Origin: Patescibacteria group bacterium
GTDB taxonomy: Bacteria; Patescibacteriota; Minisyncoccia; Phycocordibacterales; Phycocordibacteraceae
Assembly: GCA_040388985.1 (NCBI GenBank)
Contig: JAZKAU010000002.1
Coordinates: 52,570-116,569, forward strand
DNA length: 64,000 bases
Direction: 5' to 3'
In this document: positions 1 through 64,000 of the stretch, in pieces
Numbering within the stretch: position 1 is the first letter of the stretch
Layout of the letters: every line of letters begins with the position of its first letter
The notes under the pieces: generated by a model
Databases searched by the model: none
What the model saw: only the letters and a program-made list of their open reading frames with translations
Told to the model about the DNA's origin: nothing
Program-made: the position numbers and the translations under genes

Positions 1-265
1 CTGCTTTCTGCGCAGCGGCTACGTCAGGAGCGGTTTCTTGCACGGTGAAGGAGATGCGCGCGATATCCGGAACAGCAGCGCCCTTCCCTGTACCGTTTAC
101 AGTTATCGTATTGATCGGCGGATTGTCTCCCTTACCGAACGTACTCATGGCATCGAACGTCTTCACGAGAAGGAAGAGCGCAAGCACGGTGAGGGCTGCG
201 GCAGCAGCGAGGCGCACCGGGCGACTAGCGGCAACTATCGTATCTCTGGTTTCTGGGTTCATAAA
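1..265 (-). CDS. SIMPL/DUF541-like periplasmic protein, 5' part (gene continues beyond window start)
   Basis: Hand translation of minus strand gives MNPETRDTIVAASRPVRLAAAAALTVLALFLLV...ITVNGTGKGAAVPDIARISFTVQE, with N-terminal TM/signal and the ITVxGxG...VxPD pattern typical of SIMPL domain. Start ATG is rc of 263-265. Confidence 0.45.
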
Positions 266-319
266 ATGAATGTATTGGTTATATCTCCTACTGACGCTTA
301 TTTTACCATTTCCTTACGC

Positions 320-495
320 AAGCCTTCTGAAATTCCCCGACCTGCTGCGTTGTCGCTATCGTTCAATTCCTCACCGTACTTCAAGTACGACTCGGACTTT
401 CACCACAAGGGTACTTCTTATTTCCTACTTCCTTCGGTCGTGGAAATAAAGTCGCACTCTGCTCCGCCTTGCATCTCGGGTTTTTCAGGAGGCTC
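320..495. mobile_element. MITE-like repeat element copy A (plus orientation), ~175 bp with imperfect terminal inverted repeats
   Basis: 5' end ...GCCTTCTGAAATTCCCCGACCTGCTGCGTTGTCGC and 3' end CCGCCTTGCATCTCGGGTTTTTCAGGAGGCTC. The rc of the 3' end (GAGCCTCCTGAAAAACCCGAG) mirrors the 5' end. Homologous to copies at 44521-44643, 51625-51800 and 59184-59362. Confidence 0.5.
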
Positions 496-534
496 TTAAC
501 CTCCCTCACTGCTGCTATATACTATGTACGTCAT

Positions 535-1272
535 ATGAATCCGCTCCTCATACTCCTCGTGGCAGTCGCGGCGGCTATAGCGACCTTCCTGGGCGGCTCT
601 CTTGCGCTGCGGCTACGCGATAAGCTGCACCTCGTGCTCGGCTTCTCGGCAGGAGCCATTATCGCAGTGGCCTTCTTCGATCTCCTGCCCGAATCCCTTC
701 AGCTCGGTACTGCGTACCACAGCATAGCTACCCTTCTCACGTTTACCGCGCTCGGCTTCTTCCTCTATACCGTTCTTGACCGCTTCATCGTGCTTCATAC
801 GCACCATGATGATGGAGGCGTTCATGCGCACAACCAGCCGAAGCGTGCGATGGTTGGTGCGGGCTCCCTTTCAGGCCACAGTTTCCTCGACGGACTAGCT
901 ATCGGACTCGCCTTCCAAGCATCGGCTGCCGTGGGCGCTATCGTCGCTATAGCCGTACTTGTCCACGATTTTTCCGATGGCATCAATACCGTAAATCTCG
1001 TTCTGAAAAATGGTGGCTCGAGAGCCCTTGCCTTCCGCTGGCTCCTCGCCGACGCGCTCGCTCCGATACTCGGCGTACTCGCCACATTCTTCATACATGT
1101 AGGAGAAGGTGTGCTGTCACTCATCCTTGCCACCTTCGCCGGCTTCTTCCTCTACATCGGCGCCTCAGATCTCCTGCCTGAAAGTCACCACTCACATCCC
1201 AAGGCGCTTACTACTGTCCTCACTCTGTTGGGCGCGCTCGTACTCTACGGCGCGATACATATTGCCGGCTAA
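535..1272 (+). CDS. ZIP family metal (zinc) transporter, ZupT-like
   Basis: Multi-TM protein with HDFSDG and GLAIGLAFQ motifs typical of ZIP transporters. Start moved to ATG 535 (MNPLLILLVAVAAA) because the upstream part of the ORF overlaps the repeat element. Confidence 0.75.
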   Translation: MNPLLILLVAVAAAIATFLGGSLALRLRDKLHLVLGFSAGAIIAVAFFDLLPESLQLGTAYHSIATLLTFTALGFFLYTVLDRFIVLHTHHDDGGVHAHNQPKRAMVGAGSLSGHSFLDGLAIGLAFQASAAVGAIVAIAVLVHDFSDGINTVNLVLKNGGSRALAFRWLLADALAPILGVLATFFIHVGEGVLSLILATFAGFFLYIGASDLLPESHHSHPKALTTVLTLLGALVLYGAIHIAG

Positions 1273-2126
1273 GCGCTGAATAGCGCCGCCAGTTCCTTTT
1301 TCAGACGTACGGCGTCCGCGACTCCGTCGTCGAACGTCTCCCGAAGCTTCTTTCTGTCTCTGCTTGCCAGAGTCGTCGGCAGCTTTTTCCTGCTGACATA
1401 CAGCAGATCAACACCTGTCGGAACGATAAGCGAACGATCAGTCCATGTGTCTCTGACAAGTGCCTCTCTGAGACCTTTGGGGCACCAGAGCGCATAGAGC
1501 CGAACCAACAGGCGAATGAACATCGGCCTGGAAGAAGAGTTGTCTATGAAGAGTATCTTCGTCGCCCCCTTGCTGAGAGCGAAATCCACCTGACTCTGTA
1601 ATGACTCGCCCACAGTCCCATCAAGATACTTCCTCCCGAGAAGCGGAACGGTCTTTCCGTATAGCAACGGCAATGCCATGGTCGCGCGTAGAATTTCGAA
1701 CGGGTCAACATCATCTTTTCTCGAAATAAAGCGTATCGTTCCATCTTCAGCGTCAACGACTGAAATGTAATATTCAATGGGAGAATCCTGCAGGCTTGCG
1801 GTATCGAAAGGTGCCTGCTCCCTGAAGACCGTATCGATCAAGTAGTCGATGTCCATATCTCTCCTGAAGCGCAGATATGATATGAATTTCGGCGTGCAGA
1901 GTAACTCCGTCCATACCCGTAACGCTTCGTCGTACTGCTGCTGCTTGCGTGTCGCGTAGTAGAGCAAGTTCCCTGCATTTCCCGAGCTGCCCACCACCAT
2001 GTCAGGGGTAGTGATATTCAAATGCGTACCGAGCGCATACAAGAAACCCGCGCCATGCGCGCACCTCATTCCTCCTCCCGTACAGATGATGGCCGTCTTG
2101 TGTTCCAGATTCTCAAAGAGTACCAC
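1269..2126 (-). CDS. patatin-like phospholipase
   Basis: Oxyanion-hole CTGGGMRCAHGAGF (GGxR) and serine hydrolase GSSGNAG (GxSxG) motifs. Confidence 0.75.
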   Translation of the reverse strand: MVLFENLEHKTAIICTGGGMRCAHGAGFLYALGTHLNITTPDMVVGSSGNAGNLLYYATRKQQQYDEALRVWTELLCTPKFISYLRFRRDMDIDYLIDTVFREQAPFDTASLQDSPIEYYISVVDAEDGTIRFISRKDDVDPFEILRATMALPLLYGKTVPLLGRKYLDGTVGESLQSQVDFALSKGATKILFIDNSSSRPMFIRLLVRLYALWCPKGLREALVRDTWTDRSLIVPTGVDLLYVSRKKLPTTLASRDRKKLRETFDDGVADAVRLKKELAALFSA

Positions 2127-2145
2127 CTGCTACCGATAATCCGAC

Positions 2146-2814
2146 TTAATTCGACTGGAGCGTGCCGAGCATCGCCTCAAGCGCCTGATGCCCGGGAAGT
2201 GAACGGGTGTCGAGCTTCGCGTCTGTCCAATCTGCTACGTTATGCTCAAGTACTTCGAAGCGCAGTACGTCGTTCTCGCGCGGAAGATAGTAGAGACTAT
2301 GGACCTGCCCTTCGAAACGCTCCGCGACTATCGTCTGGAACGTCTTCCCGTTTATGATGACCGGCGTGAATGCGTCCATATTCTTCGGCTGCATGCCGGA
2401 TGACTCGTACATAGTCTCGGCGAGCATGACGTCATTCGCTCCCTTTCCGGCAGGTATAGGGTACCGGCGAACTACGATCGCATCTTTGGGCTCCGTCATC
2501 ATCGATTTCTCGTAGCTCGCTACGAGCGAATCGCCGGAGGTACTAGCGCTCGCATTTTTCGCGTAGCCTGTCGGGAGCGCGAAGAAGATACCGATCTGCG
2601 GAAGCTCTACGCTTGGAAGCGGGCACGCAGCAAAGGCGCACGACGGGCCGGTGCGTCCGACTGAAGAGCCATCCGGACACACCTTCGCTTCTGCAGTACA
2701 GGCCATAGCCTGTGAATTGGTGCCGCGCGTCGGCGCCTCGAGCGTATTGCGGTACAGGAATCCCGCGATGCCGATAATGAGTAGAAGAACGGCGAGACCA
2801 GCGAGTTGTTTCAT
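2146..2814 (-). CDS. hypothetical exported protein
   Basis: ORF with N-terminal hydrophobic helix MKQLAGLAVLLLIIGIAGFL. Start trimmed to ATG at 2814 to avoid overlap with mscL. Confidence 0.45.
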   Translation of the reverse strand: MKQLAGLAVLLLIIGIAGFLYRNTLEAPTRGTNSQAMACTAEAKVCPDGSSVGRTGPSCAFAACPLPSVELPQIGIFFALPTGYAKNASASTSGDSLVASYEKSMMTEPKDAIVVRRYPIPAGKGANDVMLAETMYESSGMQPKNMDAFTPVIINGKTFQTIVAERFEGQVHSLYYLPRENDVLRFEVLEHNVADWTDAKLDTRSLPGHQALEAMLGTLQSN

Positions 2815-2824
2815 AGAAGTAAGC

Positions 2825-3220
2825 TTATTTCTTAAGAGAGTCGCGGATCTCCTCAAGCACGATGAGTTCGGCGCTCTTATTTGCCTGCGGCGTTATTCCC
2901 TCCTCCTGCTCCTTGCGGGCAACTTTCTCGAGCCTGTTGATAAACCGGATGACCAGGAAGAGCACGAAGGCGATGATGACGAAGTCGATGACCGATTGGA
3001 TAAAGAGGCCGTATTGGATGTTCACGCTGCCGCCCAGATTAAGCGCCCAATCCTTGAAGTCGATACGGCCGAGTAAGAGGCCGATAGGCGGCGTAATCAC
3101 GTTGGTCACGAGCGATGTCGTGATATTGCTGAAGGCCGTACCGATCACGACGCCCACCGCAAGATCAAGCACGTTTCCGCGTAGCGCGAACTTCTTGAAT
3201 TCTTCGAGGAAGGATTTCAT
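2825..3220 (-). CDS. mscL: large-conductance mechanosensitive channel MscL
   Basis: 131 aa. MKSFLEEFKKFALRGNVLDLAVGVVIGTAFSNI is the canonical MscL N-terminus, with two TM helices. Confidence 0.9.
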   Translation of the reverse strand: MKSFLEEFKKFALRGNVLDLAVGVVIGTAFSNITTSLVTNVITPPIGLLLGRIDFKDWALNLGGSVNIQYGLFIQSVIDFVIIAFVLFLVIRFINRLEKVARKEQEEGITPQANKSAELIVLEEIRDSLKK

Positions 3221-3318
3221 ATCTTATGTATACACCGATGGTTCGGTAAAACAAAAAGGCCCCGCATACGCTACGCGCGGGAGCCTTTCCGATTCCTGTC
3301 TGCATTCCTTCCGCACCA

Positions 3319-4011
3319 TCACCTCCGGAACGTCAGGACCAAGCCGCCGAGAACTCCGGCCTTCCGTTCGTCGAGGTGATTGAGCGGGATCAGTACTTCG
3401 AATCCGGGCGTGATCGACATTCCCTTCGGGAGCCAGGACGGACTGAGCGTGGCCGACAAAGCTGCGGGGAGGTGCAGCCAGTCCTTGCGACGGTTATAGG
3501 CAAGCTCAGCCGAGAGACGTATCGGCACGCCGTGAACCGATTGCGCGTACGCGCCGCTCAGCCGGAAGATCTGCGTGTCGAGCTTGCCGAAGGTCGCGAG
3601 TTCCTCGAACCGGAAACCGAAATCGAGCGTCTTCCCCGTTCCCAGTCGCTGCGTCCCGCCGATGTCGACGGCGAAGTCGACTGCATCGTTCTTCGGAAGG
3701 AACCAATAGGTGACTTCCGCCCGGCACTTGAGCGTGCCGAAGCAACGCTTCACGATGCCGGGTCCTATGTCGAGTTCAGCATCGTTCGTATCCTTGCCGA
3801 CGGTCGAGAAGAGTCGGATATACGGTCCTGCCTTCTCGGTGACTTGGCCGGTCATGACGAGGACCGGATTCTCGGAGACGACCTTACCGCCGCCCGGACG
3901 GATATTCTCCGACTTCACTCCTGCGCTTACGACCGTAGTCGTCTGCGCCGCTACTGGTATGGCGATTATGGTGAAAGGTGCTGCGAACAGCACGAAAGAA
4001 CGAAAAGACAT
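3319..4011 (-). CDS. hypothetical secreted protein, possibly beta-barrel (MipA/OmpW-like pattern)
   Basis: Signal peptide MSFRSFVLFAAPFTIIAIPVAAQ. Alternating hydrophobic strands (VTYWFLP, LDFGFRFEEL, IRLSAELAYN). No confident family. Confidence 0.45.
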   Translation of the reverse strand: MSFRSFVLFAAPFTIIAIPVAAQTTTVVSAGVKSENIRPGGGKVVSENPVLVMTGQVTEKAGPYIRLFSTVGKDTNDAELDIGPGIVKRCFGTLKCRAEVTYWFLPKNDAVDFAVDIGGTQRLGTGKTLDFGFRFEELATFGKLDTQIFRLSGAYAQSVHGVPIRLSAELAYNRRKDWLHLPAALSATLSPSWLPKGMSITPGFEVLIPLNHLDERKAGVLGGLVLTFRR

Positions 4012-4038
4012 CGTTACATCTCCTTGAGGAAACCAGAT

Positions 4039-4067
4039 TTGACAGTATCAGTACTTTGTTTTAATGT
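4039..4067 (+). promoter_or_regulatory. candidate sigma70-type promoter for TrmB-like gene at 4110
   Basis: TTGACA (4039-4044), 17-bp spacer, TAATGT (4062-4067). Followed by operator-like inverted repeat TGTCGTCGAAAACCGACAAAT (4073-4093). Confidence 0.35.
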
Positions 4068-4109
4068 AAATCTGTCGTCGAAAACCGACAAATCTGTTAC
4101 TATCACCCC

Positions 4110-4916
4110 ATGCTAAGCGACCTATTCAAAGAACTGGGGCTTTCCGAAAGTGCTCACCGCATATATCTCTGGCTGCTTGAAAATGGCACGTCCACGGCTC
4201 GCACGCTTGCCGAGAACCTTGGTCTTCCCCGCCCTTCCGTATATGACCATCTGAACGCGCTCATCCAGAAGGGTCTCGTGCTCGAGCGCGAGGAAGGCCA
4301 TACGAAAACGTTCCAGATAGACGACGTGAAGAATCTTCCGCGACTTCTCGAGGAACGCATGGACGCACTTAGCGAAGAGAAAGCTGCGCTCGAGGTCCTC
4401 CTCCCGCAACTGCAGAAGCAGACCGCATCGGTCGAACCGAAGATACGCTTCTTTTCCGGAGCAGAAGGCGTACGCCAGGTGCTGAATGACATCATGTGGT
4501 ACGAGAATATCGAGACGATGAGCATGTGGCCCATTCGTGAGATGGTCGATCTCCTTGGAAAGGAGTATTTCGAAAAATTAAATCGCAAGCGCATCCCGCG
4601 CGGCATCTTCATACGAGCCGTCTGGCCGGAGAACAAGCGTGTTCCCTTCAAGGACTATCCGTTTCTGGGCACCGGAACCGGCCACTTGCGTGATCTTCGC
4701 ATCGGCCCTAAGGGTATGAGCTTTGATATGGGGTACTGGATATACGCCGACAAGGTCGCCTTCCTGTCGTCGCGCAAAGAGACATTCGGCTTCACTATTC
4801 ATAGCAAGGACTTCGCGGTGATGCTGAAGTCGCAATTCGAGGTCGTATGGGCTGCGTCAAAGCCGGTTAAGCCTGAGCCGCAGCATACCGACGCCTTTCT
4901 CGAGACGGTCAGATAG
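4110..4916 (+). CDS. TrmB-family HTH transcriptional regulator (paralog 1 of 9)
   Basis: N-terminal LGLSESAHRIYLWLLENGTSTARTLAENLGLPRPSVYDHLNALIQKGLV is a TrmB-type winged HTH. C-terminal domain is shared with 8 other ORFs in the window (e.g. conserved ...FEVVWAAS tail). Confidence 0.7.
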   Translation: MLSDLFKELGLSESAHRIYLWLLENGTSTARTLAENLGLPRPSVYDHLNALIQKGLVLEREEGHTKTFQIDDVKNLPRLLEERMDALSEEKAALEVLLPQLQKQTASVEPKIRFFSGAEGVRQVLNDIMWYENIETMSMWPIREMVDLLGKEYFEKLNRKRIPRGIFIRAVWPENKRVPFKDYPFLGTGTGHLRDLRIGPKGMSFDMGYWIYADKVAFLSSRKETFGFTIHSKDFAVMLKSQFEVVWAASKPVKPEPQHTDAFLETVR

Positions 4917-4924
4917 ATTTATCT

Positions 4925-4999
4925 TGGGGCGGCTAGAGAGAATCGAACTCTCGATGCGAGTACCACAAACTCGAGTTTTACCACTAAACTATAGCCGCC
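4925..4999 (-). tRNA. tRNA-His (GTG)
   Basis: Hand-folded cloverleaf. G-1 then acceptor GCGGCTA/TAGCCGC, anticodon stem CGAGT/ACTCG, loop TTGTGGT (anticodon GTG), T-arm GAGAG-TTCGATT-CTCTC, discriminator C, encoded CCA. Confidence 0.85.
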
Positions 5000-5478
5000 A
5001 TGAATGTTTTCCGCTCGCCCTCGTAATGGTGTACCAGAAAATGGCAGTTATGACAAAGCCACGCCAGATTTTCAAGCTTATTATTCTTACGATTCTTGTC
5101 GATATGATGCACCGCGAGTATGCGTTTATCTATAGTTTTACAAAGTCCACACACTTGAGGGAGGTTTGCTCGATTCATGACAGCACGATAGCTACTTTGT
5201 CCGGTCGTAAAATTTTTGTGCCTTTCTGCGACGTATAGTTGGTTTCTCCAACATGTCTGGCAGCTCTTGCTGCAGAAGAACTTCCCGCTCTTGGAACGTC
5301 TAAGATCCTTATTTTGCTTATATGAAATCCTCCCGCATATATCACAGGGCATATTCTTTCCCGTGGGTCTTGCTGTCTTATAACAGGCTACGCTGCAATA
5401 CTTTCCGTTACCCTGCTTAAGTGCAGAAGGCTTGCTGTAAAAGCTAGTCGTGCACACATTACAGGGAACGATCGGCAT
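4984..5478 (-). CDS. HNH endonuclease with N-terminal Cys-rich zinc-ribbon repeats
   Basis: Several CxxC pairs (CNVC, CSVAC, CDIC, CSKSC) then HNH motif HHIDKNRKNNKLENLAWLCHNCH. Last 5 codons (MAAIV-stop) overlap the 5' end of tRNA-His. Confidence 0.8.
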   Translation of the reverse strand: MPIVPCNVCTTSFYSKPSALKQGNGKYCSVACYKTARPTGKNMPCDICGRISYKQNKDLRRSKSGKFFCSKSCQTCWRNQLYVAERHKNFTTGQSSYRAVMNRANLPQVCGLCKTIDKRILAVHHIDKNRKNNKLENLAWLCHNCHFLVHHYEGERKTFMAAIV

Positions 5479-5589
5479 GCAAACAGTATGTCTTTCTTCT
5501 TCGAGTCTTGTGGAGTAAACCGACTGTGGATATATCCAGAATCCTTTATCTTTTCTTCATTTTACCTGGGTGACTCATATTCGACTCCT

Positions 5590-5700
5590 CTCCTGGGCTA
5601 CACCGAGGGCTTTCTCCTTACAGGAGCTGTATACCTTTGGGGTTTTCTCACCGAATAGAAATTCGGCTCATAAACATCGCAAAGGTCTTCAAGTCCTCTC
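5590..5700. repeat. R-element copy 1: ~110-bp repeat containing antisense pseudo-tRNA-Leu 3' fragment
   Basis: ~90% identical to 7770-7880. Plus strand carries CGCAAAGGTCTTCAAGTCCTCTCCCGTGCTACC, resembling the 3' half of tRNA-Leu (GCAAGGCGTGGAGGTTCAAGTCCTCTCCTGGGCACC) but on the opposite strand to the adjacent real tRNA. Contains hairpins CTCCTTACAGGAG and CCGAATAGAAATTCGG. Confidence 0.5.
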
Positions 5701-5718
5701 CCGTGCTACCAAGCGATA

Positions 5719-5746
5719 CGACCCCGATGCTTTCGCATCGGGGTCG
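5719..5746 (-). terminator. hairpin 3' of tRNA-Leu(GAG)
   Basis: CGACCCCGATGC-TTTC-GCATCGGGGTCG is a 12-bp stem immediately downstream of the tRNA 3' end. Weak U-tract. Confidence 0.4.
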
Positions 5747-5753
5747 TTCGCCT

Positions 5754-5838
5754 TGGTGCCCAGGAGAGGACTTGAACCTCCACGCCTTGCGGCACATCCA
5801 CCTCAAGGATGCTTGTCTACCAATTTCAACACCTGGGC
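5754..5838 (-). tRNA. tRNA-Leu (GAG)
   Basis: Type II tRNA. Acceptor GCCCAGG/CCTGGGC, anticodon stem CATCC/GGATG, loop TTGAGGT (GAG), long variable arm, T-arm GGAGG-TTCAAGT-CCTCT, encoded CCA. Confidence 0.85.
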
Positions 5839-5939
5839 CTGGTGTGCTCGTGCAGAGACTTGCCCACTATACGAAAGATATAGCTAAAAAGAAAGAGCCG
5901 CCCATAGGGCGGCTCTTTCTTTTTTCAAAATCTCTATCC

Positions 5940-6509
5940 TTAGCCTTCTTTCTCTTCGGTCGGAACTTCTTCAGGAGCGGGAGCAGCAGGTGCGGGTTCG
6001 TCGACTACGGAAGCTTCCGGAGCGCCAGCGACTTCTTCTGCAGGAGTCATATCGGTTCCGTCAGGATTCTGCGCAGGATCGACTGCCTGTACGTCTTCGA
6101 CGCTTACTTCAGGAGCCTCAACTATCTCCGCCTCTTTGAAGTCATCGGTGGAGATCTTCACGAGACGCATGTTGCGAAGCTGGCGACGTACCTCACGGGC
6201 CACCTTCTCGCGGATGAAGTAGAGCTTCGCGCGACGGACCTTCGAGCGGCGAGTGATCTCGATCTTCTCGATGAATGGCGCATACAGCGGGAAAATACGC
6301 TCGACGCCGATGCCTGACATAGTGGCGCGTACGGTGAAGGTCGCTCCGGCTTCGGTGCCGTGCTTTACCGCAAGCACGAGGCCCTCGAAATTCTGGATAC
6401 GAGTCTTTCCTTTCTCGACGATCTTCTGGTGGACACGTACGGTGTCGCCTGGGCGGATGCCAAGCTTCGAGCGCTCCTCCGTCTTAACCGGGGTGATTAC
6501 TGAATGCAT
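5940..6509 (-). CDS. rplS: 50S ribosomal protein L19 with acidic C-terminal extension
   Basis: [48 protein letters not shown]... is the classic L19. C-terminal ~70 aa is an acidic/Pro-rich tail. Start set to ATG (rc of 6507-6509). Confidence 0.85.
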
Positions 6510-6559
6510 AGTGGTGAAAACTGTACCATGGCGTACTGTACGAAGCAAATATAAGGATG

Positions 6560-7297
6560 TTAGGCCTTCTGCAGGCCAGCGGTTTCGGGAAACTTCGCGA
6601 TGGCAGAGGACCATTCAGCGGGTATGGGGGCTATGACGACCTTGGTGCCTCCTGACAGGAGCGAGAACTCCAGCTGATAGGCATGGAGGCCGAGGCGCTT
6701 AAGACCCAGGTCGCAGGGGTGATTAGGCGCGTAGAGCGCATCGCAGACGATGGGGTGATGGATGGCCTTGAGGTGTACGCGTATCTGATGGGTGCGTCCG
6801 GTTTCTGGCATGAGCTTCACGAGCGAGTGCGTACCGATGTCGCTCACGACCTCGTATCGAGTGATAGCCTCGCGCATCTGTCCCTTGGCTTTAGGCTGCG
6901 CGGAGCGCAGCCTAAAATCCTTCCGTGAGCGTCCGATGGCGAAGTCGATCACTCCTTTAGGTTCTTTCAGTACGCCGTATACGAAGGCGATGTAGGTCTT
7001 GCGTACCTCGTGTTCCTGGAAGGCCTTCTTGAGGAAGGCGTGCGCCTCTGGCGTCTTCGCAAGCACGAGGACGCCTGATGTATCGCGATCAAGCCTGTGC
7101 ACGATGCCCGAGCGGGTGATCTCCGTTCCGTCAGTAAGTCGTTGCGTTTCGCCTACTTCTCGGGAATCAGGGTAGCGCGCGGCGAACCAGTCGCTGACCG
7201 TCTCATCCTTAGTGTGGCCGTCCGGATGCGTCATCACGCCTGCCGGCTTGTTTATGGCGACCATATCGTCGTCTTCGTAGAGGATGGGGATGTCCAT
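6560..7297 (-). CDS. RluA-family pseudouridine synthase
   Basis: [14 protein letters not shown] and catalytic [16 protein letters not shown] motifs. Confidence 0.85.
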
Positions 7298-7394
7298 TAC
7301 CTACAGCCTAGCGCGCATGGAGCCCGGCCGCTAGCGGCCGGGCTCCTCCTTCAAAGATTTTGTGAAATGCGGTATGGTTGGAAAGTCCGATAAC

Positions 7395-7468
<74 letters not shown>

Positions 7469-7472
7469 CTAA

Positions 7473-7512
7473 AGTAAAACGAGCCGGATTCCTTCCGGCT
7501 CGTTTTACTTTG
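7473..7512 (+). terminator. rho-independent terminator after tRNA-Val
   Basis: AGTAAAACGAGCCGGA-loop-TCCGGCTCGTTTTACT followed by TTTG. Confidence 0.6.
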
Positions 7513-7559
7513 TATGGATAGAGACGGAGGATTCGAAAGCCGCAGGCGCGCGACCAGAA

Positions 7560-7720
7560 TTTCTTGAGCGAAGCGATTAGAAATTCGAAGTGCCCTTGTG
7601 GTGAAGCCCTTTCGAGTCCGCGAGGGCTGTTGCCGACGCGGGCGTAGATTTTGTTACGAGCTTGCGAGTTAGAAAATCAAGTGCAGAGCTTCGAGAGTGC
7701 GTGACAGAATCCGAATACTT
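7560..7720. repeat. degenerate tandem repeat related to the internal segment of MITE copies B/C
   Basis: GAATTTCTTGAGCGAAGCGATTAGAAATTCGAAGTGCCC and GATTTTGTTACGAGCTTGCGAGTTAGAAAATCAAGTGCAG resemble TAATTTCTTACGAGTAATCGAGTTAGAAATTAGGAAGTGCCC of copy B. No TIRs. Confidence 0.3.
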
Positions 7721-7769
7721 GGAGGAGTATGTCCGCAACTCGTGACCGAATCCGACTCCTTCATTTGTG

Positions 7770-7880
7770 CCCGGGAGGACTTTCTCCTTACAGGAGCTGT
7801 ACACCTTTGCGGTTTTCTCGCCGAATAGGAATTCGGCTCACAAACATCGCAAAGGTCTTCAAGTCCTCTCTCGCAAAGCG
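7770..7880. repeat. R-element copy 2 (antisense pseudo-tRNA-Leu 3' fragment repeat)
   Basis: CTTTCTCCTTACAGGAGCTGTACACCTTTGCGGTTTTCTCGCCGAATAGGAATTCGGCTCACAAACATCGCAAAGGTCTTCAAGTCCTCTC is ~90% identical to 5590-5700. Confidence 0.5.
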
Positions 7881-7895
7881 CGCAGGCGCTTCACT

Positions 7896-7945
7896 CCGGG
7901 CACAAATGAAAAAGCGCTTGTGAGCGCTTTTTCATTTGTGCCCGG
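7896..7945 (-). terminator. 22-bp perfect inverted repeat / terminator overlapping 3' end of tRNA-Leu(CAG)
   Basis: CCGGGCACAAATGAAAAAGCGC-TTGTGA-GCGCTTTTTCATTTGTGCCCGG. Core GCGC...GCGC hairpin plus U-run downstream of the tRNA on the minus strand. Confidence 0.5.
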
Positions 7946-8022
7946 GAGAGGACTTGAACCTCCACGCCCTTGCGAGCTCTACGACCTGAACGTAGCGTGT
8001 CTACCAATTTCACCACCCGGGC
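7939..8022 (-). tRNA. tRNA-Leu (CAG)
   Basis: Type II tRNA. Acceptor GCCCGGG/CCCGGGC, anticodon stem CTACG/CGTAG, loop TTCAGGT (CAG), T-arm GGAGG-TTCAAGT-CCTCT. CCA not encoded. Confidence 0.85.
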
Positions 8023-8058
8023 CTGCGGTGCACTATACCAGATACGTTGCGCGAAACG

Positions 8059-8790
8059 TCAGAGCGCGACTCCCGTAAATACCTTCTCGAGCGTACCTTT
8101 CGCGACCAGCTCCTCCGGAGAGCCCTGCGCGACTACCTTCCCCTTGTCAAGTATATAGCCGCGCGTGGCGATAGTGAGGAGCGACTTGATATTGTGTTCC
8201 ACCACGACGATGGATGTCCTGCGCTTCTCGTTTATATCCTTCACGAAGGCGAATATCTCTTTCACGACCTTGGGAGCCAGCCCGAGCGACGGCTCGTCGA
8301 GCAAGAGCACTTTGGGATCGGTCATGAGTCCGCGCGCAATGGCGAGCATCTGTTGTTGTCCGCCTGAGAGCGTGCCTGACTTCGCGCCGCGCTTCTCCTT
8401 GAGTACGGGGAAGAGTTCGTAGAGATCGCGTATGCGTTCCTTCACGAGCTGCGGGCTTTTGATCCTGAAACCGCCAATCTCGAGATTCTCCTCGACCGTA
8501 AGATCAGCGAAGACGCGACGACCCTGCGGGACGAAGGCTATGCCGCGCTCAACTACCTCGTGCGAGACCGGCGTGAACTTTTGCCCTTCCCAGGACACCG
8601 TGCCTGAAAGAATGGGAGCGAGTCCGAACAGAGCTTTGAGTATCGTCGACTTCCCTGCGCCATTGGGCCCCATCAGGGCAACTACTTCGCCCTCGTCGAG
8701 ATTCACGGACGCGCCGTCGAGCGCTTTCACGCCGCCATAGTGGACGTGGATATCATGCAGCGACAACAATGGTTCCTTGAGTTCTTTCAT
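8059..8790 (-). CDS. livF: branched-chain amino acid ABC transporter ATP-binding protein LivF-like
   Basis: Walker A GPNGAGKST, signature LSGGQQQ, Walker B LLLDEP. Typical LivF length. Confidence 0.85.
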   Translation of the reverse strand: MKELKEPLLSLHDIHVHYGGVKALDGASVNLDEGEVVALMGPNGAGKSTILKALFGLAPILSGTVSWEGQKFTPVSHEVVERGIAFVPQGRRVFADLTVEENLEIGGFRIKSPQLVKERIRDLYELFPVLKEKRGAKSGTLSGGQQQMLAIARGLMTDPKVLLLDEPSLGLAPKVVKEIFAFVKDINEKRRTSIVVVEHNIKSLLTIATRGYILDKGKVVAQGSPEELVAKGTLEKVFTGVAL

Positions 8791-9521
8791 ACGCCTAAGT
8801 ATGCCTCGATCACTGCCGCGTCACTCAGTACGTCCTGCGGCGTGCCTTCCGTAAGGAGCTTACCCGTATCCATCACGATGACGTGATCGCAGAGTTCGCG
8901 GATGAGCGCCATGTCATGCTCGATGAGCACGATGGTCTTCCCCTGCTCTCGCAGCTCTTTCATGATTCCCGATACGAGCTTCACCATCTCCGGAAAGAGC
9001 CCCGCATAGGGCTCGTCGAAGAGGACGATGTCGGCGCCTGTGGCGAGCGCCCGCGCGATTTCAAGGAGTTTACGCTGACCATAGGACAGCTCCGCCGCAT
9101 TCGCGCTCCGCTTCTCCCAGAGTCCTACGCGCTCGAGCACTGTTCGCGCGCGCTCGATATGCGCGCCGCTCGGTCGTTCGAAGAGCGAACCGAGGATGCT
9201 CCGGCGCGTGAGCGCAATGATGATATTATCGAGCACCGTCATCTGTTCGAATATGCGCACATTCTGGAAGGTGCGGGTGATGCCCAGCTTGAAGACTTCG
9301 TAAGGGCGTATGCGAGACCGTTCCTTCCCTCCTTCAACTACTACGATTCCCCCATCCATCCTATGGATACCGGTGAGAACGTTAGTGAGCGTAGTCTTCC
9401 CCGAGCCGTTTGGCCCTATCACGCCCGTTATCTTCCCTTTAGGAATAGAGATGGAAAGCCCGTTCACGGCTTTCACGCCGCCGAATACTTTAGCCAGGTT
9501 CTTTGTCTCTAGCGCAGCCAT
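8787..9521 (-). CDS. livG: branched-chain amino acid ABC transporter ATP-binding protein LivG-like
   Basis: GPNGSGKTT, LSYGQRKLLEIARAL, LFDEP. Overlaps livF by 4 bp (operon). Confidence 0.85.
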   Translation of the reverse strand: MAALETKNLAKVFGGVKAVNGLSISIPKGKITGVIGPNGSGKTTLTNVLTGIHRMDGGIVVVEGGKERSRIRPYEVFKLGITRTFQNVRIFEQMTVLDNIIIALTRRSILGSLFERPSGAHIERARTVLERVGLWEKRSANAAELSYGQRKLLEIARALATGADIVLFDEPYAGLFPEMVKLVSGIMKELREQGKTIVLIEHDMALIRELCDHVIVMDTGKLLTEGTPQDVLSDAAVIEAYLGV

Positions 9522-9545
9522 ACAAGTAGTACGATAGCACGCGTA

Positions 9546-10301
9546 TTAGGGCTTATCGTCAGGCCCTATCGGCACGGCGTCTTCCCATACTGCATCGAAA
9601 TAATATCTGAACATCGTCACCATATCTCGGTCTCGAATCTCGATAATGCGAGGCTCGTTACTCATGATCTGCAATATCACCGTGTCATGGATGATATTGA
9701 AGTTACCTATAGGATTTGAACCTTTCTGCCAGAGCCGATATTCCGTCAGATCAGGATACCGCCGCAGGAGTTCCTGCTCGTGGTCGGTTATCTCGAAGTG
9801 AATGGTCTTCCAGATGATGCGTTTCTTCTCGCGCAAATCCATATACTCTCGTACGCCGTCTTCTCCAAGCAGTTTCGTCCATATCTCATGTGAAGGCACG
9901 CCGAAGCAGTAATCGACGGTTCCTTCAGGGAACCGTTCGAGCGAACTCAGCCAATACGCACGGTAGCTATCGACGCCTTCATAGACCGTGATCTGTTGCT
10001 CGACCTGTTGTCGATACTGCTTGATCTCCTTTATCACCTCATCAGCGATCTGCTCTCTCCGTTTCAACATCGTACGTATGCTGTCAGGCTCGGTGATCTG
10101 GAACCACCATACTCCGCGCTTGCTTATCTTGGTCACGAATCCCTTGCGGATGAGGGTCTCAAGGGCCTCATATACCACGTTCCTATGTATATCGAGCTTG
10201 GCGATAATCGACCCTGCCTTAGAAGAGCCGCTCTTTATGAGCGTCTCGTAGATCTGAGATTCATTCTTTGTCAGTCCCAGGGCCTGAAGATTCTCTATCA
10301 T
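9546..10301 (-). CDS. TrmB-family HTH transcriptional regulator (paralog 2)
   Basis: LGLTKNESQIYETLIKSGSSKAGSIIAKLDIHRNVVYEALETLIRKGFV HTH. Paralogous C-terminal domain. Confidence 0.7.
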   Translation of the reverse strand: MIENLQALGLTKNESQIYETLIKSGSSKAGSIIAKLDIHRNVVYEALETLIRKGFVTKISKRGVWWFQITEPDSIRTMLKRREQIADEVIKEIKQYRQQVEQQITVYEGVDSYRAYWLSSLERFPEGTVDYCFGVPSHEIWTKLLGEDGVREYMDLREKKRIIWKTIHFEITDHEQELLRRYPDLTEYRLWQKGSNPIGNFNIIHDTVILQIMSNEPRIIEIRDRDMVTMFRYYFDAVWEDAVPIGPDDKP

Positions 10302-10509
10302 TTTGTCATTACAAATACAACAACATAAATATACGCCATTTCAACCAACAAGCAAGCCATTCTATAGCGTCCTGGCGAGCAGTTCTGTCACTCAGAATCG
10401 TTTGATGTGACTTCGCGATTTAGGTTTCCTTACACGGTCTGAGCCCTCATTCCTTAGGGACTCATATAGAACCAGCCGCTGGCTGAGCTTATAGGCGTAA
10501 TCAACCATA

Positions 10510-11637
10510 ATGAACAAGAAACTCTTGGCAGGTGCGATCATACTGATCGCGGCCATCCTCGTCATATCCTTCGTTTCTGTGCATCCAGCTAAGCAGTCAG
10601 AGGAGGCCGTGCGCATAGGACTCATAGCTCCGCTTACCGGACCGTTCGCTGACTGGGGAACCTCCATTCAGAACGGCATGCAGCTGGCAGTGCAGGACAC
10701 GCATCACACCTTCGACGTGAATTATCAGGATGATGGGTGCGCCGCTCGTAACGGCGTGTCTATCGCGCAAGAATTCTTTGACGTCGAGAACATCAAGCTC
10801 ATCATGGGGCCTGGCTGCGTAGAAGTGTTGCGTCCGATAGCACCGCTCGCAGACAGCAACGGAGCATTACTGCTCTCGACCGGACTCCTTGATGACGCCA
10901 TCTTCGCCGAACATCCGAGCGTACTCAATTTCGCCACCCAGATATCCGCTGAAGCGGAATATATGGCTGCATATCTTGAGTCGAAACAGGTGAAAAGAAT
11001 CGCTACCATATACGGAACGAATGACTTCGGGGTCGAGTTCTCCAAGCGCTTGCCAGAGTCGCTCGCCAAGCGGGGTATAACCGTAAGTGGCACCAACTCC
11101 AGCAACCTGGACATCACGGACTTCCGCACGATCATCCTGCACCTCATACAGAGCAAGCCAGATGCCATCTTCATCCATCAGGGTGAGAAGCAAGTTGGCC
11201 TGTTCGCCAAGCAACTCCGAGAGATGGGATACGACGTACCGATCTACGGAGGATATGGCACCGAAGCGGACTCGGTTCTTAATGCTGGCGGAAGTGCCGT
11301 CGAAGGCATCGAGTACACCTATCCGGTCAATAGTGCGGACGAAGCGCCAGAGAAGCTCGCCTTCGACAAGCGCTATGCGGAGATGTTCAACACTACCCCT
11401 ACGGCCACTTCGCGCTTCGTATATGACGGGATGATGATCCTCGATAAGGCGCTTGATGCATGTGCCGCGTCAGATACTACCTGCATCCGCGACTATATAC
11501 GACACATCGGAAAGTATTCCGGTATATCAGGAGACATGTACTTCAAGGAAGATGGCAGTCTCGTGCGGCCGTTCGGCATAAAGAAGATCGAGGGAGGGAA
11601 ATTCATCTGGGTCACCAAGGATATCAATATATTCTGA
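10510..11637 (+). CDS. ABC transporter substrate-binding protein, LivK/Peripla_BP_6 type (SBP 1 of 6)
   Basis: N-terminal TM/signal, IGLIAPLTGPFADWG ligand-binding loop motif typical of Leu/Ile/Val-binding protein family. ~375 aa. Confidence 0.8.
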   Translation: MNKKLLAGAIILIAAILVISFVSVHPAKQSEEAVRIGLIAPLTGPFADWGTSIQNGMQLAVQDTHHTFDVNYQDDGCAARNGVSIAQEFFDVENIKLIMGPGCVEVLRPIAPLADSNGALLLSTGLLDDAIFAEHPSVLNFATQISAEAEYMAAYLESKQVKRIATIYGTNDFGVEFSKRLPESLAKRGITVSGTNSSNLDITDFRTIILHLIQSKPDAIFIHQGEKQVGLFAKQLREMGYDVPIYGGYGTEADSVLNAGGSAVEGIEYTYPVNSADEAPEKLAFDKRYAEMFNTTPTATSRFVYDGMMILDKALDACAASDTTCIRDYIRHIGKYSGISGDMYFKEDGSLVRPFGIKKIEGGKFIWVTKDINIF

Positions 11638-11661
11638 CGGATCAGCACGAGCGGCTCGTCA

Positions 11662-12795
11662 TCAAATTCGTTCAGGTTTACCATTCCGTATTACCTTAAC
11701 GACGAAGCCCAGATCCGAGTTTCCGAGGGTATCGAGGGAGTAGGTACCCATGAGGCCTGTGTAGCCGTGTACGCTCGTCGTGAGCCAGTCATGCACGCGC
11801 TGGCTATCATCTCCCACGGCTTTGAGCGCGCCCGCTATCAGCATGACCGAGTCATAGGTGGATGCGGCGTGGAAGGCGATGAACGGCGGCGTACCGTACG
11901 TCTCCTGATACTTCGCGAAGAACACCTTCGTCGTAGTCGCGTCCGCGTCGTATGCAGGATCGGCGAAGTAGATTCCCTCGAAGGAACCGACGATATCCTT
12001 TGCGCTCGTGTTGAGGACGAAATTGAAGTCGGACATGAACGGCGCCGCTATCCCCGCTTCGCGTGCCTGCTTCACGAAGTACGCGCCACCGATTCCTGTC
12101 TGCGAGACGATGAGAATGGCATCCGGATTCTTTGCCTTCACTTTCGCGACGATGGTCCTGAAGTCATCGGTGCCAGGCTGGAACTCTTCCGAGACGACGA
12201 CCGTACCGCCCCCCTTCCCTATCTCACTCTCGAAGCTTTTCTTTAGGTCGAGCGTATATTCCGTGACTTCAGTAACAGTCGCGACATTCTTGAAACCGAG
12301 CTTGAGCGCTGCATCTGCAAGATCCTTGCCTGCAAGCGTATCGCCGTTGGCAACACGGAAGATGTACTCGCCCGCGTTGTCGACATTCGTACCGCCCGTG
12401 ACCGGCGTCATATAGATTACTTTGTTCTCATTCGCGAGAGGCGCTGCTGCCAGAGTCCCATTACTCGAGGTTCCACCGATGATGTACTTCACGCCCTCGA
12501 CGTTGATGAGCTTCTGCGCAGCCGCCAGCCCAGTCTTGCTGTCGAGACCTGCGTCTTCGACGACGAGTTCGAGCGGGCGTCCGTCTATTCCCCCTTCCGC
12601 ATTCACCTGCGCGACCGCAAGCTTCGCCGTCTGCACGATATTTTCTCCAAGCGCTGCGTAGTCGCCGGTAAGTATGGTCGATACACCTACCTTGATAGGC
12701 TCGCCAGAGGCGGGCGCATTCTTATGACTCAATACTAGATAGCCGAATCCGCCCAGCAAGATGAGAACCGCAAGCGTCCATGTAATGTATTTCAT
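11662..12795 (-). CDS. ABC transporter substrate-binding protein, LivK type (SBP 2)
   Basis: Signal peptide. VGVSTILTGDYAALG motif. 377 aa. Confidence 0.8.
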   Translation of the reverse strand: MKYITWTLAVLILLGGFGYLVLSHKNAPASGEPIKVGVSTILTGDYAALGENIVQTAKLAVAQVNAEGGIDGRPLELVVEDAGLDSKTGLAAAQKLINVEGVKYIIGGTSSNGTLAAAPLANENKVIYMTPVTGGTNVDNAGEYIFRVANGDTLAGKDLADAALKLGFKNVATVTEVTEYTLDLKKSFESEIGKGGGTVVVSEEFQPGTDDFRTIVAKVKAKNPDAILIVSQTGIGGAYFVKQAREAGIAAPFMSDFNFVLNTSAKDIVGSFEGIYFADPAYDADATTTKVFFAKYQETYGTPPFIAFHAASTYDSVMLIAGALKAVGDDSQRVHDWLTTSVHGYTGLMGTYSLDTLGNSDLGFVVKVIRNGKPERI

Positions 12796-12873
12796 GAACT
12801 TGACTTTACTTATTTTGTGTCTCTATGTATATGTGTCGTCGACAGTCCGACAACTCAGATATATAGTGTCTAT

Positions 12874-13650
12874 ATGCTTAAGGACACATTCGCCGAACTC
12901 GGGCTCTCAGAATCCTGCTATCGGGTCTACGCTACCCTGCTTGAATACGGCCCTTCTTCAGCCAAACAAATATCCGAGCGTCTCGAGCTGAACCGTCCGT
13001 CTACCTACGATTACCTGAAAGCGCTTACCAATAAAGGGTTGGTCATGGAACGCTTCGAAGATGCGAAAAACCTATTCCAAGTCGATGACCCGAAGCAAGT
13101 GACGCGCCTCTTGGACGAGCGCATCGAACAGTTGGCAGTGCAGCGCAAGCAGGTGGCACTTGAGATACCCGCGCTCATGAAGCATGCGGACTCCGTTGAC
13201 CCTACGTTCAAGTTCTATACCGGGAAAGAAGGCGTCCGGCAGGCACTCAATCAGATCGTGTACTCGGGCGAAACTGACAGCATCGCCATGTGGTCCATAG
13301 AGGACGTCGTGAACCTTCTCGGCGGCCCCGAGATGGTCGACATCGTGAAGAAACGCGTCCAGAACAAAGTGTACGTGCGAGGGATCTGGAGCTATACCGA
13401 TAATCTCGAGGACATGAATCGTAAGTTCAATCCGACCGTCGCCGAGGAGTCGCTACGTGAAGTCAGGATGGCGCCCAAGGAGATGCAGAATCTCAGCATG
13501 GGGTACTGGCTCGCCGGGAACACCGTCGCCTTCGTCTCATCCAAGCGGGAAGCATTCGGCTTCGTGCTTCGCAGCCGAGACTTCGCCGACTTCCTGCGCT
13601 CGCAGTTCGAGATGGTCTGGCAAGCTTCGACCCTTATAGTAAAAGACTAG
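12874..13650 (+). CDS. TrmB-family HTH transcriptional regulator (paralog 3)
   Basis: MLKDTFAELGLSESCYRVYATLLEYGPSSAKQISERLELNRPSTYDYLKALTNKGLV. C-terminal ...LRSQFEMVWQAS. Start set to ATG 12874. Confidence 0.7.
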   Translation: MLKDTFAELGLSESCYRVYATLLEYGPSSAKQISERLELNRPSTYDYLKALTNKGLVMERFEDAKNLFQVDDPKQVTRLLDERIEQLAVQRKQVALEIPALMKHADSVDPTFKFYTGKEGVRQALNQIVYSGETDSIAMWSIEDVVNLLGGPEMVDIVKKRVQNKVYVRGIWSYTDNLEDMNRKFNPTVAEESLREVRMAPKEMQNLSMGYWLAGNTVAFVSSKREAFGFVLRSRDFADFLRSQFEMVWQASTLIVKD

Positions 13651-13654
13651 GATC

Positions 13655-14521
13655 CTAGAGCTTGAACTTCCCTACGAGCCCCTGCGGACGATAGAGCATG
13701 AGAAGGACGAGAAGGAGGCCATAGATAAGCTGACGCATCTGAGCGGCGATATCTGTCGAGAAGCCGACGAAGCGCAGCGCCTCCGGAAGCAGGACCAGGA
13801 CGAGCGCGCCGAGCACCGCGCCGCGAAGCGTCCCGAGGCCGCCAAGGATGATGATCGAGAGCATGAAGATGGATTCAGGAATATTGAAGGAGCTCGGATC
13901 GATGAAAGTGATGTAGGAGGCGAAAAGCGCACCCGCCACTGCCGCCATACCCGCGCTGAGTACGAATATAAGGAGCTTGAATCCTGATGTGCGGTAGCCG
14001 AAGACCGAGAGCGCCTCTTCGTCTTCACGTATGGCTTCCAGGGTGCGCCCGAAGGACGACTGCGTGATGAGCCTTCCGAAGGCGTAGACGATGGCCAGCA
14101 GTAGAAGCGCAAGGAGCAGGAAGAAGGCATTGTCCGAGAATACGAAGCCGAATAGTTCGGGACGGCTGATGCCCGGGATGCCGAGCGGACCGCGCGTGAG
14201 GCCCTGCCAGTTAAGGAGTACTGAGAAGACGATGACGTTGAAGCCGAGCGAACCGAGCGCATAGTAGTCATCGCGGAATTTCGAGAGTACGAGACCGATA
14301 AGCAGTGCTGCGAGCGCGCTCCCGAGGATGCCGAGCGCAAGGGCGCCGAAGAATCCGATTCCGGTGTTCGTAAGCAATAGCGCGACCACATACGCGCCGA
14401 TGCCGTAGAAGGCTGCGTGCGTCACGGAGAGCAGGCCTGTGTAGCCGACGAGCAGCTGGAGCGATATGGCGAGGATCGCGTAGATAGAGACCAGTATCGC
14501 CAGATGGATAATATATTCCAT
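13655..14521 (-). CDS. livM: branched-chain amino acid ABC transporter permease LivM-like
   Basis: 288-aa polytopic membrane protein with LLSVTHAAFYGIGAY... LivM-type permease core. Confidence 0.8.
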   Translation of the reverse strand: MEYIIHLAILVSIYAILAISLQLLVGYTGLLSVTHAAFYGIGAYVVALLLTNTGIGFFGALALGILGSALAALLIGLVLSKFRDDYYALGSLGFNVIVFSVLLNWQGLTRGPLGIPGISRPELFGFVFSDNAFFLLLALLLLAIVYAFGRLITQSSFGRTLEAIREDEEALSVFGYRTSGFKLLIFVLSAGMAAVAGALFASYITFIDPSSFNIPESIFMLSIIILGGLGTLRGAVLGALVLVLLPEALRFVGFSTDIAAQMRQLIYGLLLVLLMLYRPQGLVGKFKL

Positions 14522-14524
14522 ATA

Positions 14525-15400
14525 TCAGATGCGCTTCTTCCCCAGTATGCCCTGGGGACGGAAGAGGAGGAACAGGATGAGCACGGTGAAGGCAATGGCG
14601 TCTTTCCATTCGCCGGATATCTGCCAGATGCCGAAGTTCTCTGCAAAGCCCAGCAAGAAGGCGCCGAGGAATCCTCCGTAGACGCTGCCGATGCCGCCGA
14701 TTATAGCCGCGATGACGCCCTTGAGGAGGATGAGGAAGCCCATACGCGGCTCGATACCCGTATCCATGCCGGCGAAGACGCCGGCGAGTCCGGCGACAGC
14801 GGAGCCGATGATGAACACAGCCCCGATGATCGAATTGGTGTCGATGCCCACGATCTTCGCGACTTCTTCGTCGTCGGAGACCGCGCGTACCGCGCGACCG
14901 AACGACGTCTTCGTGAGCACTAGTCGCAGCGCAATGAGGACAACGACCGAGGACCCCAAGATGATTGCCTGGACGCTCGTCATGACACCGCTTCCGAAGT
15001 GAATGATATGTGTCGCGCCCGTAAGCATTGCTAGCGTCCGGAACTGGCTCGTGAAGAGCATGGCGATGAGGGCTTCGACAGCCGTAAAGGCGCCGAGCGA
15101 CGCTACGAGAAGTACCAGATTCGAGGCACGCCGAGCGCGTAGCGGCCGGAAGATGAGGCGCTCGAAGCCGTATCCGACTAGGGCCGCAGCCGCCACTGCG
15201 CCAATCACCGCGACCCACACCGGCGCGCCAAGCGTACTCCCTAGGTAGAACGCAGTGTACCCGCCCACTGCAGCCAGGACGCCGTGCGCGAGGTTGAAGA
15301 ACCGGGTTGCGCCAAAGACCAGGTTGAATCCCATCGCCACCAGCGCATAGAGCGAGCCCGCGATAAGACTGTTAACGATGAGCTGCGGGACGATGTCCAT
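14525..15400 (-). CDS. livH: branched-chain amino acid ABC transporter permease LivH-like
   Basis: MDIVPQLIVNSLIAGSLYALVAMGFNLVFGATRFFNLAHG is the canonical LivH N-terminus. Confidence 0.85.
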   Translation of the reverse strand: MDIVPQLIVNSLIAGSLYALVAMGFNLVFGATRFFNLAHGVLAAVGGYTAFYLGSTLGAPVWVAVIGAVAAAALVGYGFERLIFRPLRARRASNLVLLVASLGAFTAVEALIAMLFTSQFRTLAMLTGATHIIHFGSGVMTSVQAIILGSSVVVLIALRLVLTKTSFGRAVRAVSDDEEVAKIVGIDTNSIIGAVFIIGSAVAGLAGVFAGMDTGIEPRMGFLILLKGVIAAIIGGIGSVYGGFLGAFLLGFAENFGIWQISGEWKDAIAFTVLILFLLFRPQGILGKKRI

Positions 15401-15460
15401 GTGTTCCCAGTATAAACGAGAAGGGCCGCATGCAATGCGGCCCTTCTCGAGAACTTCTGA

Positions 15461-16594
15461 CTACTGCGTGACTGGGACGATCTGTCCGTTCACGACCTGT
15501 TTGAGCACATACTCGCGCACGGCATCTCCATTTCTGTCTATCGTGAGCTGACCTGCTGCGCCCGGACGGTCTTTAACGGCGTAGAGTGCTCCTTTCACCG
15601 TATCCGGATTCGATCCATATGTAGTGATGAGATCGGTTAACAGGTGCACCGAATCGTACGTAGAAGCCCCGTAGATAGGCGGACTGCTAGGATCCATTGT
15701 TCCGAAACGCTTCGTATATGCATCGAGAAACGCTGCCGCTGCCGGTGAATTCTTGTCGAAGTTCACTTCTGCGAAGATGACCCCGTTGGACACGCCTGAG
15801 GTGAGAAGTGATGGGGTGGTCACTAATTCATTTGAGAAGAGAGGTGTCGTGATTCCCATATCCTTTACCTGACTCAGAAGGATCTGCCCACTTGCGGACG
15901 TATTTGGTACGAGATAGAGAGCATCAGGATTTGCTGCCTTCGCTTTCGTGAGCTGCGAACGGAAGTCCTTGGACGTCGTCTCGTATCCTTCCGAGGTGAC
16001 AATGGTGCCGCCGAGCTCTTTGAAGCGAGCTTCGAAGATATCCTTAAGTGCTTGGGCATAATCCGTCTGTTCGCTTATGACCGCAATGCTGCGATAGCCG
16101 CGACTCCAAATCGCTTCTGCCACTTTCTGGCCAGACGTAGCGTCCGACGCGAATGTCCGAAAGATGTAGTCTCCCGCCTTCGTGATGTCAGGACTTGAGG
16201 AGACTGGGGAGAGCAGGATGATATGCGCTGCTTCGGCGACGGGAGCTGCGCCGAGTGTTTCTCCGCTGCAGATGCCGCCGATGATGAATTTCACCTTGTC
16301 GATGTTGATCAGCTTCTGCGCAGCAGAAGCTGATGTCGGACCATCGCATCTTCCGTCTTCGTAGATGACCTCGTATTTCTGCGTGCTTGACGCATTCACT
16401 TCGTCAATGGCGCTCACGACGGCATTACGCGTCGACTCGCCGATAGGCGCCGCGTCTCCCGTGAGCGGCCCGATGAAGCCGATCTTTATGACACCGCTGC
16501 TTTGGGGCGCTGTGCGAGCAGTCCCCCACCACACGGCTCCCGCAAGGACGATAAGGGCGAGCACCGCCGCAAACGTCCGTTTCTTACTATTCAT
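15461..16594 (-). CDS. ABC transporter substrate-binding protein, LivK type (SBP 3)
   Basis: Signal peptide. IGFIGPLTGDAAPIG motif. 377 aa. Confidence 0.8.
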   Translation of the reverse strand: MNSKKRTFAAVLALIVLAGAVWWGTARTAPQSSGVIKIGFIGPLTGDAAPIGESTRNAVVSAIDEVNASSTQKYEVIYEDGRCDGPTSASAAQKLINIDKVKFIIGGICSGETLGAAPVAEAAHIILLSPVSSSPDITKAGDYIFRTFASDATSGQKVAEAIWSRGYRSIAVISEQTDYAQALKDIFEARFKELGGTIVTSEGYETTSKDFRSQLTKAKAANPDALYLVPNTSASGQILLSQVKDMGITTPLFSNELVTTPSLLTSGVSNGVIFAEVNFDKNSPAAAAFLDAYTKRFGTMDPSSPPIYGASTYDSVHLLTDLITTYGSNPDTVKGALYAVKDRPGAAGQLTIDRNGDAVREYVLKQVVNGQIVPVTQ

Positions 16595-16706
16595 AATCCA
16601 TGTAGCTATTTGTTAATAATCCACTGACGGAAATGCTATTGATTATATTGATTAGTGTCAAGAAATGTAGTATATTGTTGGCATTAGCCGACAACGATAC
16701 TAAACG

Positions 16707-17492
16707 ATGGCCAAGAACATACACGACGACTTCGCCGAGATACTAGAGTCCATCGGACTATCCGGACCCGAAGTACAGGTCTTCACGCTCCTCCTCGAGA
16801 GTACGGAGCCCATGCGAGCCACTCCCCTCTCGCGGAAGCTGCGCATTAATCGCACGACGCTCTACGGTCTACTAAAATCTCTGACCGAAAAAGGCTTGGT
16901 ATCGTCTACCGATGAACGCGGCGTGCTCTGCTTCCAGTCCATACAGCCGGAGCTTCTCGTCGACTACATCGAGCGCGCAAAGGAGCGGCTTTCTAAGAAT
17001 GCTGAGCGCATGCGCACGCTCCTCCCGGCGATCATGAGTTCCCGGAAGTCGAATCCGAAGTATTACCCCCAGATCCAATTCTTCGATGGCGTCGAAGGTA
17101 TCAAGCAGGTATACGAAGATACCCTTCGTAACAACAGATCGAAGACGATGCACGGGTTCACTGACTACACGGCAGTACTGGACTGCATGGGGCTCGACTG
17201 GGCCGGGTACTACATCAAGAAACGGAGCGAGATGAACGTCCAGTCCTACACGATCGCTCCTGATTCCGTGAAAGCGCGCGACGCGAAACGACGCGACAGG
17301 CGAGAGCATCGCATTACCAAGATATTCCCGCCCGGCTACACCTTCGATATAGAGATAGCGGCGTATGACGATCGAACGATACTCGTATCGTTCGACGCCG
17401 AGCACCCGCTCGCGGTCCTTATCATCGACCAGAAGATAGCGGACACCATGCGTTCCCTCTTCCGATACGTAGACGATACTCTTCCCGCATAA
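16707..17492 (+). CDS. TrmB-family HTH transcriptional regulator (paralog 4)
   Basis: HTH ...RATPLSRKLRINRTTLYGLLKSLTEKGLV. C-terminal ...MRSLFRYVDDTLPA. Confidence 0.7.
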   Translation: MAKNIHDDFAEILESIGLSGPEVQVFTLLLESTEPMRATPLSRKLRINRTTLYGLLKSLTEKGLVSSTDERGVLCFQSIQPELLVDYIERAKERLSKNAERMRTLLPAIMSSRKSNPKYYPQIQFFDGVEGIKQVYEDTLRNNRSKTMHGFTDYTAVLDCMGLDWAGYYIKKRSEMNVQSYTIAPDSVKARDAKRRDRREHRITKIFPPGYTFDIEIAAYDDRTILVSFDAEHPLAVLIIDQKIADTMRSLFRYVDDTLPA

Positions 17493-17582
17493 CGAAGAAC
17501 TGACACCGAGTCGCCCGTCGTGGGTAACATAGGAACAAAAGCGCCTCTTCCGAGGCGCTTTTGTTCCTATGACTTTTAGAAA

Positions 17583-18713
17583 TTATTGCGGAACGGTGAC
17601 TGCCTGTGCATTCTTTACGATCTTCACGTCGTAGGTCGCAACCTTCAGATCGCCACTCGAGTCGAAGCTGATATCCGGAAAGGAGACACCGGCTTTGTAA
17701 TCGAGAGCTTTGAGACCAGCGATAATGTCTTTGGAATCAGTTCCCTTCTGTGCGATCACCTGTGTGAGCATCTTGAGCGCATCGTACCCGAGCGGGGTAA
17801 CGATGTTGATCACCGTATCTCTTCCGTTTAATGCTTCTACTTTCGACTTGAAGTCCTCAGGACTCCCGACTGCGCCGGTAACGAACATCACGCCTTCCGC
17901 TGCAGGCGAGGTCAGGAACTCTTTCGCGATGAGCGCGTCTCCTCCGAACACGGGCGTGGTCATGCCAAGGTCGCGGAACTGCTGCGTTGCGATTGCTGCA
18001 AGTGCCGGATATGCCGGCATATAGATAAGGTCCGGCTTAGCTGCCTGTATCTTTGCCGCTACCGACTTAACGTCAGTCGCGTCCTGTGCCACGCCTTCAT
18101 TCATGACCACGGTGCCGCCGAGTTCGGTAAAACGCTCGTTAAAGACTTTTTGTAGCCCTTGACCCCAGTCGTTCTGAACATACATCACGGCCACCTTTCT
18201 CTTTCCCAGCGTGTTGTAGATGTACTCTGCCGAGAACCTCCCTTGGAAAGTATCTGTGGGATAGCTGTTGAATATCGAATCATCCCCTCCGGTAAGGCCG
18301 GGGGCAGACGCGCCGACAAGAAGCACCGGGATATTCGCAGCGCGTGCGATGGGTATTGCGGGCCCCGCCGCCGCTGAGCAGACCGGACCGATGATTGCGG
18401 TGACTTTGTCGACGCTAATCAGCTTCTGGAATACAGAGACACCGGTCGAGTCGCATTTATCATCCTCATATACGAGCTCGACCATGCGTCCCTTGATACC
18501 TCCTGCGTCGTTTATTTCCTTGAGTGCCAGTTCAAGTCCAGCTCTCCCGGCCTCACCATAGCTTGCCGCCTCCCCTGAGAGCGGCATAGAGACTCCTATG
18601 CGTATAGGGCTGGTATCAGGTGCAGGCTTACCTCCCTTGAGGAGCAACCAACTCCCAACGATCACCAGGACCATGACTACGACTGTCCCGAGCGTCTTCT
18701 TATTCTTGTCCAT
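17583..18713 (-). CDS. ABC transporter substrate-binding protein, LivK type (SBP 4)
   Basis: Signal/TM. IGVSMPLSGEAASYG motif. 376 aa. Confidence 0.8.
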   Translation of the reverse strand: MDKNKKTLGTVVVMVLVIVGSWLLLKGGKPAPDTSPIRIGVSMPLSGEAASYGEAGRAGLELALKEINDAGGIKGRMVELVYEDDKCDSTGVSVFQKLISVDKVTAIIGPVCSAAAGPAIPIARAANIPVLLVGASAPGLTGGDDSIFNSYPTDTFQGRFSAEYIYNTLGKRKVAVMYVQNDWGQGLQKVFNERFTELGGTVVMNEGVAQDATDVKSVAAKIQAAKPDLIYMPAYPALAAIATQQFRDLGMTTPVFGGDALIAKEFLTSPAAEGVMFVTGAVGSPEDFKSKVEALNGRDTVINIVTPLGYDALKMLTQVIAQKGTDSKDIIAGLKALDYKAGVSFPDISFDSSGDLKVATYDVKIVKNAQAVTVPQ

Positions 18714-18816
18714 AAATTCCGACAGGTATTACTAGTGGTATGCCTGCAAAATATACCTATCTTGACAAGAGTCAATGGCTTGTAGCATAATTGTTGATAT
18801 AATCCAACAACACGAC

Positions 18817-19602
18817 ATGGCTCAACAAATACAAGCTACTTTGACAGGCATATTCGAGAACCTCGGACTCTCATCCAGCGAGATACCTGTTCTCCTCTTC
18901 CTGCTTGAAAGCGCGAACGGTCTGCGCGCCACTGAGATAGCGCGCAAGACCCGTGTGAATCGCACGACGCTCTACGGCATATTGAAGAGCCTGACTTCCC
19001 GGGGCCTCGTATCTTCTTCGGAGGAGAACGGCATCATGCGCTTCCAATCCATACAGCCGCACCAGCTCACCGCCTATATCGAAAGCGCCAAGCAGCGACT
19101 CGAGAGCGATACGAAACGCTTGGATCAAGTCATTCCTGCGCTTGCGCATGCTCGCAAGGCTAAAGACGAGCAATATCCGCAGATACAGTTCTTCAGCGGC
19201 GTCGAAGGTATCAAGCAGGTATACGAAGACACCCTGCGGGATAACCCCTCGAAGGCTATATATGGATTCTTCGACTACGAGGCGACGCTCAAGCTTATGG
19301 ATACAGAGTGGCCTAATTACTATATTAAAAAACGAACCGAAGCAGGTATCGAGTCGCACACTATCGCGACTTATAGCCCGCTGACGCGCACCTTGAAGGA
19401 GTTCGACAAGGATTATTTACGCGTAACGAAGGAGTTCCCCGAAGGATTCTCCTTCGCCATGGAAATCAGCGCTTACGGAGATAAGACGATGCTCATATCG
19501 TTCAACGAAGATCATCCGCTCGCCATAATCATTAAGGATGCGAGGGTAGCGGAGACGATAAAGACTCTCTTCCGGTATATAGACAGCACGCTGCCAGATT
19601 GA
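18817..19602 (+). CDS. TrmB-family HTH transcriptional regulator (paralog 5)
   Basis: MAQQIQATLTGIFENLGLSSSEIPVLLFLLESANGLRATEIARKTRVNRTTLYGILKSLTSRGLV. C-terminus IKTLFRYIDSTLPD is close to paralog 4. Confidence 0.7.
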   Translation: MAQQIQATLTGIFENLGLSSSEIPVLLFLLESANGLRATEIARKTRVNRTTLYGILKSLTSRGLVSSSEENGIMRFQSIQPHQLTAYIESAKQRLESDTKRLDQVIPALAHARKAKDEQYPQIQFFSGVEGIKQVYEDTLRDNPSKAIYGFFDYEATLKLMDTEWPNYYIKKRTEAGIESHTIATYSPLTRTLKEFDKDYLRVTKEFPEGFSFAMEISAYGDKTMLISFNEDHPLAIIIKDARVAETIKTLFRYIDSTLPD

Positions 19603-19637
19603 GTCGCGGTCACTACGCGCTAAACCTTGTACGCGTC

Positions 19638-20423
19638 TTATTGTGCGCCTACCCACGACAACTCGAACATCATTCGCATCATGTTATGTATTGTTGGGTC
19701 CTCGATGATCACGCCGCTCGGCGTGTTGTTCTCGATATTCACGATAGACACCTTGTTCGTCCCGTAGACCGTAATCTCGCTCTTGTACGGGAATTGTTTT
19801 GCCGGGATATGTCTCATATTCGGCCAGAACTTCTTCGGGAGATGCGCGTATTGTGCCTTGATGAAACCCTTATCTTTTGCCGTATCAGGAACGATGCCGC
19901 GTGTCGTTATGCCGATTCGCCCTTTCTCTTTCTTATAGAACTTAAAGAAGTCTTCGGGGAAGAATTGGTCCAGGTAGCCTGCGTTCGCCCACGCGACCAT
20001 CTCGTACGGCTTTTCGACCCGGACATGGTCTTCATAGATGGAAAGTACTCCCTCCTTCCCTTCGAAGTACGTGATCTTCGGCTTATTGGGAACAAGGGTA
20101 TACATGCCTTCAAGGTCAGGCAGGAGTTCTTCGGCGGCCGCGAGCATTTCCTTGCCGCGCTCGACATTCATCTTCGCGAAGCGCAGCAGCTTCCGGGGCC
20201 GCTCTATCTGGTAATACAACTTCTTCCCTTTCTTGATCTCGGTCACGAGCCCTTTTACCGATAGGTCGAGAAGAATCTTGTATACCGTGCTTCGGTTAAT
20301 GCGTGCGTCTTTTGCAAGCGCAGAAGGATAGGCACCTCCCCGTTCCAGAAGCGTTACATAGACGACGGCAGCTTTATCCGACAGCCCTGCCTTCTTTACC
20401 TTCTCTACCAAGCGATCATCCAT
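19638..20423 (-). CDS. TrmB-family HTH transcriptional regulator (paralog 6)
   Basis: AGLSDKAAVVYVTLLERGGAYPSALAKDARINRSTVYKILLDLSVKGLV. C-terminus ...MRMMFELSWVGAQ. Confidence 0.7.
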   Translation of the reverse strand: MDDRLVEKVKKAGLSDKAAVVYVTLLERGGAYPSALAKDARINRSTVYKILLDLSVKGLVTEIKKGKKLYYQIERPRKLLRFAKMNVERGKEMLAAAEELLPDLEGMYTLVPNKPKITYFEGKEGVLSIYEDHVRVEKPYEMVAWANAGYLDQFFPEDFFKFYKKEKGRIGITTRGIVPDTAKDKGFIKAQYAHLPKKFWPNMRHIPAKQFPYKSEITVYGTNKVSIVNIENNTPSGVIIEDPTIHNMMRMMFELSWVGAQ

Positions 20424-20605
20424 GGCCGCATACTATGGCTCAAATCAAAATGTGTCAATTCGTAGGAACAGATTTGCGTAAAATGGACTGAAATCCTGTA
20501 TCTGCTTGTATGTATAGAATTATTTTGTTATTTCAAAATACCAAATTTGACATTGATGATACAAATGTGGCGTTACCGTCTACTCACCTAATTGTCCGCG
20601 CTGCT

Positions 20606-21700
20606 ATGCAAAACACTATAAAAATCGTCGCGGTCCTCGTCGTTCTCGCGCTTATCGCCTTCGGGATTTCGCTGATCTCGCGGCCGAAGAGCGACACGAC
20701 CGTGGTCCTTGGCGCCACCCTACCCCTCACCGGAGACCTAGCCTTTCTGGGCGAGGGATATAGAAACGGAATGAACTTGGCGCTTTCGGAGCTCGGAGAT
20801 ACGAAATTCAAGTATAAGATCGTATTCGAAGACGATAAGTTCGATCCTGCGACCGGTGCTACGACGGCAAATAAGCTCATCTCTGTCGACCATGCTGACG
20901 GACTATTCTCGTTCGGCTCTCCGGTCGGCAACGTCGTCAGTCCGTTAGCCCAGAAGAACAACATTGTACATATAAACGGTATAGCCTCTGATCAGAACGT
21001 TGCCAAAGGAGACTACAACTTCGTCCACTGGACTCCGCCCTACGAGGAGTCGAAGCTCCTCATCTCGGAGCTGCAGAAACGAGGCATCAGTCGCGTTGCC
21101 ATATTCGTGACGAATCAGCCAGGCGCACTCGCAGTGGCAGACCAGGTAAGCACTGACCTGAAAACGAGCGGCATCCAGTTAGTAGGATACGAGACCATCA
21201 ATCCTGGAGAGACTGATATGCGGTCGCACGTAGCTAAGGTTGCTGGTTCGAAGCCGGACATGTACATACTCTTGTCCATGTCCCCTGAGCTCGAGATACT
21301 TACGAAACAGATCAAGGAGCAGGGCATAACGACGCCGCTTACCTCTATCGAGTCCTTCGAGTGGACCACGCAGCCGCAGATGTTTGAGGGCATGTGGTAT
21401 ATAAATGCTGCCGATCCGTCTCCTGCATTCGTGGAGAAATATAAAACTGCATACGGACAGAGCCCGACCGTGGGAGCCGCCAACGGCTATGATGCCGTGA
21501 TGCTCTTCGTTCACGCAGTCGAAACGTCAGCACAAGGGACGGGTAAGCCCAGCGAGGAAGACATAAAGAATGCTCTTCTGAATGTTCGGGACTATAGCGG
21601 CGCGGTCGGTGAACATCTCTCAGTCGACCGGGACGGGCTAATTGTATCTAAGGCAGTAGTGCGAATCATCAAGGACGGCAAGCCCGTTACGGTGAAGTAA
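20606..21700 (+). CDS. ABC transporter substrate-binding protein, LivK type (SBP 5)
   Basis: MQNTIKIVAVLVVLALIAFG signal/TM. LGATLPLTGDLAFLG motif. Start set to ATG 20606 (ORF track starts at 20510). Confidence 0.75.
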   Translation: MQNTIKIVAVLVVLALIAFGISLISRPKSDTTVVLGATLPLTGDLAFLGEGYRNGMNLALSELGDTKFKYKIVFEDDKFDPATGATTANKLISVDHADGLFSFGSPVGNVVSPLAQKNNIVHINGIASDQNVAKGDYNFVHWTPPYEESKLLISELQKRGISRVAIFVTNQPGALAVADQVSTDLKTSGIQLVGYETINPGETDMRSHVAKVAGSKPDMYILLSMSPELEILTKQIKEQGITTPLTSIESFEWTTQPQMFEGMWYINAADPSPAFVEKYKTAYGQSPTVGAANGYDAVMLFVHAVETSAQGTGKPSEEDIKNALLNVRDYSGAVGEHLSVDRDGLIVSKAVVRIIKDGKPVTVK

Positions 21701-21771
21701 GTTCAGGGGAGAAGGCCTGACAAAAGCGAAACGCCCGCGAAGCGGGCGTTTCGCTTTTGTCAGGAGATGAC

Positions 21772-22923
21772 TTACTTCACGTACGGCACCATCTTGCCGC
21801 CCGTGACCGTCTCAGGACTATGTCCAGAGACAGGATCACCATTGGCGCCGATGGTAACCGCGCCGGAAGCTCCCTGCCAGTCTTTTACGCTAGTGTGCAG
21901 CCACTTCGCGATCTTCGTGCCATCATAACCTACGGCCGCAATGGCGTCGCGAACGAGATAGACGGAATCATACTCGGTCTGCGCATAGCTGAGATAGGGC
22001 GCGTCGGCTCCGTACTTCGTCTTGTACGCGGAAACCATCGCGGTGAATTTTGGATTGTCCTTCTGCGTACCGAACTCGGCTCCGAGCGCACCCTCAAGCT
22101 GCTTGGCATTCGCTGTTATCGTTGCCGGGTCGCCGATCGTAACATCGGTGAGCAGAAGAGGAAGCTTCCAATCAAGCTGCGCCATCTGCGGAAGAACGCG
22201 AGACGCGCTCGCAGGAGTCTGCGTATCTAGGAATACTGCATCCGGCTTCTCTCCCTGCACCTTCGTGATTATCGAGCGGAAGTCGGTAGTCGCAGTCGGG
22301 AACGACTCATTCGTCACGGTTCCGCCGAGCTTCGTGAAGGTCTCGGAGAACGCGTTATATATACCGACCGCATAATCGGTCTGTTCCTGGATGAACGCTA
22401 CCTTCCTCCACCCCTTATCCGTATACGCGATGTTCGCGAGGACTGCTCCTTGTGTCGCGTCGGACGGATAGTTACGGACGAAGTAGTCGCTGATCGCGGT
22501 GAGCTTCGGGCTCGACGAACCGGACGAGATGACCGCGACCTTTGCTCGCTCCGCTACCGGCACTGCTGAGAGCGATTCGCTCGAGCAGAATCCGCCGATG
22601 ATCACCTGGACCTTGTCGATGTTCACGAGCTTCGAAGCCGCGTTCGCTGCCGACGTCCCGTCGCACTTGCCGTCTTCGACGACGAGTTCCATCTGCTTGC
22701 CGTCGATACCGCCTGTGGCATTGATCTCATCGGTCGCGAGCTGCATAAAATTCTTCGCAGGCTCGCCATATGACGCTGCATCTCCCGTGAGCGGGAGGAT
22801 GATGCCGACCTTGTACGTGTCACCGACGGCGACAGGTTCGTGATGCCGGGTGATAAGGAACCAGCCCCCGACTACCACGATTACTGCGATAAGAACCCAG
22901 ACCCATTTCGGAAATCCTTCCAT
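21772..22923 (-). CDS. ABC transporter substrate-binding protein, LivK type (SBP 6)
   Basis: N-terminal TM. VGIILPLTGDAASYG motif. 383 aa. Confidence 0.8.
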   Translation of the reverse strand: MEGFPKWVWVLIAVIVVVGGWFLITRHHEPVAVGDTYKVGIILPLTGDAASYGEPAKNFMQLATDEINATGGIDGKQMELVVEDGKCDGTSAANAASKLVNIDKVQVIIGGFCSSESLSAVPVAERAKVAVISSGSSSPKLTAISDYFVRNYPSDATQGAVLANIAYTDKGWRKVAFIQEQTDYAVGIYNAFSETFTKLGGTVTNESFPTATTDFRSIITKVQGEKPDAVFLDTQTPASASRVLPQMAQLDWKLPLLLTDVTIGDPATITANAKQLEGALGAEFGTQKDNPKFTAMVSAYKTKYGADAPYLSYAQTEYDSVYLVRDAIAAVGYDGTKIAKWLHTSVKDWQGASGAVTIGANGDPVSGHSPETVTGGKMVPYVK

Positions 22924-23071
22924 AGAGAGTTATATAAGGTGTTAATTGCCAATTCTGAAGAAAGTATGAACTGCGGCGAAAGCCTGTCAACACGCTCATG
23001 TGGGGTACTATTCTGAACCCGTCCAGAAATCCTGTATCTGCCTCGATTCGTCGGGAAAAGCTGATTTAGTG

Positions 23072-23857
23072 TCACGAGCCTGACACGGCCTTCTCACTAC
23101 GCTTCGCTTCTTTCCAGGCTAGCTCGAAAACTTTCTTCATAGCATGAGCAATCTCGGCGCTTTCTATAATGATGCCGAGCTTATCGCGCCATGAGGCGAT
23201 CATTATCTTATTGTCATAGATCTCGATGTCAGGAGTTATGTCGAATTCCTCTTTAGGTATGATGGCTATGTCACGCTTCTCATCCTTGTTATGTGAGGCG
23301 CGCTCAAGCGACGCAGTAGTCTCTGGGACGATGCCGCGAATGCTGATCCCTTTCTCTGCTCGACGTTCATAGTATCTAGGGAAATAGTTTCCGAGCGTCG
23401 CGTGCATATCTTCGTATGCGGCATACGCCACGATCGGTTCAGTTGCGGTCAATGTATCTTCGTACACTTCCTTAAGCCCCTCAATACCTTCGTAGAATCG
23501 TACTTGCGGCCGGTCCTGGACCGTATGCATCGCCCTTAGCTGCGGCAAGAACGCTTTGGCGGTACGCAACTGTTGTTCCGTCTCGGATAATCTGCTATCG
23601 AGAAGCGCGATAAGCTTATCCGGAGACTCGGCGGCATATTCTTCCTTCGGTTCTTTCCCCGACAATCGTACCAGATCCTTCTGAGCCAAGGCAGCGAGTA
23701 TGTCGTAGCCGGTAGTCCTGTTTATGCCGGCCTTACGTGATATCTGGGTTACAGTCCCGCGACCGAGCTTCAATATCGCCAGATATACGCCAACCTCTCT
23801 CTTAGAAAGTCCTAACGAGATAAGCGTCTTTACGATATTCTGTTGTCCCTTTTCCAT
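23072..23857 (-). CDS. TrmB-family HTH transcriptional regulator (paralog 7)
   Basis: LGLSKREVGVYLAILKLGRGTVTQISRKAGINRTTGYDILAALAQKDLV. C-terminus MKKVFELAWKEA. Divergent from radical SAM gene. Confidence 0.7.
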   Translation of the reverse strand: MEKGQQNIVKTLISLGLSKREVGVYLAILKLGRGTVTQISRKAGINRTTGYDILAALAQKDLVRLSGKEPKEEYAAESPDKLIALLDSRLSETEQQLRTAKAFLPQLRAMHTVQDRPQVRFYEGIEGLKEVYEDTLTATEPIVAYAAYEDMHATLGNYFPRYYERRAEKGISIRGIVPETTASLERASHNKDEKRDIAIIPKEEFDITPDIEIYDNKIMIASWRDKLGIIIESAEIAHAMKKVFELAWKEAKRSEKAVSGS

Positions 23858-24033
23858 ACGATAACCATACACTACGCTCTATATTTGTGTCAATATTACT
23901 CCACAATATACATTATATCCTTTATATAAAGGATATTCGAGTGTTCTTTTATTGACATAATTGACAGTAAGGAATAATATTGTATCGGGTGCAACTTGAC
24001 ACCAACCGATAATACAAACCAAGGAGGTCAATC

Positions 24034-25284
24034 ATGAACGTATTCCCTAACGTGGCAGCAACCCTGCCGCCTAAAGGTCAGATTCCGCACAGGTATCGCC
24101 TGATGGTCAACAAATGGAGCTTTCCGGAGGACCGGATCGGCGAAACCGTTACGGCCCACGGCGAGACCATCAAGAAGATGCTCACCCTCGATATCAACAT
24201 TCCCGAGACCGGCTTCGCAGTCCTCGTCAACGCGCAGGCACCAGGATCGGACGCAGCCAAGCGCACGTTCGTGAAAAGCTATCCTTGTCCGCACGCATGC
24301 CCTGGCTGCTTCAATAACGCCGACCTGTTCAACCCGATCATGTCGCTCGAGGAGGTCTTCTCCGTCATCGACCAGGCCTGCGAACTGGGCCTGGAATCCA
24401 TGAAGTTCCTCGGTCCGGGGGAGCTGCTCGCCAATCCTCGAATGTTCTACATCCTCGACGAGCTGGCGAGGCGCAATATCGTCGCCGGCATCTTCACGAA
24501 GGCGGCAATGATGGGTAATGATATGTTGTCGCAGCACTATCACGGCATCGGCTCGGAAGAGCTGACGCGCCGGCTCGCGACATATCCCAACATTACCTTC
24601 CTGGTGGGCGGCCGATCCTTCGACCCGGCACTCGAGAATCGGTTCATTCCCCAGAACCGGCGCGAGTTCAGTGAGCGCTTCGACTACCACGCGGCACGCG
24701 GTCTCGCGATCGAGCGTCTCTGCGCGCACGGCATGAATGCCGATCTCATGCACCAACGGCTCGAGATCGCCTGCGCGCCGGTCACGAGCGAGAACATCGG
24801 CGGGTGCCTCGAGCTCTATCAATGGGGTACCGAACGCAATATCCCCGTGGTAATGCCGCCCACGATGGTAAGCGGCAAAGGCCATCGGCTGGAGAAGGCC
24901 GCTGCCGAGGTGCAGTTCGAAGACGACTATATCGAGCTTGCCGTAGCGGTCTACACCTGGGCTATCCAGCGCGGCGTCATGACCGTGGAGCAGTTGCTGC
25001 ATGAGGGCGCAGCACCCTACATCGGCATCGCTCCCTGCAACCAACTGACCCATGGCCTGTACATCCACTACGACGGTCAGGTGTGGCGGTGCCCCGGGAA
25101 CGACACTCCCGACTTCGTCGTGCACCACAATGTGCGCGAAGCTCCGTTGCGACAGATCTGGGTGAACAGCAGGAACTATGGCATTCAGGCCTTCAACAAC
25201 GGATGCGTCAAGGACGGCATATCGCTGCCAATGCGATTCTACAGCGAAGTGCCGGAGCGCGTGGTCGCGATGCTGAAGATCTGA
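24034..25284 (+). CDS. radical SAM protein (CxxxCxxC) with ~85-aa N-terminal extension and C-terminal Cys-containing (SPASM/twitch-like) region, function unknown
   Basis: SYPCPHACPGCFN is a C-x3-C-x2-C radical SAM cluster motif, followed by a Gly-rich FLGPGELL SAM-binding stretch. C-terminal CNQLTHGLYIHYDGQVWRCPGND...NNGCVKDG. Perfect SD AAGGAGG 6 nt upstream of the ATG. AT-rich promoter region 23873-24033. Confidence 0.7.
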   Translation: MNVFPNVAATLPPKGQIPHRYRLMVNKWSFPEDRIGETVTAHGETIKKMLTLDINIPETGFAVLVNAQAPGSDAAKRTFVKSYPCPHACPGCFNNADLFNPIMSLEEVFSVIDQACELGLESMKFLGPGELLANPRMFYILDELARRNIVAGIFTKAAMMGNDMLSQHYHGIGSEELTRRLATYPNITFLVGGRSFDPALENRFIPQNRREFSERFDYHAARGLAIERLCAHGMNADLMHQRLEIACAPVTSENIGGCLELYQWGTERNIPVVMPPTMVSGKGHRLEKAAAEVQFEDDYIELAVAVYTWAIQRGVMTVEQLLHEGAAPYIGIAPCNQLTHGLYIHYDGQVWRCPGNDTPDFVVHHNVREAPLRQIWVNSRNYGIQAFNNGCVKDGISLPMRFYSEVPERVVAMLKI

Positions 25285-25360
25285 GGCAGTGATTCGGTTC
25301 GAGTAATGACCTTTTTATGCGCCTGTCGGGAAACCGACGGGCGCATTTCATTTCCAGAAC

Positions 25361-26113
25361 CTACCGGCTCGGAAGCGAGTCCCAGATGACCTTGAAGAGG
25401 TTCTGTTGCATGCGCACGAGGGCTTCGGTCTCTATGACGATGGTCGTGACGGGATTGGTGAGCGGATGGATGACTATCTTACGGGGCGCGATAGCCATGT
25501 TTGCGTCGATAGTCGTTCCTTCCGGCAGTATGCGCACTTCTTCGCGATAGTTCTTCTCTGTCTTCTTATATGAGCGCGCGGTCTCTGAAGACACAAGGAT
25601 GACCTTGGTATGCACGTCTATGCGCAGCCGCCGCTCTATGAACGTCTTGAAATATTCCTTGTCGAAGTGATTCCACCGGTCCGGGTCGCCGATGACATAG
25701 TAGTCGTCACCACTGCGGAGATCCTGAAGCAGCTCATCATACGCACTTTTCATAGCTTCAACTCCCGAGTGATACCGGATGATGGAGTCGTTACCGCGCA
25801 GCGTATACAAGGCTTCGAGCTCCGGGAAGAACGACTGCAGCGCGTTCTTCTGCTCATCGAGCATGCGTTCGAGGCGTGCAGGGTTCTCCGCTACCGGAAA
25901 TTCCTTGAATCCTCTCTGCTCGACGGATACCAGTCCCTTTGCCTTCAGAGTCTCGATGACGTGGTAGATAGTCGTCCTCTTCACACCCGACTGGAGCGCA
26001 ATCTTTAGGATAGTGGTGGGGCCAAGCTCCAGCATGGCCAGATATACGGCTGCTTCGTGGTCTCCGAGCCCCGCGTGAGCCAGCATTCTCTGGAGTGATT
26101 CTCTGTTTTGCAT
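25361..26113 (-). CDS. TrmB-family HTH transcriptional regulator (paralog 8)
   Basis: AGLGDHEAAVYLAMLELGPTTILKIALQSGVKRTTIYHVIETLKAKGLV. C-terminus ...QQNLFKVIWDSLPSR. Confidence 0.7.
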   Translation of the reverse strand: MQNRESLQRMLAHAGLGDHEAAVYLAMLELGPTTILKIALQSGVKRTTIYHVIETLKAKGLVSVEQRGFKEFPVAENPARLERMLDEQKNALQSFFPELEALYTLRGNDSIIRYHSGVEAMKSAYDELLQDLRSGDDYYVIGDPDRWNHFDKEYFKTFIERRLRIDVHTKVILVSSETARSYKKTEKNYREEVRILPEGTTIDANMAIAPRKIVIHPLTNPVTTIVIETEALVRMQQNLFKVIWDSLPSR

Positions 26114-26267
26114 GATATGTCGAAAGCTCGGACAAATTTATTTCCTTATTTATAGCATTGTTTTTGTCGTATTTATATAATCTGTCGACAATTTTGGCGA
26201 AATAGATATACGCCCCCACCATTAGCGCTACGTACTACCCTGGTGCGCCTAATACCAACGAGAATAT

Positions 26268-26954
26268 ATGAAAAAAGAACTGACGCTCGCGATAGGCGAT
26301 TCGTGGCATCCGCGTGCCCTTCCCTATCTCGCGATGATCCTGATGGCCATGATGCTCATTACGAACGTCCTCAACCTGAAGTTCATCAACTTCTTCGGGC
26401 TCTCGATTATCGGATCAGAGATCATCTACGTCTTCTCTCTCATCCTTTCGGACATCATGACGGAGGTCTATGGATACCGTCGCGTGCGGCGGCTATTGTG
26501 GGCAGGCCTTTCGTGCCTCGTCCTGTACGCGGTCTTCGTACAGGCAGTCGTCCTGCTCGCTCCTGCGCATGGCTATACAAGCAATGCCGCCTTCGTGACC
26601 GTATTCGCGCAGGCGCCACGCATCGTCGTTGCGAGCATCGCCGCATACTTCGTTACCGAGCTTGCGAACTCGCTCGTCATGTCGCGCATGAAGGTCCGCT
26701 TCCGTTCGAAGTACTTTTACGCTCGCGCACTCGGCTCGACGATGGTCGCACAAGCGGCCAACGGCGTGGTGTTCTTCGGCATCGCGTTCACGGGAGTCAT
26801 GCCGCTCAACCTCATCGTTTCCGCCTGCGTCTTCAGCTGGGTCGCCGTCATTGTCTGCGAGACGCTCATCCTTCCGATCACTAAGAGGCTCGCCTATCTG
26901 CTCAAGCACTATGAGGGGGTCGAGCATTACGACCAGGCTCCGCAATCGAACTAA
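26268..26954 (+). CDS. YhhQ/DUF165 (VUT) family membrane transporter, queuosine-precursor transporter-like
   Basis: 6-TM protein. ...YVFSLILSDIMTEVYGYRRVRRLLWAG and VVFFGIAFTG segments match conserved cores of YhhQ-family proteins (F-x-F...D...EVYG; FF.IAF). Confidence 0.55.
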   Translation: MKKELTLAIGDSWHPRALPYLAMILMAMMLITNVLNLKFINFFGLSIIGSEIIYVFSLILSDIMTEVYGYRRVRRLLWAGLSCLVLYAVFVQAVVLLAPAHGYTSNAAFVTVFAQAPRIVVASIAAYFVTELANSLVMSRMKVRFRSKYFYARALGSTMVAQAANGVVFFGIAFTGVMPLNLIVSACVFSWVAVIVCETLILPITKRLAYLLKHYEGVEHYDQAPQSN

Positions 26955-27407
26955 ATTTAGTATCGGTGCCCGAAATATATCAGCATTCGAATCAGTTGAT
27001 AAAAGAGTTACATAATTGGCTAGCGTTCGGGAAAAGTTTAAAAGGAGAGAGTCTGCCGCAAGAGCAGTATGGGAAAAAGGCGGCCGTACACATGGTACGA
27101 CCGCCCGATTTCAGAATGTTCATTAGAGAAGCTTCTTGTTTCAGCTTGCTGAAGCTGAGTTAGGTCTGAGAAGACCAAAACTTCCTGGCCGATTGTCGAA
27201 AGGAGGGATAAGACGGCTTATTTCTTACCAGTCCTAGTACTCTTCGAGAGGGCTACAGCAACCCAACTCTCTCAGGTGAACAGCGCGCTCACCCTTTGAA
27301 TCACTGTATATAAAGGTATCATAGTATGTAAATTTGTCAAGCTCTTCCAACTGTGGTTCCACCATCCAATTGAGTCGCAGTATTGACTTGTCTAACTTGG
27401 TGCCCCC

Positions 27408-27482
27408 ACCTGGAATCGAACCAAGATCAAGAGCTTAGAAGTCTCCTGCTCTATCCATTGAGCTATAGGGGCGAAGCGAGGT
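27408..27482 (-). tRNA. tRNA-Arg (TCT)
   Basis: Acceptor GCCCCTA/TGGGGGC, D-arm GCTC-AATGGATA-GAGC, anticodon loop CTTCTAA (TCT), T-arm CTTGG-TTCGATT-CCAGG, encoded CCA. One mismatch in the anticodon stem. Confidence 0.75.
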
Positions 27483-27573
27483 CGAACGAGCCCCCACATG
27501 CCTATATATGGGAGCAGTATTAGCCTAGCCGCCTTGAGGCGACGGGTCAATGAATCTTTGAGGAACCTAGGGA

Positions 27574-28347
27574 CTAGTGCGCACTGGTGCCGGGAGGCAC
27601 GGGACGGTCAGGCGTTACGAAGGCGAAGGTGTCGCCCTCCCCTACGGCAAATAGCATGCCGTCGCTCTCAAGACCCTTGAGTTTGCGGGGCGCAAGATTG
27701 GTGACGAATGAGAGTTGGCGACCCACTAATGACTCGGGTTCCGGAACATAGGCGGCGATGCCGGACACTATCTGGCGGGGCGCAGCCTCGCCCACATCTA
27801 TCATCAGACGCAGGAGCTTGTCAGTCTCGGGCACGCGTTCGGCTGAAAGCACGGTTCCGACCTTTACTTCGATTTTCGCGAAGTCGTCGATGGTGATCTT
27901 TGCAGGTGCGGCTTCTGGAGCCTCCGTCTCAGGCTTTGACGGCTCCGGACGCTGCGCCGTGCGTTCAAGGTAACTCGTGAGAATGAGGGCGGCAGCGGAG
28001 GCATCGACATCCGGCGAGCCTTCCATGCGCGTGCCATCCGGGAAGCGTCTGGCTTCCTGGGTCGTATAGGTTTCAGGCTCGTAGTTGATCGGAATGCCTG
28101 TGCGCCCGGCGAGCGCCGTGCCGAGCTCTCGCGCGCTCTGCGCAACGGGATTATCACCGCCTGAAAAATTGCGGGATTCGCCGATAACTACAGCTCCGAC
28201 ATTCTTCTCCTTTATGAGCACCGCGAGTTCATCTGCGAGCTTGGGTGTGGTCGTAAGCACGCCGTGCGGGAATCCCATCTGTCCGGCTTCGTCAGACAGG
28301 GCTATGCCCGTCTTCTTCGTTCCGAAATCTATGCCGATATATTTCAT
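27574..28347 (-). CDS. fusion protein: RuvX/YqgF Holliday-junction-resolvase-like domain + C-terminal tRNA-binding (CsaA/Trbp111/EMAP-like) domain
   Basis: N-terminus MKYIGIDFGTKKTGIALSD...AVVIGE (YqgF/RuvX signature). C-terminus DDFAKIEVKVGTVLSAERVPETDKLLRLMIDVGEA...RQIVSGIAAYV...LVGRQLSFVTNLAPRKLKGLESDGMLFA (OB-fold tRNA-binding domain pattern). Start set to MKYIG ATG (rc 28345-28347). Confidence 0.6.
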   Translation of the reverse strand: MKYIGIDFGTKKTGIALSDEAGQMGFPHGVLTTTPKLADELAVLIKEKNVGAVVIGESRNFSGGDNPVAQSARELGTALAGRTGIPINYEPETYTTQEARRFPDGTRMEGSPDVDASAAALILTSYLERTAQRPEPSKPETEAPEAAPAKITIDDFAKIEVKVGTVLSAERVPETDKLLRLMIDVGEAAPRQIVSGIAAYVPEPESLVGRQLSFVTNLAPRKLKGLESDGMLFAVGEGDTFAFVTPDRPVPPGTSAH

Positions 28348-28413
28348 GTCAGCATAGTACCTTATTCTCTCCTCGTTCGCGCCTACGCACGGATATGCTA
28401 TCCTTGGTCGCAT

Positions 28414-28731
28414 ATGGACGCTATATTCACGCAGTCAGGTCTAGGCGATGCTATCGCTAACCACTTCGGAACGACTACGGTTCTCGTAGCCGTCTTGCTC
28501 GCTGCTGTCACGCTTTGGAGCCTTGCCTGGAAAGGAGTCGCACTCTGGTTCTCGGCACGCAACCACCAGAAGGCCTGGTTCGTCGTCATGCTAATCGTGA
28601 ACACGCTCGGCATCCTCGAGATCATCTATCTCCTCTTCTTCCGTCGCGACAAGCAGCCGGGAGCAACGAAGTCACTCTTCAACAATCCGCTTCCGGACGA
28701 GACTGACGCTGAAGTTGCTTCAGCGCCGTAA
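28414..28731 (+). CDS. hypothetical small membrane protein
   Basis: MDAIFTQSGLGDAIANHFGTTTVLVAVLLAAVTLWSLAWKGVALWF...MLIVNTLGILEIIYLLFF has two TM helices. Start trimmed from ORF-track 28264. Confidence 0.4.
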   Translation: MDAIFTQSGLGDAIANHFGTTTVLVAVLLAAVTLWSLAWKGVALWFSARNHQKAWFVVMLIVNTLGILEIIYLLFFRRDKQPGATKSLFNNPLPDETDAEVASAP

Positions 28732-28737
28732 GCGTAG

Positions 28738-29262
28738 TTGAATGGGGTTCTGGGAGGAGTGCGTGAGTGGTATAATAGGTTAGTGACTGAAAAATACCGA
28801 CGGAATGCAAATACCGCATGCAGGACCTGTCTGAAGCCAATTTATCGAAGACCATCTGAGGTAAAGTCTGGGAAGGTTTTCTGTAGTTCATTGTGCTACG
28901 GAGCGGCAAACCGCAAAGAGAAACCCTGCGTTATTTGTGGGAAACTTATTCTTGCTAGAGCAAATAAGAAGACTTGCAGCCGAGAGTGTGCTAATCGAAA
29001 CCGAGCAGGAATCAAGTACAAGATTGGGCGGCCGCGTGATAAGTCTAATACGATACGCACGATCAAGCTGCATCTCATCAATGAGCGCGGATCGGAATGT
29101 GAACGTTGCGGATACGACAAGCGAGAGATACTACACGTTCATCACAAAGACCGAGATCGCTCGAACAATGAGGTGTCGAATCTTGAGCTCATCTGTCCGA
29201 ATTGCCACTATGAGGAGCATTATCTGGAAAAAAGCTGGCTTGATGGTAGACTGACCTCCTAA
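28738..29262 (+). CDS. HNH endonuclease with N-terminal Cys-rich zinc-ribbon repeats (paralog of 4984-5478)
   Basis: CRTCL...CSSLCY, CVICG...CSREC then HVHHKDRDRSNNEVSNLELICPNCH HNH motif. Ends 4 nt before tRNA-Ser. Confidence 0.8.
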   Translation: MNGVLGGVREWYNRLVTEKYRRNANTACRTCLKPIYRRPSEVKSGKVFCSSLCYGAANRKEKPCVICGKLILARANKKTCSRECANRNRAGIKYKIGRPRDKSNTIRTIKLHLINERGSECERCGYDKREILHVHHKDRDRSNNEVSNLELICPNCHYEEHYLEKSWLDGRLTS

Positions 29263-29266
29263 AGAA

Positions 29267-29352
<86 letters not shown>

Positions 29353-29397
29353 TAAATTAGAGACCAATTTGAAGGAGCAGATCGTCTTATCTAGACA

Positions 29398-29745
29398 ATG
29401 AACACAAACTACAACAGGCTCGCCAATGCAATGGTTTTCCTCCACCTTGTCTGGTTTGCAATAGGTATCGCAGCGTTGCCCTTGGTACTTAGCGTAGCAG
29501 CCTCACAGATTTTTATACGAGTGTTTGTAATCGGCACTGTTCTTTCGTGGATTATCTGGAAGGGTTGTGTCTTTAGAATCTGGGAAAATGACTTTAGGCG
29601 CCGTCACGATACGCGTACAGCGTACCAGGGCACTTTTTCATCTCATTACTTGAAGAGAACCTTTGGAATCTCAGTCCCTGACACCTTAGTAAGAATGAGT
29701 ATTTATATCTATCTCGCCTTGCTTCTACTACTATCGTTACGATAG
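29398..29745 (+). CDS. hypothetical membrane protein
   Basis: ORF with two predicted TM helices (VFLHLVWFAIGIAALPLVLSV, IFIRVFVIGTVLSWIIW). No family assignment. Confidence 0.35.
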   Translation: MNTNYNRLANAMVFLHLVWFAIGIAALPLVLSVAASQIFIRVFVIGTVLSWIIWKGCVFRIWENDFRRRHDTRTAYQGTFSSHYLKRTFGISVPDTLVRMSIYIYLALLLLLSLR

Positions 29746-29824
29746 GCCGACCGAGAGACGGCGCCGACATATGTAGTACTCGCGATTCGGGCTCTTAAAA
29801 TCATGTTTAGGCTACAATGAACGT

Positions 29825-30655
29825 ATGAAAAAGCTTCTGATCATAGCCGATATGGAGGGGATCGCAGGTATCGGGCACGATGATTTCTGGTCGACCATCA
29901 AAGGCCACCCGCTGTATTACCTGAAGCGTCACTTACTTGTCGAGGAAGTGAACGCTGCTATAACTGGCGCTCTGAATGCTGGGTTATGGGCGGAGGAGAT
30001 CGTGGTCGCTGATTGGCATCTCACCAACTATAATTTCTACCAGAATGAACTGCCTCAAGGGGTAACGCTCGTGCGGGCTGGCGAAGAGAAATTCCTGAAA
30101 GAGGGCGCCGAGAAAGTATTTCTCGTGGGGTTTCATGGCGCTGTCGGAACACCACCTCGTCTTGCCCATAGTTTTAGCTATGCGATTAAGGAACTCATCA
30201 TTCATGGCAGTCCTGGAGGAGAGGCAACGATGTGCGCCTATATGGCCGGAAGCGCCGGAGTACCCGTCGCCTTGCTGTCAGGAGATGAGTTCGCTATCAG
30301 CGAGATACGGGACTTGGGAATGGATACCCTATGCATAGATACGAAGAGTCAGAGCAATACGATTTCTCCTGCACAGAAGCATGAAGAAATAACTCGTGCT
30401 TCAGAAGAGGTTTTCACCAAGAATATCCAGCCGCTCTTTTCTCCATCGCCATTCGTCGTCAAGTTTTCTTTCAAGTCTGCCAGCATGGCGCGACATCTTC
30501 CGAAAGAGTACTTTACCCGTCGAGAAGGCGAGTATTTCGTAATCGAAACGTCAACGGCGTACGAAGCGTACGAGGCCTTCCATATAAAAGTAGGCTCTTA
30601 TATGCGAAGCAGGTTTCTCGGCCATCGACTCCTGTCCATGTTCGAACGAACGTAG
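29825..30655 (+). CDS. peptidase M55 / D-aminopeptidase DppA-like
   Basis: N-terminus MKKLLIIADMEGIAGIGHDDFW matches the DppA (M55) start (MKxYxSxDMEGIxGx). GFHGAVGTP block. Confidence 0.6.
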   Translation: MKKLLIIADMEGIAGIGHDDFWSTIKGHPLYYLKRHLLVEEVNAAITGALNAGLWAEEIVVADWHLTNYNFYQNELPQGVTLVRAGEEKFLKEGAEKVFLVGFHGAVGTPPRLAHSFSYAIKELIIHGSPGGEATMCAYMAGSAGVPVALLSGDEFAISEIRDLGMDTLCIDTKSQSNTISPAQKHEEITRASEEVFTKNIQPLFSPSPFVVKFSFKSASMARHLPKEYFTRREGEYFVIETSTAYEAYEAFHIKVGSYMRSRFLGHRLLSMFERT

Positions 30656-30744
30656 AGATTGGCTACTGCTTCAAGTAGTGCGCCGTGCACAGAAATAGTG
30701 TCTTCCCCGGCTCTACCTGACCACGGTCAGGGTATACTTTCATC

Positions 30745-31926
30745 ATGAAAATCAGGCGTGTGTATATCGGAGGATGGTTTCAGCGGACGACGCTTCACCT
30801 TTCCGAGATCTATGACTTCCTGCGCGAAGGAACGTCGGGACTTGAACTTGATCCGAAGAAGCTGAAGAGCCTCCAGAAGGCACTCGCTATCAAGTCGGTA
30901 GAACTGAAAGTCGACGGACTCGAACACATCGAGCTGGTGAGCTCGAACGGCATATCGCTCAAGGTGCACGAAGACGGCCTTATCGTGTTGCGGCGCGACT
31001 ATGGCATAGGCGACAACCTATCCGCTGACATCAAGATACTGACCGAATACTACGAGAAGAAGCTGTCGCCGGCCTTCAGTTATATCTTCAGCCTCGGCGC
31101 TCCGGTTCCGAAAGAGCTCGCGAACATAAAGACGGTGTATCCCTACTTCGTCGTCGTCGAAGACACGACGCGCGAGGAGATCACGAAGCTGATGGAGTCG
31201 TTCAAGGAGAAGAAATACTTCGAGGTTACGGGTAAGCGGTTCGACCTGTTCCGTGGTGACAAGTTCTACATCGTGGATATGAAGGAGGACCTCGGTCATT
31301 GCGAACGCTTCATCGAGGAGCAGATATTCCTGCGCGAATTCAAGGGACAGCTCCACCGCTATCTGAACCTGCACCGCATCATCTGGGAACGTATCGCGCA
31401 GGTGAAAGAACGAGGGAATATCAAGGGCGCCGATATCGGCGAATTCCGCGATAAGGTACAGGGATATGCCAAGACCATCAACCTCATCGAGGCGCGCATC
31501 AATCAGATGGGCACCTATCTGCACACGCGCGAACGCATCGTGAAGAGCGACGAGAATCTGACCAGTTTCCTCTCCTTGCTCGAATACCGGTACGAGACGC
31601 TCGGCGATACGCTCGACTACCTGAAGCAGATCTGGACTATGACGAAGAATTACGTGAACTCCGCGCTTGATCTCTTCTCGAGCCTCCAGGCGCAAGCAAC
31701 GCAGAACTCGGTCAAGAATCTCACCGTCGTTACGTCCATGGGCGTGGGCGCCACTCTCATCGGACTTTTCACTACTGACTCGATACCGAAATTCACGATG
31801 TTCGGCATAGCGTACTTCCTGGCGCTCGCGGCTATCGGCTATTTCGCGAACAAGACAACGAACTGGTTCTACGCGCGCAAGGCCTACAACATCTCGGACA
31901 TCGACTACGACAAGGACATCAAGTAG
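30745..31926 (+). CDS. hypothetical protein with C-terminal transmembrane helices
   Basis: 393-aa ORF. Soluble N-terminal region, two C-terminal TM segments (LTVVTSMGVGATLIGLF, FTMFGIAYFLALAAIGYF). Confidence 0.45.
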   Translation: MKIRRVYIGGWFQRTTLHLSEIYDFLREGTSGLELDPKKLKSLQKALAIKSVELKVDGLEHIELVSSNGISLKVHEDGLIVLRRDYGIGDNLSADIKILTEYYEKKLSPAFSYIFSLGAPVPKELANIKTVYPYFVVVEDTTREEITKLMESFKEKKYFEVTGKRFDLFRGDKFYIVDMKEDLGHCERFIEEQIFLREFKGQLHRYLNLHRIIWERIAQVKERGNIKGADIGEFRDKVQGYAKTINLIEARINQMGTYLHTRERIVKSDENLTSFLSLLEYRYETLGDTLDYLKQIWTMTKNYVNSALDLFSSLQAQATQNSVKNLTVVTSMGVGATLIGLFTTDSIPKFTMFGIAYFLALAAIGYFANKTTNWFYARKAYNISDIDYDKDIK

Positions 31927-31952
31927 TGACGGTGGCGCGCTTCGCGCGCCAC

Positions 31953-33128
31953 CTATTTTCGTCCCGTAAGCGCAAAGGCGTAGCGCAAGCCCCAAAGCAT
32001 CAGTACCGCAAGGATGAGGAAGCTCCACCTTAACGATATGGCTTGGAGCGCGAGCGAAGCGACTATAGCTGCCGCTATGTAGGTTGCCGGACGAGCGGCA
32101 CGGAAAAGGCTTATGGTATCAGCCAACGCGCCGTCTACATGCCTGAAGAAGTAGCTCTCGGTAGCAATCTCGGTGCATGCGGCGCCGATACGGCTCACGA
32201 AAAGGACAGCGGTCCAGAGTACGAACGATGGCGCGGTCAGGAACGGGATGACGGCGACGGCGCCCGCCATGAGCAGGAAGCCGACGATCATGATGAACTT
32301 CTCCGGCAGCTTCGTGTCGCTCATGCGCCCGAGCGGCAATTCGAGCAGCAGGAATGGCAGCAGCATGATGGCGAACATCGTACCTATCTGCGGCCAGGTG
32401 AATCCTATGTAGTTCGAAAGATAGAGCGGCGTATAAATGACCATCCATGCGTAGAAGAAGCGGAGGAGGAACTGGGCGACGACGACATGGTAGAGGGTCT
32501 GGTGCTTGAAGACATAGAGCGCGCTCTGCCAGAGCGTGCGCGGATGATAGCGGGCGTCATCGAACTTCCGGAGGTAGCCGACTATGGTTATGACTGCGGC
32601 GAACAGGAATGCGAGGGAGATGGTGTAGACCCGCCAGTATTCGTTGGCGATGAGCAGGAAGCCCACCAGAAACGGGCAGAGCACTTGCGTAATGTTCTGC
32701 ATGCTGAGGAACATGCCGCGTATGCCGCCGGTCGCTCCCTCATCCTTTATGGATTTCTCGAGGAAGATATCGAGATTGAGGTAAATGACCGGCGAGACAG
32801 CGATGAACAGGACGAAGGCCGCGATGACGACGTGGCCGCGACCGAAGCCCAAGCCCAGGAGCGCGAGCGCCTCGAGCGCGATATAGATAAGGATCAGGCG
32901 ATAGTTGCCGATGCGCTGCACCGCGCTCGCGAAGAAGGAGAAGAGACCGACGCTCACTATCGAGCCGATGATGTAGAGGAGGCTCAGACGCTCCGCATTC
33001 ACGTATGCGGAGAGGAATGTCGACGTTATGTATATGACGAGGAAATAGTGGAAGGAGACGAGAAGATTCGAAACGTATATGGCTATCCTTCCGGTTCCGG
33101 GCGCGCGCGATGACATGATGCTGAGCAT
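31953..33128 (-). CDS. MFS-type transporter
   Basis: 391 aa, about 12 predicted TM helices, two-halves architecture. Confidence 0.6.
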   Translation of the reverse strand: MLSIMSSRAPGTGRIAIYVSNLLVSFHYFLVIYITSTFLSAYVNAERLSLLYIIGSIVSVGLFSFFASAVQRIGNYRLILIYIALEALALLGLGFGRGHVVIAAFVLFIAVSPVIYLNLDIFLEKSIKDEGATGGIRGMFLSMQNITQVLCPFLVGFLLIANEYWRVYTISLAFLFAAVITIVGYLRKFDDARYHPRTLWQSALYVFKHQTLYHVVVAQFLLRFFYAWMVIYTPLYLSNYIGFTWPQIGTMFAIMLLPFLLLELPLGRMSDTKLPEKFIMIVGFLLMAGAVAVIPFLTAPSFVLWTAVLFVSRIGAACTEIATESYFFRHVDGALADTISLFRAARPATYIAAAIVASLALQAISLRWSFLILAVLMLWGLRYAFALTGRK

Positions 33129-33254
33129 AGCACGCTGTCCTCAGGTATGAAGAGAGAGACTTGTCAGAAAAGCTACTCCCTCTTCCTCCTATTGAGTTCA
33201 CAGTACGCGCATACGTGCCGTATCGTTGCTGGAATCGGGTGCTATCATGGCTGC

Positions 33255-33728
33255 ATGCCCCGAGAACCGCTCTTTAGCTGGGAAGGACAGGAATACTCGT
33301 TCGAGGAACGCGGTGCTGACTGGTATTGGGCGCTCGGAATCATCACGATTGCCGCAGTACTCGTCGCGATCCTCTTCAGTAACATCCTCCTTGCGCTCGT
33401 CATCCTTGCGGGCGCCGCCACCGTCGCACTCCAGGCGGCTAAGCACCGCCGCACGCACCGCTTCGCTATCTACGAGAATGGTCTCGCTATAGACGATAAC
33501 CTGTATCTATTCACCGACATGCAGGACTTCGCCATCCTCGAGTACCTCGACGAGACGCTGCCGCCTGCCCTTTCCATAAAGACCAATCATATCTTCGCGC
33601 CGCATCTCCTCGTCCCGATACACGACTATGATCCGATGGATGTCTACGACTATGTCTCGATACATCTTCCTGAGGGAATGCACGAGGAGACGCTGCTCGA
33701 TCGTCTGATAGCGCTTCTGCGATTCTGA
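33255..33728 (+). CDS. hypothetical membrane-anchored protein
   Basis: MPREPLFSWEGQEYSFEERGADWYWALGIITIAAVLVAILF... Start set to internal ATG 33255. Confidence 0.4.
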   Translation: MPREPLFSWEGQEYSFEERGADWYWALGIITIAAVLVAILFSNILLALVILAGAATVALQAAKHRRTHRFAIYENGLAIDDNLYLFTDMQDFAILEYLDETLPPALSIKTNHIFAPHLLVPIHDYDPMDVYDYVSIHLPEGMHEETLLDRLIALLRF

Positions 33729-33773
33729 TCAGGCTTGCGAATAGGCGCTAAGAACGGTACAGTCGGAAACGAC

Positions 33774-33845
33774 GCTCTCGTCGTTCAATGGATAGGACGC
33801 GACCTTGCGGAGGTCGTAATGATGGTTCGATTCCATCCGAGAGCA
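33774..33845 (+). tRNA. tRNA-Arg (GCG)
   Basis: Acceptor GCTCTCG/CGAGAGC, D-arm GTTC-AATGGATA-GGAC, anticodon stem CGACC/GGTCG, loop TTGCGGA (GCG), T-arm GATGG-TTCGATT-CCATC, discriminator A. Confidence 0.75.
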
Positions 33846-33852
33846 CCTTAGA

Positions 33853-33893
33853 AAGACAAAGGCCGCCACGTATGTGACGGCCTTTGTCTTTGG
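33853..33893 (+). terminator. terminator hairpin after tRNA-Arg(GCG)
   Basis: AAGACAAAGGCCG-loop-CGGCCTTTGTCTT, 13-bp stem with T-rich 3' side. Confidence 0.5.
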
Positions 33894-33902
33894 AGCGGAA
33901 CA

Positions 33903-34193
33903 CTATCTCATATGGAATACCGCCATGTCGCTGCGGCCGTTGGGATGATGCATAGTCGTGTGCAGCTCATTCCCACGTATCTCGAACCACGGATGTGCCT
34001 GCCTGCCGTCAGGATGATGCATGGTCGTGTACACCTTGGTGCCTCTGATCTCGTAGTCAGGGAGAGGCTTACGGCCAGCTGGGTTGTAGATGGTTGAATA
34101 GATGTGGCTCCCTCGTACTTCATACTGCGGATGCAGCGTATCGGCACCATGGGCACCGTAATGCGAGGTATATATCTTTGCGTTCGTCAGCAT
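33903..34193 (-). CDS. His-rich mini-protein with three internal ~23-aa repeats (E[VI]RG...TT[IM][YH][NH]P[ADN]GR)
   Basis: 96 aa. Units PQYEVRGSHIYSTIYNPAGRKPL / PDYEIRGTKVYTTMHHPDGRQAH / PWFEIRGNELHTTMHHPNGRSDM. The three units are conserved at protein level but diverged at DNA level, which suggests purifying selection. Confidence 0.5.
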   Translation of the reverse strand: MLTNAKIYTSHYGAHGADTLHPQYEVRGSHIYSTIYNPAGRKPLPDYEIRGTKVYTTMHHPDGRQAHPWFEIRGNELHTTMHHPNGRSDMAVFHMR

Positions 34194-34252
34194 ATGCGTA
34201 TATTAGACTCGTCATGCCATTATACCCCCGAGATGCTATAGTCCTCTACGAC

Positions 34253-34324
34253 GCTCTCGTCGTTCAATGGATAGGACACTTCCCTCCGAAGGAAGAAATG
34301 CTGGTTCGATTCCAACCGAGAGCA
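34253..34324 (+). tRNA. tRNA-Arg (CCG)
   Basis: Same acceptor and D-arm as 33774-33845 (GCTCTCGTCGTTCAATGGATAGGAC). Anticodon stem CTTCC/GGAAG, loop CTCCGAA (CCG), T-arm GCTGG-TTCGATT-CCAAC (one mismatch). Confidence 0.7.
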
Positions 34325-34334
34325 CCGGCATAAA

Positions 34335-34378
34335 AGAGAAAACCGCCGGCCCCTAGGGGCCGGCGGTTTTCTCTTTAC
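34335..34378. terminator. bidirectional terminator (tRNA-Arg(CCG) / rpsT)
   Basis: AGAGAAAACCGCCGGCCCC-TAG-GGGCCGGCGGTTTTCTCT is a 19-bp near-perfect palindrome with U-runs on both strands. Overlaps the rpsT stop codon. Confidence 0.6.
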
Positions 34379-34647
34379 GCTTTCTTCGTCGCTGCGCGCT
34401 TCACGTTCGCGGCAAGACGGGATTTCTTGCGACTCGCCGTATTCTTCTTGATGACTCCGCGCTTGGCGGCCTTATCGATTGCCTTGTACGCGGCCGAGAG
34501 GGACTCCCGTGCCTTCGCTGCGTCGGTCGTAATCGCCTTGGCGACGTCCTTGGTTGCGGAAGTAAGGACACGCTTGCGGCGCAGGTTGAATACGTGCTTC
34601 TTAAGCGACGCGCGCTGTGCCTTCTTTGCTGAAGTGGTAATAGCCAT
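34375..34647 (-). CDS. rpsT: 30S ribosomal protein S20
   Basis: MAITTSAKKAQRASLKKHVFNLRRKR... is the canonical S20. Start set to MAITT ATG. Confidence 0.85.
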   Translation of the reverse strand: MAITTSAKKAQRASLKKHVFNLRRKRVLTSATKDVAKAITTDAAKARESLSAAYKAIDKAAKRGVIKKNTASRKKSRLAANVKRAATKKA

Positions 34648-34769
34648 ATGTGAGAGCATCGTACGCTAGAGAGCCCGTTCCTGCAAGCGGCTCGAGGCTC
34701 TGCCTGTGCCGCCTCGTCCCTGCTTATGCCGCCGTATTAAGGAAGACGTGCACCTGCTAGAATGACCCT

Positions 34770-35321
34770 ATGATCCGACAGATACGCGGCACGGTACTTA
34801 GCAATGAGCCGGGCGGCACCATCGTTGACGTGGGCGGTTGGGGCGTCTTCGTCTATATGGGCACGAGCGACATGCCGGTACCCGGCAGCCAAGTCTCTCT
34901 TCTCACCTATCTGGCCGTGACACAGAACGGCATCGACCTCTACGGCTTCACAGATCCCCTAGACCGCCGCTTCTTCGAGCAGCTCCTCACGGTTTCGGGC
35001 GTCGGTCCCAAGACCGCGCTCTCAATCTTGAATCGCGCTCCGCGCGAGGCGCTTGAAGGCGCGATAGCAAAGCGAGATATCTCGTATCTGACGCGCGTAG
35101 TAGGGCTCGGGAAGAAAGCTGCGGAAAAGCTCGCCGTCGAGCTTTCCGAGAAGATGGAACTTGGTAACGCTCCGCATGACGGCGCGGACGCGGAAGTCTT
35201 CGATACGCTCGTCGCTCTCGGCTATACCGAACGCGAGGCGCGCAAGGCGCTTGCGGGTATTCCGCTCCATGTTTCCGGGCGCGACGCGCGGCTTAAGGCC
35301 GCGCTCAGTAACGGTTCCTAG
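34770..35321 (+). CDS. ruvA: Holliday junction DNA helicase RuvA
   Basis: MIRQIRGTV...; HhH motif region LLTVSGVGPKTALSIL. 183 aa. Confidence 0.85.
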   Translation: MIRQIRGTVLSNEPGGTIVDVGGWGVFVYMGTSDMPVPGSQVSLLTYLAVTQNGIDLYGFTDPLDRRFFEQLLTVSGVGPKTALSILNRAPREALEGAIAKRDISYLTRVVGLGKKAAEKLAVELSEKMELGNAPHDGADAEVFDTLVALGYTEREARKALAGIPLHVSGRDARLKAALSNGS

Positions 35322-35328
35322 TTTTCCT

Positions 35329-36597
35329 ATGTATCGACTCATCAACATCGTCGTCGGTATCCTGAAATCCATACTTCCGGACTGGCTCGTCCGTCCGCTT
35401 CTTCCCTTCTATCACCGGGTCCTGGCCTTCCTCCTCGCCTTTTCCTACGGTTTCCCAGCGCGCGGACTCACGGTCATCGGCGTCACCGGCACCAAGGGGA
35501 AATCATCTGTGTCCGACATGCTTTTCACCGTCCTGCGTCATGCGGGATATGCAGCGGCGGTCGCAGGCACGATACGATTCGCGATCAACGACGAATCGGA
35601 ACCGAACCTCTATAAGATGACGATGCCGGGTCGCGGCTTCATCCACTCCTTCCTGGCGCGCGCGCGGAAGGCGCACTGCACGCATGCGGTCGTAGAGATT
35701 ACGAGCGAGAGCGTTCGCCAATATCGCCATACGTACCTATATCTCAACGCCCTCATCTTCACGAATCTCCAGAAAGAGCATATCGAGTCTCACGGCTCTT
35801 TCGAGAATTATGCAGCGGCTAAGCTTGAGATAGGCAAGGAGCTCGCACGCTCGCCCAAACGTCCGCGCGCGATCATTGCAAACGCAGACAACCCGCATAG
35901 CGGTCCCTTCCTCGCGCTTCCCGTAGAGGATGTTCGTCCCTTCTCATATGGCGAGGCGAGGGACGTGAAGCTCGGTCCGGGCGCAGCGACGTTTACGTAC
36001 GAGAGCGTACCCTTCAGCCTCCACTTGCCGGGCAGCTTCAGCATCATGAATGCGCTGGCTGTAATAAAGGCTGCGCAATTCGTGGGAGTGCCGCTTCCGA
36101 CCATCAGCGATGCGCTCGCGCAGCTCAAGCGCATCCCCGGACGCACTGAGCGCATCGATGAAGGTCAGGACTTCCAGGCGATAGTTGACTACGCCCATAC
36201 GCCCGATTCCCTTTCCGCGCTCTACGAAGCGTATCCGGTCCGGAAGATATGCGTGCTCGGTAACACCGGTGGCGGGCGCGACACGTGGAAGCGGCCGGAG
36301 ATGGGTACGATCGCGGACGAGTCCTGCGACGAGGTCATCCTTACGAACGAAGACCCATATGACGAGGACCCTCGCGCGATTCTGGACGCCATGGCCGCCG
36401 GCATGAAGCGGACTCCGCGCATCATCATGGACAGGCGCGAAGCCATCGCGGCCGCGCTCGCGCTCGCGCGTCCGGGCGACGCCGTACTTATCACCGGCAA
36501 GGGTACCGATCCGTACATAATGGAAGCGAATGGCAAGAAGACGCCCTGGAGCGACGCTCGGGTAGTATCTGAAGAACTGAAAAAGCTGGGGATCTAG
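35329..36597 (+). CDS. Mur ligase family protein (MurE/MurT-like; exact specificity unclear)
   Basis: ATP-binding P-loop IGVTGTKGKSS typical of Mur ligases. N-terminal TM-like segment. Start set to ATG 35329 after the ruvA stop. Confidence 0.55.
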   Translation: MYRLINIVVGILKSILPDWLVRPLLPFYHRVLAFLLAFSYGFPARGLTVIGVTGTKGKSSVSDMLFTVLRHAGYAAAVAGTIRFAINDESEPNLYKMTMPGRGFIHSFLARARKAHCTHAVVEITSESVRQYRHTYLYLNALIFTNLQKEHIESHGSFENYAAAKLEIGKELARSPKRPRAIIANADNPHSGPFLALPVEDVRPFSYGEARDVKLGPGAATFTYESVPFSLHLPGSFSIMNALAVIKAAQFVGVPLPTISDALAQLKRIPGRTERIDEGQDFQAIVDYAHTPDSLSALYEAYPVRKICVLGNTGGGRDTWKRPEMGTIADESCDEVILTNEDPYDEDPRAILDAMAAGMKRTPRIIMDRREAIAAALALARPGDAVLITGKGTDPYIMEANGKKTPWSDARVVSEELKKLGI

Positions 36598-36741
36598 ACC
36601 GTATCTATAAAAGCTTCGGATGCGAGGCGCGGGTAGACGAAGAATGCAGGCGTACTGAACGTACGACGGAGTGATGAGTCGGGACCCGCAACAAAGCAGA
36701 TGAGGTTTTTAGACACGGTCTAGGGCTGGTACTATGGCAAT

Positions 36742-37677
36742 ATGAAAAGCGACTTCGTCCTCTTCTTAGCGATCCTCATCTTCATATTCGTCCTCTGGCT
36801 CTACACGGGCGGGCCTACGCACCCGATATCCTTCGCAGGACCTTATCTCACACCCGTCACGACTAGCGGTGGACAGTCGCAAGCATACGGAAACCCGAGC
36901 GACCTCTCAGGCGGCTCGTTCCTGCATAGCCTGTCGAGCGGGTTCGGTAAAAGCGGAAGCCTCGGCGGAGATACGAGCGGAAGCTCGAATATCTCCTCTG
37001 TCCCTGCAGGCGATCAGTCGCCTTATGCGGGCAAGGTACATATAAACGGGGGCGATCCTTCCGCCACCTCAGTGCGACAGGAGTATCTTGCGCTCCAGTC
37101 AGCGTCGGGTTCCGGGAATATCAATATCACTGGCTGGCAGTTGGTGAGCACGCAGTCGGGAGCGCAGGCTGTGATACGTGCAGGCGAACGTATACCGGAC
37201 GTGAGCAGCGAAAGTTCCATCGTCCTCAATCCGGGAGACGAAGCTATTGTCACGACCGGACAGTCCCCCTATCGCAGCACGTCTTTTAAGGAGAATAAGT
37301 GCACCGGCTATCTTGATTCGAGTTCATACTCTCCGTCACTCTCGACGAGCAACTGCCCGGCTCCCATAGACGAGCTCGGGGACTTCTACTCTGGGAACGC
37401 TAATCATTATGACGACTGTGCCGACTATGTACGGACCCTTTCGAGCTGCCGAGTACCGGGTACCTCGCCCCAAGGCACGCCTTCATTCTGCAGGGACTTC
37501 GTCCGGGATCGCCTCGACTATTCCGGCTGCGTAGACGGACACAAAAACGATGCTGACTTCGTCGGCGACACGTGGCGCATCTACCTCGACGAGAACAAGC
37601 AGCTTTGGCGCAGCGACAACGATACTATCCGGCTGCTTGATCAGAACGGGAAGGTGGTAGACCAGTACTCGTATTAG
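36742..37677 (+). CDS. hypothetical secreted protein, Gly/Ser-rich N-terminal region and Cys-rich C-terminal domain
   Basis: N-terminal TM/signal MKSDFVLFLAILIFIFVLWLYTG. C-terminus has at least 8 Cys residues. Confidence 0.45.
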   Translation: MKSDFVLFLAILIFIFVLWLYTGGPTHPISFAGPYLTPVTTSGGQSQAYGNPSDLSGGSFLHSLSSGFGKSGSLGGDTSGSSNISSVPAGDQSPYAGKVHINGGDPSATSVRQEYLALQSASGSGNINITGWQLVSTQSGAQAVIRAGERIPDVSSESSIVLNPGDEAIVTTGQSPYRSTSFKENKCTGYLDSSSYSPSLSTSNCPAPIDELGDFYSGNANHYDDCADYVRTLSSCRVPGTSPQGTPSFCRDFVRDRLDYSGCVDGHKNDADFVGDTWRIYLDENKQLWRSDNDTIRLLDQNGKVVDQYSY

Positions 37678-38507
37678 ATCTGGTAGGAATCAATGGCACG
37701 AGCAAGTAAGTCCCGCTTCTCGACGTGTTCTTTCCAGATACTATTAGATCGATTTCCGTTTACTCGCACACCGGGGGAGAAGTTGATTTCCTTTTGAAAT
37801 TTCAATAGTTCACTTTTTCCTGTTATAAGGACTTCATTTGGAAGAACGATATGTGCGTTGATATCTAGATCTGCGAGAAGTGACTGAACGATTGATAAAA
37901 TACGTATATTTTTCTGATATCCGCGCACCCTTCTTTTATTACGTGCTGGTCTAAAGTCCATGCAGCCCTCGTCATCGAAAAATGCTCTGAGGAATTCGCG
38001 TTTGCATTCTCTTGGCATTCTCTCTATTTCTTCCAGGAGTTCCTCAGCCTTCTTGAGAAGATAGGTGCCGAGAGCGACATTATTATATCCGATCTTAGTT
38101 ACCCCTGTGATGGGATTTACATATAGTTTTGGATCAAAGTCATATATACCTTTCATGAGAGTCCTTACTCGCTGTATGAGAGCTCCGCTTCGATTATTGT
38201 ATCTGCAGCCGCTTGAACTAAGCTCTCCGTCGAATATGAGATGGGCGACTAGTAGTACTAGCTGGGGACTCCAAGTACTAAATTCCTTGAACATTCGGAC
38301 ACTCTTTCCTTTTCTACTTAACGCAAATTCGCGCATTCTGTCTCCTGCTCTCTGCCGAATCGAATCTTTTCTCTCTGCTGACAGCGGCAAATCGCGTATA
38401 TACGAATATACTGTTGTTTTTGGACCTCCTGTGCGCTCAACTATTTCGGATAATGTATATCCTTCTTTCCTCAGCGCTACGCACACTTCTCTCAACGTAG
38501 TCTCCAT
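37674..38507 (-). CDS. LAGLIDADG-family homing endonuclease (two motifs) with N-terminal HTH
   Basis: Motif 1 LVAHLIFDGELSSS and motif 2 LRAFFDDEGCMD (LAGLIDADG-like xxFxDxEG). N-terminal TLREVCVALRKEGYTLSEIVERTG HTH. Start ATG (rc 38505-38507) lies 2 nt downstream of the tRNA-Lys 3' end. Confidence 0.6.
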   Translation of the reverse strand: METTLREVCVALRKEGYTLSEIVERTGGPKTTVYSYIRDLPLSAERKDSIRQRAGDRMREFALSRKGKSVRMFKEFSTWSPQLVLLVAHLIFDGELSSSGCRYNNRSGALIQRVRTLMKGIYDFDPKLYVNPITGVTKIGYNNVALGTYLLKKAEELLEEIERMPRECKREFLRAFFDDEGCMDFRPARNKRRVRGYQKNIRILSIVQSLLADLDINAHIVLPNEVLITGKSELLKFQKEINFSPGVRVNGNRSNSIWKEHVEKRDLLARAIDSYQI

Positions 38508-38508
38508 G

Positions 38509-38581
38509 TGCGCCCGGATGGGCTCGAACCATCGACCCACTGCTTAAAAGGCAGTTGCTCTACCGACTGAGCTACGGGCGC
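38509..38581 (-). tRNA. tRNA-Lys (TTT)
   Basis: Acceptor GCGCCCG/CGGGCGC, D-arm GCTC-AGTCGGTA-GAGC, anticodon stem ACTGC/GCAGT, loop CTTTTAA (TTT), T-arm GATGG-TTCGAGC-CCATC. Confidence 0.85.
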
Positions 38582-38624
38582 ATGCCTTTAGATACTAGCA
38601 GACGATGGTTCTGATTTCTAGGAT

Positions 38625-38784
38625 TCTAGTGCGTCATCTTATACGCCACCCAGATACCTGCCATGCCGCCGATAGCGCTCAAGAAGATGGAGGAGAATGA
38701 CAATACTCCCGCGCCCCATAGGTTCGGAATGAATCCGCCGATGGTGGAGCCTACGACGAGCCCGAGCCAGATCATTTGCTTCAT
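38625..38784 (-). CDS. hypothetical 52-aa membrane peptide
   Basis: Hand translation gives MKQMIWLGLVVGSTIGGFIPNLWGAGVLSFSSIFLSAIGGMAGIWVAYKMTH. Gly-rich hydrophobic, not in the ORF track (under 60 aa). Confidence 0.35.
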
Positions 38785-38809
38785 AGCCGTAGTGTACACG
38801 AGTAAGAAA

Positions 38810-38845
38810 GGCGAAAGCGCGCCGCCTTTAGGCGGCGCGCTTTCG
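38810..38845 (-). terminator. terminator after DoxX gene
   Basis: GCGAAAGCGCGCCGCC-TTTA-GGCGGCGCGCTTTCGC 16-bp stem. U-rich tail on the minus strand. Confidence 0.55.
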
Positions 38846-38868
38846 CGGGATATTCCGAACGTTCAGGC

Positions 38869-39294
38869 TTATGCGTGCGGCAAGGTGTCCCTCTTCACGG
38901 CTGCGTACTGAGCGCCATAGACCGAGATGTAGAGAAGTCCTGCGATAAGTCCCAAGTGGCTTATGAACTGCCCCATCACCATCGGGTCAGCGAAGTTCCG
39001 GTAGAAGATAAGTGCGAGGGCGAGCGTGAATATCGCAAGCACGAAAGCTGCGTTGCGCACATGCCAGCCGACGATGAGCGATACGCCAAGGACAACCTCG
39101 AGCACGAAGGCGAGCGCCACGGCGATGGTCGCGAGCGGTACGCCAGCTGCCGCCGTCATGCCCGACTCCATGATGAAGCCTTGCGTGCCGGGAATCTTGA
39201 AGGCAGCTCCCATAAGGAAGAGTCCGCCGAAGAGCACACGCGCCACGACTGGCGCCCAGTTCTCATATGCTCGTGAAAAATGTGGGAGATTCAT
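38869..39294 (-). CDS. DoxX family membrane protein
   Basis: MNLPHFSRAYENWAPVVARVLFGGLFLMGAAFKIPGTQGF... is a typical DoxX start (..ARV/RIxLGxxFxxxGxxK). Start set to internal ATG. Confidence 0.65.
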   Translation of the reverse strand: MNLPHFSRAYENWAPVVARVLFGGLFLMGAAFKIPGTQGFIMESGMTAAAGVPLATIAVALAFVLEVVLGVSLIVGWHVRNAAFVLAIFTLALALIFYRNFADPMVMGQFISHLGLIAGLLYISVYGAQYAAVKRDTLPHA

Positions 39295-39506
39295 ATCTCT
39301 GGTTTGAAGGATTATGTAGATAGATTCGAACACTAGAATCCTAGCATGGGGGGTACGGTTAGACCCTCTTTTCACGGTCTCCATATCTTGATAACGCACA
39401 TGGGCAAAGGGCAAATATACAGAATCTTCTTGGTGCGGTCATAGAACCATCCGATCCAGAAGTCGTACCAGAGAAAAGCGAGCTGAACACGATACTTAGT
39501 CATATC

Positions 39507-40055
39507 TTAGTAAGTTGATGTGTTGTGGTGACTTTCAACTGATCTAAGCGCTGGGAAGAAGGAGTCCACGACAAAATGAAAAGCTCCTCCAAAGGACTCT
39601 GGGTGGAGATTTAATTCCTCTTTTAATTCCTGTTCGGTAAAGTAGCGATAACTTTCAGACTCGTGATTCAGGACTGGTTCAACGTCTGAGAATATCTTAT
39701 ACATCACGAATAGATGATTCTCATGTCGTCCTAGTACACTCCGATTAAATATTGCTTTCCCGATTAGTTCGTAGGTAAACTCTCCCTGTAATCCGACTTC
39801 CTCTTCGGCTTCGCGTCTTAGCGCCGTTTCGTCAGATTCTCCAGATTGGACATGGCCGCCGACTGGAGATACGTATTGCCCTGCGTCCTGCCTATCGCTC
39901 GACTGCCGAATCATGAGCCATCGACCCTCCGTATCTACAATCTCGCCTATTACCGTCTTGTGGAGTAATCCTTGCTCATGTGCTTTACGTTTTGAGACAT
40001 TGCTAATTACTGCCCCGTTCTCGTCCACCACGTCTACTAACTCGTCGGGATTCAT
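39507..40055 (-). CDS. NUDIX hydrolase
   Basis: Nudix box GGHVQSGESDETALRREAEEEVGL (GX5EX7REUXEEXGU). Confidence 0.8.
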   Translation of the reverse strand: MNPDELVDVVDENGAVISNVSKRKAHEQGLLHKTVIGEIVDTEGRWLMIRQSSDRQDAGQYVSPVGGHVQSGESDETALRREAEEEVGLQGEFTYELIGKAIFNRSVLGRHENHLFVMYKIFSDVEPVLNHESESYRYFTEQELKEELNLHPESFGGAFHFVVDSFFPALRSVESHHNTSTY

Positions 40056-40099
40056 CGAGAATAGTATACGTTACTAAGCGAGAGACTAGAGGCGTGGGC

Positions 40100-40750
40100 C
40101 TACGAAAGCGAAAGCGCGAAGCGCTCGAGCGCAGGGCCGAGCTCGAGATCGCGGCCGCGCGAGTCGGAAAGGAGCTCGATGAGATTGCGCGAGAGCAGAC
40201 GCGCTTGCGAGCGCGGCCACGCGCGACTTCCCTTCTGCATCAGGTCGCGCGCTTTCCAGTGGAGCAGACCGTGCACCATCTCAGGCGCGTCCCCCTGCCG
40301 GTATGCCTTCACTATCTCCTTCCAGAGGGTGTCCCCCTCGCGCGCAGCGAGCGCATTCACGAGCGCACCATTGAAGCCGCGCGCGGGTTTCGCTGTCGCA
40401 TCTATCTTGAATACTTTTTCAGCTTTGGTTTCTACCTTCTTTGCGCGTGCTGCAAGGAGTTTGGGTGCTAGTATGGCGACGATGTTTTCGCTTGCGGCAA
40501 GTTCTGAGAGAAGTCCGAGCACTGCCTCTGCGGGCTCGTTACTGGCGAACGGATCATCGAGCATGACGAGGGTCTTGGAGAAGAAGAGTCCCTGCATGCT
40601 TATGGCCTCGCGAAGCGAGGCCGGGGAGATAGCGTCCGCATCAAGACGGAGATAATACGCGTCCGGGGCTTTCGCGCGCGCAGCCGCGACCCACTGGAAC
40701 GCTTTGGCGCGCACTTTATTAGTATCTGAGCCGTGGAAGAGATAGATCAC
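40100..40750 (-). CDS. hypothetical protein, possibly DNA polymerase III delta (HolA)-like
   Basis: N-terminus MIYLFHGSDTNKVRAKAFQW resembles the HolA start (LYLLYGEE...). Ala-rich, weak call. Confidence 0.3.
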   Translation of the reverse strand: MIYLFHGSDTNKVRAKAFQWVAAARAKAPDAYYLRLDADAISPASLREAISMQGLFFSKTLVMLDDPFASNEPAEAVLGLLSELAASENIVAILAPKLLAARAKKVETKAEKVFKIDATAKPARGFNGALVNALAAREGDTLWKEIVKAYRQGDAPEMVHGLLHWKARDLMQKGSRAWPRSQARLLSRNLIELLSDSRGRDLELGPALERFALSLS

Positions 40751-41090
40751 GCACGTATTGTATACCGAGCACTCATTTTCGTATAAAAGAATCTCCCGGA
40801 CTATATAAACAGGAAAGGCGGCCGTTATTGCGGTCGCGCCTTTCTTTTCAGCGACCGAAAGATGACTCGGATGTCACCGCCCGAAGATGACCCACGCGAG
40901 CCAGAGCCAAGCCGCAAATCCAATGCCGACCGCGACTATCGTGGGACCTCCTTCAGGCATTTCTCGATCGTTTGAGGATGTGGTGCGGCCTGCTGGGCCG
41001 CCCATGTCACCCGTGTCCATGACATCATACTCCTCGCTGCCTGGCCCCAGTATGCTCCCGACTTCCGTTTATGCAAGAGCTTGGTTGGTA

Positions 41091-43574
41091 TCAAGCGACG
41101 GCTTCCATCTCCCCCCAATTCGCGCCTTTCTTCGCTTGGGCGATTATGGGAACGCCCTTCGTCTCGTCTTCCGGAAGGACGGACTCCATGATGTTCTTTA
41201 TCTTCTCTGTCAGCTCCCGTGTCCGCGTCACACGTATCTCGAAAACGAGCTCATCGTGTACCTGGAGAATCGGGTACGCGTCCTCGGTAGCGGTATCAGC
41301 GACGAGCATATTCTGGATCTCAACCATCGCGAGCTTGATGACGTCAGCCTGCGTTCCCTGGATAGGCGCATTGATGGCCATACGCTCAGCCTGCGCGCGT
41401 ACATACGGGAGTGCTGATTTCATGCCGGTGAATTCGCGGCGGCGGCCGAAGAGCGTTTCGGTGAATCCTTGGCGACGGGCGGCCCCCTTGGTGAGCTCTA
41501 GGTATTCGGCGAGCGTGCTGAACGTACGGAAATAGTCTTCGTAGAACTGATGGGCTTCGGAGGTCGAGGTCCCCAGCTGCGCCTTAAGCGCATTCACGCC
41601 CATGCCATAAAGGATGCCGAAATTTATGATCTTCGCGCGGCGGCGCATCTCGCGATCGACTTGCTCAGCTGAGACGCCGAAGACCGCTGCGGCCACCTCC
41701 TGATGTACGTCCCGTCCGGACTTGAATATATCGATGAGCTTCTCGTCGCCCGAAAGTATGGCCGCCAGGCGCAGCTCAATCTGCGAATAGTCGAGGGCGA
41801 CTAAGGTGAACCCCTCGGATGCCTTGAAGGCAGTACGTATGGCGCGCCCGCGATCGCTGCGTATAGGTATGTTTTGGAGGTTCGGATTCGCGCTTGCCAT
41901 GCGGCCGGTCGTTGTTCCGGTCTGGATGAACTGCGCGTGGAGCCTGCCATCGGTATCGAGAAGAGGCGGGATGCTTTCGACATAGGTACCGAGCAACTTC
42001 TGCACTTGTCGATACTCAAGGATGTCATTGATTATGGGGTGCACGTCCCGCAATTTCTCGAGCTCCGACTCCTTGGTGGAGCGCTGACCGGTTGCCGTCT
42101 TCTTCTGCTTGTTTCCAGCACCAGGAGCCTTGAGCGCGAGCTCGTCGAAGAGTACGTCACCAAGCTGCTTGGGCGAGCTCACGTTGAATTCGTGTCCGAC
42201 GACCTCGAAGATGCGTTTCTCGATGGCTTCCAGTTCCGCGCGGTAGCGGGCACGCAGGTCTTCGAGGACATCACGGTCGACGCATACGCCATGCGCTTCC
42301 ATGCCGCGCAGTATCGGAATGAGCGGCTTCTCTATCTTCTCGTACACTTCGTCGAGCCTGCCGGTCGTCGCTATCTTGGTCTCAAGCACCTTGTACGCGG
42401 CAGAGAAGGTCTGCGCCTTCGTATAGGCGAGAATATCCTCGAGGTTCGGGTTGGTGAGGTCGGAAGCAAGGAGCCAGAGCATCACCTGCGCTTCCTCCAG
42501 CTTGTCCTTCGGAACGTTCTCTTCTGCTTCCCCGTTCTCAGTCGCTCCTTCCTCGCGTGCCTCTGTGCTCCCCTCCTCCGCGCCGAAGACGGCGCGGGCC
42601 CTTCCGCGCAGCGTCCGGAAGCCGAGCTCGTCGAAAAGCGCGAGTACGGTCGGCAGCGTATTCCCGTTATGCCAGACCGCTTCGGGCAACTTGAAGGCGA
42701 TAGGCGCGTCCATGCGTATGGTGGCAAGCATCTTCGAGAAAATAGCGTCTTCTTCGTGCTCCTTCAGGAGTCCCACGATGCGCGGCTTTATTCCCTTCGC
42801 TAGGAATACGGATTCATCTTTCTTCAGCTGCTTGTACATGCTCTCGATGGTCCCGAATTCCTGCACGAGCGTCGTCGCGGTCTTCTCGCCGATGCCGGGA
42901 ATGCCGATGATGTTGTCGGACGGGTCGCCACGCAATCCTTTCCAGTCGGAGACGAGTATGGGATCGAAACCGTAACGCGCGACCACGGCTGCGGCGTCAT
43001 ACATGATGGTATCGTTGAGCCCTTTCTTGAGGGTATAGACCTTCACCCGGCTCTTCTCGACGAGCTGGAGCGTATCCATGTCGCCGGAGGCGATGATGAT
43101 CTCGATATCCATATCATCCTTCAAGAGGTGCGTGATGGTTCCGAGAATGTCGTCAGCCTCGAACCCCTCGCGTTCATAGATGGGTATGCAGAAGGCTTTG
43201 AATACGTCGCGCGACGTATTCAGCTGCGTCGCAAGCGCATCGTCTATCTTCATGCGCGTCGATTTATACCCTTCGTACGCCTCATGCCGCATCGTAGGCT
43301 TAGGCAGGTCGTAGCAGGCGGCGATGTAGTCGGGCTTCAGCTCTTGGATGATGCGCAGAAGCATGGACGAGAGACCGTAAAGCGCGCCCGTGGGTTGACC
43401 TGCCGGGCTCTGGAAATCTGGGAGCGCGTGGTAGGCACGATGGATGATGGCGTGGGCGTCCAGTAGGATGAGCCGCTTCTTCTTTGCGCCAGCTGGCGTA
43501 TTCTTTTTAGCCGCTTTTTTGTCGCCCGGAGCAGCGGTCTTTTTTGCGGGGGCTTTAGGCATATGAAATTGCAC
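41091..43574 (-). CDS. polA: DNA polymerase I
   Basis: 827 aa. 5'-3' exonuclease N-terminal domain (LILLDAHAIIHRAYHAL). Polymerase motifs RRRAKIINFGILYGMG (motif B) and ILQVHDELVFE (motif C). Confidence 0.9.
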   Translation of the reverse strand: MQFHMPKAPAKKTAAPGDKKAAKKNTPAGAKKKRLILLDAHAIIHRAYHALPDFQSPAGQPTGALYGLSSMLLRIIQELKPDYIAACYDLPKPTMRHEAYEGYKSTRMKIDDALATQLNTSRDVFKAFCIPIYEREGFEADDILGTITHLLKDDMDIEIIIASGDMDTLQLVEKSRVKVYTLKKGLNDTIMYDAAAVVARYGFDPILVSDWKGLRGDPSDNIIGIPGIGEKTATTLVQEFGTIESMYKQLKKDESVFLAKGIKPRIVGLLKEHEEDAIFSKMLATIRMDAPIAFKLPEAVWHNGNTLPTVLALFDELGFRTLRGRARAVFGAEEGSTEAREEGATENGEAEENVPKDKLEEAQVMLWLLASDLTNPNLEDILAYTKAQTFSAAYKVLETKIATTGRLDEVYEKIEKPLIPILRGMEAHGVCVDRDVLEDLRARYRAELEAIEKRIFEVVGHEFNVSSPKQLGDVLFDELALKAPGAGNKQKKTATGQRSTKESELEKLRDVHPIINDILEYRQVQKLLGTYVESIPPLLDTDGRLHAQFIQTGTTTGRMASANPNLQNIPIRSDRGRAIRTAFKASEGFTLVALDYSQIELRLAAILSGDEKLIDIFKSGRDVHQEVAAAVFGVSAEQVDREMRRRAKIINFGILYGMGVNALKAQLGTSTSEAHQFYEDYFRTFSTLAEYLELTKGAARRQGFTETLFGRRREFTGMKSALPYVRAQAERMAINAPIQGTQADVIKLAMVEIQNMLVADTATEDAYPILQVHDELVFEIRVTRTRELTEKIKNIMESVLPEDETKGVPIIAQAKKGANWGEMEAVA

Positions 43575-43998
43575 GCGTGTCGTCTGGGAGCACGGTAAGA
43601 GTCAGCGCGTGATCAGCTTTCGGCAATTGGCCTTCGACCATCTCCGGCCACTCGAGCACGATGAGACTCTGCGGATTGGCACAGAGTTCTGAAAATTCGA
43701 GCGGTATGAGCGACTTCTCTCCCTCAAGGCGATACGCGTCCACGTGCACGAGCCGCGCAAAGCCGCGGCTCGTGTCGCTCGGCACGTCATATATCTTCTC
43801 GAGCACGAAGGTCGGGCTCGTGATGCTCTCCGTGATGCCGAGTGCGCGTGCCAGTCCCTGCGTAAACGACGTCTTCCCTGCTCCCAGCTCTCCTGAAAGG
43901 GTCACGAGCACCGCAGCATCAGCCTTGGGAGTGAGCGTACTTACAAAATGCACCGCTTCAGTCTGTAAGTCCTCCAGAGATGTGAGGTTCTTTTCCAC
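43555..43998 (-). CDS. tsaE: tRNA threonylcarbamoyladenosine biosynthesis protein TsaE
   Basis: LSGELGAGKTSFTQGLARALGI P-loop typical of YjeE/TsaE. 147 aa. Confidence 0.8.
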   Translation of the reverse strand: MEKNLTSLEDLQTEAVHFVSTLTPKADAAVLVTLSGELGAGKTSFTQGLARALGITESITSPTFVLEKIYDVPSDTSRGFARLVHVDAYRLEGEKSLIPLEFSELCANPQSLIVLEWPEMVEGQLPKADHALTLTVLPDDTRAISYA

Positions 43999-44086
43999 CC
44001 ATGCATTGTATCAAAATAGTGAGAGGCCCGTCCGCGCATGCGCGAGCGAGCCTCCCGATTCGACCTTCTCCAAGGGTCGAGCTTGT

Positions 44087-44398
44087 TCAGAACCTGGTCT
44101 GCGGCGCCGGGGGCGAATAGCCGCCGTACAACCGGCCGCTGGCGTCCCGATTGAAGTTGGAATGGGTCTCGGTGTCGAAGTAATTGAACGCGCCGGACTG
44201 GTCGTACGCGCCCCACCCTTCCCGGCAAAGACGGCCGGGAACCGGGCCCGAGATCTGGCGCGACTCGTTGGTGCGCGTATTGATGTACTGCATGCTGCAG
44301 TTGGGCGCGACATAGATTCCGGAGCGATTGCTCACGAAATTCTGCCCCGCACAAGATGCAAGCAGGCCCGCAAGGGCCAAGATAGCAATCCGCTTCAT
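44087..44398 (-). CDS. hypothetical lipoprotein
   Basis: MKRIAILALAGLLASCAGQ has signal peptide plus lipobox (LLASC). Confidence 0.5.
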   Translation of the reverse strand: MKRIAILALAGLLASCAGQNFVSNRSGIYVAPNCSMQYINTRTNESRQISGPVPGRLCREGWGAYDQSGAFNYFDTETHSNFNRDASGRLYGGYSPPAPQTRF

Positions 44399-44520
44399 TC
44401 TGACTTCCAATCCTGTGTTGGAGTGTTGAGAAATTGTCGGTGAACTCGCGAACACCTGAAAATAATACTACTCTAAATCTGCTGTTTTGTCAATAGGTCC
44501 GCAGCGTCCCAGTATCTTGA

Positions 44521-44643
44521 GAGGTTTCTGAAAAACCCGATATGCAAGGCGCTGAGGAGTGAAAGACCGAGTCGTACTCAGGCGTACGGTGAGGTCTTGA
44601 GCGACGAGAGTAACGCAGCAGATCGGGGAATTTCAGGAAGCTC
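44521..44643. mobile_element. MITE-like element copy D (minus orientation, short 123-bp variant of copy A)
   Basis: rc reads GAGCTTCCTGAAATTCCCCGATCTGCTGCGTT...AGTACGACTCGGTCTTTCAC...CGCCTTGCATATCGGGTTTTTCAGAAACCTC. Both TIRs present. Confidence 0.5.
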
Positions 44644-44649
44644 TGCGGC

Positions 44650-46344
44650 GTGGGGTATGATAGGGACTATATGCCGAGCCATTTCGACACTGACGCCGAG
44701 GACGCGAAGCTCGCCTACGTGCGTGCGGAAGAGGAGGAGGACCTGACGCGCATCCTCTCGGACAAATACGGCATCACGTATACCGACCTTTCCGTCGTAC
44801 CTATAAATATGGACGCGCTGCGCGTCATCGGCGAAGCTGAAGCTAAGGACGCACAGGCCATCGCCTTCGATAAGAACGGAAAGCACCTCTCCGTGGCGTT
44901 GCGTGACCCGAAGAGCGATACTTATACGCGGCTGCGTGCGCGCCTCACGGACGCGGGCTACATCCTCGAAGAATTCCTCGTCTCCGAAGCGGGCATCACC
45001 CGCGGCATCTCCCGCTATGCCGATCTCTCGCAGGCGCATGGCGACGATGCGGGCGTCTTTGCCATCTCCGAAGACGACGTGAAGACCCTCGGGCCCAAAC
45101 TCTCTACAGTGGCGCTCCTGCGTGACTATCTGACCGAGGCCATCTCCACCAAGCATCCCTCCCAGATATCAACCCTTCTCGAAGACATCCTCGTGGCAGC
45201 GCTCACGATGAAAGCTTCCGACATCCATTTCGAGCCGGGTGAGGACGGCACGCGCCTGCGCCTGCGGCTCGACGGCATATTGACCGATACCTTCCTCTTT
45301 AACGAACACTCGTACCGTCTTCTGAGCTCCCGCATCAAGCTTCTCTCGGGACTCAAGCTTAATATCAGCGACCGGGCCCAGGACGGCCGTTTCAGTATCG
45401 GCATCGGCGCGATCGAAGTTGAGATCCGAACATCCTCCATTCCCGGCAACTATGGCGAGTCCATCGTGCTGCGCGTCCTTGATCCGAACGCAACTACCCA
45501 TTCCTTCACCGACATGGGCATCCATCCGAAGCTCTTGAAGCGACTCGAAGCTGAGATACGCCGCCCTACCGGAATGCTGCTCACCACCGGCCCTACTGGA
45601 AGCGGTAAGACCACGACGCTCTATGCCTTCATGCGCGCGATTCATACGCCGGAGATAAAGATAGTGACCATCGAGGACCCGGTCGAGTACCACCTGCCAG
45701 GCATCGTGCAGACCCAAGTAAATGGCGAAGACTACACCTTCGCTTCGGGACTCCGTTCCGTGCTGCGTCAGGACCCGGACGTCATCATGGTGGGCGAGAT
45801 CCGTGACGGTGAAGTCGCAGAAGTCGCCATCCAGGCGGCGCTCACCGGACACTTCGTCTTCTCTACTCTTCACACTAATAACGCTGCGGGCGCTTTCCCG
45901 CGCCTCGCAGATCTCGGCATAGATCCTAAGTCCTTCGCCTCAGCCGTTACGGTCGCTATGGCACAGCGTCTCGTGCGCACCCTTGACCCCGCAACTCGCG
46001 TAAAGCGCGCGGCCACTGACGAAGAGAAGAAAATCATGCAACGTATCTTCGAAGGCCTCTCCGATCCATCGCTCATGCCAGCGTCCTTCGACGAAGTCTG
46101 GAGCGCTGCTACGGGCGAGGACAGCGATACCGGCTACAAGGGCCGCACAGGGCTTGTCGAGGCTATATTCATGGACGAAGAGCTCGGCGAATTCCTGCGC
46201 GACAATCCGTCATCAAGCGATATTGCTAAGCATGTGGAGCGCCAAGGCTATCTCACTATGGCGCAGGATGGCGTTACCAAGGCACTCTCTGGCATCACCT
46301 CGCTCGAAGAAGTCTTCAAGGTCATCGACCTTCCGCGAGATTAA
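44650..46344 (+). CDS. type II/IV secretion system ATPase (PilB/GspE family)
   Basis: Walker A TGPTGSGKTTTLYA; Asp box, Walker B VIMVGEIRD. His box not seen. 564 aa. Confidence 0.8.
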   Translation: MGYDRDYMPSHFDTDAEDAKLAYVRAEEEEDLTRILSDKYGITYTDLSVVPINMDALRVIGEAEAKDAQAIAFDKNGKHLSVALRDPKSDTYTRLRARLTDAGYILEEFLVSEAGITRGISRYADLSQAHGDDAGVFAISEDDVKTLGPKLSTVALLRDYLTEAISTKHPSQISTLLEDILVAALTMKASDIHFEPGEDGTRLRLRLDGILTDTFLFNEHSYRLLSSRIKLLSGLKLNISDRAQDGRFSIGIGAIEVEIRTSSIPGNYGESIVLRVLDPNATTHSFTDMGIHPKLLKRLEAEIRRPTGMLLTTGPTGSGKTTTLYAFMRAIHTPEIKIVTIEDPVEYHLPGIVQTQVNGEDYTFASGLRSVLRQDPDVIMVGEIRDGEVAEVAIQAALTGHFVFSTLHTNNAAGAFPRLADLGIDPKSFASAVTVAMAQRLVRTLDPATRVKRAATDEEKKIMQRIFEGLSDPSLMPASFDEVWSAATGEDSDTGYKGRTGLVEAIFMDEELGEFLRDNPSSSDIAKHVERQGYLTMAQDGVTKALSGITSLEEVFKVIDLPRD

Positions 46345-46351
46345 GACCTTT

Positions 46352-46397
46352 TAGAGAAATGCAAAACCGCCTTTTGGGGCGGTTTTGCATTTCTCTA
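46352..46397 (+). terminator. long hairpin after PilB-like gene
   Basis: TAGAGAAATGCAAAACCGCC-TTTTGG-GGCGGTTTTGCATTTCTCTA, 20-bp stem. No clear trailing U-tract. Confidence 0.4.
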
Positions 46398-46705
46398 AAA
46401 TATTCGCGAACACTACCCTCCAGGCACTCCTCCTTATGAATAAGCAGGTGGACACAGTGCCTGAGGAGGCTCCCAGTTGCCTGCATCGAGTGCAGGACCA
46501 GAAGATCCTTGGGAAAGTGTCCTGAAGCCGTCAAGCCTTGCCTAGAGGGTGGTACTAACGAATATCAAGAATATGAAACCGATGGCAAAGAAAAAACCTC
46601 CCGAAGAAGGTGCGATTACGGGGCCGACCCCCATAGACACGCTCGTTTGTTATACGTTTACCGTACCAAACCTGGTGTGATAGAATACTAGCATACCCGT
46701 ATTTT

Positions 46706-47698
46706 ATGTCAAGTACCCCACTCCCTACTGACTCTGTGGTGAAGATACGCGACCAGGCGCTTGATAGCGCGCTACGCCCCTCGGTATGGGATGACTACGT
46801 GGGGCAAGGGCATGTTAAGGCCAATGTCCAGGTCATTTTAGAGGCCGCGAAGAAGCGCGGCGACATGCCTGAGCACGTACTTTTCTACGGACCGCCCGGC
46901 GTAGGCAAGACGACGCTCGCCCACCTCGTCGCCGCGACTCTCGAGGCGCCTTTGAAGACCACGTCCGGTGTCGCTATCGAGCGCGCTGGCGACCTCGCCG
47001 CCATCCTCACGAATCTCGAGCCCGGCACCGTGCTTTTCATCGACGAGATCCACCAGCTCTCGAATAAGATAGAGGAGCTTCTCTATCCGGCGCTCGAGAA
47101 CGGTTCGCTCGATATCATCCTCGGCAAGGGCCCGTCTGCGCGCACGGTCGAGCTCTCCCTTCCTCCGTTCACGCTCGTGGGTGCGACTACCCGCGTCGCG
47201 CAATTGTCGGGGCCTTTGCGCTCGCGCTTCGGCGGCGGCGTCTATCAGCTCGATTTCTATAGCGATGACGATGTGCGCTCTATCGTGAAGCGTTCCGCTG
47301 GTGTGCTCGGTATGCCTATTACGGATGAGGTCGTGAATAAGATAGCGCTACGCAGTCGCGCGACCCCGCGCGTGGCCAACGCACTCCTCAAGCGCGTTCG
47401 CGACTACGCGCAGGTGCACGAGAAAGACATCACGCCGGAAGTCTGCGATCTTGCCTGCAAACTGTTCGGTATCGACGAGCTCGGACTCACCAAGGACGAC
47501 GTCCGCTACCTCAAGACGCTACGCGATGGCTTCAAAGGCGGGCCCGCCGGCATCCGCGCGCTCGCGAGCTCGCTCCATGAGGATCCCGATACCCTTGAGA
47601 ACGTCTACGAGCCCTTCCTCCAGCGCCTCAATTTCATAGAACGCACCCCCCGCGGCCGCATCCTCACCGAAAAAGGTCGAGAGTATCTGGACTCCTGA
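46706..47698 (+). CDS. ruvB: Holliday junction DNA helicase RuvB
   Basis: FYGPPGVGKTTLAHLVA Walker A; LFIDEIH Walker B. 330 aa. Confidence 0.9.
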   Translation: MSSTPLPTDSVVKIRDQALDSALRPSVWDDYVGQGHVKANVQVILEAAKKRGDMPEHVLFYGPPGVGKTTLAHLVAATLEAPLKTTSGVAIERAGDLAAILTNLEPGTVLFIDEIHQLSNKIEELLYPALENGSLDIILGKGPSARTVELSLPPFTLVGATTRVAQLSGPLRSRFGGGVYQLDFYSDDDVRSIVKRSAGVLGMPITDEVVNKIALRSRATPRVANALLKRVRDYAQVHEKDITPEVCDLACKLFGIDELGLTKDDVRYLKTLRDGFKGGPAGIRALASSLHEDPDTLENVYEPFLQRLNFIERTPRGRILTEKGREYLDS

Positions 47699-47777
47699 CC
47701 GCCCTGATACGTGCTTCAACATATAAATGAAGGTCGCCGCGAGCATGCTCGCGGCGACTAAGTTCCTGACCCATACG

Positions 47778-49223
47778 TCAGCCGGGATCGGCCAGCGCAG
47801 CCATAACCGACGGGCTGTAGAAGAGTGCCAACACCTCATCCTCGAGCAACTGCCCGAGTAGGGATAGCCGCAGGACGACAGCCCCGTCGCGCTCGGTCTG
47901 GACGAGCACGCCGAGGTTCAGGAGTTGTCCGACCAGCCGGTAATAGTGCTCCGAGAGCGCAGGATACCGCTGCCGTGCCAGGCCGTCAGCCTCGGTCTCG
48001 ATCCGTCCGGTACGCAGTCCCGCGACATACGAAGTCGCGAGTTGCTCCGCAAGATCGATCTCGAGTGCCGTCCCAATGGGCACGCGCCCCTCTTCGATAC
48101 GCGCCACGTACTGGCCGCCCTTGTTCTCCGGTAGGTTCCGGAAGAACAAGCCGCAAGTCTCCCCGGTCACGCGGGAATAGGCCGACGCGCCGATTCCGAG
48201 AAGGTCGTTCGTTCCGGCTAGCCGGGTATTCTTGAACGGATCGACGTAACGCTCGTCCAAGACGAATCGGTTGCCATCCACCTGGCGATAGCCCATCTTG
48301 CGGAGTTGCTGCCAGATGAGCATGCGCCCAAGGAAGGTGTCCTGTTCACCCTCGAAGTCCCGCTGCGTCTTCGGATCGGCACGGCGCCTGCCCTGAGGGC
48401 GATCTGGGTCGAACCGGCCGTGATACCAGGTGATGTGCGGCGGCCGTATAGTTTCCAGTACTTGCAGATTATCCCAAACCTCGTCAGGCGTGCCGCTCGA
48501 AAGCGACTGTATGAGATCGACGTTCCAGTTATCGAACACCTCGCGCACGTACGCGCAGGCGCCAACAGCGATCTCGCGGCCGTATCCACGCCCTGCTTCT
48601 TGTAAGACCCGGTTATCGAAGGATTGGATGCCAAAACTGAAACGCGTGACACCCTCTCTTTTCAGTGCGCGGAGCTTCTGAGGTCCTTCTTCTGCGGTGA
48701 TGGTAAGCGGACTTCCCTCTACGCAGATCTCGGCATCTGGAAGCAGGTTGAACTTTTCCCGGATAAAGCGGACCAGGTTGACCAAATCCGCTTCTTCGAG
48801 CACCAGCGGCGTGCCGCCGCCGATGTAAAGCGACGAGATCGCCGTTCCCGTGCGACGCAGCTGCTCCGCCCAGAAATCCAGGTCCCATGTCAGGGCTTCC
48901 ATGTACCGGCCGACTTTCGCCTGCGTGCGGAGCCCTTTCCAAAGCATGACGTCGTAATGGCAGAATGGGCATTTGCTTTCGCACGGAACGATGTGGACGT
49001 ATAGGTTCGTCGTTCTGCCGTACTTTGGCACGTTTATTCCTTCGATGGACGTAACCGTCCGCAAGGCTTTCAGCGGCGGGTAGGTGACCACGGAATGACT
49101 CCCTCCCAAGGTTAGACGACTGATTTGTAGTCCGGCTCCGCGCAGCTTCGGCAGGATGCCGGGAATACCGAGACGTACCAAGGCTTTGTTCGCTCTTGCG
49201 AAAGCGATTGACTTATCACTCAT
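47778..49223 (-). CDS. radical SAM HemN/HemW-family protein (coproporphyrinogen-oxidase-like)
   Basis: VPCESKCPFCHYD (CxxxCxxC). YIGGGTPLVL is the HemN-family GGGTP motif. 481 aa. Confidence 0.7.
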   Translation of the reverse strand: MSDKSIAFARANKALVRLGIPGILPKLRGAGLQISRLTLGGSHSVVTYPPLKALRTVTSIEGINVPKYGRTTNLYVHIVPCESKCPFCHYDVMLWKGLRTQAKVGRYMEALTWDLDFWAEQLRRTGTAISSLYIGGGTPLVLEEADLVNLVRFIREKFNLLPDAEICVEGSPLTITAEEGPQKLRALKREGVTRFSFGIQSFDNRVLQEAGRGYGREIAVGACAYVREVFDNWNVDLIQSLSSGTPDEVWDNLQVLETIRPPHITWYHGRFDPDRPQGRRRADPKTQRDFEGEQDTFLGRMLIWQQLRKMGYRQVDGNRFVLDERYVDPFKNTRLAGTNDLLGIGASAYSRVTGETCGLFFRNLPENKGGQYVARIEEGRVPIGTALEIDLAEQLATSYVAGLRTGRIETEADGLARQRYPALSEHYYRLVGQLLNLGVLVQTERDGAVVLRLSLLGQLLEDEVLALFYSPSVMAALADPG

Positions 49224-49435
49224 GACTTCCTCCTGAGATGCGTATTGCGTTGTGAAATAACTTATTCGACAGAATATCCTAACTGATGTCTAATCTACGT
49301 TCGATATACTTATATGTCAAGTATATCTAACAGTGCTTGGATGTATAGATATACTAATATATGGCTATTTTTACGTATACAAGTAGTTGTTATATTTTAT
49401 TGACACAATTATGACCTTAGATATATACTTACTTT

Positions 49436-50221
49436 ATGGAAAAGACATCTCAAAAACTGAAGGAGTCGCTTACTTCTCTAGGACTATCTCAGAAGGAAGC
49501 GGCCATCTATATTGCTCTCTTGGAGCTTGGTAGATCGACCGTATCGCAAATCTCGCGGAAGGCGGCCGTGAACCGCGCGACCGGCTATGTCATCCTCGAT
49601 TCCCTTATCACTAAAGGGCTCGTCAGTATCTCCGGCAAGGAGCCGAAGCAGGAATATGTCGCAGAGTCTCCCGATAAGCTGCCTGAGTTTTTCAGGAACG
49701 AGCAGAAAGAAGCTCGAGAGAAGGAGGAGAAGGCACAGGAGCTCTCGCTTCAGCTGAAGTCGATACAGAAGGTCGGTGATCGGCCGCAAGTACGTTTTTA
49801 CGAGGGAGAGGAAGGGATAAAGGCCGTCTTCGAGGATTCCCTGACTGCGACGTCAGGAAAGATAATTGCTTTCACCTCTATAGAGGACCAGCATACGTCT
49901 ATTCCAAACTACTTCCCCGAATACTACCAGCGCCGCAAGAGGAAGAAGATATTCATGCGGTCGATATTTCCCGACACGCCCATGGGTATCGAGAGACAGG
50001 GAGCGAACGAGAGCGAGTATCGCGAGTCAGTCCTCGTTCCCAGAGAGATGTACGGCATCCACCCTGCTATAAACGTATACGACAACAAGCTTATGATCGC
50101 TTCCTTTCGCGAAAAGCTCGGTATCCTCGTGGAAAGCGCCGAGATCGCGGACGCGATGAAGAAGATATTCGAACTCGCGTGGATCGGCGCGCATTCCCTG
50201 GAAACACAAAAAGAAACATGA
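49436..50221 (+). CDS. TrmB-family HTH transcriptional regulator (paralog 9)
   Basis: LGLSQKEAAIYIALLELGRSTVSQISRKAAVNRATGYVILDSLITKGLV. C-terminus MKKIFELAWIGA is closest to paralog 7. Confidence 0.7.
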   Translation: MEKTSQKLKESLTSLGLSQKEAAIYIALLELGRSTVSQISRKAAVNRATGYVILDSLITKGLVSISGKEPKQEYVAESPDKLPEFFRNEQKEAREKEEKAQELSLQLKSIQKVGDRPQVRFYEGEEGIKAVFEDSLTATSGKIIAFTSIEDQHTSIPNYFPEYYQRRKRKKIFMRSIFPDTPMGIERQGANESEYRESVLVPREMYGIHPAINVYDNKLMIASFREKLGILVESAEIADAMKKIFELAWIGAHSLETQKET

Positions 50222-50239
50222 TTTTGGTATACTGAGCGT

Positions 50240-50806
50240 ATGTCAGGACACAACAAGTGGTCGCAGATAAAGCAGCAGAAAGGCGCGACTGATGCAGCTA
50301 AGAGCCGTACGTTCTCGAAGTTCGCGCGGCTCCTCACTATCGAGTCTAAGAAGGCGGCCGGGAACGCTGCGTCTCCGGCACTCCTCGCCGTCGTCGCGCG
50401 CGCGAAAGCTGCGAATATGCCTAAGGAGAACATCGAGCGCGCTATCGCCAAGGGAAACTCTAAGGACGCGGGCGAGCTTGAGCATGTAAGCTATGAATTC
50501 TTCGGTCCTGGCGGCTCCGCGGTCATCGTCTCGGCGCTGACCGATAACCGCAACCGTACGACGCAGGAAATAAAGCATCTGCTTACTAAGAACGGATTCG
50601 AGCTTGGCGCGCCAGGGAGCGCAGCGTGGGCATTCACGAAAGCTGGTGACGGAACGTATACGCCGAACGCACCTCTCGTTACGGTAGAAGGGACCGACCA
50701 AGAAAAGCTCGAGATGCTCCTCAACCTCTTCGATGATCACGACGACGTGCAGGATGTCTTCAGTAATGCGATAGGCTATGAGTCCTCACGCGAAGATGCT
50801 GACTGA
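50240..50806 (+). CDS. YebC/PmpR-family probable transcriptional regulator (DUF28)
   Basis: MSGHNKWSQIKQQKGATDAAKSRTFSKFARLLTIESK is the canonical YebC N-terminus. Shorter than usual at 188 aa. Confidence 0.7.
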   Translation: MSGHNKWSQIKQQKGATDAAKSRTFSKFARLLTIESKKAAGNAASPALLAVVARAKAANMPKENIERAIAKGNSKDAGELEHVSYEFFGPGGSAVIVSALTDNRNRTTQEIKHLLTKNGFELGAPGSAAWAFTKAGDGTYTPNAPLVTVEGTDQEKLEMLLNLFDDHDDVQDVFSNAIGYESSREDAD

Positions 50807-51016
50807 TATATGCCCCGTATGACAACTTCGCATCGCTCCCCTGCTATGAATACTTTCAAGCAGCATTGCGCCCAGCGGATTTCGAAGGTAAGGTGCGCAA
50901 CATTATGTGCCGGCGCGAGCGAGTATTCGTACATGCCTACTTCGATATATATGAGTACTTTTACAAGCACGGCGTTTAGTCGAAACGCCGGTGATGCGAA
51001 GTTGTCATAACGGGGT

Positions 51017-51484
51017 ATGAGAGTGCTTGGCGTAGACCCGGGATTCGACAGGCTCGGGCTCGCGGTGCTCGAAGGTGACCCGAGCAGACCCAGCCTCGTG
51101 TGGAGCGACTGTGTGACGCCCGCTCAAGGACTACCTGAAGAGCGGCTAGCTGCGGTATATGCGGCTATAACCGAGGCGCTTACGCACCATACGCCGGACA
51201 CCATCGCGGTCGAGACGCTCTTCTTCAGCACGAATAAGAAGACGGCCTTGGCGGTGGCGCAGGCGCGCGGCGCCATACTTGCCGCCGCAGGCGCGCTCAG
51301 GGTGCGGGTCCAGGAGTACAGCCCTGCACAGGTGAAACTCGCGGTGACCGGCCACGGCGCGGCGGATAAGGTAGCTATCGCGCGCATGATTCCGCACCTG
51401 GTCGCGCTCTCCAGCCGCAAGCGGCTCGATGACGAGATGGATGCGATTGCGGTGGGTATTGCAGGCCTCGCTGACCGACGCTGA
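51017..51484 (+). CDS. ruvC: crossover junction endodeoxyribonuclease RuvC
   Basis: MRVLGVDPGFDRLGLAVLEG...; catalytic Asp context. 155 aa. Confidence 0.8.
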   Translation: MRVLGVDPGFDRLGLAVLEGDPSRPSLVWSDCVTPAQGLPEERLAAVYAAITEALTHHTPDTIAVETLFFSTNKKTALAVAQARGAILAAAGALRVRVQEYSPAQVKLAVTGHGAADKVAIARMIPHLVALSSRKRLDDEMDAIAVGIAGLADRR

Positions 51485-51624
51485 GATCGCTGGTTTCCTG
51501 ATCTGCTTTGAGCCGTCTAGGTGTCACCTAGACAGCTGCTATCCACACGAACGTTATCCACTACTTGCAAAGAAATACGATTCTGTTCAAATAGGAGGGC
51601 TACGCGGAATTCCGCGGCATAACG

Positions 51625-51800
51625 AGCTTCCTGAAATTCCCCGGTCTGCTGTGTTGTCGCTGCTTCGAAATTCTCACGTACGCCCCTAATTTCTTACGAG
51701 TAATCGAGTTAGAAATTAGGAAGTGCCCTTGGGGTGCGCCTTAGTACGCCTGGGAATTTCTCATTGCTCCGCCTTGCATCTCGGGTTTTTCAGAAACCTC
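51625..51800. mobile_element. MITE-like element copy B (plus orientation)
   Basis: 5' TIR GAGCTTCCTGAAATTCCCCGG; 3' end CTCGGGTTTTTCAGAAACCTC (rc GAGGTTTCTGAAAAACCCGAG; 15/21 identical to the 5' TIR). Internal segment is shared with inverted copy C. Confidence 0.55.
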
Positions 51801-51823
51801 TATAATAAGTAATTGCGACCATA

Positions 51824-51985
51824 ATGACTGACGACGACCTGCTCGACGAAGATGCGCTTGATGACAAGGGTCTTCCGCTCGACCTCTCAGACGAGGACGG
51901 AGAGTCCGGAATCCTCGACGACGAGGAAGAGGATCCGCTCGCTATCCCTGAAGGGATGCACGAGATCGAAGATGATGGATTCTAA
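51824..51985 (+). CDS. hypothetical 53-aa highly acidic protein
   Basis: Hand translation gives MTDDDLLDEDALDDKGLPLDLSDEDGESGILDDEEEDPLAIPEGMHEIEDDGF. TATAAT at 51801-51806. Hairpin GAACGCCCG-CCTCC-CGGGCGTTC downstream (52014-52038). Confidence 0.3.
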   Translation: MTDDDLLDEDALDDKGLPLDLSDEDGESGILDDEEEDPLAIPEGMHEIEDDGF

Positions 51986-52058
51986 GCCTCTATTTACTGA
52001 GCCTGTGTGAAAAGAACGCCCGCCTCCCGCGGGCGTTCGTGCTACCATTGCCTGTAGC

Positions 52059-54257
52059 ATGATCAGGAAGAAATCAGCTGCGCCAAAAACGAAAGAGTCA
52101 CGCCTCGGGAAGCTGCTTCATAGCCCTCACCCGGTCGTAAAGGCCGGATATGTCGTGATAGGACTTGGATTCTTGATACTCGGCATAAGCATCCTTTGGG
52201 TAGCGTTTACGCCGATTCCCGCCCTTAACACCTTTGACTCGCGGAAGGTTGCGCAGTCAACCAAGATCTATGACCGCACCGGGAAGACAGTGCTCTATGA
52301 CCTCAATCACAACGTGAAGCGTGACGTCGTGCCACTTTCGGAAATTCCGCTGAATCTGCAGCATGCGACCATCTCCATCGAGGACTCCGGTTTCTATCAG
52401 CACGGCGGCGTGAGCTTTACGGGCATCGCTCGCTCCTTCCTGACCGATATAGTGCGCATGTCGTTTGCGCAAGGCGGTTCGACCCTCACGCAGCAGGTGG
52501 TGAAGAATACTATCCTTACGGGCAATAAGAACATTATCCGTAAGGTACAGGAGTGGATACTGGCCATACGTCTCGAACAGAAATATACGAAGGACCAGAT
52601 CCTTGAGTTCTATTTCAACGTCACGCCATACGGCGGGACGCTCTACGGCGCGCAAGTAGCGAGCCGTTCCTTCTTCGCAAAGGACGTGAGCGAACTCGAC
52701 CTGGCTGAGTCCGCCTATCTCGCTGCCATACCGCAGCTTCCGACCTACTACTCTCCGTATGGGAACAATCGCGCTGCGCTCGACGTTCGCAAGAATATCG
52801 TGCTCGACCGCATGCTTACTCTCGGCTATATCACGCAGGCAGAGCATGATTCGGCGAAGAAAGAGCAGGTGGTCTTCAGTCGCCAGCAGGATAACTCCAT
52901 TCTCGCGCCGCACTTCGTCTTCTATATCGAGCAGCAGCTCGAGGCGAAATACGGCACGGACGTCGCGACCCAGGGACTTACCGTCATCACGACTATCGAC
53001 GCGGACCTTCAGAGCCAGGCTGACCGTCTCGTGAATCAGTACGCGCTCGCGAACGTGAAGAAGTTCAACGCGAGCAATGCCGCGCTCGTCGCCATCGATC
53101 CTAAGACCGGGCAGATACTCGCCATGGTAGGCTCGCGCGACTATTTCGATACGCAGATAGACGGCAACTACAATGCAGCTCTCGCGCTTCGCCAGCCGGG
53201 CTCGTCCTTCAAGCCCTTTGTGTACGCGACGGCGCTGCAGAAAGGCTATACGCCGGAGACCGCTATATTCGATCTTCCGACACAGTTCTCGACCACCTGC
53301 GCAGTTAGCGATAACTTCAACGATACGCCTCCTTGTTATGCGCCGGGAAACTACGACGGCCTGTTCCGGGGTCCCATGACGTTCACCACGGCACTCGCGC
53401 AGTCCATCAACATCCCGGCCGTGAAGACGCTGTATCTGGCTGGCATCCCTGACGTGCTGACGCTCGCCAAGAATATGGGCCTCACGTCGCTCGGCTCACC
53501 GAAGGATTACGGTCTCTCTCTTGCACTCGGGGCGGCGGAAGTCCGCCTCCTTGACCTCACGAGCGCGTACAGCGGATTTGCCAACGAAGGCATGCTGAAC
53601 GCACCGACCGGCATCCTGAAGATCACGGACTCGGACGGAAAGACTATAGATGAATACAAGGCAGCAGCGCGCCAGGCTATAGAGCCTGAGATAGCGCGCG
53701 AGATGTCCTCTATGCTCTCTAATAATGAGGCGCGCTCGCCTGAGTATCCTCCCGATAACCCGTTCCACTTCCCGGGCTACGATGTAGCCGCAAAGACCGG
53801 TACTACCAACGAGTCGCGCGACGCGTGGACCATCGGCTACACGCCGTCGATCGCTATCGGCGTATGGGCTGGCAACAACGACAACAGTCCGATGGTGAAG
53901 GAAATCGCTGGATACATCGTCGCTCCTATGTGGCATGACGTGATGCAATACGCCATCACTAAGTACCCCCAGGAGTTCTTTACGCCGCCCGAGCCTATTC
54001 CAGACTCCGTCCCAGGCGCACTGCGCGGCCTCTACAGCGACGGCACGTCCTATCACGACATCCTCTACTGGGTGAATAGGGATAATCCGCGCGTTCCCGG
54101 AAACTCCATGAACGACGGTCAGTTCCCCTACTGGGAATACCCTCTAAGCGGCGGCTGGGGGTCAGGTGCGGCTGCTCCACAGGCTACAACTACCACGACA
54201 GTTACCGGCGAGACTCCTGCTGCTGACCAGGGTCAGGACGCTGGCAATCCTCATTGA
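52059..54257 (+). CDS. class A penicillin-binding protein (transglycosylase + transpeptidase)
   Basis: GT51 motifs (EDSGFYQHGG, GGSTLTQQ). Transpeptidase SxxK (PGSSFKPF), SxN, KTG (AAKTGTT). 732 aa. Confidence 0.85.
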   Translation: MIRKKSAAPKTKESRLGKLLHSPHPVVKAGYVVIGLGFLILGISILWVAFTPIPALNTFDSRKVAQSTKIYDRTGKTVLYDLNHNVKRDVVPLSEIPLNLQHATISIEDSGFYQHGGVSFTGIARSFLTDIVRMSFAQGGSTLTQQVVKNTILTGNKNIIRKVQEWILAIRLEQKYTKDQILEFYFNVTPYGGTLYGAQVASRSFFAKDVSELDLAESAYLAAIPQLPTYYSPYGNNRAALDVRKNIVLDRMLTLGYITQAEHDSAKKEQVVFSRQQDNSILAPHFVFYIEQQLEAKYGTDVATQGLTVITTIDADLQSQADRLVNQYALANVKKFNASNAALVAIDPKTGQILAMVGSRDYFDTQIDGNYNAALALRQPGSSFKPFVYATALQKGYTPETAIFDLPTQFSTTCAVSDNFNDTPPCYAPGNYDGLFRGPMTFTTALAQSINIPAVKTLYLAGIPDVLTLAKNMGLTSLGSPKDYGLSLALGAAEVRLLDLTSAYSGFANEGMLNAPTGILKITDSDGKTIDEYKAAARQAIEPEIAREMSSMLSNNEARSPEYPPDNPFHFPGYDVAAKTGTTNESRDAWTIGYTPSIAIGVWAGNNDNSPMVKEIAGYIVAPMWHDVMQYAITKYPQEFFTPPEPIPDSVPGALRGLYSDGTSYHDILYWVNRDNPRVPGNSMNDGQFPYWEYPLSGGWGSGAAAPQATTTTTVTGETPAADQGQDAGNPH

Positions 54258-54425
54258 AAGAACGGTGAGGGTGTTTAGAGGCATCTGACCTTCAATATTC
54301 CTGGGGGGTTAGTACGAATGATTAACGAGAGATTGAAGACACGCTTGCGTCTGTTAGAATAGAAATATGCATATATTGATTGCGAACGCTCAGAACCGTC
54401 GTAGGAGCAACCTCTTTGAGGCCGC

Positions 54426-54674
54426 TTGTTCTTTAGGGGAAAGGGTCAAGGAATGTCTAAGGATCTGCTTATAACGCGTAGCGATTATTTGAAGCTTAAA
54501 GCACTAGCACCTGGCAGTAGCGTTGAGGTGTTCGTACTATCCAGCAACCGGTTCCCAGGCACGTACAATAGTACGTCCGGGTCACACGCGAAACCGATCG
54601 CCTGTCGTGCAGAGATTGTGCATGTGAAGAAGAGGCGGCAGCCTCGAGTGCGGGTAAGACTAACCAGAGAATAA
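54426..54674 (+). CDS. hypothetical small protein
   Basis: 82-aa ORF followed by a good intrinsic terminator GGCGGGGTC-TTCG-GACCCCGC-TTTCTTT (54697-54725). No homology recognised. Confidence 0.3.
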   Translation: MFFRGKGQGMSKDLLITRSDYLKLKALAPGSSVEVFVLSSNRFPGTYNSTSGSHAKPIACRAEIVHVKKRRQPRVRVRLTRE

Positions 54675-54759
54675 AAAGGTCTATGCAAGATATTTGGGGC
54701 GGGGTCTTCGGACCCCGCTTTCTTTACGATTACCAGAAACAAGTGCTGATCGAGATACA

Positions 54760-55014
54760 CTATTTGATCGTCTGTATAGAAATTCCTTTCTTTTCTAAAA
54801 GGGAGAGAATATCTTTTCTCTTCAGGTGGAGCGCTGATTTCACGACCGGGGGGGAGGAAACGATGAGTATGGAGTCTTTGAAGACGATCTGTTTCGGTTG
54901 AATAGGAATGCCGAGCTGTTCACTTAATACTTCGGCGATAGTGTGGCGATCATTCGATTCCTTGAGCCCGGGAATCGGGAGCCGCGCCAGGATATCGCTT
55001 AGCCGCTTCTCCAT
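54760..55014 (-). CDS. DUF721/DciA-like small protein downstream of dnaN
   Basis: 84 aa. Position immediately 3' of dnaN and pattern ...KDSILIVSSPPVVKSALHLKRKDILSLL are compatible with the dnaN-associated DUF721 family. Confidence 0.35.
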   Translation of the reverse strand: MEKRLSDILARLPIPGLKESNDRHTIAEVLSEQLGIPIQPKQIVFKDSILIVSSPPVVKSALHLKRKDILSLLEKKGISIQTIK

Positions 55015-55018
55015 ATCC

Positions 55019-56119
55019 CTACTGATTCATCGGCATCACGAGGTAGAGAAGCGTGTTATCCCCTACTCCACGAATGACAAGCGGGCGTCCTATACCTGCG
55101 GACGAGAGTGAGAGGCTTTCGGTCGTGATGAGTGGAAGAGGCGCCGAGAGATAGCGATGATTGAAGGAGAGTTCGACCGATTCGCCAGTAATTGATGCGG
55201 GGACGCTCTCGGAAGACTCTCCGATGTCGCTATTACGGGCTGAGAAGACAACTTTCTTATCCTCACTTGAGAATCCTATACGGACCTTCTGGAATGAGTC
55301 TGAGAAGACTGAGGTACGCTTAAGTGCAGTCTCGAAATCCTTCCTGAGTAATGTCGCTTCCGATACGAAAGACTTCGGGATGATCTGTGCGTAGTCGGGG
55401 TACGGGACAGTGACAAGACGGGTAGTGACGATGCCGTTATTCCACGAGAACGCGCACTGGTGCTCATCGATAAGGACTTCGACCATGTCGTCCGGTAAGG
55501 TCTGAACGATGTCGATGGCGTTCTTAGCAGGAATGAGTATTGAAAATGGAGATATTGCGCCTGCGACAGAGAGTTTCTTCTCTGCCAGACGGAAGGAATC
55601 AGTCGCAACCGCCTTCACTACACCTCCTTCAGCGGATAGGAGTACGCTGCCGAGTTCTGGGCGTACTGTTGAAGGGGAGGCACATGAGGCGACCGTGAGT
55701 ACGAGGGTGCGTAGTGCACTTCCTGCAAGCTGGAATTTCGTCGCAGAGGCCTCTGGAAACGGGAGTGTGGGGAAATCCTCGTATGAGAGGGTTTTAAGCT
55801 GGCTCTGCCCCGCAGGAGAGCGTATGACGACTGTCTCGCCTGCGTGCTCGAGTGTAATCGTACCTGTTCCCGAGAACGAGGAGGTGATCTCACGAAGCGT
55901 CGCTGCAGGTAATGCTACGACACCCGCATCTTGTATGGTTCCAGCAACTTTTAAATCGATCCCGGTCTCGAGATTAGTTGCTCGCAGCTTTATCCCATCG
56001 TCACCAGCGACGATGGCGATACCTGCAAGTACCGGAAGAGTCGCCGAACGCCGCTCCGCAAAGCGCGCAACTCTCGCAACAGCCTCAGAGAACTCTTTTT
56101 TTTCTAAAGTAATAACCAT
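55019..56119 (-). CDS. dnaN: DNA polymerase III beta subunit (sliding clamp)
   Basis: MVITLEKKEFSEAVARVARFAERRSATLPVLAGIAIVAGDDGIKLRATNLE... gives the three-domain clamp. Start trimmed to MVITLEK (ORF track extends to 56272). Confidence 0.8.
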   Translation of the reverse strand: MVITLEKKEFSEAVARVARFAERRSATLPVLAGIAIVAGDDGIKLRATNLETGIDLKVAGTIQDAGVVALPAATLREITSSFSGTGTITLEHAGETVVIRSPAGQSQLKTLSYEDFPTLPFPEASATKFQLAGSALRTLVLTVASCASPSTVRPELGSVLLSAEGGVVKAVATDSFRLAEKKLSVAGAISPFSILIPAKNAIDIVQTLPDDMVEVLIDEHQCAFSWNNGIVTTRLVTVPYPDYAQIIPKSFVSEATLLRKDFETALKRTSVFSDSFQKVRIGFSSEDKKVVFSARNSDIGESSESVPASITGESVELSFNHRYLSAPLPLITTESLSLSSAGIGRPLVIRGVGDNTLLYLVMPMNQ

Positions 56120-56358
56120 ACGCTTATTATTAGGGGTGTTGATACTGGGGAAAGAGCGATACGACCAGTATATACGCTCTGGAGTGCTTCGCCCACATCT
56201 CGCTATCCTGTGAGCCTGGACCTTGTATCTTGGGGACAAGTCATTCGTCTGATATCGGCTTATAATCCTCACCTCGTTTCCCCCGCACTCTCAGAATCTT
56301 TTCCCCACCCGTTTCCACCTCCACTGCCTCGCTATACACATTCTTTTCCCTCTTGCGC

Positions 56359-57798
56359 CTAGACCAGGAGCGTGCGTATGTCCTGGATCTCTTTAGCAAG
56401 TTCCATATCATCCGCTATCTCCCGCTTCACCTTCTCGCAGGAATGGATGACGGTGGTGTGATCGCGTCCGCCGAGCTTGTTGCCAATGGTCGGGTACGAG
56501 ACGCTGAAATCCTCACGCAGGATGTACATGATGACCTGACGCGGACGTACCACTTCCCTCCTACGCGTCTTCTCGTAGATGCTGTCTTCATCGATACCGT
56601 AGAATTCCGCGACTTTCGATACGACATGTTTCACCGATATCTGCTTCGTAGGACGCGAGAAAGAACGCAGTGACTGCTTCACTTCAGCCAGATCTGGCGG
56701 AACTCCCTTTACTTGTGTGTGGCAGACGATGCTATTGATGACGCCTTCAAGCTCACGGATGGATCCTGCGACCGAGGTCGCGATGTACTCGACTGATTCG
56801 TCCGCGAGCGTTACGCCGTTGCTTGCCAGCTTCTTCCGCACGATATTGACCCTCGATTCGGTGTCCGGTTCCCCGATATCGACCGTCATGCCGCTTGCGA
56901 GCCGGCCTCGCAGGCGGTCGACGATGTCGGGGATAGCCACTGGCGCGCGGTCGGAGGAGAACAATATCTGCTTGTTGTTGTCGTAGAGGGAGTTGAAGAG
57001 GTGGAAGAGTTCTTCCTGGAACTTATCCTTCTTCGAAAAGAATTGGACGTCGTCGATTATAAGGAGGTCGTACTGGCGGTACTTCTCCTTGAAACGGTTT
57101 GCGGTGCCCGCCTGAAGCGAGTCTGTATACTCATTGCCGAAGCGATCGCTCGTCAGGTAATAGACCTTGCGGTTAGGATAGAGTTTCTTGTACTGATTGC
57201 CGATGGCTTGGATGAGGTGGGTCTTCCCTCTCCCGGTGTCTCCGTAGATGAAGAGCGGGTTGTAGGTAATGCCGGGACGATGTAGTGCAGCCTGAGCTGC
57301 CGTAAAGGCAAGCTCGTTAAAGGAGCCCACGACGAAGGAGTCGAAGGTATAGCGCGGATTGAGGTTATCGCTCTTATTTATATAGAAATCATCAAGAGGC
57401 AGCTCAGGAGTCGGAACGGGCGCACGGCGCGTCTCTTTGGGCTTGCGGGCCACATCCTTCACGATCGTGTACTCGATATTCCGGTACTCGTACGAGACCC
57501 CACGCAGTACTTTGAGCAGCAGCGTATTGAATTTCTTCAGGTACCAGTCCCGGAAGAAGAGGCTCGGTACGCCGATGTACACGATACCGTCCTCTATCTT
57601 CACGATGGAGCTTTCCCGGAACCACGTGTTGAAATTCGCGCTCGAGATGGAGAGTTCTATCTGGCTCAGCACGTATTCCCAGAGCTCGTGGGGGTCTGCG
57701 CGGTTTACCGTGCTTGTCGCGACCATAGTCATAGGCGATGAATGATTCGTGAATAATGCGTCGTATCTGCTATTTCCACCGCCTCTATCGTCCCGCAA
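56359..57798 (-). CDS. dnaA: chromosomal replication initiator DnaA
   Basis: AAA+ Walker [11 protein letters not shown]; sensor motifs. C-terminal DNA-binding domain (...[16 protein letters not shown]). 479 aa. Confidence 0.9.
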
Positions 57799-57900
57799 GC
57801 GTACATCGTAGCAGTAGTATACGCGCCCTACAGCTCGTGGAAAGAGGCTCGCATTTCTTGCACATCCCGAGTCAACCTGGTACTATCCTGTGGACAACGT

Positions 57901-58062
57901 ATGCCCAAGCGCACCTATCAACCGAAGAAGCGAAAGCGTGCTCGAACGCACGGCTTTCTCGCCCGTTCCGCCACCCCAGGCGGCCGCCGCGTGCTTCTCG
58001 CCCGTCGCCGTAAGGGTCGCGCGAGCCTCGCCGTTTCCCCGACCAAGGCTCCTAGCAAGTAA
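57901..58062 (+). CDS. rpmH: 50S ribosomal protein L34
   Basis: Hand translation gives [53 protein letters not shown]. Not in the ORF track (53 aa). Confidence 0.85.
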
Positions 58063-58074
58063 ATAAGCCCTCCT

Positions 58075-58401
58075 ATGCTGCCTCGCTCGCTGCGGCTCAG
58101 TAGGCAGGGATTCGCGCTCGCCGGAAGGATGCGGCGTATCTCGAGCGCGCACTTCTCACTCTCGTATGCTGATCATCAGCAGATCGGCGGCTCCGCTGTC
58201 ATAGTCCCGAAGAAAGCCGTCAAAGGGGCGGTCGCACGTCACCTTCTGAAGCGGCGCGTACGCGCCGCACTCCTTCCCTTCAGCCGTCCGGACCGCGTCC
58301 TTATCATCTCTGCACGCACCGGGAGCGAAAAGCTTTCCTTTGCCGAGCTCGAGGCCGAGCTTTCTGAGCTCATTCGTCCTATAATGGGAACTACTACATG
58401 A
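58075..58401 (+). CDS. rnpA: ribonuclease P protein component
   Basis: Basic 108-aa protein in the rpmH-rnpA-yidC context (...RLSYADHQQIGGSAVIVPKKAVKGAVARHLLKRR...). Confidence 0.8.
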   Translation: MLPRSLRLSRQGFALAGRMRRISSAHFSLSYADHQQIGGSAVIVPKKAVKGAVARHLLKRRVRAALLPFSRPDRVLIISARTGSEKLSFAELEAELSELIRPIMGTTT

Positions 58402-59141
58402 TCGCTTCGCTCTTTCACAATATCCTCTACGTTCCGATCTATAACCTCCTTATCTTCTTCACGGGCAGTATCCCGGGCGGAGACGTGGGAATCGCCGTCA
58501 TCATCGTTACCATCATCGTGAAGCTGATCGTGATGCCACTTTCAATAAGCGCCGCGAAGACGCAGCGTCGGATGAAGCACGTCGAGCCGCAGATAAAGGC
58601 TATTCGCGAAAAATATAAGGACGATAAGCAGGCACAGGCCGCCGAGACGATGGCGCTCTACAAGAATAACGGCATCAAGCCGTTCTCAAGCATTTTTGCC
58701 GTATTCCTCCAATTGCCGATCATCATCGCGCTCTATATGGTGTTCCGGCACGAGCACTTGCTTACCGCGAATCTTTCGCTCATTTATCCTTTCATCACGC
58801 TCCCGGCCAGTATCTCCCCCTACTTCCTCGGCCTCTTCGCCACGACCGGCCACAGCATCACGCTGGCTGTCGTCGCAGCTGCCAGTCAGTTCCTCCAGGC
58901 GCGGCTCACCATACCTGTTCCTGAAAGATCTACGAGCGCAAAACCGTCTTCGAGCGAAGAGTTCGCGCGCGCGCTCGCACTCCAGTCCCGATTCATCCTC
59001 CCGGTCCTTATCGGCGTATTCGCTTACACCACGGGCGCCATCGCTCTCTATTTCATAACCAGCAGCATCGTCGCCGTCTTGCAGGAACTCTATTTGCGGC
59101 GAGTACGGCACATGTCTCCGGCAGAGCTCGTGACGACATAG
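58398..59141 (+). CDS. yidC: membrane protein insertase YidC/Oxa1 family (short form)
   Basis: 5-TM core (MIASLFHNILYVPIYNLLIFF...IVKLIVMPLS...). Conserved position after rnpA. Confidence 0.8.
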   Translation: MIASLFHNILYVPIYNLLIFFTGSIPGGDVGIAVIIVTIIVKLIVMPLSISAAKTQRRMKHVEPQIKAIREKYKDDKQAQAAETMALYKNNGIKPFSSIFAVFLQLPIIIALYMVFRHEHLLTANLSLIYPFITLPASISPYFLGLFATTGHSITLAVVAAASQFLQARLTIPVPERSTSAKPSSSEEFARALALQSRFILPVLIGVFAYTTGAIALYFITSSIVAVLQELYLRRVRHMSPAELVTT

Positions 59142-59183
59142 CCGTAGGGTGTCGCCACCTCACATTCCCTTCGACCAGCAGCT

Positions 59184-59362
59184 AAGCCTGTTGAAAAACC
59201 CGAGATGCAAGGCGGAGCAATGAGAAATTCCCAGGCGTACTAAGGCGCACCCCAAGGGCACTTCCTAATTTCTAACTCGATTACTCGTAAGAAATTAGGG
59301 GCGTACGTGAGAATTTCGAAGCAGCGACAACACAGCAGGTCGGGGAATTTCAGCAGGCTTAG
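59184..59362. mobile_element. MITE-like element copy C (minus orientation; inverted relative to copy B)
   Basis: Plus strand reads ...CTGTTGAAAAACCCGAGATGCAAGGCGGAGCAATGAGAAATTCCCAGGCGTACTAAGGCGCACCCCAAGGGCACTTCCTAATTTCTAACTCGATTACTCGTAAGAAATTAGGGGCGTACGTGAGAATTTCGAAGCAGCGACAACACAGCAGGTCGGGGAATTTCAGCAGGCTT, the reverse complement of copy B. Confidence 0.55.
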
Positions 59363-60615
59363 AGATCATACGCATATAAAGCCCCGCTACGCTTATCCGT
59401 GAAGAACAGCATATCTTCTGCCGGGTCTACCGAAAGAGCGACCGCATCCACCGATATCGCCCCGATCTGTGACGGGTCAACGACTAGTGTCGCCACGCGC
59501 CCCGTCAGATCTATCTTCCATATCCTGTCGGTGAAGGATGTGGCTCCCTGATACCAGTCATCGGGCAGATTCCCCGAAAGCCCGGTAGGAACGCCGCAGT
59601 ATGCGGAGAGTCCGTTCGCCGCCCACGCACACTTCTCTGAAAGGGTCGCAACCGGAAGTGCGGTAGCTGAGTGGCTCGCTATGTCCAGAACAGCCAAGTG
59701 ATAGACTCCTCCACTGATGTAACTATATATGACCTCGCTCCCAGATGGGCTCGGAAGAAGGGAGAGACCTTGTAGCGGCCCTAAGATACGGGTAAACGCC
59801 CCGGACGTCCTATTTATACTGAAACCATAGCCCCCGACCTCTGAGGCAGCCTTAGTAGCTGCGTACAGGTTTCCGCTGGTGGGATGCACGATGATAGAGG
59901 AAAGGAGCGAGGAGAAGAGGGTGCGCGACTTACTGCCATCAGCTTGCGCTATAGTCCCGACCGAGCCGGTCGTACCAGAGAAAAGCGTGAAGAGCGTGCT
60001 GCTCCCGGCGACGCTTGCTTGTACAAGATCTTGTTCAAGCAGGTATCCAGAACCTCCCGTGGCATCCAGGGCATAGGTACCTACGTGCTCGCTACCGTCG
60101 GCTGAGGAGAGGAACTGCGCGTACGCACGCGTACCGTCAGCGGTCCAGGAGGCCCTCTGTACGCCCGGCAAGGTCTTATTGCTGATACGCACCAGGGTAC
60201 GCGCGTGCGCGGTATACGCATAGACGTTCCCGCTCGCGCGATCGATAAAGCGTCCCTCGACATCAGGTATCGTGGGCGGCTTTGCGAGGGTCGTGGAGGC
60301 GGTCGATGATGCATTAACCGCCGTATCAGTAGTCGGTACGCCCGGCAACTGGACATCTATTGCGCTCATGCCAAGCGCGATCGGACCGTCAGTTACTTTT
60401 ACGAGACGCGGCGCGATATCCACCCCTGCACTCGATACGACTTCGTCGGTGCTCGGAAGATCACCACCCGGGGTAACGGTACCACTTCCGGTATTACCGA
60501 AAGGATTCCCTACCGAAAGCGTCGCTGCGCCTTTCGAAAAGATTAGGAAGTATATGCCGATAGCGATGCCGAGGACGACGATCACTCCCGCAACGATGAT
60601 AAGTATGCGTCTCAT
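59359..60615 (-). CDS. hypothetical membrane-anchored extracytoplasmic protein
   Basis: N-terminal TM MRRILIIVAGVIVVLGIAIGIYFLIF followed by ~390 aa Ser/Thr/Gly-rich, likely beta-rich domain. Confidence 0.45.
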   Translation of the reverse strand: MRRILIIVAGVIVVLGIAIGIYFLIFSKGAATLSVGNPFGNTGSGTVTPGGDLPSTDEVVSSAGVDIAPRLVKVTDGPIALGMSAIDVQLPGVPTTDTAVNASSTASTTLAKPPTIPDVEGRFIDRASGNVYAYTAHARTLVRISNKTLPGVQRASWTADGTRAYAQFLSSADGSEHVGTYALDATGGSGYLLEQDLVQASVAGSSTLFTLFSGTTGSVGTIAQADGSKSRTLFSSLLSSIIVHPTSGNLYAATKAASEVGGYGFSINRTSGAFTRILGPLQGLSLLPSPSGSEVIYSYISGGVYHLAVLDIASHSATALPVATLSEKCAWAANGLSAYCGVPTGLSGNLPDDWYQGATSFTDRIWKIDLTGRVATLVVDPSQIGAISVDAVALSVDPAEDMLFFTDKRSGALYAYDL

Positions 60616-60630
60616 AAGGTAGTAATCATA

Positions 60631-61608
60631 TTATTTCGGCTTTCCGCAGCAGATAGTATTGAGCGGACTTCCCGTACAACATCCGTGAGGAATAGCGAGG
60701 TATCCGTTAGCCGTGTTGCATTTATTTATCGAGGTCGCGGTAGTCGAAGCGATCTCCGTATATAGCATCTGGCATTGGTCGCCGGTTTGCGGCACGTTAG
60801 CATTCGCCGTACATACGTTGTAGTTGTTCTCATCAGTAGCGCATTGCTCGGAAGCAGGGACGACTCTGTATGTCGAAACGTCTTTTTTTACGCATCGATA
60901 CGTGATAGTCCCGTTGCTCTGCGTACATCGCGTAGCGTCAGCAGCCCTATCTCCTACATGCTCCCAGAGCATGGCATCTGATTCGGCAAATTGTCCGGGA
61001 ACTTTGACCTGACTGAGCTGGCCCGGCTGTAGCTGGCTAACGTCGAGGGAGAGGTTGAGTATCTTAGGGTTGATGATTCCGAAGACGATGGCGGGCGAGA
61101 GAACGAGCACGAGACCTATAAGGGCATTCTGTATGAGCGATTTAGCGTGCTCGTTGCCCGACACGCTGCCTTTATTCACCATGAACTCGAAGCCGGCACG
61201 CATGATCTGGATCACGGCGATGACTGCCGCAGCACCTATGCAGAGCTTATAGAGCCCGTTGAAAAAGGTCGGCAGATTCGGACTGTTCGCCGCTTCGATA
61301 AAGCCAGGGATAACGTTGAGGGGAACGAAGGCGCTGGTTACGGGAGCGGAATCCACCTGTGTCGCTTGTTGCGGCGCAGCCCCTTGCGTTGCAGGAGCGT
61401 TCGTTGGCTTAGCTGCGGGAGCGGGAGTCGAAGCTGGCTGGCTGGCTGGCGTCCCGTTCGCCGGCTGGCCCTCAGGCACGGGCGCGACAGGCGCAGGTCT
61501 GGTCACTGGCCCAGAGGTCTCCTGTGCATAGCTTGCAAGCGGCGCACACATGCCTAAGAGAATGAGTATCTGAGCGGTGCCGAGCGCGATGGTGCGGAAG
61601 TGTTTCAT
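60631..61608 (-). CDS. hypothetical secreted protein with VirB2/TrbC-pilin-like hydrophobic hairpin and Cys-rich C-terminal domain
   Basis: Signal peptide, Pro/Ala/Thr-rich linker, two adjacent TM helices (LCIGAAAVIAVIQIM / LIGLVLVLSPAIVFGII), C-terminal domain with about 10 Cys. Confidence 0.3.
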   Translation of the reverse strand: MKHFRTIALGTAQILILLGMCAPLASYAQETSGPVTRPAPVAPVPEGQPANGTPASQPASTPAPAAKPTNAPATQGAAPQQATQVDSAPVTSAFVPLNVIPGFIEAANSPNLPTFFNGLYKLCIGAAAVIAVIQIMRAGFEFMVNKGSVSGNEHAKSLIQNALIGLVLVLSPAIVFGIINPKILNLSLDVSQLQPGQLSQVKVPGQFAESDAMLWEHVGDRAADATRCTQSNGTITYRCVKKDVSTYRVVPASEQCATDENNYNVCTANANVPQTGDQCQMLYTEIASTTATSINKCNTANGYLAIPHGCCTGSPLNTICCGKPK

Positions 61609-61610
61609 GG

Positions 61611-62585
61611 TCAGAATCCGAATATGCCGGTACTTGCAGCCCCGAAGGAGACCGAAAGCGAGTTACCTCCGGACTGGATCGGCGCGCTCGACTGTGCTTG
61701 TATGCCGAGAAGCGCCGTTCCTTTGCCGTTTCCTGACGGGCGTACGGTTATATCTTGCCCTGTCTGGCTCGCCGTTCCGTTCACCTGCCAAGTGAGGCTT
61801 GGGGCGGTCGAGAAGTAATACGGTACGGCACGGTAGCTCTGTTCCGAATCCGTCAGGGTCGTCGCGCTCCCGAGCGCATTCTCGTAGCGCGGGCCGAGCA
61901 GCGGATCATTCTCGTAGATACGCACGGTCGGATCGGTAGGAGAGATGAGCGTGCTGGCTGAGCCGACCACGCTGCTATCCTGGCTCGCTACGGTGACCGA
62001 TATCGTCGTATCCCGATAGCGCACCGGCGCGGTAGCGGTAAGTACTGACTTTCCTATGCCGCTCGAGCTCTGAAGGATCTGATCCCCGTTCTTCCAGGTA
62101 TAGACGAGATTCTCGGGCGCGATAGGCGTTCCCGCACTCGTGCGCAAGTCTGGAATCGCGATAAGCCGCAGACGCCCTTCGCTCCCGATGAGCGGGCTGC
62201 CGTCGTAGAACGGATGAGTGCTTGAAATAGGTTCAACGACGAGCGCGACGTCGGCCGGATGTATCACGAGCTGCTTGGTATAGGTCTGCCCGTTCTGCAC
62301 CGCAGTCACGGTGATAGTCGTCGTCTGACCCGGTCCTCCCACGGCGACGCTCGCGCTCTCAGCACCACTGCCCTTCTGTACGACCGTGCCGTTCACCGAG
62401 AACGTCACGGTGCTTGCGGAGAGGTCGATGAGCGTGCTTTGGGGAGTGACGGTCACTATCTGATACGGTTCAGGATACTGCGGGTCTATGGAAATGCTAA
62501 GTGGGTCGACATTACCGAACTGGGCATGCGCTGAAAGCGCCCCTAAGAGCAGCAAGATGCCTATGAAAGTGAGGCGTGCGCGCAT
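61611..62585 (-). CDS. hypothetical secreted protein
   Basis: Signal peptide MRARLTFIGILLLLGALSAHAQ. Thr/Ser/Val-rich beta-type sequence. Confidence 0.45.
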   Translation of the reverse strand: MRARLTFIGILLLLGALSAHAQFGNVDPLSISIDPQYPEPYQIVTVTPQSTLIDLSASTVTFSVNGTVVQKGSGAESASVAVGGPGQTTTITVTAVQNGQTYTKQLVIHPADVALVVEPISSTHPFYDGSPLIGSEGRLRLIAIPDLRTSAGTPIAPENLVYTWKNGDQILQSSSGIGKSVLTATAPVRYRDTTISVTVASQDSSVVGSASTLISPTDPTVRIYENDPLLGPRYENALGSATTLTDSEQSYRAVPYYFSTAPSLTWQVNGTASQTGQDITVRPSGNGKGTALLGIQAQSSAPIQSGGNSLSVSFGAASTGIFGF

Positions 62586-62679
62586 TGCTCCCAGTATACC
62601 GCCTTATCTGCCCGGGAATGCCAGATTATACCCACTGAATCCCTGCTCGGCTTAGCAAGGCCAGCAACAGGAGGCAGTC

Positions 62680-63570
62680 TTAATTCACTCTGCTCGGTGC
62701 CTGACCATATCTGACCGCAGTCCCGTTATCCCGGAGGAATCTGAACGCCGACCGTATCTTTTCCGGGTAGGTCTCATCAGAACCCTGATCATTCTTTATC
62801 GTGATAACGAATTCTGCAGATTGCCAGGTGGAGCCACCCGCAAGCTCCCGTTCAGAATATTGCCTGTCGGCGAATCCGACCCCGGCGCTCCGCAGAAGCA
62901 TTCTCGCCTTACCAAGGTCGCTCTCCGGAACGACGAACTCGTTTGCCTTAAGCTGTTCCTCTATACGTTGGTCCGCATTCGCCCTGGACTTCTGAACAGC
63001 TGTTTCTGCTTCTTCGTCCTCTTCGTCGGACTCCTGCATCTCTTCGTCTTCGCGCTCCCGTTGCTCGAGCGCTTTCCGGTCTTGCAGTGCCGCTATTACC
63101 TTCTCGCCATAATCGAACCTCCTCTGCGCATCGGCAACTTCGGCCATCTTCGCTTCTCGCTGTGCTTTTTCAGCCTTAATCACCGCTTCTTCCTCGTCAC
63201 GTTTCCGGGAGTAATAGATAACCGTAATTACTCCAATTGTTATACCTGGTAGCGCGTCGAGAAACGGTACCAGCTCGATCACGAGAGAAATAAATGCAGT
63301 CGCAATTATTATGCCGGCGTGCCTGCCGGCAAAAAAGTTCACTCGCATCACACCGAACGCGACGAAAAAGAAACAGGATGCCAAAAATCCGACCAGGAAT
63401 GCGAATGGGGCACCGAGTACGGTAAGGTCGAGCAGAAACTGAAAACAATCAAGGATGAAGGCGATGCCGACCAAGAACCCGGCGACCACCAGAGGGACCT
63501 TATACGAAGCCTTTCCCTTAGGGATCTCATTCCAAACCCGTCGCGCACGATTCTTGAAGGTGTCTGCCAT
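62680..63570 (-). CDS. hypothetical membrane protein with acidic coiled-coil middle region
   Basis: 4 predicted TM helices N-terminal, then EEAVIKAEKAQREAKMAEVADAQRR...EDEEMQESDEEDEEAE. Confidence 0.45.
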   Translation of the reverse strand: MADTFKNRARRVWNEIPKGKASYKVPLVVAGFLVGIAFILDCFQFLLDLTVLGAPFAFLVGFLASCFFFVAFGVMRVNFFAGRHAGIIIATAFISLVIELVPFLDALPGITIGVITVIYYSRKRDEEEAVIKAEKAQREAKMAEVADAQRRFDYGEKVIAALQDRKALEQREREDEEMQESDEEDEEAETAVQKSRANADQRIEEQLKANEFVVPESDLGKARMLLRSAGVGFADRQYSERELAGGSTWQSAEFVITIKNDQGSDETYPEKIRSAFRFLRDNGTAVRYGQAPSRVN

Positions 63571-63616
63571 CTTTCTCAGTATAACGCGGACGATTATCCC
63601 GTAACCGGGAATCTAA

Positions 63617-64000
63617 CTACGCAACCTTAGTCTCCCCTTCTACCTCTGCTCGTTGCTTTTCTCGCTTGATAGCCAGGAGCTGCGACGGGTCGCTCGTTAT
63701 GATCTGATCCTCAGTGTAGGAAGCGACTATCTTGATAGCCACGTGCTTGAGACCTGCGAAGAAGAGCCCCTCCCCCACTCCAGACTCCAGAAGAAGGAAC
63801 TTCTCCTCGTCAGTCAGGTTGAAGGTTTCCTTGAGAATGTCGATGGTGGTCGGCGACTGCTTGAGAAGCAGCTGGATGGAAGAGTTCGTGAGGATAGGAC
63901 GGCCATACGGGCTCCTGAGGAAGTCCTCCACATCCTGCGTGATGGTGGCAAGCCCTAGGTAGTACTTGCGGCCCCGTTTGGCGAGGCTGTAGAGGAAGGA
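63617..64000 (-). CDS. VirB4/TrbE-like conjugative/T4SS ATPase, C-terminal fragment (gene continues past window end)
   Basis: The reading frame stays open to position 64000 (...RKYYLGLATITQDVEDFLRSPYGRPIL...GEGLFFAG...), resembling the C-terminal region of VirB4-family ATPases. Confidence 0.35.
   Translation of the reverse strand, partial: SFLYSLAKRGRKYYLGLATITQDVEDFLRSPYGRPILTNSSIQLLLKQSPTTIDILKETFNLTDEEKFLLLESGVGEGLFFAGLKHVAIKIVASYTEDQIITSDPSQLLAIKREKQRAEVEGETKVA

Follow-up and report, generated by a model that had tools for sequence, protein, structure and literature searches.

The window, i.e. the whole stretch of 64,000 nucleotides that was analysed, encodes nine proteins with a TrmB domain (PF01978), all of which lie above the gathering score in a Pfam search (42 to 56 bits; cut-off 25.6). 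Their coordinates are listed in Table 1 together with those of the inverted repeats (dyads) in front of them, three of the start codons having been reassigned by alignment. The preliminary description of this DNA had counted six TrmB paralogs with a dyad and two with a weak one; it missed the minus-strand paralog starting at 20423, whose own dyad is conserved in a related locus (L011), and all nine genes carry such a site. The paralogs are 21 to 52% identical and their upstream spacers are otherwise unalignable. Most dyads sit in a spacer of 78 to 212 bp that is common to a divergent gene, usually one encoding a Peripla_BP_6 solute-binding protein (SBP) of a Liv-type ABC importer. Five SBP genes are divergent from TrmB genes and a sixth is found downstream of 23857.

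The LivHM permease and the LivGF ATPase of the window are each encoded by just one gene pair (8059-9521(-), 13655-15400(-)), and the six SBP genes, most of them paired with a TrmB paralog, have this one LivHM/LivGF set in common. The SBP/TrmB/Liv layout is syntenic in three other assemblies (L009-L011). Eight tRNA genes were also identified, one of which (4928-4998, minus strand) overlaps an ORF at 4984-5478(-) with a weak HNH match.

Table 1. TrmB-like genes, SBP genes, dyads and tRNA genes; positions refer to the window unless a related locus is named
Feature	Position	Strand	Remarks
TrmB gene, family A	4110..4916	+	PF01978, 56 bits; full-length match to TrmBL2
TrmB gene, no family letter	9546..10301	-	PF01978
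TrmB gene, family B	12874..13650	+	PF01978; start is ATG 12874, not GTG 12817
TrmB gene, family C	16707..17492	+	PF01978
TrmB gene, family C	18817..19602	+	PF01978; start is ATG 18817, not 18775
TrmB gene, family D	19638..20423	-	PF01978
TrmB gene, family E	23072..23857	-	PF01978; start is ATG 23857, not GTG 23872
TrmB gene, no family letter	25361..26113	-	PF01978
TrmB gene, family E	49436..50221	+	PF01978
Peripla_BP_6 SBP genes (six)	starts 10510(+), 12795(-), 16594(-), 18713(-), 20510(+), 22923(-)		
Putative operator, family A, TGTCG-TCGAAAAC-CGACA	4073..4090		upstream of 4110
Dyad TGTTG-N9-TGACA	10304..10322		minus-strand gene sense; 1 nt before 10301(-); 11/12 match
Putative operator, family B, TGTCG-TCGACAGTC-CGACA	12834..12852		upstream of 12874
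Putative operator, family C, (T)TGTTGG-N6-CCGACA(A)	16676..16693		upstream of 16707; 12/12 match
Putative operator O1, family C, (T)TGTTG-ATATAATC-CAACA(A)	18792..18809		upstream of 18817; 12/12 match
Second dyad O2, TGTCGGAATTTATGGACA	18707..18724		minus-strand sense; on start codon of divergent SBP gene 17583-18713(-)
Putative operator, family D, TGTTC-N8-TGACA	20453..20470		minus-strand sense; upstream of 20423(-)
Putative operator, family E, TGTGG-N8-TGACA(CAA)	23888..23905		minus-strand sense; upstream of 23857(-)
Dyad TGTCC-N7-CGACA	26118..26134		minus-strand sense; 4 nt before 26113(-); 10/12 match
Putative operator, family E, TGTTA-N8-TGACA(CAA)	49388..49405		upstream of 49436
Distant-paralog dyad loci	L009 ~1023-1050(-), L010 ~5053-5080(-); L009 ~18850-18905, L010 ~18470-18520		
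tRNA genes (eight)	4928-4998, 7395-7468, 7939-8022, 27401-27472, 29267-29351, 33774-33845, 34253-34324, 38509-38581		

The nine proteins are 250 to 268 amino acids long with an N-terminal PF01978 winged helix, and no C-terminal Pfam domain, including PF11495, was matched in any of them. A 58-member family profile matches TrmBL2 (PDB 5BOX) over essentially its full length (E 1.7e-9), and TrmB (3QPH) over the DNA-binding part only (residues 3-111). An AlphaFold (AF2) model with a pLDDT of 92 consists of the winged helix, a 30-residue helix (residues 75-105) and an alpha/beta domain. Its best Foldseek matches are to TrmBL2 (E 1e-12), and the C-terminal part is matched by the TrmB sugar-binding domain 2f5t (E 1.4e-6) and by PLD-fold nucleases. 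The two-subdomain sugar-binding effector domain that marks TrmB sensu stricto (~340 aa, Regulator_TrmB) is lacking from the window proteins. Based on the profile, the model and the Foldseek matches, they are therefore short, TrmBL2-like members of the TrmB family without the sugar-binding subdomain.

A TGT-N11-13-ACA dyad is present less than 50 bp from the start codon of every window TrmB gene (9/9). The core across these sites is TGT-N12-ACA, with N11 at 26118 and N13 at 10304 and 12834, and the flanks are family-specific. All nine sequence strings reported in the preliminary description lie where it placed them, with distances to the start codons correct to within 1 nt. Its dyads are thus real, but the motif it proposed, TTGTNG-N7-9-CNACAA, does not hold as a single consensus. 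For the dyad at 10304..10322 the support comes from the window alone; the sequence of the one at 26118..26134 likewise comes from the window and is compared only with that of a distant relative (L009:4273). The TrmB gene at 18817 has two dyads, O1 in front of its own start and O2 on that of the divergent SBP gene, 85 bp apart. A second dyad was also looked for at the SBP partner of 16707 and none was found there.

Several other repeats occur in these spacers. What had been described as a second copy at 26182-26192 is an 8-bp palindrome without a spacer, TGTCGACA, and is a different kind of site, with an architecture unlike that of the TGT..ACA dyads. The same TGTCGACA also forms the left end of TTGTCG-N16-CGACAA (26156-26190, minus-strand sense), in which perfect 6-bp arms are separated by 16 nt; this inverted repeat lies upstream of 26113(-) and faces the Vut_1 transporter gene 26268(+), which is divergent. 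Between the TrmB gene 23857(-) and the radical-SAM/SPASM gene 24034(+), at 23915-23936, there is a perfect palindrome of 22 bp, ATATCCTTTATATAAAGGATAT, which has no relation to the TGT..ACA dyad. Upstream of the TrmB gene 49436, at 49299-49355, two inverted repeats overlap (GTTCGATATACTT-N7-AAGTATATCTAAC and AGTATATCTA-N16-TAGATATACT), near the divergent radical-SAM gene 47778-49223(-).

The pattern TGTYG-N8-9-CRACA has four matches in 64 kb, all four upstream of TrmB genes, as compared to a mean of 0.41 in dinucleotide shuffles of the whole window, where none of 300 trials reached four. The longer pattern TTGTYG-N7-9-CRACAA, at 11/12 positions or more, has five matches in 64 kb, all within the 1,227 bp of TrmB-upstream spacers. 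These spacers are AT-rich (36.5% GC vs 52% in other spacers) and were therefore also shuffled on their own, which gave a mean of 0.028 matches and a maximum of 1 in 500 trials. An unbiased enumeration of 3-mer and 4-mer dyads in the nine spacers put TGT-N12-ACA first without reaching significance by itself: as a 3-mer dyad it occurs in 6 of the 9 spacers, a borderline result when taken alone, given that 6 was reached by 15 of 200 shuffles.

Orthologous and syntenic loci were fetched from other assemblies, mostly via exact-protein look-ups; searches of genome contigs with one protein and of metagenome contigs with a two-protein alignment yielded a single locus each. In ~100 kb of non-redundant foreign sequence there are 13 non-redundant matches at 11/12 or better, eight of which sit 2-20 bp before the ATG of a TrmB homolog and two where the divergent SBP gene of that spacer starts. 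Another is found 288 bp before a Buchananbacteria homolog and is nearly identical in sequence to the window site at 4073. Over the window and 12 non-redundant related loci, TGT-N11-13-ACA occurs between -70 and +5 in 24 of 33 TrmB-like genes, 1 of 142 other genes and 0 of 22 AT-rich controls. The Fisher p of ~4e-21 overstates the case, because orthologs are not independent; the direction of the enrichment is unambiguous. The claim that would have fallen had the dyad been no more frequent at TrmB genes than in other intergenic DNA has thus withstood both comparisons, with the shuffled spacers and with the other genes.

In ortholog promoters the arms of the dyad are kept, and the flanks, the spacers and the distance to the ATG drift. 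The family A dyad (4110; recognition helix PRPSVYD), TGTCG-tCGAAaAc-CGACAAAT, is kept in seven genomes, among them those of Buchananbacteria (L001) and Moraniibacteriota (L016), with proteins that are 53-72% identical. Its arms are invariant and its spacer nearly so, with distances to the ATG from 3 to 288 nt. For a simple dimer operator it is unusual that the spacer (CGAAAA) is conserved almost as well as the arms, and this counts against an operator at this site. In family B (12874; helix NRPSTYDY) the dyad is TGTCGTCGACAGTCCGACAAC; the 21-mer is identical in L009 (79% amino acid identity), where the flanks diverge, and the right arm is also present in L011. Family C (16707 and 18817; helix NRTTLYG) has aTTGTTG(G)-N6-8-(C)CRACAAC, with arms invariant in five sequences from four genomes and freely varying spacers. 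Its O1-type arms are kept in L008/L010, L009 and L011, and the two-dyad layout, with O2 at the SBP start and 84-87 bp between the dyads, occurs in all four genomes examined.

The family D dyad (20423; helix NRSTVYK) is TGTTC-N8-TGACA, and in L011:7908 (48% amino acid identity) the arms are kept and the spacer differs. For family E (23857 and 49436; helix NRtTGY), TGTTr-N8-TGACAcaa, the TGT and TTGACACAA do not vary among six sequences, which come from five genomes and include the orthologs L012-L015 with 64-85% amino acid identity to 49436; the sites at 23884-23906 and 49388-49411, previously taken as weaker versions, are thus not weak. This family (49436 type) is very widespread in Patescibacteria, with 1,607 database matches at E <= 0.001. 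Two of the candidate regulator-operator pairs span several classes of the Candidate Phyla Radiation (CPR), with 159 and 1,607 database homologs. The 26113 type has the helix KRttIYHVIE and N7 spacing; the distant relative L009:4273, with a similar helix, has TGTTA-N7-TGACA 1 nt before its ATG. Compiling 20 sites of the N12 class gives ntTGTtg-N8-tGACAaa, in which TGT and ACA are invariant and a G precedes ACA in 19 of 20.

Two features seen around the family A sites stand apart from the dyad itself. A third conserved TGT element, TGTmAAw (window 4062-4068), lies 8 nt upstream of the left arm in 7/7 genomes (window, L001, L002, L004, L005, L006, L016); it may belong to the -10 or serve a second dimer as an additional half-site. 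In the Buchananbacteria locus (L001 3694-4000) the dyad is found behind a TATAAT box, 288 bp upstream of the ATG. The ~280 nt in between, which include AT repeats of low complexity and a stretch that is GC-rich and hairpin-like, may represent an insertion, a small RNA or a long leader.

Similar recognition helices go with the same dyad type and spacing, and distant paralogs in L009/L010 have different dyads. These more distant TrmB/HTH_20-like paralogs carry conserved TAGTCAT-N6/7-ATGACTA on the start codon and AAATAAC-N7-GGTTATTT upstream. Given the family-wise footprints and the dyads of the distant paralogs, a dyad at each paralog's promoter appears to be the general rule, with half-site and spacing following the family. 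The earlier suggestion that half-site and spacer variation encodes paralog specificity agrees with this, in that the variation seems to track both the paralog family and the sequence of the recognition helix.

One common regulator, either a single TrmB paralog (e.g. of the 49436 type) or an unrelated factor, might instead bind all TGT-N12-ACA sites, or the paralogs might cross-regulate each other extensively. The invariant TGT and ACA with nearly fixed spacing across families A to E would fit this, as would half-sites that differ by only one or two bases between families. However, the family-specific flanks and spacings (N7, N8, N9) are under purifying selection across genomes, the sites move with their own TrmB gene into new contexts (L002, L004, L006, L012-L016) and the core dyad is nearly absent outside TrmB loci, being found at that single one of the 142 other genes. 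A common regulator or extensive cross-regulation is hence rather improbable in our judgement, although the shared TGT/ACA core may permit some cross-binding among paralogs.

Every dyad arrangement overlaps a predicted core promoter element, be it the -35, the -10 or the start site, which would be a position typical of a repressor. Families A, B and C each allow two alternative promoter assignments. In families A and B the dyad comes 4-5 nt after a conserved TTGACn-17/18-TAtnnn (predicted promoters) and so covers the predicted start site. At 4073..4090 the dyad is preceded by conserved TGTAAA and TTGACA-17-TAATGT. A leaderless promoter for 4110 (TACTAT-N6-ATG, with the dyad on its -35) is the other candidate: because the TACTAT is not conserved and the upstream TTGACa-17-TAtTGT is conserved in orthologs, placing this dyad at the predicted start site is preferred to placing it on the -35. 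The 12834 dyad lies 4 nt after TTGACT-18-TATGTA or, alternatively, overlaps the -35-like TCGACA of TCGACA-17-TATAGT-N6-ATG.

In family C the dyad begins at the last bases of the predicted -10, and its spacer resembles an extended -10 (e.g. TTGTTGaTATAAT). Thus the 16676 dyad begins at the 3' end of the -10 in TTGATT-17-TATATT and O1 at 18792 abuts TTGACA-18-CATAAT; back-to-back -35 boxes (TTGACAnnTGTCAA) lie between O1 and O2. For families D and E the right arm of the dyad is itself the predicted -35 of TTGACA-17/18-TAnnnT-N6-ATG, a promoter that looks leaderless. The corresponding sequences are TTGACA-17-TAGTAT-N6-ATG for the dyad at 20453, TTGACA-18-TATGGT-N6-ATG at 23888 and TTGACA-N18-TATACT-N6-ATG at 49388.

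Many other genes of the window also have a -10-like hexamer (TATACT, TACTAT or TATAAT) 6-7 nt before the ATG, e.g. 50240(+), 30745(+), 36742(+), 15400(-), 40055(-), 62585(-) and 63570(-). A Shine-Dalgarno-like GGAG, GAGG or AGGA in -20..-4 is found for 9 of 52 genes other than TrmB and SBP genes and for none of the nine TrmB genes. This suggests that leaderless mRNAs may be widespread in the source genome.

The dyads might also act in RNA, as 5'-terminal or start-proximal hairpins that affect the stability or translation of messages without a Shine-Dalgarno sequence. The dyads of families A and B lie entirely downstream of the conserved -35/-10, so that they would be part of the transcript, and mismatches between the arms mostly place a T (left) opposite a G (right), i.e. 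a G-U wobble in the sense RNA. The hairpin at 16707 is stable as well, at -10.5 kcal/mol (z -3.8). However, the remaining five are weak hairpins of -2.4 to -8.6 kcal/mol, with 15 to 55 of 200 shuffles equalling or beating each, and the fold of -8.6 kcal/mol (12874) does not pair one arm of the dyad with the other. In families C, D and E the left arm would stay untranscribed, since the right arm is the -35 (D, E) or the dyad abuts or contains the -10 (C). The T-opposite-G mismatches in families D and E are explained by the need for the right arm to serve as a -35 box. Moreover, the arms keep a fixed TGT/ACA sequence and not merely their pairing; no compensatory double changes were seen, as the arms are invariant, and an Rfam scan of the window matched only tRNAs and no structured element at the dyads. 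Given the weak hairpins, the untranscribed parts in families C to E, the sequence-fixed arms and an Rfam scan with tRNAs only, we see little chance overall that the dyads work as RNA hairpins, although those of families A and B might. That the dyads arose by chance in AT-rich promoter DNA, or are functionless relics of a duplicated TrmB-SBP cassette, is largely refuted and has next to no probability left: the base composition of the spacers, the plain consensus -35 that forms half of the dyad in families D and E and the borderline 3-mer test speak for it, but shuffling the same spacers does not reproduce the five matches, AT-rich control regions lack the core dyad altogether, and the paralogs are too divergent and their spacers too unalignable for relics, with invariant islands in the ortholog alignments exactly at the arms.

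The dyads are thus likely, in our view, to be DNA operators for the neighbouring TrmB(L2)-like winged-helix regulators. Most likely the palindromes are the regulators' own binding sites, and probably they serve as paralog-specific operators for local autoregulation and control of the neighbouring gene, with a repressive effect. The preliminary description had already read them as autoregulatory operators of dimeric winged-helix proteins, a reading for which the enrichment, the ortholog footprints and the overlap with predicted promoters provide support in silico. Each regulator, presumably a coiled-coil dimer, would recognise the half-sites TGTyr / yrACA, ~13 bp apart from centre to centre, with half-site flanks and spacing (N7, N8 or N9 between the 5-bp arms) specific to each paralog family. 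As the site overlaps the -35, -10 or start region of the gene's own promoter, its occupancy would most likely block RNA polymerase, resulting in negative autoregulation. The same binding event probably also controls the divergent gene, usually that of the SBP, since the spacer is common to both; the second dyad on the SBP start codon in family C supports such control. A ligand bound to the C-terminal PLD-like domain would then release the protein from the DNA. A locally acting, autoregulated repressor with a palindromic operator is a textbook mechanism.

On a broader and much more tentative reading, which we regard as possible but doubtful, the dyads would be what can be seen of a regulatory code that is ancient and common to all Patescibacteria, in which TrmBL2-like proteins, known from archaea as chromatin proteins, diversified into local repressors with sequence specificity. 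One alternative SBP of a single common ABC importer would be gated by each paralog, and the spacing together with one or two positions of the half-site would determine which paralog binds. Operators 84-87 bp apart (~8 helical turns) might let a tetramer loop the DNA and silence both divergent promoters. If this were true, reduced CPR genomes would have in the TrmB family their main transcription network for responding to nutrients.

Patescibacteria (CPR) cannot be grown alone, and to our knowledge almost nothing is known about how they control transcription. In the literature collection searched in full text, no paper combines TrmB with Patescibacteria, Candidate Phyla Radiation or Parcubacteria. 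The interest of the locus lies in the organism, whose group is uncharted with regard to regulation, and in the clean series of paralog-specific sites. The conserved candidate regulator-operator pairs are a concrete test set and could seed regulon reconstruction from metagenomes, and the related half-sites and spacings form a natural series for studying the avoidance of cross-talk between winged-helix paralogs. The layout of the locus also suggests how a reduced genome could switch among six SBPs with one permease/ATPase set.

The DNA sites of archaeal TrmB proteins are palindromes at promoters, and Pyrococcus furiosus TrmB represses the adjacent malE ABC-transporter operon (PMC4158304). The window proteins have in common with archaeal TrmB, TrmBL1, Tgr and VNG1451C the order of a PF01978 winged helix, a coiled coil and an effector-type domain. 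Shared with the archaeal systems are also inverted repeats on or beside core promoter elements, here predicted promoters, and, with P. furiosus TrmB, a gene position beside an ABC-transporter operon, which there starts with the solute-binding-protein gene. For Tgr, autoregulation has been proposed (PMC4158304). The operators described for the family are TACT-N3-AGTA, the TGM TATCAC-N5-GTGATA and TACT-N7-8-GAGTA (PMC4158304), the last of which, from Halobacterium salinarum, resembles the window dyads in overall site length (16-18 bp). The window motif, TGTyr-N7-9-yrACA, differs from these, and because its TGTyr half-sites match none of the described motifs it is new for the TrmB family. Further differences from archaeal TrmB are that the host is a bacterium with sigma-70-type promoters, that the proteins are without the sugar-binding subdomain (no PF11495 match) and that they form an array of nine paralogs, several of them each paired with one Liv-type SBP gene.

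Among other regulators, the arrangement resembles autoregulators of the TetR-tetA type and of the MarR family, in which the regulator gene is divergent from its likely target and one or two palindromic operators lie in a short spacer, overlapping both promoters. There, too, ligand-controlled release is presumed; the protein family is a different one, and the analogy is of logic only. CRP sites (TGTGA-N6-TCACA) share the invariant TGT...ACA core within a dyad. Their spacing is TGT-N10-ACA vs N11-13 here, the neighbouring genes are TrmB-like and not CRP/FNR-like, and the dyads occur at TrmB loci only, so CRP-like sites were ruled out on spacing and context. The best full-length profile and structural match is the archaeal chromatin protein TrmBL2 (TK0471 / PF0496; PDB 5BOX, 5BPD), which has the same length and domain order. 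TrmBL2 binds DNA in a largely sequence-unspecific manner, prefers AT-rich or A-tract DNA and has no defined palindrome (PMC11840125). As it is the closest structural relative, this AT-preferring, unspecific binding counts against reading the dyads as operators. However, whereas TrmBL2 coats DNA without a defined palindrome, the window proteins are associated with discrete, conserved and family-specific dyads at their own predicted promoters, which argue for specific DNA binding.

Follow-up and report, generated by a model that had tools for sequence, protein, structure and literature searches.

Endonuclease genes that lie within essential RNA or protein genes are kept harmless in two known ways, by self-splicing introns and by inteins. 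In the classical homing cycle of invasion, degeneration, and loss, many decayed copies of such genes are expected. Close packing of protein genes and tRNAs is familiar from other settings. In animal mitochondria, a protein gene and a tRNA can adjoin or overlap on one strand, excision of the tRNA sets the mRNA ends, and the stop codon is left incomplete in the processed mRNA; this tRNA punctuation model for animal mitochondrial genomes was reportedly put forward by Ojala et al. in 1981. In the case of E. coli, thrU-tufB and tyrT-tpr are mixed tRNA–mRNA operons, which are co-transcribed and separated by RNase P and 3′ processing, with a host-protein ORF situated 3′ of the tRNAs at normal spacing and equipped with a Shine–Dalgarno (SD) motif.

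Free-standing homing endonuclease genes are known from T-even phages. SegB (GIY-YIG) of T4 belongs to this type and is sited between tRNA genes, the retention of endonuclease genes is favoured by promoters embedded in them, and I-TevI represses its own promoter via an operator resembling its homing site (PMC2988022). In Patescibacteria, the group I introns of tRNA-Asn carry HNH homing endonuclease genes and the rRNA introns carry LAGLIDADG genes; that source contains no description of free-standing genes linked to tRNA-His (PMC13011429). Here, such a gene, termed HNH-His, is analysed in a patescibacterial stretch of 64,000 nucleotides (the window), together with its relatives.

Overlap of the HNH gene with tRNA-His

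The features at the junction are as follows.
4984..5478, minus strand: HNH-His ORF, 164 aa (ORF list; stop codon TAG at 4986..4984)
4925..4999, minus strand: tRNA-His(GUG) (ARAGORN, Rfam RF00005, and sequence)
4984..4999, minus strand: overlap of the two, 16 nt (15 nt with the mature tRNA body, 16 nt with G-1; from the sequence)
5754..5838, minus strand: tRNA-Leu(GAG), the upstream neighbour of HNH-His in a conserved block

ARAGORN calls tRNA-His(GTG) at 4925..4998 (minus strand) with an encoded CCA, and the Rfam tRNA model RF00005 independently places it at 4928..4998 with 63.8 bits, both putting the tRNA start at 4998, inside the ORF. The tRNA is composed of G-1 (4999), the body (4998..4929), the discriminator C (4928), and the encoded CCA (4927..4925). 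The last codons of the ORF, ATG GCG GCT ATA GTT TAG, read M-A-A-I-V-stop. The G of the Met160 ATG serves as G-1 and faces the discriminator C, and the stop codon coincides with tRNA positions 13–15. Codons 160–164 and the stop share their bases with G-1, the 5′ acceptor strand, U8-A9, and the D-stem to position 15. The first-pass annotation had described a 16-nt run of the ORF into the tRNA, with the RNase P cut near the end of the gene, and both descriptions hold: it follows from the sequence that RNase P, by cleaving 5′ of G-1, would cut into codon 160 and separate the ORF from its stop.

This in-frame junction is found again in 48/80 species-level loci, so the overlap is not due to chance, and in related loci the C-terminal tails of the HNH proteins co-vary with the acceptor stem (FMAAIV, FMATIV, FMEALV, and FMVPMV). 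The tRNA positions 13–15 read U-A-R, a ready in-frame stop; hence, a 15-nt overlap is not peculiar to endonucleases. Indeed, a NUDIX gene overlaps tRNA-Ser(GGA) by 15 nt, the same extent as that of HNH-His over the tRNA-His body. The 16-nt overlap is probably a by-product of genome compaction rather than a regulatory device. The tRNA itself is uninterrupted and the HNH ORF is located 5′ of G-1, which distinguishes the arrangement from a tRNA-intron-encoded endonuclease. At the gathering score, Rfam matches only tRNAs across the whole window, with no intron or other structured RNA at the junction, and a group I intron is thereby ruled out.

Domain structure and conservation of HNH-His

HNH-His carries its HNH nuclease domain behind two zinc-ribbon (TRASH/MYM-like) modules of the form CxxC...CSxxC, and 1271 homologues were found. 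Among 37 diverse homologues, H124/H125, D127, N132, N137, C110/C113, C142/C145, H146, and H150 are invariant, and all of the Zn-binding cysteines and HNH residues are unchanged. From these motif residues, the protein is predicted to belong to the HNH (beta-beta-alpha-Me) nuclease superfamily. Curated profiles point to the same assignment, with PHROG 1271 'HNH endonuclease' (phage) matching residues 5–159 at E 1e-16, the window copy alone being borderline in Pfam (HNH_3, 22.8 bits, just below the cut-off of 24.8). The placement among HNH-family nucleases proposed in the first-pass annotation is borne out by both. In the sources, these proteins are mostly named 'hypothetical protein'.

The AF2 model of HNH-His has a pLDDT of 80.7. 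Its best Foldseek matches in the PDB, the Gme HNH nickase (4h9d, probability 0.97), McrA, and the Cap5 HNH domain, all stay above E 0.001. A profile search of PDB sequences gives weak matches to the HNH domains of IscB and of a group II intron maturase, and the zinc modules weakly match a MYM zinc finger (2das, E 0.036). Meanwhile, the PADLOC models of ZorE and 'HEase' (homing endonuclease) match the HNH core only, at E 1e-5 to 1e-7; no Zorya or other defence partner genes are found near HNH-His.

The dN/dS of the closest pairs ranges from 0.02 to 0.15, with values of about 0.1. At most 1–3 of 92 HNH ORFs are interrupted, and two of these cases are normal stops overrun by the alignment. Since the ORF is intact, the catalytic and Zn-binding residues are invariant, and the dN/dS is low, HNH-His is not a pseudogene. 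A one-off overlap is likewise ruled out by the conserved, intact family.

Promoter region and predicted leaderless start

Three elements precede the ORF.
5485..5490, minus strand: −10-like hexamer CATACT, 6 nt 5′ of the HNH-His ATG (sequence)
5514..5519, minus strand: −35-like TTTACT (sequence and family comparison)
5524..5539, minus strand: imperfect palindrome CTGGATATATCCACAG with the conserved TATCCACA box, approximately 10 nt 5′ of the −35

The −35 and −10 elements are 23 nt apart in the window copy versus approximately 17 nt in most relatives, and a strict sigma-70 scan of the window finds no promoter; the promoter is predicted from family-wide conservation rather than from the window copy. 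Among the 64 HNH loci having a strong −10, 56 place it 6–7 nt before the start codon. An SD-like motif occurs upstream of the HNH ORF in 1/92 loci and is absent ahead of the window ATG. With the −10 only 6 nt from the ATG, a leaderless HNH-His mRNA is implied.

The palindrome looks like an operator and may constitute a putative autoregulatory binding site of the nuclease itself. CCACA is located 45–54 nt 5′ of the ATG in 46/92 HNH loci versus 5/96 empty sites that contain it anywhere in the 80 nt upstream, and the rest of the window shows no enrichment of the TATCCACA box. A match between the TGTGG half-site and the tRNA-His anticodon loop TTGTGG, as a possible operator and homing-site pair in the manner of I-TevI, was considered but set aside: the common stretch amounts to only 5–6 nt, conservation of the left half-site is poor, and the two show no visible co-variation.

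Empty tRNA-His sites carry a simple TGnTATAAA promoter for the tRNA. At the filled site, this native promoter is missing and the sole promoter-like element lies 5′ of the HNH ORF; hence, HNH-His and tRNA-His appear to be co-transcribed, in agreement with the first-pass annotation.

Linkage to tRNA-His and occupancy of the site

The association with the tRNA extends to hundreds of patescibacterial genomes. In 77/79 assessable species-level loci, tRNA-His is situated at most 51 nt 3′ of the HNH orthologue on the same strand, the genome loci having been picked because they carry the gene, and the metagenome loci because their tRNA-His is of a single sequence type. The two genes overlap in 51 of these 77 loci, 48 of them by 15 nt, and in the other 26 the HNH stop precedes the tRNA with gaps of +2 to +51 nt; for about one third of the orthologues, the stop lies 2–19 nt ahead of the tRNA. 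The outer synteny is variable while the pair persists. In L071 and L077, the cassette is located 3′ of tRNA-His, and the tRNA there retains its own promoter; L051 and L171 contain tandem double HNH copies. In a scan of viral contigs, no tRNA-linked HNH relatives were found, the matches being confined to the HNH domain and lying away from any tRNA, and a phage origin or phage-borne copies of HNH-His were rejected on this basis.

The conserved gene block reads rluD-rplS-tRNALeu-[HNH]-tRNAHis. In a scan anchored on tRNA-His, the HNH gene is present at 21/104 loci of the same type and absent from 83/104. Empty sites with the same rluD-rplS-tRNALeu-tRNAHis synteny interleave with filled ones on the host-gene tree, and L181 and L130 (empty) and L002–L008 (filled) are equally close to the window organism. 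This patchy presence among close relatives means that the gene is dispensable. A core housekeeping gene, suggested by HNH identity tracking that of L19 and RluD, is ruled out by the approximately 80% of loci that are empty, close relatives included. The first-pass annotation had left the choice between a selfish and a processing-linked module; the family-wide linkage favours the former, and the same empty loci argue against the latter.

The boundaries of the inserted unit were defined from two pairs of loci. L050 (filled) and L128 (empty) are homologous in both flanks and differ by a block of approximately 580 nt between the stop of the upstream gene and a retained 15-nt tRNA leader, and between L105 and L125 a 44-nt promoter spacer is replaced by 546 nt. 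The 275-nt spacer of the window is too diverged from the empty-site spacers of L130 and L181 to define a boundary. The HNH cassette is a discrete unit of about 550–590 bp, comprising the TATCCACA palindrome, the −35/−10 promoter, and the predicted leaderless ORF. It contains no ORF but HNH inside approximately 0.55 kb on the 5′ side of the tRNA, and no integrase is found in its flanks, which separates it from an integrase-type tRNA island. Presence or absence at a fixed site with clean boundaries, a criterion of free-standing homing endonuclease genes, is thus observed.

Neighbour-joining trees of HNH and of RluD+L19, although crude and based on biased sampling, have their main clades in common. 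No near-identical HNH cassette was found in distant hosts, a weak negative with regard to horizontal spread. The inheritance of HNH-His looks mostly vertical with repeated loss, a pattern also expected of a dispensable host gene.

Other nuclease genes adjoining tRNAs

Two further nuclease-type genes in the window adjoin tRNAs.
28783..29262, plus strand: HNH-Ser paralogue, 159 aa, 32% identity to HNH-His, start GTG 28783
28768..28776, plus strand: TGGTATAAT, 6 nt 5′ of the HNH-Ser GTG
29267..29352, plus strand: tRNA-Ser(UGA), beginning 4 nt past the HNH-Ser stop (ARAGORN, Rfam)
37674..38507, minus strand: LAGLIDADG endonuclease-type ORF, 277 aa, start ATG 38507 (Pfam LAGLIDADG_3, 33.1 bits)
38508..38581, minus strand: tRNA-Lys(UUU), discriminator A at 38509, CCA not encoded (ARAGORN, Rfam)

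Both abutments had been noticed before and are real, but the starts then given, TTG 28738 and GTG 38540, are wrong and are corrected to GTG 28783 for HNH-Ser and ATG 38507 for the LAGLIDADG gene; the rejected GTG 38540 falls within tRNA-Lys. Gene callers mis-start such ORFs, as these two examples illustrate.

HNH-Ser matches PF01844 with 26.7 bits, above the cut-off of 21.4. The location of TGGTATAAT 6 nt before its start suggests that its mRNA is leaderless too. Among the homologue loci L212–L225, tRNA-Ser(TGA) begins +4, +1, or −1 from the HNH-Ser stop, and L184 represents an empty site. No palindrome comparable to that of HNH-His is consistently present 5′ of HNH-Ser across four independent loci. 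The LAGLIDADG ORF belongs to a family with 604 matches, mostly of 276–277 aa. The discriminator of tRNA-Lys is followed by one C and then by the ATG, placing the start 1 nt after the tRNA, and this ...GCGCA-C-ATG junction is identical in 5/5 independent homologue loci. In addition, double-LAGLIDADG ORFs end at −1 of tRNA-Leu(GAG), and a GIY-YIG ORF and small HNH ORFs occur at tRNA-Arg and tRNA-Pro. The link between endonuclease and tRNA is real and family-wide for the HNH-His, HNH-Ser, and LAGLIDADG genes. Genes of other kinds, encoding RluD, NUDIX, and Sua5-like proteins, begin 0–6 nt after tRNA 3′ ends.

A probable homing-type cassette in the tRNA flank

HNH-His is best explained, with a probability of roughly 0.55, as a free-standing homing-type endonuclease gene in the flank of a tRNA gene, where RNase P/Z processing would render it harmless. 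The long-term home of the cassette would be the spacer directly 5′ of the single tRNA-His gene in Paceibacteria-type Patescibacteria. By replacing the native tRNA promoter, the cassette would place tRNA-His at the 3′ end of the HNH transcript. Ribosomes would begin at the 5′-terminal AUG and end at the UAG provided by tRNA positions 13–15, and RNase P would cleave 5′ of G-1 to release a normal tRNA-His. The end-processing of the tRNA would thereby take the role that splicing has for intron and intein homing endonucleases, leaving the host gene unharmed by the insertion. As the RNase P cut would take off the stop, the complete HNH protein would come from unprocessed precursors only, and nuclease levels should therefore stay low. 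With the promoter of an essential tRNA coming from the cassette, simple deletion should be selected against. Presumably, tRNA-His loci that lack the cassette are cut by the nuclease, and repair would then copy the cassette into them.

The homing-type reading is supported by the tight linkage to tRNA-His, the discrete, self-contained, and patchily distributed cassette, the intact ORF under selection, its phage HNH endonuclease relatives, and the T4 precedents. The unrelated homing-endonuclease superfamilies that also abut tRNAs, LAGLIDADG and GIY-YIG, lend parallel support. Conversely, the small number of interrupted ORFs (at most 3/92) argues against the classical homing cycle, with its decayed copies, and a purely selfish gene would not usually be under strong purifying selection over distances at which the ribosomal protein L19 retains only 50–60% identity. 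The mostly vertical inheritance, the poor promoter of the window copy, and the lack of tRNA-linked relatives in the viral-contig scan also count against this reading.

A wider reading is put forward more tentatively, at somewhat less than even odds: the tRNA flanks of Patescibacteria may form a general landing pad for homing-type genes of three unrelated superfamilies, HNH, LAGLIDADG, and GIY-YIG, each family faithful to its own tRNA and using end-processing instead of splicing. RNase P at the 5′ side and RNase Z-type trimming at the 3′ side would keep the host gene intact, and the 5′ ends of the leaderless mRNAs would be generated either from a promoter 6–7 nt before the AUG or by the cut at the tRNA 3′ end. 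In HNH-His, the captured promoter would be that of an essential single-copy tRNA, making the cassette hard to delete, and such promoter capture may be why it has lasted throughout an entire class.

Alternative explanations

Unlikely is the proposal that HNH-His has been domesticated by the host for a role connected with tRNA-His, its protein acting either as a repressor or activator of tRNA-His transcription at the TATCCACA palindrome or as a factor that binds or processes the pre-tRNA and is for that reason kept in cis. The absence of the gene from 83/104 comparable loci speaks against this proposal, as these include the closest relatives, with the same synteny and the TGnTATAAA promoter in place of the cassette; in L071 and L077, moreover, the cassette lies beyond a tRNA that has its own promoter. 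A host role would be compatible with the low dN/dS, the agreement of HNH and host trees at clade level, a long-range conservation about equal to that of L19, and the retention of the gene in the conserved rluD–tRNAHis block, as well as with the cassette being the only visible source of a tRNA-His promoter. The operator-like palindrome specific to the cassette and the similarity of the zinc modules to MYM/FCS-type fingers would suit a regulator, but every catalytic residue of the nuclease is kept, which a pure regulator would not need, and unrelated LAGLIDADG and GIY-YIG genes abut tRNAs in the same way.

An explanation by compaction only, in which an ordinary accessory HNH gene came to lie beside tRNA-His in an ancestral genome and was then passed on or lost, with a meaningless overlap and no relation to the tRNA, is improbable. 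It accounts well for the overlap: non-nuclease genes such as NUDIX run into or start immediately after tRNAs, the U-A-R at positions 13–15 offers a stop, one third of the HNH orthologues do not overlap the tRNA, and the 'ATG' before G1 is a feature of the tRNA-His leader, found at 85/96 empty sites. It does not account for the linkage, which is kept in nearly all assessable loci despite the variable outer synteny, nor for the two loci with the cassette on the opposite side of tRNA-His, the two paralogous HNH subfamilies that are each faithful to their own tRNA, and the over-representation of ORFs from three nuclease superfamilies at tRNA ends.

A defence or toxin-type nuclease, firing through its coupling to tRNA transcription and RNase P cleavage once a phage disturbs the processing of tRNAs, is very improbable: it would suit a patchy, accessory-like distribution that is nevertheless under strong purifying selection, the weak matches to ZorE and Cap5-type HNH effectors, and the complete protein that by sequence would arise only from unprocessed precursor, but those matches are limited to the generic HNH core, the cassette has no partner genes, sensor domain, or immunity gene, the locus is fixed at a tRNA outside any defence island, and the LAGLIDADG and GIY-YIG genes at other tRNAs are classic homing families.

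Implications and comparison with known systems

If the homing-type reading is true, ordinary tRNA end-trimming would join self-splicing introns and inteins as a third means by which a selfish endonuclease gene can share a transcription unit with an essential RNA gene and do no harm. Thousands of uncharacterised small proteins would become candidate site-specific nucleases with a predictable target neighbourhood, namely a specific tRNA gene, and leaderless translation together with mitochondrion-like tRNA punctuation would be widespread in ultra-small bacteria. The junction would furthermore be a natural example of mRNA translation competing with tRNA maturation for the same 16 nucleotides.

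Similar to the T-even genes SegB (GIY-YIG) and MobE (HNH), HNH-His is a small intergenic nuclease ORF beside a conserved presumed target, and as with SegB this place is within a tRNA gene region; it resembles the free-standing T-even genes also in having its own predicted promoter with apparently tightly limited expression, and in that a promoter needed by the host gene would favour its retention (PMC2988022). In contrast to SegB and MobE, HNH-His is chromosomal in Patescibacteria rather than phage-borne, is joined to the tRNA with nucleotide precision and often overlaps it, has a predicted leaderless mRNA, and persists across a whole bacterial class with clade-level co-divergence.

With the intron genes of Patescibacteria, HNH-His has in common the phylum, the nuclease superfamilies, the tRNA and rRNA hosts, and, by prediction, the restoration of the host gene by RNA processing (PMC13011429). 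However, no intron exists at this locus; HNH-His is located in the 5′ leader and the LAGLIDADG gene in the 3′ trailer of a tRNA, and restoration would proceed by RNase P/Z end-trimming instead of the self-splicing of the tRNA-Asn and rRNA introns. As in the mixed operons of E. coli, a tRNA and a protein-coding sequence would be co-transcribed and later parted by RNA processing, but HNH-His displays both an overlap and a presence/absence polymorphism, neither of which is known from those operons.

The arrangement shares with mitochondrial punctuation the common strand, the negative spacing, and a processed mRNA that would be left without a complete stop codon, but HNH-His resides on a bacterial chromosome. 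No polyadenylation able to rebuild the HNH-His stop codon is known here. With the stop codon situated inside the tRNA, processing and complete translation would be mutually exclusive for each HNH-His transcript, a feature that distinguishes this locus from the mitochondrial genes.

Junction of HNH-His and tRNA-His

HNH-His, the HNH ORF directly 5' of tRNA-His, shares nucleotides with the tRNA gene at the following positions.

5478 to 4984, minus strand: HNH-His ORF, from ATG 5478 to the stop codon ending at 4984, 164 codons, tail TTC ATG GCG GCT ATA GTT TAG
4925..4998, minus strand: tRNA-His(GTG) called by ARAGORN, CCA encoded
4928..4998, minus strand: tRNA-His called independently by the Rfam tRNA model, 63.8 bits

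Both tools place the tRNA 5' end inside the ORF, and the overlap of 16 nt including G-1 (15 nt without it) described in the first-pass annotation agrees with the ORF and with both calls. Base 4999 is the G of the Met160 codon and simultaneously the extra G-1, a typical feature of tRNA-His, located opposite the discriminator C 4928. The TAG of HNH-His corresponds to tRNA-His positions 13–15.

In HNH-His, an HNH domain is preceded by two CxxC...C(S)xxC zinc-ribbon modules; every zinc ligand and every HNH residue is conserved without exception in 37 diverse homologues. Pfam HNH_3 scores 22.8 bits, slightly under the cut-off of 24.8, PHROG 1271 ("HNH endonuclease") covers the whole length (E 1e-16), and HNH-Ser, the paralogue in the window adjoining tRNA-Ser(UGA), exceeds the PF01844 cut-off. 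The closest PDB neighbours of the AlphaFold model (pLDDT 80.7) are HNH nucleases, with statistically weak matches. The median dN/dS is 0.24, and the closest pairs have values of 0.02–0.15; judged by its sequence, the HNH-His gene is functional. The window belongs to a Patescibacteria (CPR) genome. One NCBI contig (525 kb) and one Logan contig are recorded with the identical protein, the relatives are all Paceibacteria/Parcubacteria-type MAGs, and the (Zn-ribbon)n-HNH superfamily comprises 2,754 clusters (50% identity, E <= 1e-10).

Linkage to tRNA-His among relatives

Most of the 120 best HNH-His homologues are exactly 164 aa long and have one of the C-terminal tails FMAAIV, FMATIV, FMAAMV, FMEALV or FMVPMV, which are co-varying tRNA-His acceptor stems in translation. 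Among 327 species-level genomes encoding a relative, 80 loci were retrieved, one of which is cut by a contig edge.

Arrangement of the HNH and tRNA-His genes in the 79 assessable loci
Overlap of exactly 15 nt, same frame: 48/79 (one tRNA among these missed by ARAGORN)
Other overlaps (21 nt, 30 nt, read-through across the entire tRNA): 3/79
HNH stop 2–19 nt 5' of the tRNA: 25/79
HNH stop 51 nt 5' of the tRNA: 1/79
tRNA-His instead about 90 nt upstream of the HNH gene: 2/79

It is thus the tight linkage to tRNA-His, and not the overlap itself, that is conserved. ARAGORN misses tRNA-His in two loci owing to non-canonical T-loops, GGGGGCAGCACCC (L038, 4480–4560; L-numbers denote loci of relatives) and GGGGGCAGTACCC (L052, 4478–4555), versus GGTTCGAATCC; many other tRNA-His genes of the set carry GTGCAAATC T-loops.

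G1 of tRNA-His is almost always preceded by A-T-G (A-3, U-2, G-1), at sites lacking the HNH gene in 85/96 cases, and this trinucleotide looks like a conserved, ORF-independent tRNA-His leader or RNase P context; Met160 is therefore set by the tRNA leader. At the sites lacking the gene it usually stands about 8–24 nt after a TGnTATAAA -10 box (window 5000–4999, minus strand; L082–L201). The stop codon is available because U-A-R stands in frame at tRNA positions 13–15. The identical 15-nt overlap is seen between a NUDIX hydrolase gene, with the tail ...GKGGVA, and the 5' end of tRNA-Ser(GGA) (L216–L222), so that D-loop U13-A14-R15 acts as the default stop for any gene reading into a tRNA in this frame, and the 15-nt overlap as such is regarded as a consequence of compaction.

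Promoter and palindrome of the cassette

In 92 distinct HNH upstream regions aligned at the start codon, a TATAAT match of at least 5/6 occurs in 64, ending 6–7 nt upstream of the start codon in 56 of these, and a TT-type -35 lies 16–19 nt further upstream in 43 loci. A Shine-Dalgarno-like motif exists in just one of the 92. In bacteria, transcription usually begins about 7 nt past the -10 hexamer; this placement would therefore put the mRNA 5' end at or next to the AUG, making the HNH-His mRNA probably leaderless.

In 46 of the 92 regions, a TATCCACA box is situated 45–54 nt upstream of the start codon, where it often forms the right half of a TGTGG-N-CCACA palindrome, and CCACA occurs anywhere within 80 nt upstream at only 5/96 empty sites. 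This palindrome could be an autoregulatory operator. The box or palindrome is a specific feature of the HNH-His cassette (L002–L201, about 50 nt upstream), and the box complement contains TGTGG, also found in the tRNA-His anticodon loop, a sharing of 5–6 nt that may be coincidence. The window copies are as follows; a strict consensus promoter scan of the window cassette called none.

5490..5485, minus strand: -10-like CATACT
5519..5514, minus strand: -35-like TTTACT, at an atypical spacing of 23 nt
5539..5524, minus strand: palindrome CTGGATATATCCACAG

Filled and empty tRNA-His sites

A scan of metagenomes that used the tRNA-His sequence as its anchor yielded 120 loci, 104 with sufficient upstream sequence; HNH-His is present in 21 and absent from 83. 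The gene is dispensable and acts as an insertion/deletion unit. Many empty loci share the rluD-rplS-tRNALeu(GAG)-tRNAHis synteny, with a hairpin after tRNA-Leu and a TGnTATAAA promoter ahead of tRNA-His. In the RluD+L19 tree, filled and empty loci are interleaved, and the empty L181 and L130 fall within the clade of the window organism.

Two filled/empty pairs have both flanks homologous. Filled L050 differs from empty L128 by an insert of about 580 nt, which comprises palindrome, promoter, ORF and stop and is bordered by the stop of the upstream gene and a retained 15-nt tRNA leader; in L105 versus L125, a 44-nt promoter spacer is replaced by a 546-nt cassette. In addition, tandem double HNH copies precede a single tRNA-His in L051 (4001–5000) and L171 (4045–5021), and the whole cassette lies 3' of tRNA-His in L071 and L077, where the tRNA retains its own promoter. 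Both the clade-level agreement of the HNH tree with the host tree and the rarity of decayed copies count against recent mobility.

In the window, a GC-rich hairpin of 12 bp, with GAAA as its loop and no U-tract, stands immediately 3' of tRNA-Leu(GAG) (5719–5746, minus strand), with comparable hairpins at the empty sites L181, L155 and L130; the tRNA-Leu-to-HNH spacer is 275 nt, about 230 nt of it beyond the hairpin.

Other genes at tRNA ends

Two further endonuclease genes of the window abut tRNAs.

GTG 28783, plus strand: start of HNH-Ser, 6 nt after TGGTATAAT; stop 4 nt 5' of tRNA-Ser(UGA)
ATG 38507, minus strand: start of the LAGLIDADG ORF (Pfam LAGLIDADG_3), 1 nt past the tRNA-Lys discriminator

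Their abutment, pointed out in the first-pass annotation, is conserved in relatives, and the starts are revised from TTG 28738 and GTG 38540, respectively. TTG 28738 precedes the -10 box, whose translation is the W-Y-N/T of several database entries; GTG 38540 falls within the tRNA-Lys T-arm, and the NCBI call for the LAGLIDADG protein is only 206 aa. HNH-Ser shares 32% identity with HNH-His, and its family has 1,208 matches, some with C-terminal tails of translated tRNA-Ser sequence. The tRNA-Ser(TGA) start lies at +4, +1 or -1 from the HNH-Ser stop in three independent sets of loci, and the same DUF5652-tRNA-Ser synteny is present at L184, an empty site. The ...GCGCA-C-ATG junction is identical in five independent LAGLIDADG homologue loci; given the 1-nt spacing, a cut after the discriminator would yield an essentially leaderless mRNA.

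L220–L222 and L216–L219 (about 3240–4080) are near-identical contigs from different samples that diverge 3' of tRNA-Ser(TGA). In one set a single protein of 228 aa contains HNH_repeat and HNH domains; the other set has two ORFs (116 and 120 aa) at this place, perhaps because another HNH gene flanking a tRNA was frameshifted or has decayed.

A survey of 468 non-redundant tRNAs from all retrieved loci extends this pattern. At least 15 loci have a double-LAGLIDADG ORF that stops at -1 of tRNA-Leu(GAG), members of an HTH-plus-LAGLIDADG-like family are found at tRNA-Gly, tRNA-Arg and tRNA-Ile, and small HNH ORFs at tRNA-Arg(TCT) and tRNA-Pro accompany a GIY-YIG ORF at tRNA-Arg(TCT).

The double-LAGLIDADG ORF (about 225–280 aa, Pfam LAGLIDADG_3) is placed between rplS and tRNA-Leu(GAG), in loci including L007, L009, L014, L015, L017, L027, L050, L052, L092, L094, L143 and L155; it is absent from the window organism, where the matching spacer 5839–5939 is empty. 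The HTH-plus-LAGLIDADG-like proteins (about 225–235 aa) carry an HTH at the N-terminus together with an LxGLxLYxGEG motif, LAGLIDADG-like by eye; they have no nuclease-family Pfam match, one member matching only HTH_3, under the cut-off. Their ORFs end -2 to +22 nt from several different tRNAs: tRNA-Gly(TCC) in L042, L046 and L076, tRNA-Arg(TCT) in L127, tRNA-Arg(GCG) in L180 and tRNA-Ile(TAT) in L026. The small nuclease ORFs are placed at the 5' ends of tRNAs (L006 and L172, tRNA-Arg TCT; L073, tRNA-Pro TGG; L094, tRNA-Arg TCT): an HNH of about 105 aa with the tail ...KAPVV overlaps tRNA-Arg by 15 nt, a second lies 19 nt 5' of tRNA-Pro, and the GIY-YIG ORF overlaps tRNA-Arg by 10 nt.

The ordinary genes RluD, NUDIX and Sua5-like, too, often begin 0–6 nt after tRNA 3' ends on the same strand, which suggests that tRNA 3' processing commonly makes leaderless mRNAs in these genomes, a mitochondrion-like punctuation. 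Examples are tRNA-Val followed by RluD (L015, L070, L093, L123), tRNA-Arg(CCG) by NUDIX (L216–L221) and tRNA-His by Sua5-like (L030, L146).

Discussion

Three unrelated nuclease superfamilies, which have mainly a homing lifestyle in common, are each placed with nucleotide precision on a particular tRNA. This placement and the clean filled/empty polymorphism jointly favour HNH-His as a predicted free-standing homing-endonuclease-type cassette. The main rival explanation, a domesticated factor for tRNA-His, would fit the strong purifying selection and largely vertical descent of HNH-His, but is hard to reconcile with its absence from most related loci.

For such a homing cassette, tRNA end-processing would neutralise the insertion, as splicing does for intron-borne endonuclease genes, and capture of the tRNA promoter would be a reason for its long persistence. 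A cut by RNase P on the 5' side of G-1 would take the stop codon off the HNH mRNA, so that full-length protein would come from the unprocessed precursor only, a plausible brake on expression.

In the literature searched, no description of tRNA-His-linked free-standing HNH genes in Patescibacteria was found, the nearest paper dealing with group I introns in tRNA genes (PMC13011429). The same retention argument has been made in the T4 literature for promoters embedded in endonuclease genes (PMC2988022). Located between tRNA genes, T4 SegB is an instance of a free-standing homing endonuclease (PMC2988022).

What the first reader, a model, noticed from the sequence alone, without database searches (positions are those of the whole stretch)
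5590..5838. Duplicated ~110-bp element carrying an antisense pseudo-tRNA-Leu 3' fragment, downstream of both tRNA-Leu genes
After each tRNA-Leu (GAG at 5754-5838; CAG at 7939-8022) and its terminator lies a ~90% identical repeat: 5590-5700 and 7770-7880. Its plus strand contains CGCAAAGGTCTTCAAGTCCTCTCCCG, which mirrors the T-arm and acceptor 3' half of tRNA-Leu but on the opposite strand, so tRNA and repeat form a long-range inverted repeat (TTCAAGTCCTCTCC). The repeat has its own hairpins. It may be a relic of tRNA-targeted integration or duplication, or a small antisense RNA able to pair with the tRNA-Leu 3' half.
Basis: seen in the sequence. Interest (0 to 1): 0.5.

Follow-up and report, generated by a model that had tools for sequence, protein, structure and literature searches.

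The report
Structured mini-insertions behind tRNA genes
The duplicated ~100-base element behind both tRNA-Leu genes is real and belongs to an undescribed family of gene-less, tightly folded insertions that sit at the 3' ends of tRNA-Leu, -His and -Val genes in one lineage of ultra-small (Patescibacteria) bacteria, each carrying a direct and an inverted copy of the tRNA's own tail.

Summary
Window 5605-5703 and 7775-7873 are 93% identical over 99 nt, and they are the only two copies in 64 kb. Each copy starts, on the tRNA strand, with an inverted copy of the tRNA-Leu T-loop/T-stem/acceptor 3' segment.

It is not an isolated scar. A covariance model finds the same fold behind tRNA-Leu(GAG) or tRNA-His in three distant metagenomic relatives. 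The fold is a three-way junction with conserved UUGAAG and GUACWG joiners and a UGUAA loop. 91% of cells pair and 17 of 31 pairs show compensatory changes.

A second, commoner "long" core occupies the same position behind tRNA-Leu, -His and -Val genes (about 24 copies). One expanded copy lies at window 7523-7765. Its strong copies show 21 of 30 compensatory pairs and an invariant G·U.

The common layout is: tRNA 3' end (S), hairpin, inverted copy (A), folded core, second direct copy (S'). Empty sites, tandem arrays and patchy distribution point to small ORF-less insertion modules. The core probably acts as an RNA made on the tRNA strand. How the modules move and what they do are inferred, not shown. 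Neither core matches any Rfam 15 family.

The parts
5754..5838 (-). tRNA-Leu (GAG). Its last 23 nt, from the T loop to CCA, form segment S of unit 1.
   Evidence: ARAGORN; Rfam tRNA, 47.8 bits.
5708..5757 (-). Hairpin with 23-nt arms (83% complementary) and a GAAA loop. It starts inside the tRNA's ACCA end and has no T run after it.
   Evidence: I4; sequence read.
5688..5716 (-). Segment A of unit 1. This is the inverted copy of the tRNA-Leu 3' end, from T54 through the acceptor and CCA into the trailer.
   Evidence: I1, 29 nt at 79% against 5748-5776; I8, 19 nt at 95% against tRNA-Leu(CAG)..
5600..5702 (-). Short-type core, copy 1: P1, UUGAAG, long P2 hairpin, GUACAG, P3 with a UGUAA loop. 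It is partly degenerate, with an A·C mismatch in P1 and a C·C mismatch in P2. Its own S' is reduced to GCCCTC.
   Evidence: Model R1, 93.9 bits, E = 5e-25; repeat D1; fold z = -2.6.
5568..5604 (+). Remnant of the 3' end of a long-type element in the opposite orientation (GGGTGAC..TTCGACTCCTCTCCTGGGCTACACC). It abuts copy 1 tail to tail, and the same junction occurs at copy 2.
   Evidence: D9, I10, D10. Comparison with 7732-7759 is by eye, so this is an inference.
7938..8022 (-). tRNA-Leu (CAG). Positions 7931-7958 hold segment S of unit 2 plus 8 nt of trailer.
   Evidence: ARAGORN; Rfam, 52.1 bits.
7896..7945 (.). Perfect 23-bp palindrome with a 4-nt loop that includes the tRNA acceptor 3' strand. 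Its centre, AAAAAGCGCT-CACA-AGCGCTTTTT, looks like a two-way terminator.
   Evidence: I2.
7858..7910 (-). Segment A of unit 2. The inverted copy of all 28 nt of S lies at 7896-7910 and 7858-7870. It is interrupted by a 25-nt hairpin at 7871-7895 that sits where a D arm would.
   Evidence: I14, I15; fold. The same hairpin sequence occurs in L030.
7770..7873 (-). Short-type core, copy 2, the better preserved copy.
   Evidence: Model R1, 105.6 bits, E = 2e-28. Fold of 7762-7904: -73.1 kcal/mol, z = -8.6 on the - strand, against -64.5 on the + strand.
7760..7780 (-). Segment S' of unit 2: a second direct copy of the tRNA-Leu(CAG) 3' end plus the trailer CAAATGAA, with a 2-nt deletion. It forms the 3' arm of P1 and of the outer acceptor-like stem.
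   Evidence: D12: 18-nt perfect repeat, 7760-7777 and 7931-7948.
7523..7765 (+). Expanded long-type element behind tRNA-Val. It begins with an inverted copy of the tRNA-Val T arm (GACGGAGGATTCGAA) and ends ..CCGCAACTCGTGACC + GAATCC.. It converges on copy 2.
   Evidence: I17: 15 nt, 93%; nhmmer against L013 and L051 (E = 1e-3 to 1e-7). The compact model R2 does not reach it.
7395..7511 (+). tRNA-Val (TAC), 7395-7469, and its 18-bp perfect terminator hairpin, 7471-7511.
   Evidence: I6.

Best explanation
The repeat is two copies of a roughly 100-nt, ORF-less, folded module that I call the short type. It belongs to a family of small insertion modules found in the 3' part of tRNA-Leu, tRNA-His and tRNA-Val genes in one Patescibacteria lineage.

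**Layout, read on the tRNA strand**
- S: the tRNA 3' end, from the T loop to the discriminator, plus the trailer.
- A hairpin or terminator.
- A: an inverted copy of S.
- A core folded as a three-way junction.
- S': a second direct copy of the tRNA 3' end.

A pairs with S' to close the core as helix P1. This gives an end that imitates the stacked acceptor and T stems of the tRNA. A also pairs with S across the hairpin.

**Shown here**
- The repeat itself.
- The conserved fold, with compensatory changes.
- The fixed position and orientation behind tRNAs.
- Flanks copied from the local tRNA.
- Empty sites, tandem units and a patchy distribution.

**Inferred**
- The module enters by recombination within the T-loop-to-3'-end segment. 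It brings a replacement 3' end and terminator and pushes the old 3' end downstream.
- It depends on an enzyme encoded elsewhere.
- The core works as an RNA, or a single strand, of the tRNA sense. It is probably transcribed with or like the tRNA and trimmed by tRNA-processing enzymes.

Copy 1 is a partly degenerate secondary copy of copy 2.
For: **The repeat and its match to the tRNA**
-.

**Short-type family**
- Model R1 finds 5 copies in 578 kb: window x2, L030, L095 and L051. All lie behind tRNA-Leu or tRNA-His on the tRNA strand.
- 91% of cells pair and 17 of 31 pairs change on both sides. Slid controls give 35-56%.
- The P3 stem reads CUCC/GGAG, GAAUC/GAUUC, GAAAC/GUUUC or UUCC/GGAA under an unchanged UGUAA loop.

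**Long-type family**
- 16 strong hits.
- 89.8% of cells pair and 21 of 30 pairs are compensatory. One G·U pair is invariant in 16 of 16.
- Strand bias: 36 G·U against 12 A·C.
- The sense strand folds better in 11 of 11 elements.

**The inverted copy is tied to particular tRNAs**
- It occurs behind Leu-GAG (7 of 34), Leu-CAG (2 of 9), His (4 of 80) and Val-TAC (1 of 14).
- It occurs behind none of the other tRNA kinds in the same loci.

**Signs of insertion**
- Empty sites in L012, L122 and L124.
- Tandem units in L071, L030, L083 and L051.
- In L071, proximal copies of S carry the element's trailer and only the last copy carries a different one.
- The distal trailer of L015 matches the trailer of the empty site in L012 (score 18 against 11).

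**Signs of spread**
- Related cores sit at different tRNAs in close relatives (L032 at Val, L067 at His), each with arms copied from its own tRNA.
- The short type is absent from the four nearest relatives and present in distant ones.

**Strand of copy 2**
- It folds better on the - strand (-73.1 against -64.5 kcal/mol).
- Relative to the all-Watson-Crick version in L030, two substitutions in its 25-nt hairpin are wobble-compatible only on the - strand.
Against: - No recombinase, integrase or transposase was found near any copy. The constant neighbour is a conserved HNH protein with no shown link.
- I know of no insertion chemistry that makes both a direct and an inverted copy of the target.
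- Expression was not tested, and no sigma-70-type promoter was found.
- Terminator-like hairpins lie between the tRNA and the core in most units.
- The strand of the short type is only weakly decided (4 G·U against 3 A·C).
- The short-type alignment has only 5 sequences and is fitted to the model.
- All loci were collected through the HNH gene, so the link to Leu, His and Val tRNAs could partly reflect that neighbourhood.
- Val-linked copies at the same position in 4 genomes fit vertical descent as well as mobility.
- The trailer comparison is decisive in one pair only.
Confidence: 0.5

Rival explanations
1. Resident tRNA-like non-coding RNA genes rather than mobile DNA. The core plus its acceptor/T-stem-like closing helix would be an old, vertically inherited RNA made next to its cognate tRNA. 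RNase P and RNase Z would cut it out. It might receive CCA or even an amino acid, and it would act in trans. Its arms would follow the tRNA because of selection or gene conversion, and absences would be losses through S/S' recombination.
For: - Strong covariation, an invariant G·U and a 3:1 G·U strand bias in the long-type core.
- In copy 2 and in L062, a 9-bp outer stem has the tRNA's own acceptor 3' strand plus the discriminator as its 3' strand. A hairpin sits where the D arm would be.
- S' ends in ..GGGCACCA in L015 and L029.
- Val-linked copies lie at the same position in the window, L015, L031 and L032.
- The L031 and L032 cores are 98% identical, which could reflect strong constraint.
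Against: - The element is present or absent among close relatives (L067 against L029 and L032 at tRNA-His).
- Three different core types occupy the same slot.
- Identical tandem units occur in L071.
- The inverted copy includes the non-tRNA trailer and the terminator arm, which an RNA mimic would not need.
- The outer palindrome shows no RNA-type strand bias.
- ARAGORN and Rfam see no tRNA or tmRNA in these elements.
Confidence: 0.22
2. Inert scars. These would be leftovers of past integrase-mediated insertions, or of palindrome-extending replication errors, at tRNA 3' ends. One scar would have been copied from one tRNA-Leu locus to the other by gene conversion, with no present function.
For: - Direct repeats of the tRNA 3' end (D12).
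- Displaced tRNA 3' fragments in L011 and L067.
- The tRNA-Leu(GAG) flank is a variable region, with R-M genes in L011 and extra genes in L122.
- Copy 1 is visibly decaying (z = -2.6; mismatches in P1 and P2).
- S-hairpin-A occurs without any core behind tRNA-Leu in L062.
Against: - The same fold is kept, with compensatory changes and unchanged joiner and loop sequences, in genomes whose HNH proteins are 55-57% identical.
- The long type has 21 of 30 compensatory pairs and an invariant G·U.
- The core always abuts S' at the same T-loop position (C56).
- Independent deletions of larger islands would not give such regular ends.
Confidence: 0.12
3. A cis-acting antisense element. The inverted segment would be transcribed as part of the tRNA's 3' trailer. 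It would pair with the tRNA's T arm and acceptor 3' half to control tRNA folding, 3' maturation or termination.
For: - A is complementary to S over 28 of 28 nt at copy 2, and over 29 nt at 79% at copy 1.
- The pairing continues through the trailer and terminator arm, giving hairpins with arms of about 37-42 nt.
- No T run separates tRNA-Leu(GAG) from copy 1.
Against: - A has a conserved alternative partner, S'. In helix 1 of the long type, 4 of 7 pairs change on both sides.
- There is no G·U bias in the S:A palindrome.
- The idea does not explain the conserved core or S'.
- Most tRNAs of the same kinds lack the element.
- The cloverleaf would fold before A is transcribed (this last point is an inference).
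Confidence: 0.08
4. A small protein gene on the + strand. ORFs 5570-5887 (105 aa) and 7767-8078 (103 aa) run through the repeat and through the antisense of the tRNA-Leu genes.
For: - Both ORFs are open.
- 5 of the 7 differences between the two copies fall on third codon positions of this frame. My count gives a binomial p of about 0.045.
Against: - The equivalent frame in the L030 homologue is closed by a TAA inside P2 (sequence).
- The ORFs overlap functional tRNA genes in antisense.
- The substitutions are equally well explained by the RNA fold, falling on loop, wobble and joiner positions.
Confidence: 0.02
5. A primer-binding site, as in LTR retroelements. The inverted segment would bind the 3' end of mature tRNA-Leu to prime reverse transcription.
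For: It has the position and length of a primer-binding site, with 18-28 nt complementary to the tRNA 3' end.
Against: - At copy 2 the complementarity runs into the genomic trailer (CAAATGAA) and not into CCA, which that gene does not encode.
- No reverse transcriptase lies nearby.
- A published survey reports no group II introns in Patescibacteria (PMC13011429, abstract).
Confidence: 0.02

Closest known systems
Integration of genetic elements into the 3' part of tRNA genes (attL/attR with T-loop crossover). From general knowledge of tyrosine-integrase att sites in tRNA genes; not tested against a paper here.
   Same: - The inserted DNA carries a replacement for the tRNA 3' end, starting in the T loop.
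- The displaced original 3' end lies at the far side in direct orientation.
- Tandem accretion and empty sites occur.
- tRNA-Leu is a common target.
   Different: - The units are only about 150-300 bp and have no integrase or any ORF.
- An extra inverted copy of the att-like segment is always present.
- The cargo is a conserved folded core.
- No integrase was found nearby.
Folded single-strand recombination sites: integron attC sites and the CTX phage attP(+) hairpin (general knowledge).
   Same: - Imperfect palindromes alternate with cassettes.
- The stem of the hairpin (S:A) rebuilds a duplex that looks like the target site.
- The units are ORF-less and depend on an enzyme encoded elsewhere.
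   Different: - No R''/R' core-site consensus is present.
- No IntI or Xer link is shown.
- The target is a tRNA gene.
- The cargo is one of a few conserved structured cores rather than arbitrary genes.
- The palindrome shows no strand bias.
Bacterial MITE / REP / ERIC-type structured intergenic repeats.
   Same: - Small and gene-less.
- Terminal inverted repeats (P1).
- Strong secondary structure.
- Several copies per genome, with nested modules. The window also holds a separate ~170-nt family at 51625-51792 and 59192-59359.
   Different: - The arms are copied from the local target rather than being constant.
- The elements are almost exclusive to the 3' ends of three tRNA kinds and share the tRNA's orientation.
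- Interior conservation, with an invariant G·U and compensatory changes across distant genomes, is at the level of a functional RNA.
tRNA-like RNAs that use tRNA-processing enzymes: the tmRNA tRNA-like domain, bacterial Y RNAs (YrlA; PMC4201824, listed), and viral 3' tRNA-like structures.
   Same: - The 5' and 3' ends pair into an acceptor-like stem whose 3' strand plus discriminator equal those of a real tRNA.
- A hairpin sits at the D-arm position in copy 2, L062, L059 and L051.
   Different: - There is no T arm, no anticodon arm and no tag reading frame.
- ARAGORN and Rfam do not detect them.
- The helix continues through T-loop sequence as a plain duplex.

Membership tests
tRNA / tRNA pseudogene | Cloverleaf with D, anticodon and T arms, detectable by ARAGORN or Rfam RF00005 | tested here: not met
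   There is no tRNA call on either strand at 5590-5716 or 7760-7910. Rfam at E<=10 gives nothing there. Only the T-loop-to-3'-end segment is present.
tmRNA (one- or two-piece) | tRNA-like domain with a T arm and a G·U acceptor pair, plus a tag reading frame | tested here: not met
   ARAGORN finds no tmRNA in the window or in the loci scanned with the tool (L011-L013, L015, L106-L124). The local ARAGORN run over the other loci was tRNA-only. Rfam finds none at E<=10 or at E<=1 in six loci.
Any described RNA family (Rfam 15) | A covariance-model match at or near the gathering score | tested here: not met
   Nothing overlaps any short-type or long-type copy, even at E<=1 to 10.
Integrase att scar at a tRNA gene | Direct repeat of the tRNA 3' segment flanking the inserted DNA | tested here: met
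   18-nt perfect repeat at 7760-7777 and 7931-7948 (D12). S' equals the tRNA 3' end over 18-21 nt in L030, L062, L071 and L083.
Integrase att scar at a tRNA gene | An integrase gene, or its remains, inside or next to the insert | tested here: not met
   The ORFs listed at window 3500-9500 look like a TrmB-type regulator, HNH, L19, RluA and ABC ATPases; the first four were run through Pfam, the ATPases were judged by eye. The units have no ORF. The rest of the window was not screened.
MITE | Constant terminal inverted repeats and a fixed-length target-site duplication | tested here: not met
   The arms differ with the local tRNA (Leu, His, Val, and the end of rplK). The direct repeat varies from about 7 to over 25 nt.
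MITE | Many dispersed copies, and a related autonomous element with a transposase | tested here: inconclusive
   There are 2 short-type copies and 1 long-type copy in 64 kb. No autonomous relative was seen. The whole genome is not available here.
Integron attC | R''/L''-L'/R' palindrome with RYYYAAC / GTTRRRY core sites, and IntI | tested here: not met
   The ends of the palindrome are TTCRANTCC / GGANTYGAA. IntI was not searched for.
Retroelement primer-binding site | Complementarity to the mature tRNA 3' end including CCA, and a reverse transcriptase | tested here: not met
   At copy 2 the complementarity follows the genomic trailer rather than CCA. No RT lies nearby.
Structured non-coding RNA (generic) | Conserved secondary structure supported by compensatory changes, with strand-specific G·U pairs | tested here: met
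   Short type. Long type. Caveat: the alignments are fitted to the models, and n = 5 for the short type.
Structured non-coding RNA (generic) | Transcription of the element | not testable with these tools
   No expression data are available. The consensus promoter scan found nothing.

The most novel reading that the evidence does not exclude
These are a new class of ORF-less, RNA-structured cassettes that move among tRNA genes by a target-templated route. Each insertion rebuilds both a direct and an inverted copy of the tRNA's T-loop-to-3'-end segment. The folded single strand then presents a duplex imitation of its own target, in the manner of attC or the CTX phage hairpin, or alternatively a tRNA acceptor mimic handled by tRNA enzymes. 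This would be a way of choosing and copying an insertion site not described for any bacterial element.
Probability: 0.2. Interest if true: 0.85.

Novelty: new variant of a known kind. Interest (0 to 1): 0.62.

Why it matters
- Patescibacteria have tiny genomes and few recognised mobile elements or regulatory RNAs.
- A family of conserved, gene-less, tightly folded modules tied to tRNA 3' ends is one of two things. It is either an unrecognised kind of small mobile element, or a new tRNA-mimicking RNA class.
- If mobile, the way it copies its target in both orientations is unexplained.
- Either answer would add to what is known about how tRNA genes serve as landing sites, and about how these organisms use RNA.
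- In practice, these modules break assemblies at tRNA loci. The Logan contigs of this same organism end at the repeat. They can also be mistaken for terminators or pseudo-tRNAs.

Tried and rejected
- **Genome-collection scan.** An exact 20-mer scan of 185,579 species genomes gave 8 hits, all chance matches inside coding genes such as recQ.
- **Viral-contig scans.** Five patterns gave nothing or chance coding hits. One prophage family shares an 18-mer by chance. None of the pattern hits from the long-type scan matched model R2.
- **Rfam.** Scans at gathering and E-value thresholds found only tRNAs.
- **tmRNA, RNase P, group I intron and small self-cleaving ribozymes.** I compared consensus features by eye. 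I found no CUGANGA/GAAA hammerhead core, no tag frame and no P4-type motif. These comparisons are from memory and are leads, not tests.
- **+ strand ORF.** Rejected because of a stop codon in the L030 homologue.
- **Primer-binding-site idea.** Rejected because the complementarity follows the trailer.
- **Model R2 on the window.** With filters off, the compact model did not recover the expanded window copy at 7523-7765. Its assignment rests on nhmmer and shared blocks.
- **Trailer comparison.** Meant to identify the native terminator, it was informative in only one pair, L015 and L012.
- **T-stem specificity.** T-stem sequences of occupied tRNAs differ, so there is no simple sequence specificity.
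- **Promoter and terminator scan.** Uninformative.
- **Literature.** Four searches found no description of these elements. The nearest paper concerns group I introns in Patescibacteria tRNA anticodon loops (PMC13011429), which is a different thing.
- **HNH neighbour.** Only a generic HNH domain was recognised, with weak best matches to the IscB and YajD HNH domains.
Full report
**1. The observation**

Window 5605-5703 and 7775-7873 are 93% identical over 99 nt (D1). Local blastn gives E = 1e-36 and no third copy in the 64 kb. Both copies lie just downstream of a tRNA-Leu gene on the - strand. These are GAG at 5754-5838 and CAG at 7938-8022.

The 13-mer TTCAAGTCCTCTC occurs four times: twice in the tRNAs on the - strand and twice in the repeats on the + strand. 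Chance expectation is 0.05.

- At copy 1, arm 5688-5716 is complementary to 5748-5776 over 29 nt at 79% (I1).
- At copy 2, the inverted copy covers all 28 nt from T54 to 8 nt beyond the tRNA. It lies at 7858-7870 and 7896-7910 and is interrupted by a 25-nt hairpin.

Neither strand gives a tRNA, tmRNA or any Rfam family, even at E<=10.

**2. Anatomy, read on the tRNA (-) strand**

Unit 2 is the better preserved. Its parts, in order, are:
- The tRNA-Leu(CAG) 3' end, S.
- A perfect 23-bp hairpin at 7896-7945. It already includes the acceptor 3' strand and has a terminator-like centre.
- The inverted copy, A.
- The core: helix P1 (GAGGAC/GUCCUC), joiner UUGAAG, a long hairpin P2 with an internal loop, joiner GUACAG, and a short hairpin P3 with a UGUAA loop.
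- A second direct copy of the tRNA 3' end plus 8 nt of trailer, S' (7760-7780). The 18-nt perfect repeat is 7760-7777 and 7931-7948 (D12).

The 143-nt stretch 7762-7904 folds on the - strand into an acceptor-like 9-bp outer stem, a hairpin at the D-arm position, and the three-way junction. Its energy is -73.1 kcal/mol with z = -8.6. The + strand gives -64.5 kcal/mol.

Unit 1 has the same core with two disrupting substitutions and z = -2.6. It has a hairpin without a T run, and its S' is cut down to six bases.

In both units the core abuts, tail to tail, the 3' end of a different element lying on the + strand. That element is complete at 7523-7765, behind tRNA-Val. Only a remnant survives at 5568-5604.

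**3. Host and neighbourhood**

The ORF at 4984-5478 (-) is a 164-aa zinc-ribbon plus HNH protein. It has more than 1,200 homologues, and the few that carry source names are annotated Patescibacteria or Nomurabacteria.

The gene order RluA, L19, tRNA-Leu(GAG), HNH, tRNA-His, MscL is conserved in relatives. I used this gene as an anchor to collect 80 metagenomic loci and a few more by exact-protein look-up.

**4. Relatives of the short element**

A covariance model built from four sequences (R1) finds five copies in 578 kb:
- The two window copies.
- L030 4078-4177, 104 bits.
- L095 3569-3654, 68 bits.
- L051 1428-1523, 40.5 bits.

All five lie behind tRNA-Leu(GAG), tRNA-Leu(CAG) or tRNA-His, on the tRNA strand. 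On this alignment 91% of cells pair and 17 of 31 pairs change on both sides. Slid controls give 35-56%. The joiners and the UGUAA loop are unchanged while the P3 stem changes completely. The HNH proteins of these genomes are only 55-57% identical to the window's.

The four nearest relatives (L011, L012, L122, L124; 69-73% identity) have no copy.

**5. A second, commoner core in the same slot**

Relatives L013 and L015 carry a different, longer interior behind tRNA-Leu(GAG). Searching by nhmmer and then with model R2 gives about 24 copies:
- 9 behind tRNA-His.
- 9 behind tRNA-Leu.
- 4 behind tRNA-Val(TAC).
- 1 with no tRNA upstream but a Leu-like ..CCUGGGCACCA at its 3' end (L029 197-284).
- 1 between rplK and rplA (L029 7235-7302).

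Wherever a tRNA is present, the element has the tRNA's orientation.

The core is again a three-way junction. It has conserved GAA-RGCC-GGA..GA-GGC-GGGG-UCG..UAU-N-CGUGACC blocks. On the 16 strong hits:
- 89.8% of cells pair, against 37-42% in slid controls.
- 21 of 30 pairs are compensatory.
- One G·U pair is invariant in 16 of 16.
- G·U pairs on the tRNA-sense strand outnumber A·C by 36 to 12.
- The sense strand folds better in 11 of 11 elements.

The core therefore folds as a single strand of the tRNA sense, most simply as RNA.

The window's copy behind tRNA-Val (7523-7765) is an expanded version. It starts with an inverted copy of the tRNA-Val T arm (15 nt, one mismatch, I17). It shares the blocks TCGAAAGCCGNAGGCG and TCCGCAACTCGTGACCGA with L013. 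The compact model R2 does not reach it.

A third core type follows a second tRNA-His in L060.

**6. The common layout**

In every tRNA-linked unit the order is S, hairpin, A, core, S'.
- A always ends in the complement of the T loop (..GGANTYGAA).
- S' always starts at about C56.
- The arms are copies of the local tRNA, whatever its sequence.

An inverted copy of at least 13 nt lies behind 7 of 34 Leu-GAG, 2 of 9 Leu-CAG, 4 of 80 His and 1 of 14 Val-TAC genes. It lies behind none of the roughly 60 other tRNAs in the same loci.

Units occur in tandem:
- Two identical 205-nt units (start-to-start spacing) behind tRNA-His in L071.
- A short unit followed by a long unit in L030 and in L051.
- Two long units in L083.

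In L071 the proximal copies of S carry the element's trailer, and only the last copy carries a different one. In L015 the trailer after S' matches the trailer of the empty site in L012. That is a single informative case.

In L030 the outermost S is the most decayed. The outer S:A palindrome shows no G·U strand bias (27 against 21), unlike the core.

**7. Interpretation**

The data fit small ORF-less modules inserted in the T-loop-to-3'-end part of tRNA genes. Each module supplies a replacement 3' end and hairpin, an inverted copy of that end, and a folded core. The old 3' end is left downstream.

Several observations suggest movement or frequent gain and loss:
- Related cores sit at different tRNAs in close relatives. 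L032 has one at Val and L067 at His, with HNH proteins 88% identical. Their P3 stems differ only by one compensatory flip, and each core has arms from its own tRNA.
- The L031 and L032 cores are 98% identical while their HNH proteins are 68% identical.
- The short type has a patchy distribution.

Orthologous Val-linked copies, however, also allow vertical descent.

I cannot name a known chemistry that produces both a direct and an inverted copy of the target. No recombinase was found. Expression is untested. The mechanism is therefore an inference. The rival reading, a resident tRNA-acceptor-mimicking RNA gene, remains serious.

**8. Readings rejected**

- Inert scar: rejected on the covariation.
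- + strand protein: 5 of 7 differences between the copies are at third codon positions, but a stop codon closes the frame in the L030 homologue.
- Primer-binding site for mature tRNA: the complementarity follows the trailer, not CCA.
- tmRNA or tRNA pseudogene: no detection by any tool.

**9. Novelty**

No Rfam 15 family matches either core. Four literature searches found no description. The parts resemble known things: att duplications at tRNA genes, hairpin recombination sites, MITE-like repeats and tRNA mimics. The combination does not match any of them. I rate it a new variant of a known kind, with a one-in-five chance of being something more unusual.

Noticed in passing
window 4984-5478 (-) and tRNA-His 4925-4998 (-): A 164-aa zinc-ribbon plus HNH protein is highly conserved, with more than 1,200 homologues; the 120 listed are 55-73% identical. 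It lies directly upstream of a tRNA-His in every locus inspected in detail. Across the 85 sources ARAGORN finds 84 tRNA-His genes. Its last four codons and stop lie inside the tRNA-His 5' end, encoding the conserved C-terminus FMAAxV*. The HNH domain is weakly nearest to those of IscB and YajD.
   Followed up: partly
window 51625-51792 (+), 59192-59359 (-), 44520-44643 (-), 321-496 (+): A second family of structured repeats, about 170 nt long, has inverted-repeat-like ends (CTGAAATTCCCCGG.. / ..CTCGGGTTTTTCAG). The two best copies are 97.6% identical, inverted, and bracket the PBP-dnaN-dnaA-yidC region. The family shares a 49-nt hairpin module (..GAAGTGCCCTTGKGGTG) with window 7558-7603, inside the tRNA-Val-linked element.
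   Followed up: partly
window 7523-7765 (+): An expanded long-type element lies behind tRNA-Val. It begins with an inverted copy of the tRNA-Val T arm and converges head-on with short-type copy 2. If both are transcribed, their transcripts would overlap in antisense between two two-way terminators (7471-7511 and 7896-7945).
   Followed up: partly
L029 7235-7302: A long-type core lies between rplK (L11) and rplA rather than behind a tRNA. Its closing arms ACGTCAA/TTGACGT repeat the palindromic end of rplK (TTGACGTCAA). The insertion appears to have rebuilt the last codons of the gene.
   Followed up: partly
L011 4640-5010: In the relative closest to the window by HNH identity (73%), restriction-modification genes (N6_N4_Mtase, Z1) occupy the place of tRNA-Leu(GAG). 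They leave a tRNA 3' remnant plus a hairpin very like window 5708-5757. This flank is an insertion hot spot.
   Followed up: no
L060 8319-8440: A third core type lies behind a second tRNA-His, 3 kb from the HNH gene. It has the same inverted-copy, core, direct-copy layout and a GAGCGATAGCGA loop.
   Followed up: no
L067 520-760: Between the functional tRNA-His and the element lies a displaced T arm plus acceptor of a different tRNA-His variant. The element's arms copy that displaced fragment and not the working tRNA.
   Followed up: no
window 7565-7580; also L059, L030, L051, L069 P3 tips: The loop motif GAGCGAAGCGA recurs at hairpin tips in several element types. It contains GCGAAGC, which I recall as an unusually stable mini-hairpin in single-stranded DNA.
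   Followed up: no
window 5570-5887 (+) and 7767-8078 (+): Two open frames of 105 and 103 aa run through the repeats and through the antisense of the tRNA-Leu genes. 5 of the 7 differences between the repeat copies are at third codon positions of this frame. The frame is closed in the L030 homologue.
   Followed up: yes
L009, L010 (Logan assemblies of the same organism): Short-read contigs of this organism end at the tRNA-Leu / repeat region. The repeat therefore breaks assemblies.
   Followed up: no
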